Assembly (NCBI GenBank): GCA_039588275.1
Contig: JBDHAC010000069.1
Span: 1-18,036, forward strand
Length of the DNA stretch: 18,036 bases
DNA from: Gemmatimonadota bacterium
Lineage (GTDB): Bacteria > Gemmatimonadota > Gemmatimonadetes > Palauibacterales > Palauibacteraceae
Direction: 5' to 3'
This document shows positions 1 to 18,036 of this stretch, one piece after another; position 1 is the first letter of the stretch, and every line of letters starts with the position of its first letter. Below the pieces are notes generated by a model. The model saw only the letters and a list, made by a program, of their open reading frames with translations. It ran no database searches and was not told where the DNA came from. A program made the translations under genes and the position numbers.

Positions 1-173
1 GGAGGGGTGAAGAGATCCCGCGCCGCACCGCCGACTGCACGCAACTGTTCCGCGTAGCGACGGCAATGCTCGCAGCGAAACAGATGCAACCGAACCAGCG
101 CCCGGTGCCGCCAGGTCGCCGTGACCAGCTCGTCGCTCGCAATCGCTTTCGTAACCTGCCTGCACGTGAGCAT
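1..173 (-). CDS. Zinc-binding anti-sigma factor (zf-HC2/ZAS type), 3' end outside the window
   Basis: Not in the ORF track. Manual translation from ATG at 173: MLTCRQVTKAIASDELVTATWRHRALVRLHLFRCEHCRRYAEQLRAVGGAARDLFTP..., with an N-terminal Cys and HxxxCxxC. Lies directly downstream of an ECF sigma gene on the same strand. Confidence 0.85.
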   Translation of the reverse strand, partial: MLTCRQVTKAIASDELVTATWRHRALVRLHLFRCEHCRRYAEQLRAVGGAARDLFTP

Positions 174-229
174 CGGACGCTTCTACCCCCTGGTCCCTGA
201 GCGGATCGACTGGTTGACCGGTGAATCGA

Positions 230-853
230 TCAGTTCTTCAGCGGATCGATCCCCTTCCCCTCGAGGCATTCCCGCAGGCGGTTTCGAATTCGATACAGGA
301 TCACACCCAGGTTGGTGACGGTTACCCCCAGAATCTTACGGATCTCTTCCGTCGAGAGGCCCTCGACCTCGCGAAGTACGAACGCCATTCTCTGCTGAGT
401 TGGAGCGGCGTCGAGGCACTCCGAGATGGCGCCTCCGATTTCCTGGTCTTCGAAGTCGGCGTCCGCCGGCCGGGGCGGCCGGGCCCAGCCTCCGGCATGA
501 TCGAAGCGCGCCTCGAACACCTGGTCGATGTCATCCAGCTTTCGATCCCGATCCCGCGCCCGACGTTTCTCCGCGATCTTCTTGTATAGAATCCCGAACA
601 GCCACGTCCGCACGTGAGATCTACCCTCGAAGCGGGGAGCATTCTCGATGAAGGTCGTGAACGTCGCCTGTGTCACGTCCTCGGCCTGCTCTGGCGTCAG
701 ACCGGCGCCACGGGCGGCCCGCAGCACCTGGCCGAGGTACCTGCTCACGACGGCCCGAAGCGCGACAGGGTCACCGGCGCGAATCCTTTCCGGGTGCATG
801 GCATCGTCGTGACTCGGAGGAGTGGAGTCGTCGATCGAAGGTGCGGCGGACAT
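230..853 (-). CDS. ECF-family RNA polymerase sigma-70 factor
   Basis: Region 2 motif AEDVTQATF..RFEGRSHVRTWLFGIL and region 4 motif RMAFVLREVEGLSTEEIRKILGVTVTNLGVILYRIRNRLRECL. The start is uncertain (ATG at 895, 889, 853 or 799). Confidence 0.93.
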   Translation of the reverse strand: MSAAPSIDDSTPPSHDDAMHPERIRAGDPVALRAVVSRYLGQVLRAARGAGLTPEQAEDVTQATFTTFIENAPRFEGRSHVRTWLFGILYKKIAEKRRARDRDRKLDDIDQVFEARFDHAGGWARPPRPADADFEDQEIGGAISECLDAAPTQQRMAFVLREVEGLSTEEIRKILGVTVTNLGVILYRIRNRLRECLEGKGIDPLKN

Positions 854-930
854 GTCGGCCGTCAGGCCGGACTCGAGAGCGCGTCCCATGCTCACATAAG
901 GGCAGGCATCGGGTTCGGGTTCCCGCCTGC

Positions 931-1018
931 GATTCTCACCGCGTCACCAGGGCCGGAGCTCCCGGGCAGCCTGCGCTCATCACGCTGTTGTAAGAATCCA
1001 CGCTCGAGTCGCACTTAC
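931..1018. promoter_or_regulatory. Putative divergent ECF-type promoter elements (GTRAGAATC on both strands)
   Basis: GTAAGAATC at 990-998 (+, toward fasciclin) and GTGAGAATC at 939-931 (-, toward the sigma gene). Also a GTAAG-N19-CTTAC inverted repeat at 990-1018. Function is inferred. Confidence 0.3.
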
Positions 1019-1107
1019 TTCGATGATGGCCGAGCGGAATCGCTTTCCGTCTCGGCCGCCTGACGAAGAAGCGAACAAGAAACAAGACGGATATAAGGAG
1101 TCTCGAA

Positions 1108-1707
1108 ATGGATGCGACACACTCGAAGCGCCAGAATCATAGCAGACCACTAGCTGCATCTCGCTGGGTTCGGACCGCACTGGCGGTCGCCGTTTCCGCG
1201 TTCGGGATCGGTCTGACGACGGGGACGCTTTCCGCTGATGTCATCACTCCGATCGCTCAGTCAGGGGCAGCCGTGCCGATAGGGGCGGCCACGGGGAGCT
1301 CCGCTGACGACAACCTCCTCGAGGCCGCACGGGCAGAAGGAGGACTCTCTGCGTTCCTGGCGCTCGTCGATGCCGCCGAGCTGGGCAGGCTGTTGGAGAG
1401 CGACGGCCCCCTGACGGTCTTCGCTCCGCACAACGCGGCGTTCGCCACGGATCGGCTGTTGGGCAGACAGGACAGGGAAGATGTCCGCCGGCTCGTTCTT
1501 CGGCACGTGGTCCGCGGCAAGTACAACCTCGGTGACCTGGCCGAACGGGATCACGTGAACTCGATCGCCGAGGACCGGTCATTCACCGCACTCTCCGTCG
1601 AGCGCGTTGGGGAGCGGATCGTGATCGGAGGAGAGGCCTGGATCGTGGGTGAGAGCATCGAGACCCGAAACGGCGTCATTCACGTGATCAGCCGCGTACT
1701 GAGCTGA
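1108..1707 (+). CDS. Secreted fasciclin (FAS1) domain protein
   Basis: RBS AAGGAG just upstream; hydrophobic signal-like segment (ALAVAVSAFGIGL); FAS1 H1 motif GPLTVFAPHNAAF, central LRHVV, H2 motif TRNGVIHVISRVL. Confidence 0.9.
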   Translation: MDATHSKRQNHSRPLAASRWVRTALAVAVSAFGIGLTTGTLSADVITPIAQSGAAVPIGAATGSSADDNLLEAARAEGGLSAFLALVDAAELGRLLESDGPLTVFAPHNAAFATDRLLGRQDREDVRRLVLRHVVRGKYNLGDLAERDHVNSIAEDRSFTALSVERVGERIVIGGEAWIVGESIETRNGVIHVISRVLS

Positions 1708-1750
1708 TTTCAACGACGGGGTGAGCGGGTCTCCTCACCTGGTTACGGAC

Positions 1751-1788
1751 TGACGCGGGGCGGGCCCGAACGGGTCCGCCCCGCGTCA
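1751..1788 (+). terminator. Strong hairpin downstream of the fasciclin gene (terminator-like or RNA-stabilising, no U-tract)
   Basis: TGACGCGGGGCGGGCCC-GAAC-GGGTCCGCCCCGCGTCA: 17-bp stem with one G.U pair. Confidence 0.5.
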
Positions 1789-2101
1789 CATCGGGGAACC
1801 GAGAGGTCCGAACCGCGGTTACACCTGCTGTGGTCCCGGTATGGGGCCGCACGGATCCGATCTCTCGCGGAGGGGCGGCGCTGTATCCAACGCGGTGCCT
1901 TCCTGGTGGCAGGATGACGGAGATGACACACCGTGGGCCGGCCCCTCCGCGATTTCTTCGAGATCTTGCCCCTCGCTCCGACCCCGACGCGTACCCGGTT
2001 CTCATGGCCGTGAGCCGGGGACTCCCGTACGTTGGGCGGCAGGCGCTGTTCGGTCTGAGCGACGCGAGCGGCGCGGCACCACAGCTCGTGGAGGGGGGAC
2101 C

Positions 2102-2305
2102 GTGAGCGAAAAGAGCTGCGACACGTGCGAGTACTGGCAGGATCTGGAGGACCAACCGGCGGGCGAGTGCAGGAGGTACGCCCCGCACGCCAAGAGAAGC
2201 ATGGACGCCCAGCGGGCCGTGGCGGCATGGCCGATCACGCACCCGCACGACTGGTGTGGCGAGTTCAGCCGCAAACAGGAGCGCGTCGCGACCCCGGCCG
2301 ATTAG
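2102..2305 (+). CDS. Small four-cysteine protein of unknown function (CxxC...C...WC)
   Basis: GTG start after GGAGGGGGG. Sequence MSEKSCDTCEYWQDLEDQPAGECRRYAPHAKRSMDAQRAVAAWPITHPHDWCGEFSRKQERVATPAD; it is the 3' part of ORF 1841..2305. Confidence 0.75.
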   Translation: MSEKSCDTCEYWQDLEDQPAGECRRYAPHAKRSMDAQRAVAAWPITHPHDWCGEFSRKQERVATPAD

Positions 2306-2630
2306 AGAATCAAAGCCTCGTAGCTCCGGCGACGGACGCCCAACCCGGAGGGCGCTGAGGACGCCGAGGCGGCTTCCCTGCACCAACTCACATCACGAGG
2401 TCCGCGTCAGGCGAGCGCTGCGACCCATCGTAGGGCCAATTCGTCCCATGCCGCGGATACGGTCGCTTCGACTCTCCTGGCGCACCCAGCGATAACGCAC
2501 TCACACATAACAGCTTACAGTACGTCACGCCCTATCCCGGGACAAACGCGCCCCACGGGCGCACTTCATGCCGACCACGCCACCAGATCGCCGTTGGGAT
2601 CCATCACCAAGCAGACCAGGAGACCCCCCG

Positions 2631-3164
2631 ATGCGCGAGGAGGTGAAAGACCTGTGGCCCGAGCTGGAGTGGATCGGTAACGAGGAGTTACGCGAGTCGA
2701 CTCTAATGGCGTGGATGCGGGCCTTCGAGCACAGCCCGCTCACTCCTGCCGACCTCCAGAAGATCCCCTTCACTCTCTTGATCCCCAACTGCCCCGCGAC
2801 GTTCATGGAGCACAAGCGCTGCGTGGTCCACATCGCGCGGCGGTCGGCCGAAGCGATGCAGGAGTTCCTGGGTGGGCTTCTGACGATCGACATGGATGTG
2901 GTGATCGCAGGCGCGATCCTGGCCGATGTGGGCAAGCTGCTCGAGTACGAGATGGTCGGTAGCCGACTGGTGCAGAGCGACCGGGGGAAGGCGCTCCGAC
3001 ACCCGTTCACCGGAGTCCACCTGGCCATGGACTGCGGAGTGCCCGACCCCGTGTGTCACGTGATCGCCACGCACGCGGCGGAGGGAGACGTGGTCGACCG
3101 CAGCACCGAGGCGTGGATCGTCCATCACGCCGATTTCATGAGCTACGAGCCGTTCAAGACCTAG
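2631..3164 (+). CDS. HD/HDIG-family phosphohydrolase-like protein with degenerate HD motif (AD)
   Basis: RBS AGGAGA before ATG 2631. Motifs EH(KRCV), AGAILADVGKLLEY, RHPFTG, IATH and IVHHAD match the HD-fold spacing. Confidence 0.85.
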   Translation: MREEVKDLWPELEWIGNEELRESTLMAWMRAFEHSPLTPADLQKIPFTLLIPNCPATFMEHKRCVVHIARRSAEAMQEFLGGLLTIDMDVVIAGAILADVGKLLEYEMVGSRLVQSDRGKALRHPFTGVHLAMDCGVPDPVCHVIATHAAEGDVVDRSTEAWIVHHADFMSYEPFKT

Positions 3165-3222
3165 GATCGGGGACGCCCGGGACCAGGACAGCTATCGAAG
3201 GCTGGGAACGAGAGCCGAGACC

Positions 3223-4599
3223 ATGAACGAGACGATCACCGCCCGCATCTCACGCTGGGCCGCCGACCTCCAGTTCGATGACCTCACCGACGACGCCATC
3301 CGCGAGGCCAAGCGCTACCTGCTGGATTCGCTCGGGTGTGCCCTGGGAGGCTATCAGCAGCACGACGTGAAGCTCGCGCTCGGGGTCATGGACGAGGTCG
3401 GCGCCGAAGGGCCCGCAACGGTGATCGGCACCGGCAGACGCATGGACCCGGTGTCGGCCTCGCTGCTGAACGCGTTGATGGTCCGCGTCATGGACTACAA
3501 CGACATCTACTGGAAGCAGGATCCCTCACACCCATCGGACATTATCCCGGCGGCACTGGCTTGCGGCGAGCGCGCGGGCAAATCGGGCCGCGGCCTCATC
3601 GTCGGGATCGTACTCGGGCACGAGTTCGAGATGCGGCTGTGCGAGGCGGCGTTCCCCGGCATCCGCGAGCGCGGCTGGCACCACGCTACCCTGACGGCCT
3701 TCGTGTCACCTATGGTCGCCGCGAAGCTCCTCGATCTGGACTGGGAGCAGATGCAGCACGCCATCGGGATCTCCGGCTCACGGATGGCGACGCTGGGCGC
3801 CGTGACGGCCGGAAAGCTGACCATGATGAAGAACACGGTCGACCCGATGGCGACGCAGAGCGGGGTGCTGGCCGCCCTGCTCGCCGAGCGCGGCTACACG
3901 GGCCCTGAGCACGTGATCGACGGCAAGGAGGGGCTCGCGCACTGCATGGGTCCCGAATGGAAGCTCGAGCTGCTCGAGGACGGTCTGGGCGACGGCTTCC
4001 GGATCACCCAATGCGGCATGAAGGCATTCCCGACCGAGGCGCTCACGCACGCGCCGATCTCGTGCACGCTGGACCTGATCAAGGAGAACGACCTCGCGCC
4101 CGACCAGGTCGAGCAGGTGCACATCCGCTCGCTGGCCCGCGCGGCGGACATCCTGGCGGACCCGACCAAGTACGACCCGCGAACCAAGGAGACCGCGGAC
4201 CACAGCCTTCCGTACGTGATCGCGGCGGCGGTCGCCGAACGTCAGGTGACGCCTCTCCAGTTCACGGACGAGAAGATCATGGACCCCACGATCCGGGCTC
4301 AACTGAACAAAGTGGAAGTGGTCGCGGACCCCGAGATCGAGGCGCTCTTCCCCGAGCTGCAGCGCGTGATCGTGACGGTTCACACGATCGATGGTCGGGA
4401 GCTCACAAAACAGATCGACTACCCGAAGGGTGACCCCCGCAACCCGCTGACCGACGCCGAGATCGAGGAGAAGTTCGACGCGCTGGCCGAGCCGATCCTC
4501 GACGATGACCGACGGGGCCGGATCAAGGACGCCACCTGGGCCCTGGACGAGCTCGATTCGATCACGGGTCTAATGGAGCTTCTCGCGACGGACGCCTAA
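3223..4599 (+). CDS. prpD: MmgE/PrpD-family dehydratase (2-methylcitrate dehydratase-like)
   Basis: LLDSLGCALGG, RVMDYNDIY..SHPSD, GWHH, KAFPTE..TH, ETADHSLPY, PKGDPRNPL..EKF motifs; 458 aa. The substrate may not be methylcitrate. Confidence 0.9.
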   Translation: MNETITARISRWAADLQFDDLTDDAIREAKRYLLDSLGCALGGYQQHDVKLALGVMDEVGAEGPATVIGTGRRMDPVSASLLNALMVRVMDYNDIYWKQDPSHPSDIIPAALACGERAGKSGRGLIVGIVLGHEFEMRLCEAAFPGIRERGWHHATLTAFVSPMVAAKLLDLDWEQMQHAIGISGSRMATLGAVTAGKLTMMKNTVDPMATQSGVLAALLAERGYTGPEHVIDGKEGLAHCMGPEWKLELLEDGLGDGFRITQCGMKAFPTEALTHAPISCTLDLIKENDLAPDQVEQVHIRSLARAADILADPTKYDPRTKETADHSLPYVIAAAVAERQVTPLQFTDEKIMDPTIRAQLNKVEVVADPEIEALFPELQRVIVTVHTIDGRELTKQIDYPKGDPRNPLTDAEIEEKFDALAEPILDDDRRGRIKDATWALDELDSITGLMELLATDA

Positions 4600-4611
4600 C
4601 AGGAGGTCGTC

Positions 4612-6612
4612 ATGGGTCAGACCGTCATCGAGAAGATTGCCCAGCGGCACATGGCGGAGGGGCCTTCGCGACCCCTGGCGGCGGGCGACTACCTGTCGGT
4701 CCGCCCCCACCACGTGATGACGCACGACAACACGTCTCCGGTGATGGCGAAGTTCCGGGCTATCGGTGCCGAGCGCATCCACGATCCCCGGCAGCCCGTG
4801 TTTGCGCTGGATCACGACATCCAGAATCACTCGCCCGAGAACCTGGCCAAGTACGACGCGATCGAGGCGTTCGCGAAGGAGCAGGGCGTCGATTTCTACC
4901 CCGCCGGAACTGGCATCGGACATCAGGTGATGATCGAGGAGCAATACGTCGTGCCGGGCTCGTTCGTCGTCGCTTCCGACTCGCACTCCAACATGTACGG
5001 CGCGATGGGAGCGCTGGGGACACCGGTCGTGCGAACCGATGCCGCCGCGATCTGGGCCGCGGGCACGTTCTGGTGGCAGGTGCCGCGTACCGTGCTGGTG
5101 CACCTCGCCGGGCGTCTGCCCGCCAGCTCCACGGGGAAGGACGTGATCGTCACCCTGTGCGGTCTGTACAACGAAGGCGAGGTCCTGAACGCTGCGGTGG
5201 AGTTCCACGGACCGGGCGTGGCCGCCCTGTCGATGGAGGAGCGCCTCACGATCTCCAACATGACGACCGAATGGGGCGCCCTGGTCGGCTGGTTTCCGGC
5301 CGATGAGACCGCGCTCGAGTACGTGGACCGGCGCCGGATCGTGCTGGCCGAGCGTGGGGTGGCGCGCGTGAGCGAGGCACACATCGCCTCCTGGGAGAGC
5401 GCCCCGCTCGCGTCAGACACCGACGCAGGCTTCGCCGCGCGCATCGAGCTCGATCTCTCCGAGGTGACGCCGCACGTGTCCGGGCCCGATACGGTTCAGG
5501 TCGCCACGCCGATCGCCGAGATGGAAGCCCGGCGCGTGCCCATCCAGAAAGCCTATCTGGTTTCCTGCGTCAACTCGCGCGTCGAAGACATCGGACAGGC
5601 CGCCGATGTGATCCGCGGCCTCCAGGTCGCGGAGGGGGTCGAGTTCTACATGGCGGCGGCGAGCCGCGAGGTGCAGGAGGAATCGGAGCGAAGAGGTGAC
5701 TGGCAGGCGCTGCTCGACGCCGGTGCACGGCCGCTCCCCCCGGGCTGCGGTCCATGCATCGGCCTTGGTGCGGGGTTGCTGGAGCCGGGGGAGGTGGGGA
5801 TCTCCGCCACCAACCGGAACTTCAAGGGGCGCATGGGCTCGCGCGACGCCGAGTGCTACCTGGGCAGCCCGGCCGTGGTGGCGGCGTCGGCCGTCGCGGG
5901 CTTCATCACGGGGCCGGTCTCGGTAGAAGGCCGAGCGGAGGCTCGGGCACCGAGGCGCAGCTTCATCCGGCTCGGAACATCTACCGAGGACCCGAGCGCC
6001 GCGGGCCCGGCCACCGCGGACTCGACGGCCGCGGACGAGAAGATCGAAATCCTGGACGGATTCCCCGAGCGCATTCGAGGCCGCCTGGTCTTCCTCCCGC
6101 AGGACAACCTCAACACCGACGGCATCTACGGGAAGGACTACACGTACCGCGACGACATGACGCCCGAGATGATGGCCGAGGTCGTGTTCGAGAACTACGA
6201 CCCCGAGCTGGTCGGTATCGTCGGGGCAGGGGACGTGATCCTGGGCGGGTGGAACTTCGGCACCGGGTCCAGTCGCGAGCAGGCCGTGACTTCGCTCCAG
6301 GCCAAAGGGATCGCGCTGATCATCGCCGGCAGCTTCTCGCAGACGTATCTGCGCAACGCGTTCAACAACGGGTTCGCGTGCATCGCGTGTCCGGAGCTGG
6401 TCGCGCGCGTGCGTGCGCTGATGTCCGAGGAGGTCGCCTCAGGCGCGAGAACGATCGTGCCCGGTGACGAGCTGGAGGTGGATTTCGCGTCGAGCACGGT
6501 CACGTACCGGGCGGAGACGTTCGGCTTCCCCGCCTTGAGCGCGGTGCCGCAAGCGCTCGTTGTAGCCGGAGGCGTCGAAAACGAGGTGCGGCAACGGTTG
6601 GGACTCGACTGA
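4612..6612 (+). CDS. lysF: Single-chain homoaconitase (fungal LysF/Lys4-like aconitase-family hydratase)
   Basis: HHVMTHDN, LDHDIQN, FYPAGTGIGHQ, ASDSHSNMYG..LGTPVVRTDAA.IW..WWQVP; Fe-S Cys in VSCVNSR and GCGPCIG; SATNRNFKGRMGS; fused swivel domain DNLNTDGIY..NFGTGSSREQA. These motifs closely resemble the fungal homoaconitase sequences I recall. Confidence 0.85.
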   Translation: MGQTVIEKIAQRHMAEGPSRPLAAGDYLSVRPHHVMTHDNTSPVMAKFRAIGAERIHDPRQPVFALDHDIQNHSPENLAKYDAIEAFAKEQGVDFYPAGTGIGHQVMIEEQYVVPGSFVVASDSHSNMYGAMGALGTPVVRTDAAAIWAAGTFWWQVPRTVLVHLAGRLPASSTGKDVIVTLCGLYNEGEVLNAAVEFHGPGVAALSMEERLTISNMTTEWGALVGWFPADETALEYVDRRRIVLAERGVARVSEAHIASWESAPLASDTDAGFAARIELDLSEVTPHVSGPDTVQVATPIAEMEARRVPIQKAYLVSCVNSRVEDIGQAADVIRGLQVAEGVEFYMAAASREVQEESERRGDWQALLDAGARPLPPGCGPCIGLGAGLLEPGEVGISATNRNFKGRMGSRDAECYLGSPAVVAASAVAGFITGPVSVEGRAEARAPRRSFIRLGTSTEDPSAAGPATADSTAADEKIEILDGFPERIRGRLVFLPQDNLNTDGIYGKDYTYRDDMTPEMMAEVVFENYDPELVGIVGAGDVILGGWNFGTGSSREQAVTSLQAKGIALIIAGSFSQTYLRNAFNNGFACIACPELVARVRALMSEEVASGARTIVPGDELEVDFASSTVTYRAETFGFPALSAVPQALVVAGGVENEVRQRLGLD

Positions 6613-6689
6613 GGGGCGGCACTGACGGGCGGCCTCGGCCGCCCACGACCAACGTGAGAGGGACCGGACGAGGGTCCGGGTAACGAGCG

Positions 6690-7874
6690 ATGGCTCAATA
6701 CACCGTAGTGAGCATGCCCGGCGACGGAATCGGCCAGACCGTGCTTGAGGAAGCGATCCGGGTGCTCGGTGCCGTCGGCTTCGACGCCGAGTACGTGCAC
6801 GCCGACATCGGGTGGGAGTTTTGGATCCGGGACGGGAACGCCCTCCCTCAAGAGACCATCGACCTGCTCGCCGAGCACAAGCTAGGCCTGTTTGGAGCCA
6901 TCACCTCCAAGCCCAAGGACAAGGCTGCCGCCGAGCTGTCGCCCGAGCTCCAGGGACAGGGGTGCGTGTATTACAGCCCGATCGTCACCATGCGGCAGCT
7001 GTTCGACCTGAACGTCTGCATCCGGCCGTGCCGCTCGTTCCCGGGCAACCCGCTCAACTTCATCCGGCGCACCGCGGAAGGAGGCTTCGAGGAACCCGCT
7101 GTGGACGTGGTCATCTTCCGCCAGAACACTGAGGGTCTGTACGCCGGCATCGAGTGGACGAATCCTCCCTCTCACGTGCGCGACGCGCTCGCCACGCACC
7201 CCCGGTACAGGGCGTTCGCCGATGTGCCCGGAGAGGACCTGGCCATCAGCACGCGCGTGTTCACCCGGCACAATTGCCGGCGCATCGTGGGCGCCGCGTT
7301 CGCCTATGCTCAGAAGCACGGGTACGGCTCGGTCACCATCTGTGAGAAGCCGAACGTGCTGCGCGAGACCTCGGGGATGATGGAGGAGGTGGCGCGCGAG
7401 GTGAAGCAGGACTACCCCGGGATCGAGCACTGGTCGACCAACATTGACGCGCAGATGATGTGGCTGACCAAGAACCCCGAGGATTATGGGGTGGTGGTCG
7501 CCGGCAACATGTTCGGTGACATCGTCTCCGACGCGTTCGCGGGGCTCGTCGGAGGGCTCGGATTCGCCGCGTCGGGCAACATCGGCGACGAGGTCGCGGT
7601 GTTCGAGCCGACGCACGGCTCGGCGCCCAAGTACGCGGATCTCGACCCACCGATCGTCAACCCGATCGCCATGATCCTGACGGGTGCCATGCTGCTCGAC
7701 CACGTGGGCGAGACCGAGCGAGCCGGTCGCGTTCGCGATGCGGTTGCTGCCGTCGTGCACGAGGGGGAAGTCCGCTCGTACGACATGATGAAGCTCACGG
7801 GCGGCCCTGACGTGATCGCGAAGGGAGCCGCCAGCACACAGCAGATCACGGACGCCATCATCGAGAAGCTGTAG
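6690..7874 (+). CDS. Isocitrate/isopropylmalate/homoisocitrate dehydrogenase family (beta-decarboxylating dehydrogenase)
   Basis: PGDGIG, LFGAITS, YSPIVTMRQLFDL..IRP, FRQNTEGLY, EKPNV, NMFGDIVSD..GGLG, FEPTHGSAPKYA, NPIAMIL. Confidence 0.92.
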   Translation: MAQYTVVSMPGDGIGQTVLEEAIRVLGAVGFDAEYVHADIGWEFWIRDGNALPQETIDLLAEHKLGLFGAITSKPKDKAAAELSPELQGQGCVYYSPIVTMRQLFDLNVCIRPCRSFPGNPLNFIRRTAEGGFEEPAVDVVIFRQNTEGLYAGIEWTNPPSHVRDALATHPRYRAFADVPGEDLAISTRVFTRHNCRRIVGAAFAYAQKHGYGSVTICEKPNVLRETSGMMEEVAREVKQDYPGIEHWSTNIDAQMMWLTKNPEDYGVVVAGNMFGDIVSDAFAGLVGGLGFAASGNIGDEVAVFEPTHGSAPKYADLDPPIVNPIAMILTGAMLLDHVGETERAGRVRDAVAAVVHEGEVRSYDMMKLTGGPDVIAKGAASTQQITDAIIEKL

Positions 7875-7887
7875 TCGAGGATGAGAC

Positions 7888-9183
7888 ATGACTGACGCTG
7901 GCGACGAGGGCGAAGTGGCTGCCGGTATTCGCGGCGAGCTCCGGTATGCGGTCGGCGTGGCCGGACGTCGCGGGGAAGGGGTCCGCTCCGACACCTGGGT
8001 CTCGGTCGAGCCACGCCAAAGCGGCGGCATCGAGATAGATCTGAAATCGCGGGTGGAGCCCTACTACGGTGACGCGATTCGCCAGCAGATCACTGCACTC
8101 TTGGAGGGGCTGGGAGTCCGCGACGCACGGGTCGAGGTCGAGGACACCGGGGCGCTCCCGTTCGTAATTGCGGCGCGCGTAGAGACCGCGGTTCGGCGCG
8201 CAGGCATCGAACCGAGTGGAGACGGGCGACCCCCACTCGAGGTGGATCTCCCTCCGCCCTCGGCGCGGGACCGGCTGCGACGCTCCCGCCTCTACCTACC
8301 CGGGAACGAGCCCAAGTTCTTCATGAGCGCGGGTCTGTACGAACCGGATGGCATCATCCTGGACCTGGAAGACTCGGTTCACCCGGACGAGAAGGATGCG
8401 GCGCGGCTGCTCGTCCGGAATGCGTTGCGCACGGTCGACTTCCAGGCGGCCGAGCGAATGGTGCGCATCAACCAGCTCCCGCTCGGTCTCGAGGATCTCG
8501 ATGCCGTCGTGCCCGAGCGACCCGATCTCATCCTGATCCCCAAGACCGAGGCGGTGGAACAGGTCGAGGAAGTGGATGCGCGGGTGCTCGAGCTGCTCGG
8601 GTCGGAAGACCAGTCGGTTTGGCTGATGCCGATCCTCGAGACCGCGCTCGGCATCGAGCGTGCGTTCGACATCGGGCGCGCGAGCGAGCGCGTCGTCGCC
8701 CTCACGATCGGGTTGGAGGACTACGCCGCGGACCTCGGGGTGCCGCGCAGCGCCGACGGTGCGGAGTCGGCCTACGCGCGGAAGCGGTTGGTCAACGCGG
8801 CGAAAGCCGCCGGAGCCCAGGCGATCGACTCGGTCTACGGACAAGTCGACGATCTGGACGGCCTCAGGGAATGGGGAGAGCGCGGCCGCCGGCTCGGATT
8901 CGAGGGCATGGGGTGCGTGCACCCACGCCAGATCCCGGTGATCCACGAGGCGTTCGCACCCTCGTCAGCCGAGATCGAGCGGTCCCGGAAGATCGTCGAA
9001 GCCTTCGAGGCGGCTCAGGCGGAGGGCCTCGGTGTGGTCAGCCTCGGGTCCAAGATGATCGATCCACCAGTCGTCGAGCAGGCGCTCCGGGTCGTGGAGC
9101 GCGCGCGGGCGGCCGGGCTCGTACCGGGCGGGGATTCTGAGGCCCCGCCGACCGACGAACGCGCGGAGGACGCCGGATTATGA
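7888..9183 (+). CDS. citE: Fusion of citrate lyase gamma (ACP, CitD-like) and beta (citryl-CoA lyase, CitE-like) subunits
   Basis: N-terminal ~100 aa CitD-like (RSD.WV.VEP..GIEIDLKSRV..YGDAIRQ..EDTGAL..IAARVETAVRRA). The remainder is HpcH/CitE-like: RRSRLYLPGN, LDLEDSV, VRIN, LETALG, GLEDY, HPRQI, MIDPPV. Confidence 0.9.
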   Translation: MTDAGDEGEVAAGIRGELRYAVGVAGRRGEGVRSDTWVSVEPRQSGGIEIDLKSRVEPYYGDAIRQQITALLEGLGVRDARVEVEDTGALPFVIAARVETAVRRAGIEPSGDGRPPLEVDLPPPSARDRLRRSRLYLPGNEPKFFMSAGLYEPDGIILDLEDSVHPDEKDAARLLVRNALRTVDFQAAERMVRINQLPLGLEDLDAVVPERPDLILIPKTEAVEQVEEVDARVLELLGSEDQSVWLMPILETALGIERAFDIGRASERVVALTIGLEDYAADLGVPRSADGAESAYARKRLVNAAKAAGAQAIDSVYGQVDDLDGLREWGERGRRLGFEGMGCVHPRQIPVIHEAFAPSSAEIERSRKIVEAFEAAQAEGLGVVSLGSKMIDPPVVEQALRVVERARAAGLVPGGDSEAPPTDERAEDAGL

Positions 9184-10745
9184 GCAAGTACGGCGATCTC
9201 GTGACCAACGCGGTCGGCCGGCCGGCACCGGTCGAGGTGAACGACCTCCCCCAAACGCCCTTCCAGGGAGTGGGCGCCTACCCACCGGACGGAGTGAAGG
9301 CCGCCCCGCCGGTCCGAAGCTGCAGGGACTTTCCGACCGATGGCGACAAGCGTGTCGAGAGCCTGGCGGAAGCCTTCGAGCGTTGTGGGCTCAGCGACGG
9401 GATGGTGATCTCCACGCACCACCACCTGCGGAACGGGGACTACGTGGCGCTGCTCGCATTGAGGGCGGCGGCGAAGGTGGGCGTCGAGGATCTCATGTGG
9501 TTCCCGAGCGCCTCCTTCCCCTGTCACGAGCCCGTGATCGAGCTCATGGAGCGGGGGGTCGTGCACCACATCGAAGGAAGCATGAACGGTCCGTTGGGCG
9601 ACTACTGCTCTCACGGCCACATGCGTGGCATGGGGGTGTTGCGATCGCATGGCGGTCGCTGGCAAGCGATCCAGGACGGCGAGGTCCACATCGACATCGC
9701 CGTGATCGCCGCTCCGACCGCGGACCCGTTCGGGAACGCTGACGGCTCACATGGCCCGTCGGCTTGCGGCTCGCTGGGGTTCGCGCTCGCCGACTCCATG
9801 TACGCCGATCATGTGATCGTCGTGACGGACAACCTCGTCCCGTTCCCTTGCATCCCGTGGCAGATCCACGGCAACCACGTCGACCACGTGGTCGAGGTTG
9901 ATTCCATCGGTGATCCGTCCCTGATCGTGTCGGGCACGACGCAGATCACGCGAAGCCCCGAGCGCCAGATGATCGCCCGCAACGTCGCGACCCTGCTCCG
10001 GGATGCCGGGATCATGCGCGACGGGTTCTCGTTTCAGGCCGGGGCAGGGGGCATCGCGCTCGCGTTCGTCGGCTACCTGGCCGACATGATGCGCGACGCG
10101 GGCGTGACCGCCTCGTTCGTGCGCGGCGGCTCGACGCGGTATCTGGTGGAGCTCCTGGAGGAGGGGCTGACCGGCTACATTCTGGATGGCCAGACGTTCG
10201 ACCTGGATGGCGTCCGGTCGATCGCCGAGAACCCGCGGCACGTCGCCACCTCGCCTTTCACGTCGTACAACTTCCACGGGAAGGGCAACTTCGCCTCGAT
10301 GGTCGATGCAGTGGTGCTCGGAGCCACCGAGGTCGACGTGAACTTCAACGGAAACGTGGTCACCCACTCCGACGGCCGGCTGCTGCATGGGATCGGCGGG
10401 TGGCAGAACTGCCTGTTCTCCGGGTGCACCGTCCTCGCCGTCCCCTCGTTCCGCGACCGGATTCCGGTGATCGTCGACGAGGTGACCACGATCACCGGTC
10501 CCGGTGAGCTAATCGACGTGGTAGCCACCGAGCGCGGCATCGCGATCAACCCCCGCCGTCAGGACTTGAGGGATGCCCTCCAGGGCTCGGACCTGCCGAT
10601 CCGACCGATCGAGGAGATTCGGGACGAAGTGGAGCGCATCTGCGGCGGGAAGCCCGCCAAACCCCGCCTCACCGACGAGCCCGTCGCCGCCATCAAATGG
10701 GTCGACGGGACGGTCATCGACACCGTGTTCAGGGTGGGGGATTGA
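9180..10745 (+). CDS. citF: Citrate lyase alpha subunit / citrate CoA-transferase (CitF-like)
   Basis: ISTHHHLRNGD, LRSHGGR, ACGSLGFA..D, SFQAGAGG, LGATEVDVNFNGNVVTHSDG, DVVATERGIAINPRR, DGTVIDTV; ATGA overlap with the upstream stop. Confidence 0.92.
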   Translation: MSKYGDLVTNAVGRPAPVEVNDLPQTPFQGVGAYPPDGVKAAPPVRSCRDFPTDGDKRVESLAEAFERCGLSDGMVISTHHHLRNGDYVALLALRAAAKVGVEDLMWFPSASFPCHEPVIELMERGVVHHIEGSMNGPLGDYCSHGHMRGMGVLRSHGGRWQAIQDGEVHIDIAVIAAPTADPFGNADGSHGPSACGSLGFALADSMYADHVIVVTDNLVPFPCIPWQIHGNHVDHVVEVDSIGDPSLIVSGTTQITRSPERQMIARNVATLLRDAGIMRDGFSFQAGAGGIALAFVGYLADMMRDAGVTASFVRGGSTRYLVELLEEGLTGYILDGQTFDLDGVRSIAENPRHVATSPFTSYNFHGKGNFASMVDAVVLGATEVDVNFNGNVVTHSDGRLLHGIGGWQNCLFSGCTVLAVPSFRDRIPVIVDEVTTITGPGELIDVVATERGIAINPRRQDLRDALQGSDLPIRPIEEIRDEVERICGGKPAKPRLTDEPVAAIKWVDGTVIDTVFRVGD

Positions 10746-10820
10746 GGCTTCTCGCCTCAGGCGGTGTGTAGGACCTCCAGCACGCGCGAGCTTCGTGCCG
10801 CCCCGGGCGCTCTCCCGGGT

Positions 10821-12971
10821 TCAGGGTGGGTCTGGCGGACCAGACGCCGACGGCCGCAGTTCAGGGCCGCCCGGGATCACGGAATTCGCGCCGGCGGGAC
10901 GATTGATCCGGCGGGTCAACGAGTTGCTCTTGTTGTTGGCCGCGTCCCAGATAGTCACCGTCTCGTCTACCCAAGTGGTCCCGGCAAAGAGGATGCAAAC
11001 ATTCGTAGCCGTGATCGTGCCGGAGAAACCGTCCCCGGTGAACTGGTAGTTCAGGCCGCCGGCCGTTCCCGAGGTTCCGTCGCTGAAGGCGTACTTCACC
11101 TCGATCGTGGTCCCGCTAGGAGTGACATCTCCATCCGGGTCGCTGTAGTCCCATTCGAACTCGAAGTGACTGCCGGGCGGGCTCTGATGGCCACAGAACT
11201 GGGCCGCGTTCAGTTGGATTAGCTTCGTCTGGAAGTTCGAGATGGTCGGCGCGACGGAACCTGGGCAGTCGACGTCGAAGGTGGTCTGCGCGGTTTGACC
11301 GGAGATGACGGTGACGTTGCGCGGGTTGGTTCCGTTGATGACGGAGCAGTTGGACGCGAGTCCCGTGAGCTGGACGGAGTGGCTGCCCGGCGTGAGCTGT
11401 GTGAACGTGACGGTTGCGTTGTTGCCGATCGACTGGCTCAGGCTGCCGTCGACGGTGACGGTGTACCCGTCGGGATCGGGGTTCGAACCGGTCGTGCTCG
11501 TGCTCACCTGAAGATCACCAGGGGGCGTCTGGCAATTGACGTCGAAGGTGGTCTGCACGGTTTGACCGGAGATGACTGTGACGTTGCGCGGGTTGGATCC
11601 GTTGACGACGGTGCAGGTAGCCGCGATCCCCGTGAGCTGGACGGAGTGGCTGCCCGGCGTGAGCTGTGTGAAAGTGACGGTTGCGTTGTTGCCGATAGAC
11701 TGGCTCAGGCTGCCGTCGACGGTGACGGTGTACCCGTCGGGATCGCCGTTCGCCGGGGTGGTAATCGTGGTCACCTGGAGGTCGCCAGGGGTGGTTGGGC
11801 AGTCGACGTCGAAGGTGGTCTGCGCGGCCTGACCGGCTGTGACGGTGACGTCCCGCGGGTTGGAGCCGTTGATGACGCGGCAGTTGGACGCGAGCCCCGA
11901 GAGCCGAACGGTGTGGGTGCCCTCGGACAGCCCCGTGAAGGTGACCGTGGCGTTGTTGCCGATCGACTGGCTCTGGCTGCCGTCGACCCTGACGGTGTAG
12001 CCGTCAGGATCGGGCGCGCCTCCGGTAGTGCGGGTTCGTACGCTCAGGTCGCCCGTCTGAGCGGCGACCTGACAGTTGACGTCGAAGCGGACGGAGCTGG
12101 TGGTGTTACTGCTGACGGACGCGGTCTGCGGGTTCTGGCTGATCACCGCGCAGGTGGGGGCTACGCCCTGGAGCTCGACGGAGTAGTCACCTGGGGCCAG
12201 GTTTGTGAAGTCGACCTGGCCGTTGACGGCGAGCGCTTTGCTCTTGCGGCCGCTCACGACCACGGTGTACCCGTCGGGGTCCGGGGTGCCGGTGGTCGTG
12301 TTCGAGATGCGGATGGCGCCCGGCCGCGGAGCGGGCGGCGGCGGCGGCTCGCTCGGCGTCACCGGGTCCATCGTGAGCGTATAGCCGCCCGTGGCGGAGG
12401 CGTCGAAGCCCGAGACGACCACCAGGTAACCCACGCCAGGCCGGATCGTGGTCAGGATCCGCGGATTGGGATCGGTCGGGGAACGATCGTCGTTGGAGCC
12501 CAGTAGGGTCAGCGTCTCAGCGCGCCCGGCTTGCGAGCTGCGCACGAGAGGGCCAACACCGCCCGGGTCCACCGAGGCCGACTGGGGCGCGATGACCTGG
12601 AACAGGGCCATGGCGGCGTCGAACCCGGCACTGGCCGTGAAATCGACCTGCTGGTCGCGGTCGGTCTCCAGGTAGAGGCTCTCGAAGAACCCGGTGCTCT
12701 GCGGATTGGTCTCGAGCACCTCGGGTACATCGGACACCTTGCAGTCCTGCTGCGAGGAGATCGAGCTCGAGTTCTGTTGCTGGGTGGAAGCGAGCATGCG
12801 GGCGAGCTCGGAGAGCGCGCACATCGTCTGCTGCGTCTCGTCGCTGAGCGGCGGTACGTTCTCCGGGGGCGGTGGAGGAGGCGGGGGTGGAGGCTGCGTC
12901 GTCCCCTCCCCGCCGCATTGCGCCAACGACACCAACAGACCGAGTACCAGAACGCGGCGGAAGTGCCTCAT
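10821..12971 (-). CDS. Large predicted lipoprotein: polyproline linker, PPC-like domain, four ~85-aa beta repeats and an uncharacterised C-terminal domain
   Basis: ATG 12971 after GAGGTG; MRHFRRVLVLGLLVSLAQ-C lipobox-like signal; ten-Pro tract; SNDD..GYLVVVSGF..TGGYTL (pre-peptidase C-terminal-like); repeats containing DPDGYTV. Confidence 0.85.
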   Translation of the reverse strand: MRHFRRVLVLGLLVSLAQCGGEGTTQPPPPPPPPPPENVPPLSDETQQTMCALSELARMLASTQQQNSSSISSQQDCKVSDVPEVLETNPQSTGFFESLYLETDRDQQVDFTASAGFDAAMALFQVIAPQSASVDPGGVGPLVRSSQAGRAETLTLLGSNDDRSPTDPNPRILTTIRPGVGYLVVVSGFDASATGGYTLTMDPVTPSEPPPPPAPRPGAIRISNTTTGTPDPDGYTVVVSGRKSKALAVNGQVDFTNLAPGDYSVELQGVAPTCAVISQNPQTASVSSNTTSSVRFDVNCQVAAQTGDLSVRTRTTGGAPDPDGYTVRVDGSQSQSIGNNATVTFTGLSEGTHTVRLSGLASNCRVINGSNPRDVTVTAGQAAQTTFDVDCPTTPGDLQVTTITTPANGDPDGYTVTVDGSLSQSIGNNATVTFTQLTPGSHSVQLTGIAATCTVVNGSNPRNVTVISGQTVQTTFDVNCQTPPGDLQVSTSTTGSNPDPDGYTVTVDGSLSQSIGNNATVTFTQLTPGSHSVQLTGLASNCSVINGTNPRNVTVISGQTAQTTFDVDCPGSVAPTISNFQTKLIQLNAAQFCGHQSPPGSHFEFEWDYSDPDGDVTPSGTTIEVKYAFSDGTSGTAGGLNYQFTGDGFSGTITATNVCILFAGTTWVDETVTIWDAANNKSNSLTRRINRPAGANSVIPGGPELRPSASGPPDPP
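11265..12320 (-). repeat. Four tandem intragenic repeats (~255-nt units, 267-nt period)
   Basis: Units at about 12072-12320, 11799-12053, 11532-11786 and 11265-11519. Consensus GDL.V.T.TTG..PDPDGYTV.VDG..SQSIGNNATVTFT.L..G.H.V.L.G.A..C.V.NG.NPR.VTV..GQT.QTTFDV.C, with two Cys per unit. Confidence 0.92.
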
Positions 12972-13410
12972 TCCAATCACCTCGTCGTCGGCCGGGTCGA
13001 TCCGCATACCGTCCCCCACGGCCACCCCGGGGTGCAGTCCGGCCGACCCTAAAATGTATGAAGCCGGTTAAGGGATATCCAGACCAGAAATACCTTTGAT
13101 GTGTCAGCCAGTCACGTATTCTGGAATAAATGAAGGGGGGAGAACCAGGTCGACCGTCGGCCCATATGCATGTAGGTTTTTGCGTTAACGTAGACGCTCA
13201 GCCCGAGCGGTATGGCCGCGTCCGGGACGATCTGAACCGCGATATGAGCAGAGGCCCGATCCCAATCTCTTGGGGTGCGATCGATCCCGGTCACGTGAGG
13301 GCCGACGGGCTGGACCGAGCTGGGGTTGAGGGCGGCTGGAGACTCAGATTCGGCAGGTCTGACGGCTGGCCACCGATACGTCACCGCTCGGCAAAGTCTT
13401 GGAGGATCGC

Positions 13411-14973
13411 GTGACTCCGACGAGGGACTCCCCCCACCGAATCACGGCGATACAGGTTCAGATTGCCGGCCGGCCCGAGACGCGCGAGTTCGATCGCTCT
13501 TTCAGCATCGGGCGCGGGCCGGAGAACGACCTCGTGATAGATGATGATCTGGTCAGCGTGCGGCATGTGGAGGTCCTGCGCGTCCAGGACGAGTGGCAGA
13601 TTCATGATCTGGGCAGCACGAACGGGACTCTGGTCGGAGGGAGGCGAATAGACCGAGTCCCCGTGCGCGGTCCGATCGAGTTGCGGCTCGTCCACGTCAA
13701 CGGCCCGTGTCTCGTCCTTACGCCCATCGAGGTTCGCAGCAAACCCGAGGACACCGTCGCGGCAGGGGCGTCTGACAGCCGGATCGCCGATCGTTATTTC
13801 GGCAGCGAGACCCCCGTGGACATGAGCGACCACACCGCCATGGTGCGCCAGGTCGTGAAACGGCAGCGGCGGAAACAGTCCAAGCATTACCGAATCGCCC
13901 TCGGAGTGCTGGCAGTGGTGGCAGTGGCCGTCGGGGGATTCGCGTATCGGCAACGTCATGAAGTCGAGCAGCAGCGAGCCGCCGCGGCGGAGTTGTTCTA
14001 CACGACGAAGGCGCTCGAGCTGGAGGTCCGGCGCCTACAGCTCAGTGCGGGGGAACAAGAGTCTTATCGAGAGCGCCGCGCCGAGCTCGAGCAGCGGTAC
14101 CGGGACTTCGTTGAAGCCCTCGGCATCTACGGCGACGACACGGGCGAAGAAGTCCAGCTCATCTACCGCATCACCCACCGGTTTGGTGAGTCGGAGGTAA
14201 ACGTCCCGCGCGAGTTCGTGGACGAGGTGCTCCGCTATATCGAACGCTGGCAACGCTCAAACGATCTGAACACGGCTATCGATCGCGCGAGACAAAACGA
14301 CTACGGCCGTCGGATCGCGGCGATCATGGGGGAGCATGACCTGCCACCCGAGTTCTTCTATCTCGCCCTTCAGGAGAGCGCGTTCAAGGTGGATGCCGTT
14401 GGTCCGCCGACACGGCTGGGGTTCGCCAAGGGAATGTGGCAGTTCATCCCCGGAACCGGGCGGGAATATGGGCTCCAGCCCGGCCCGCTCGTAGGGCAAT
14501 CGAGGCCTGATCCACTGGACGAGCGACACGATTTCGAGAAGTCGACTCGCGCCGCCGCCCGCTACCTGCGCGACCTATACACGACGGACGCGCAGGCATC
14601 CGGCCTGCTGGTCATCGCGTCGTACAACTGGGGAGAAGCCCGGGTGTTGAGGCTCATCCGATCGATGGGGGAGAGCCCTCGGGAGCGCAATTTTTGGAAT
14701 CTGCTCACGCTTTACGGCGACCGCATTCCTCAGCAGACGTACGATTACGTGTACCGCATCGTCGCGGCGGCGGTGATCGGCGAGAACCCCGGTCTCTTCG
14801 GTTTCGACTTCGAGCCGCCGTTGCCACCGAGTGGCAGCGTCGCGACCCGGGTAGAGTCCAGGAGTGGGGCATCCGTGGCCTCGGCGCGAGCGGGCTCGGC
14901 TCTGGATACACCGCTTTCAGGAAGTGCGGCCCGGGGACACTCTCTGGACCATTTCGGATCGATTCTTCGGTAA
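13411..14973 (+). CDS. FHA domain - transmembrane helix - coiled coil - MltD-like lytic transglycosylase (SLT)
   Basis: GTG after GGAGGA. FHA motif IGRGPENDLVI..VSVRH..DLGSTNGT; TM segment IALGVLAVVAVAVGGFAY; SLT motifs LALQESAF, GMWQFIPGTG, DERHD..STRAAARYL, ASYNWGE. Confidence 0.9.
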   Translation: MTPTRDSPHRITAIQVQIAGRPETREFDRSFSIGRGPENDLVIDDDLVSVRHVEVLRVQDEWQIHDLGSTNGTLVGGRRIDRVPVRGPIELRLVHVNGPCLVLTPIEVRSKPEDTVAAGASDSRIADRYFGSETPVDMSDHTAMVRQVVKRQRRKQSKHYRIALGVLAVVAVAVGGFAYRQRHEVEQQRAAAAELFYTTKALELEVRRLQLSAGEQESYRERRAELEQRYRDFVEALGIYGDDTGEEVQLIYRITHRFGESEVNVPREFVDEVLRYIERWQRSNDLNTAIDRARQNDYGRRIAAIMGEHDLPPEFFYLALQESAFKVDAVGPPTRLGFAKGMWQFIPGTGREYGLQPGPLVGQSRPDPLDERHDFEKSTRAAARYLRDLYTTDAQASGLLVIASYNWGEARVLRLIRSMGESPRERNFWNLLTLYGDRIPQQTYDYVYRIVAAAVIGENPGLFGFDFEPPLPPSGSVATRVESRSGASVASARAGSALDTPLSGSAARGHSLDHFGSILR

Positions 14974-15151
14974 AGCCTTGCGCTGACAGGAGATATACGA
15001 GGCCAACCAGGTCACGATCGGCGCGGACCCGAATATGATCCGGCCGGGTCAGCAGCTCGCGATTCCGATCAAATAGAGCGCAGTCGAGGTCACGCGCGGC
15101 CGCAGCGATTCGAGAGTTTGTGTCATGATAGCGCGGCCACGTCGTCGTGGC

Positions 15152-15775
15152 TCACACGAGCTCGGCGCCGACCGGGTGCGTGACCAGCGCTTCGATCAGA
15201 GGGCCGATCCCGTGGAGCCCGGCGTCTTCCACAGTACGGGTCTGACCGATGTGGTATCCCCACAGGCTGACCTGGTCGGCGCTGGATCGGACGTTGACGA
15301 TGGAACGATTGAGCACCGGCATGTGGAGCTCGCCATGGTCTCCGACCTCGGTGAAGCCCACGATTCCCGGCGCATTGAAGGTCGCGGCCGACACGGGAAC
15401 CCGGCTGATGCGCGCCGCGACGGCCTCCGCGAGCCCGCCACCGAGCGAGTGGCCCGTGATCACAAATCTCTCGCACCCCATCGCCGATAACGCCTTCTCG
15501 GCTTCTAGGAAGAACCCGAACGCGTTGCCGAGCTGATGAACCGGAAGGCGGCTCTTGAAAATCTCCACGTCGGCGTCCGTGAAGTCCTGAAGCTCCTGTG
15601 AGCCGCGGAACGCGATGACTCCGACGTCCGCGCCGGCATAGGCTGCTCCGAAGAAGCTGTCGCCAAACCACCGTACCGCGTTGGCCAGCGCCACCGGATG
15701 GTAGCCGACGACGGTCTTCGGTGTGTCGTTGTACACGTCGGCCGAGATGTGGGCGCACGTCAGAATCGCTGTCAT
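15152..15775 (-). CDS. Alpha/beta hydrolase, class 3 lipase-like
   Basis: IAFRGS, nucleophile elbow ITGHSLGGGLA, TFNAPG, DQVS, LHGI; RBS AGAGGG; no signal peptide seen. Confidence 0.85.
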   Translation of the reverse strand: MTAILTCAHISADVYNDTPKTVVGYHPVALANAVRWFGDSFFGAAYAGADVGVIAFRGSQELQDFTDADVEIFKSRLPVHQLGNAFGFFLEAEKALSAMGCERFVITGHSLGGGLAEAVAARISRVPVSAATFNAPGIVGFTEVGDHGELHMPVLNRSIVNVRSSADQVSLWGYHIGQTRTVEDAGLHGIGPLIEALVTHPVGAELV

Positions 15776-16061
15776 ATCGAACCCTCTTGCCGTCGTGCCG
15801 GCGCGCTCTCCTCGGAAAACGCCGCCTGTCTAGACCCCCCGCCGATGCACACAGAACCGGGGCTACAGCCAGCGAATTCGCACTGTGCCACATTGCGAAC
15901 TGGTATTTCCCACCCAATCGGACGCCTGAACCCGCCAACAAAAGGTCTCGACCAGAACTGGACCGGGGTTGGCGGCGGTATACGAATCCGTGAAACTGCT
16001 CGCGCTGGAAGTGATATCCGTGCTCTTCACCACGGTCTGCTCATCCGCCGGCCCGCGAGCG

Positions 16062-18036
16062 TCAACGTGGGTCCGGCGGACCCGCGCCACCTCCTCGCGG
16101 CTCTGATAGCGTCGGTAGTTCGCGGGGTCCTACGGAGGCAGCACCCGCGGGTTTGGGGATTGTCCACGTCACCGCATCCCCGGGGTTACCAGCCTGGTCC
16201 ACCACCGTGAGGGTAACGTCGACCTGCGACCAGCTGCCGAAAATGATGCAGTTGTCGGCGGTCACGGTGCCGCTGAAGCCGTCGCCGGTGGTCGTGTTGT
16301 TAGCGCTGGTGCTCACGTAGGCGTCCCAGCGGTCACTTGATCCTCCATTGTTGAACCTGAGCTTGACGCGGACCCGCACGGTGCTGGAGTTCACGTCGCC
16401 GTCACTGTCTGAGTAATCAACCGTATACTGGATCCGATTGTAGCTCGGAATCCCGCATTGGCCGTACGGCAGTATGAACTGATGCTGGGGATTGCTGATC
16501 ATTGGAGCAGAGGGCGATATAGGCTGGAACACCGCGGTCACAGTCTCGTCCTGGTTGATATTGAATTCGCATATCTCTCCCTCCGCCGCAATGCTGGGGC
16601 ACGGTGAGCTCCAGCTTGCGAGGAAGTCCGTACCCGTGGGCGCGGGCCAAAGCTGCAAGAACCTGCCCTGTACAAATGTCGATTGGCACGCACCGCTGGT
16701 AGAGGTCCCGTTGATCGTGCAGTCGATGCCTGGCCAGTTTGATTTCACAGTGCCATCACCGGTCCCACCGCCCGTCACAGTGAGACTGAACCCGGGCGGG
16801 GCGTCGAACTGTGCGGTGACGCTCCGGGGCTGGTCCATGGTGACGGTGCAGGACCCCGTCCCGGTACAGTCTCCGCTCCAGCCGCCGAAGGTGTCCGACC
16901 CGCTCGGGTTCTGGATGAGAGTGACGCTCGTGCCGGCCGTGTAGAACAGGCTGCACGTGCCGCTCGTCGAGCCCGACGAGATCGTGCAGCTGATCCCCTG
17001 ACCGCTCACGGTCCCCGATCCCGTCCCAGCCGTGACCGTGCACGAGCTGCCGGTGCAGTCGCCGCTCCAGCCGGTGAAGGTGCTCTGCTGGCCGGGACTC
17101 GAGGTCGGTGTGGCGCTGAGGCTGACCTGCGTACCCTGTGCGAACGTCGTGCTGCACGTGCCGCCGGCGGCGCTCCCGTCGGTGATCGTGCAGTTGATCC
17201 CAGCGGGGCTCGACGTGACGACGCCGTCCCCGTCGCCGCTCCCGGATACGGAGAGCGAGAAAGAGCCGGGCGCATCGAACTGTGCGGTGACGCTCCGAGG
17301 CTGACTCAGGGTGACGGTGCAGGATCCCGTCCCGGTGCAGTCTCCACTCCAGCCCGCGAAGGTGTCCGACCCGCTCGCGGCCGCGTTCAGGGTGACGTTA
17401 GTACCCGCCGTGTAGAACAGGCTGCAGGTGCCGCTGGTCGAGCCCGCGGTGATCGTGCAGTTGAGCCCCTGACCGGTCACCGTCCCCGACCCGTTGCCCG
17501 CTCCATTCACGACGAGCTCGAACTCCTGCTGGAACGAGGCGGTGACGGAGCGGGCCTGGTCCATGGTCACCGTGCACGAGCTGCCGGTGCAGTCCCCGCT
17601 CCACCCGGTGAAGGTGCTCTGCTGGCCCGCGCTCGAGGTCGGTGAGGCGGTAAGCGTGACCTGCGTCCCTTGCGTGAACGTCGTGCTGCAGGTGCCGCCC
17701 GCGGCGCTCCCATCGGTGATCGTGCAGTCGATCCCCGCTGGGCTCGACGTGACAACGCCGTCCCCGTCGCCGCCCCCTGAGACGGTGAGCGAGAAGGAGC
17801 CGGGAGCATCGAACTGTGCGGTGACGCTACGTGGCTGACTCAGGGTGACGGAGCAGGATCCCGTCCCGGTGCAGTCTCCACTCCAGCCTGCGAAGGTGTC
17901 CGACCCGCTCGCGGTCGCGTTCAGAGTGACGCTCGTGCCGGCCGTGTAGAACAGGCTGCACGTGCCGCTCGTCGAGCCCGACGAGATCGTGCAGCTGATC
18001 CCCTGACCGCTCACGGTCCCCGATCCCGTCCCAGCC
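16062..18036 (-). CDS. Large repeat protein, probably extracellular, with InlB-B-like/Ig-like Cys-containing repeats and an uncharacterised C-terminal domain; 5' end outside the window
   Basis: Frame open to the window edge; repeats G.G.GTV..GI.CTI..TCS..GT.VTL.A..F.GWSGDC..CTVT...RSVTA.F. Confidence 0.88.
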   Translation of the reverse strand, partial: AGTGSGTVSGQGISCTISSGSTSGTCSLFYTAGTSVTLNATASGSDTFAGWSGDCTGTGSCSVTLSQPRSVTAQFDAPGSFSLTVSGGGDGDGVVTSSPAGIDCTITDGSAAGGTCSTTFTQGTQVTLTASPTSSAGQQSTFTGWSGDCTGSSCTVTMDQARSVTASFQQEFELVVNGAGNGSGTVTGQGLNCTITAGSTSGTCSLFYTAGTNVTLNAAASGSDTFAGWSGDCTGTGSCTVTLSQPRSVTAQFDAPGSFSLSVSGSGDGDGVVTSSPAGINCTITDGSAAGGTCSTTFAQGTQVSLSATPTSSPGQQSTFTGWSGDCTGSSCTVTAGTGSGTVSGQGISCTISSGSTSGTCSLFYTAGTSVTLIQNPSGSDTFGGWSGDCTGTGSCTVTMDQPRSVTAQFDAPPGFSLTVTGGGTGDGTVKSNWPGIDCTINGTSTSGACQSTFVQGRFLQLWPAPTGTDFLASWSSPCPSIAAEGEICEFNINQDETVTAVFQPISPSAPMISNPQHQFILPYGQCGIPSYNRIQYTVDYSDSDGDVNSSTVRVRVKLRFNNGGSSDRWDAYVSTSANNTTTGDGFSGTVTADNCIIFGSWSQVDVTLTVVDQAGNPGDAVTWTIPKPAGAASVGPRELPTLSEPRGGGAGPPDPR
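16520..18036 (-). repeat. Alternating A/B intragenic repeat array (A-B-A-B'-A-C)
   Basis: A+B period is 534 nt (e.g. 17941 vs 17407); the next period is 471 nt. Positions 16918-17031 are identical to 17923-18036. Confidence 0.9.

Follow-up and report, generated by a model that had tools for sequence, protein, structure and literature searches.

A conserved six-gene bacterial operon with a Lys4-type homoaconitase and a citrate lyase-like module: a candidate CO2-consuming homocitrate route

Six co-oriented genes in an 18,036-nucleotide stretch of a Gemmatimonadota genome (the window) form one conserved functional unit, occurring together more than by chance, and their sequences suggest that the unit most likely acts on the homocitrate (C7) series. 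Tentatively, and with a little less than even confidence, we propose a self-contained, CoA-dependent route that would run from 2-oxoadipate, CO2, and NADPH through homoisocitrate, homoaconitate, and (S)-homocitrate to 2-oxoglutarate and acetate; its substrates and stereochemistry, the direction in which it runs, and its role in the cell are all inferred. A literature search found no paper describing the operon or the route. The open reading frames, spanning positions 2631 to 10745, are as follows.

2631-3164, + strand: HD-fold protein (177 amino acids; an in-frame ATG also lies upstream at 2568)
3223-4599, + strand: MmgE/PrpD-family enzyme (458 amino acids; PF03972 and PF19305, N and C domains)
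4612-6612, + strand: single-chain Lys4/LysF-type homoaconitase (666 amino acids; TIGR00139 passed)
6690-7874, + strand: beta-decarboxylating dehydrogenase (394 amino acids; PF00180, Iso_dh)
7888-9183, + strand: fusion of a CitD-like domain and a CitE-type acyl-CoA C–C lyase (431 amino acids; TIGR01608 passed)
9180-10745, + strand: CitF-type CoA-transferase (521 amino acids; PF04223)

A preliminary description of this DNA had reported six co-oriented, closely spaced genes with one ATGA overlap, and this was confirmed, the gaps being 58, 12, 77, 13, and −4 nt, with the overlap at the junction of the CitD–CitE fusion and CitF. It had also proposed checking conservation of the cluster across genomes. 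In a set of 160 loci, 80 from genomes and 80 from metagenomes, the complete six-gene order was retained in 61 of the 80 genome loci, the carriers belonging to Gemmatimonadota, Acidobacteriota, and Eisenbacteria. The remaining 19 comprise 16 whose sequence stops no more than ~640 nt beyond the last operon gene detected, one ambiguous case (L016), and two genuine absences of one part (L018 and L073). All six genes were present in 27 of the 80 metagenome loci, arranged in four different orders, and two module swaps were found there, affecting the PrpD slot and the CitDEF slot. A further 17 metagenome loci, including the ligase variant L152 and some eukaryote-looking contigs, carried the hydratase, and their locus sequence contained none of its five operon partners.

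The hydratase had been called a fungal-type homoaconitase, and the assignment held. It scored 718.6 against the homoaconitase model TIGR00139 (cut-off 529.9), retains Cys319, Cys379, and Cys382, and is 54% identical to the fungal-type protein P0123, which itself scored 1357; in the tree, it formed one clade with four eukaryote-type Lys4 rows at a support of 100/100. According to an excerpt of PMC3556520, fungal homoaconitases catalyse only the interconversion of homoaconitate and homoisocitrate and require a second enzyme, which would explain a dedicated PrpD-family partner in the operon. In the same excerpt, yeast Lys4 has almost no activity toward the citrate series, whereas Aspergillus fumigatus LysF also accepts citrate (0.99 U/mg) and isocitrate (1.88 U/mg), compared with 7.5 U/mg, which counts against strict C7 specificity.

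The partner belongs to the PrpD family, as first described, but is not PrpD proper. It is only 23% identical to Escherichia coli PrpD (H103 aligning with E. coli H112), fell far under the PrpD equivalog cut-offs (87.9 against 575; range 65–88 bits against 458–950), and found its best PDB matches in IDS epimerase and IRG1-like proteins. No other PrpD-family gene was found in this genome, which is 86% complete; PrpB was not found there beyond a 28% ICL-like match, nor was any prpBC context. The candidate identity of 2-methylcitrate dehydratase was rejected on the failed equivalogs and the missing PrpB. The 2-methylcitrate cycle (PrpC, PrpD, aconitase, PrpB) resembles the operon in splitting one isomerisation between a PrpD-family and an aconitase-family enzyme, but differs both in this low identity and in that the operon includes a decarboxylating dehydrogenase, an enzyme type whose oxidation step is chemically impossible on 2-methylisocitrate, a tertiary alcohol. 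At locus L139, a second aconitase-family enzyme takes the place of the PrpD-family gene.

None of the IDH-family equivalogs was passed by the dehydrogenase (best AksF2, 263 against 540), in a comparison whose HICDH models were archaeal and whose list held no fungal Lys12 model. The N-terminal half is nearest to Thermus thermophilus HICDH, with a loop ~10 residues longer. Residues S96, I98, and V99 align with E. coli IDH positions 113, 115, and 116, with Ser113 retained and the isocitrate-specific Asn115 lost; among 127 rows, position 98 holds Ile in 121, Val in one, and a gap in five, so that Ile accounts for 121 of the 122 rows with a residue. The cofactor residues Lys-Tyr (among 127 rows with 14 gaps, K314 is kept in 111 and Y315 in 112) are the same as in this genome's NADP-IDH, T. 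thermophilus HICDH having Asp-Ile, and the enzyme looks NADP-specific. The earlier label of HICDH fits a substrate loop without the IDH Asn115, but a typical NAD-type HICDH is contradicted by the Lys-Tyr fingerprint.

The last two genes share CitF, CitE, and a CitD-like domain with the citrate lyase CitDEF that accompanies CitC/CitX/CitG in E. coli, Enterococcus, and Geobacter bemidjiensis, with identities to the E. coli proteins of 33–39% (CitF, 39%). The CitD domain passed TIGR01608 (65.2 against 63.5); CitE was below TIGR01588 (263 against 443) and CitF below TIGR01584 (485.5 against 501.45). Unlike in citrate lyase, CitD is fused to CitE (68 of 69 genome loci), the module shares its operon with two hydratases and a dehydrogenase, and Ser14 is replaced. 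This residue, which we take to be the carrier serine of CitD, is Ser in E. coli, Enterococcus faecium, and F. vincentii and Arg in 106 of 108 operon rows (one Lys, one gap); the column after it is Ser in 104 of the 108, as in two of the three reference proteins. In CitF, 34 columns invariant in three true CitF proteins are fixed differently in the operon family. The citrate lyase maturation genes citC, citX, and citG (PMC2996986) were found in none of the 160 loci, CitX and CitC each in none of five operon genomes, and CitG in one of 40. Because the carrier Ser is replaced and the maturation enzymes are absent, the lyase probably works with free CoA esters, without a covalent carrier. Canonical citrate lyase (CitCDEFXG) was rejected as an identity on the Ser14-to-Arg replacement and the rarity of CitG.

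CitDEF gives way to an ADP-forming CoA ligase and a citryl-CoA lyase (over cut-off) at L148 and L152, with L148 retaining the HD, dehydrogenase, and PrpD genes beside them. Ligase plus lyase is a cleavage module of the reverse TCA type, and the citrate-cleaving arm of that cycle (IDH, aconitase, citryl-CoA synthetase, and lyase) proceeds in the same way, by a carboxylation, an isomerisation, an activation with CoA, and a retro-aldol cleavage; the operon route is probably one carbon longer and, in this window, would be activated by CoA transfer, not ATP. It is improbable that the operon is itself a reductive citrate arm of a reverse TCA cycle with an ATP-independent lyase, taking 2-oxoglutarate and CO2 through isocitrate and citrate to oxaloacetate and acetate. 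Such a role fits the retained Ser113 and NADP fingerprint, the partial activity of LysF, the variant lyase that passes citryl-CoA lyase models, and the proposal in an excerpt of PMC3362086 that Ignavibacterium album IALB_1146/1147 (CitF and a CitE–CitD fusion) is an ATP-independent citrate lyase serving a reverse TCA cycle; it is opposed by the near-universal loss of Asn115, the near inactivity of yeast Lys4 on citrates, and the CitE score far under its equivalog. Two extra hydratases would also be redundant beside the AcnA and NADP-IDH that this genome already encodes. Neither a citrate transporter nor an oxaloacetate decarboxylase was conserved in the operon loci. For the C7 series stand the Lys4-clade hydratase, the lost Asn115, and the separate ordinary TCA set (GltA, AcnA, and NADP-IDH); besides LysF, the failure of the dehydrogenase to pass any HICDH model counts against it.

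In the homocitrate route that we prefer, the NADP-type dehydrogenase would reductively carboxylate 2-oxoadipate, supplied as the C6 product of lysine breakdown, to homoisocitrate, and the Lys4-type hydratase would convert this to cis-homoaconitate. Rehydration by the PrpD-family enzyme would give homocitrate, probably the (S)-form, which a pro-3S CitE-type lyase can cleave; the strict argument for this form is weakened by the aconitase-family swap in L139. CitF would shift CoA from acetyl-CoA to homocitrate, freeing acetate, and the CitE domain would split homocitryl-CoA into 2-oxoglutarate and regenerated acetyl-CoA. The net conversion would be of 2-oxoadipate, CO2, and NADPH to 2-oxoglutarate and acetate without O2. 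From the earlier proposal of a homocitrate route, the unit, its likely C7 series, the lyase, and the lack of a synthase are kept and lysine biosynthesis is dropped, while CO2-fixing catabolism of 2-oxoadipate, also raised there, becomes the best reading, with a direction that we infer.

A source of 2-oxoadipate in lysine is suggested by several gene associations. This genome has a lysine 6-aminotransferase over cut-off and an aminoadipate-semialdehyde-dehydrogenase-like gene, and a saccharopine/lysine-dehydrogenase-family gene was found in 13 of 21 Terriglobales with the operon dehydrogenase versus 7 of 130 without, these genomes being kin. The family is also present in 197 of 251 Gemmatimonadota, of which only 13 have operon CitF. 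GCDH-like genes, encoding proteins 52–62% identical to the glutaryl-CoA dehydrogenase (GCDH) of this genome, lie in four of the 160 loci; in L005, L121, and L160, they directly adjoin the operon in the same orientation, and in one further locus the gene is near. Among PDB entries, GCDH is the closest to the L005 protein. HglS, which an excerpt of bioRxiv 10.1101/2020.01.30.927905 describes as a single Fe(II)/O2-dependent enzyme converting 2-oxoadipate to D-2-hydroxyglutarate with release of CO2, was found in none of five operon genomes; it connects 2-oxoadipate to the C5 pool as proposed for the operon, whose route would instead be O2-independent and take up CO2. Against the link, the lysine aminotransferase was over cut-off in no more than 18 of 52 operon genomes and in 0 of 151 Terriglobales, and GCDH adjacency is rare and fits the opposite direction equally. 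Neither lysine entry enzyme was found, at the thresholds used, in 8 of 21 operon-bearing Terriglobales. With SucA, GCDH, and an ICL-family gene present, this genome is not obviously in need of the route.

With every step close to equilibrium, the direction cannot be read from which modules are present. We consider it unlikely that the same C7 intermediates run in reverse, from acetate or acetyl-CoA and 2-oxoglutarate to 2-oxoadipate, CO2, and NADPH, with 2-oxoadipate either degraded through glutaryl-CoA to acetyl-CoA, which would make a bypass that oxidises 2-oxoglutarate and yields NADPH, or used for another product. The same residue and family evidence would apply, GCDH adjoins the operon in three loci, lies near it in one, and was found in 20 of 21 operon-bearing Terriglobales versus 75 of 130 others, NADP-type IDHs usually run oxidatively, and carriers that seem to have no lysine entry enzyme would not need one. 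However, two different lyase modules are in use and never a synthase, the irreversible synthase being the usual driver of homocitrate formation; SucA is already present in this genome; and the homocitrate/homoisocitrate equilibrium, in the excerpt of PMC3556520, lies far on the homocitrate side.

The earlier suggestion of alpha-aminoadipate lysine biosynthesis, with the operon as its upper half and a reversed lyase replacing homocitrate synthase, is highly improbable. In the search for the lower pathway, which covered LysW and LysX, each was over cut-off in none of 40 operon-bearing genomes, whereas LysA was over cut-off in 34, this genome included. The orthology of the hydratase to Lys4 would favour such a role, as would weak matches to LysW-like small proteins in 30 of the 40 genomes and the reported lack of lysC, asd, and dapABD in I. 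album (excerpt of PMC3362086), but both of the weak LysW-like genes that were inspected are isolated and have no terminal carrier Glu. Saccharopine-dehydrogenase-family genes occur among the operon genomes. The absence of homocitrate synthase, also claimed earlier, was corroborated in the 160 loci (one DRE-TIM query) and by TIGR02146, over cut-off in 0 of 52 genomes; an unassigned DRE-TIM protein exists but is present in four of five operon-negative relatives too, the NifV-type model having been applied to this genome's protein only. The upper pathway of fungi and Thermus (excerpt of PMC3556520) shares with the operon a Lys4-clade hydratase, two-enzyme isomerisation, and a dehydrogenase without Asn115. 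The operon differs in having no synthase, a PrpD-family enzyme for aconitase, an NADP-type for an NAD-type fingerprint, and an added lyase module, in hosts with LysA and without LysW/LysX.

A different substrate series, homo2- or homo3-citrate or an alkyl-substituted citrate of plant or microbial origin, is likewise unlikely. It would accommodate the PrpD, dehydrogenase, CitE, and CitF scores under equivalog cut-offs, the longer dehydrogenase loop, a PrpD-family protein that resembles IDS epimerase and IRG1-like proteins more than PrpD, and the unexplained HD protein. The Lys4-clade hydratase and the GCDH and lysine-dehydrogenase links indicate C6/C7 instead, and no transporter or uptake gene was conserved in the genome-locus neighbourhoods.

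It is possible, though we would not lean toward the claim as a whole, that the operon encodes a widespread O2-independent, CO2-consuming route over (S)-homocitrate, the mirror-image form, combining a carrier-less lyase, NADPH-dependent carboxylation, a new HD activity, and a hydratase from the bacterial stock of fungal Lys4. If true, it would be a new central-carbon route in abundant, mostly uncultured bacteria of soil, peat, and sediment (Acidobacteriota, Gemmatimonadota, Ignavibacteria, and Eisenbacteria), which would feed carbon from lysine into metabolism at the level of 2-oxoglutarate while consuming CO2 and needing no O2. Among its enzymes would be new activities of interest for C6/C7 pathway engineering, namely a homocitryl-CoA lyase, a homocitrate CoA-transferase, an (S)-homocitrate hydratase, and an NADPH-linked 2-oxoadipate carboxylase; annotations as citrate lyase, reverse TCA cycle, or lysine biosynthesis would be corrected, and fungal Lys4 would gain a testable bacterial origin.

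The HD protein belongs to the pathway as a constant sixth component, its gene being present in 69 of 80 genome loci and retained in the CoA-ligase variant L148. It matched TIGR00277 (HDIG) weakly (27 bits, cut-off 27.6), and its AlphaFold model (pLDDT 92.7) is closest in fold to the YhaM HD domain (Z 16.0, rmsd 2.9, 159 aligned, 20% identity). It shares this fold with HD-domain phosphohydrolases but has no intact His-Asp metal dyad, the consensus being Ala-Asp; H61, D99, H124, H148, and D168 are invariant (38 rows). As a guess, it may be a metal-dependent hydrolase handling a side product such as homocitrate lactone. Its fixed membership, the loss of the carrier Ser without maturation enzymes, and the NADP-type dehydrogenase were all absent from the preliminary description.

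The six open reading frames of the operon in the preliminary description, their coordinates, the gaps of 58, 12, 77 and 13 nt and the final ATGA overlap were all borne out by the sequence. A promoter and terminator scan returned no promoters and two terminator-like sites, no excess over shuffled sequence. Features of the window, with family scan assignments for the operon, are:

230-895, minus strand: ECF sigma factor, upstream of the operon
1108-1707, plus strand: fasciclin protein, upstream of the operon
Ending at 2305: small Cys-rich frame upstream of the operon, no family match
2631-10745, plus strand: operon; in order, weak HDIG domain (HD protein), MmgE/PrpD protein, homoaconitase, isocitrate dehydrogenase (IDH)-family dehydrogenase, CitD-CitE fusion, CitF
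10821-13025 and 16062-18035, minus strand: two long repeat-rich, probably secreted proteins with similar C-terminal tails
13399-14973: 524-aa fusion of an FHA domain and a lytic transglycosylase (SLT) domain

The homoaconitase scored above the TIGR00139 cut-off (718.6 versus 529.9); the dehydrogenase belongs to the IDH family but passed no equivalog cut-off in the family scan.

Conservation of gene order had been put forward as a check on the operon. The homoaconitase was used to query the genome collection, giving 232 matching stretches, and all six genes were found in the window order in 61 of the best 80 loci. The remaining 19 comprise 16 that stop no more than about 640 nt beyond the last gene seen, 1 that is ambiguous and 2 without a part; the closest relatives among these best 80 are Gemmatimonadota genomes (84-86% identity). 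A metagenome scan was seeded with a distant homologue, and 80 of 575 loci were retained. Of these 80, 27 contain the complete set, in four gene orders, and 17 contain the hydratase without any of its five window partners on the available DNA, among them one locus of the ligase variant considered below (L152) and some eukaryote-looking contigs. Two low-GC loci were assigned to Ignavibacteria by cluster names. Distribution is patchy, with the CitF type in 12 of 250 other Gemmatimonadota (counts for this phylum, here and below, including unpublished genomes G094, G134 and G219) and the operon dehydrogenase in 21 of 151 Terriglobales (background counts, here and below, including unpublished G298, G308, G310, G312, G316, G320 and G366). 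The plasmid collection held no close homoaconitase (best 37%) and CitF proteins only at 40-45%. Retention of the set through rearrangement across phyla shows that the operon is one functional unit, and we regard it as a real, conserved, uncharacterised pathway in which known enzyme families are combined in a new way and the citrate-lyase-type module is carrier-less. A literature search of main texts, including few subscription papers, found no description of the operon, of a homocitrate lyase or of homocitrate cleavage; passages of PMC9560492, PMC3534657 and PMC4302243 contributed nothing further. Beyond the six genes none is fixed; among the best 80 of 232 genome loci, an SDR-family cluster occurs in 23, and in 37 a 155-aa gene lies between PrpD and hydratase (e.g. 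L023:7501-7968), presumably DinB-like from its appearance, with no NCBIfam match at 1e-20.

The operon hydratase shares 54% identity with a fungal LysF-type protein. In a tree of 22 of 57 rows, from which long-branch, fragmentary and near-duplicate rows were left out, it forms one clade with four eukaryote-type rows (support 100/100), of which two are called eukaryotic by contig content and one is named Amoeboaphelidium. The topology suggests that fungal Lys4 may be nested within the operon hydratases (support 90/95, also seen in a quick 57-row tree; AU p 0.23). In the dehydrogenase, S96, I98 and V99 align with E. coli IDH positions 113, 115 and 116, in a loop that we take to be similar to that of fungal Lys12; I98 is near invariant, and both IDH-like enzymes of the window genome have Asn there. 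Elsewhere this genome (86% complete) encodes GltA, a second citrate synthase, AcnA and NADP-IDH, and PrpB was not found in it. With these enzymes at hand, no PrpB, and the residue and clade evidence, plain citrate or methylcitrate metabolism is unlikely, and homocitrate is our best guess for the operon substrate, a probable one judging from the sequences. According to passages of PMC3556520, yeast Lys4 is almost inactive on the citrate series and A. fumigatus LysF retains some activity on it. We consider it unlikely that the operon serves another substrate series.

Upper lysine biosynthesis with a reversed lyase had also been proposed, and the lack of a homocitrate synthase noted. That lack was supported, the fungal/archaeal model exceeding its cut-off in 0 of 52 operon genomes. 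The biosynthetic proposal itself did not survive: LysW and LysX exceeded their cut-offs in none of 40 operon genomes, LysA is present in 34 of the 40, the window genome included, and the operon lacks defining features of the aminoadipate biosynthetic pathway. We consider this reading highly improbable. The window genome does encode an unassigned DRE-TIM protein; as an operon-specific synthase it was ruled out by its occurrence in 4 of 5 operon-negative relatives. Weak LysW-like matches (TIGR01206) were noted in 30 of the 40 operon genomes, nearly all Acidobacteriota, with LysX over cut-off in none; the two inspected (L090:1462-1833 and L093:1459-1653, both minus strand) are stand-alone zinc-ribbon proteins with acidic tails lacking the terminal Glu.

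A lyase of the pro-3S type takes off the acetyl arm on the side matching (S)-homocitrate, whereas homocitrate synthase and aconitase deal in (R)-homocitrate. In a product of the citrate-synthase type, the arm that PrpD dehydrates is the one derived from acyl-CoA. Passages of PMC3556520 describe PrpD dehydration as a syn elimination, and fungal homoaconitases as interconverting only homoaconitate and homoisocitrate, so that a second enzyme is required. The operon PrpD-family protein fits this second role; it shares 23% identity with E. coli PrpD, is closer to IDS epimerase in the PDB, and lacks defining features of PrpD. It would be the natural connection between cis-homoaconitate and a CitE-type lyase, which would account for the route not drawing on AcnA. 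A caveat to the (S)-homocitrate argument is metagenome locus L139, where a second aconitase-family enzyme occupies the PrpD slot.

For the lyase module, the CitD Ser14 column, which we take to be the prosthetic group attachment site, was compared across 108 operon rows: Arg stands there in 106, Lys in 1 and a gap in 1, and the reference proteins of E. coli, E. faecium and F. vincentii have Ser. Adjacent Ser15 is kept in 104 of the 108, but likewise in 2 of the 3 references. CitC, CitX and CitG between them make, attach and prime the prosthetic group (passages of PMC2996986). Of 40 operon genomes one has CitG; searches of 5 for CitX and CitC found neither, and all three are absent from the 160 loci (best 80 of 232 genome and 80 of 575 metagenome). 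On these sequence features the module is not a canonical citrate lyase, since it lacks defining features of that enzyme; because Ser14 is replaced and the maturation enzymes are missing, we infer that free CoA esters would be used. In two metagenome loci (L148 and L152), CitDEF gives way to an ADP-forming CoA ligase resembling SucC/SucD, together with a citryl-CoA lyase that scores above its cut-off, and L148 still has the HD protein, dehydrogenase, PrpD and hydratase. This swap implies that the pathway requires a tricarboxylate to be activated as its CoA ester, as well as a retro-aldol reaction, and that either module can provide these. In its logic the operon resembles the citrate-cleavage arm of reductive metabolism, probably with one carbon more. 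Passages of PMC3362086 interpret a CitF and CitE-CitD fusion of Ignavibacterium album, which fits the operon lyase by architecture and taxon, as an ATP-independent citrate lyase, possibly for the reverse TCA cycle. Beside the window genome's own citrate enzymes, a reductive citrate arm proper is rated quite improbable. Separately, a Cupriavidus CitF-like gene (L116:6995-8560) has no CitD or intact CitE directly adjoining and lies, by eye, near apparent tricarboxylate-binding, MaoC-type and CoA-transferase genes.

The structure model of the HD protein is confident (pLDDT 92.7), with the YhaM HD domain as best fold match (Z 16.0; next 10.5), and an ESM Atlas search returned HD-family clusters only. 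The HD-motif His is replaced by Ala, and H61, D99, H124, H148 and D168 do not vary across 38 rows. A role as prosthetic-group editor was ruled out, there being no carrier serine and the protein being retained in the ligase variant. Our guess is a hydrolase acting on a lactone or other side product.

In the reading ranked first, with a likelihood approaching even, 2-oxoadipate would be converted to homocitrate, which the operon would then cleave. The dehydrogenase cofactor site is Lys-Tyr (K in 111 and Y in 112 of 127 rows, with 14 gaps), like that of the window genome's NADP-IDH and unlike that of T. thermophilus HICDH. The predicted NADPH use would favour carboxylation without being decisive; the opposite direction, with the same intermediates and 2-oxoadipate formed, is a minority possibility. 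The window genome encodes lysine 6-aminotransferase, a saccharopine-dehydrogenase-family gene, an aminoadipate-semialdehyde-dehydrogenase-like gene, glutaryl-CoA dehydrogenase (GCDH) and SucA. A GCDH-like gene occurs in 4 of 160 loci (chance expectation, by rough estimate, <1), adjacent and co-oriented in three, with differing gene orders. Co-occurrence with 2-oxoadipate-producing genes had been put forward as a check; lysine 6-aminotransferase is present in 18 of 52 operon genomes and in 0 of 151 Terriglobales, which rules it out as a universal partner. In Terriglobales, genomes with and without the operon dehydrogenase carry a PF16653 gene in 13/21 versus 7/130 cases (Fisher p of 5e-9, an overstatement because kin are not independent) and GCDH in 20/21 versus 75/130. 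The one PF16653 protein checked was closest to Pyrococcus PH1688, presumably a lysine dehydrogenase. As a marker in Gemmatimonadota the saccharopine-dehydrogenase family is uninformative, 197 of 251 genomes having one regardless. HglS was found in 0 of 5 operon genomes; 4 of the 5 carry an ICL-family gene, which ruled out the idea that carriers lack the glyoxylate shunt. More tentatively, and with chances well short of even, the operon may represent a widespread O2-independent, CO2-consuming route from 2-oxoadipate to 2-oxoglutarate and acetate via (S)-homocitrate, with a carrier-less lyase, an NADPH-driven carboxylating dehydrogenase, a new HD-fold activity and a hydratase representing the bacterial stock that gave rise to fungal Lys4.

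Further genes of related families were noted in the window genome, in which neither canonical LeuA nor LeuC was found. At L081:4559-9740 (contig C7), GCDH-like, NAD-type IDH-like and unassigned DRE-TIM synthase genes cluster on one strand; the synthase (best 184 bits) falls under the IPMS, HCS and CimA cut-offs, has a counterpart in operon-negative kin and is possibly a Re-citrate synthase. An aconitase-family frame of up to 851 aa with a LeuC-like domain at its C-terminal end, passing no equivalog, lies directly downstream of a DASS-family transporter (L086:3200-7293, contig C6), and two IPMDH/tartrate-dehydrogenase-like genes are found at L082:5129-6196 and L084:5055-6164.
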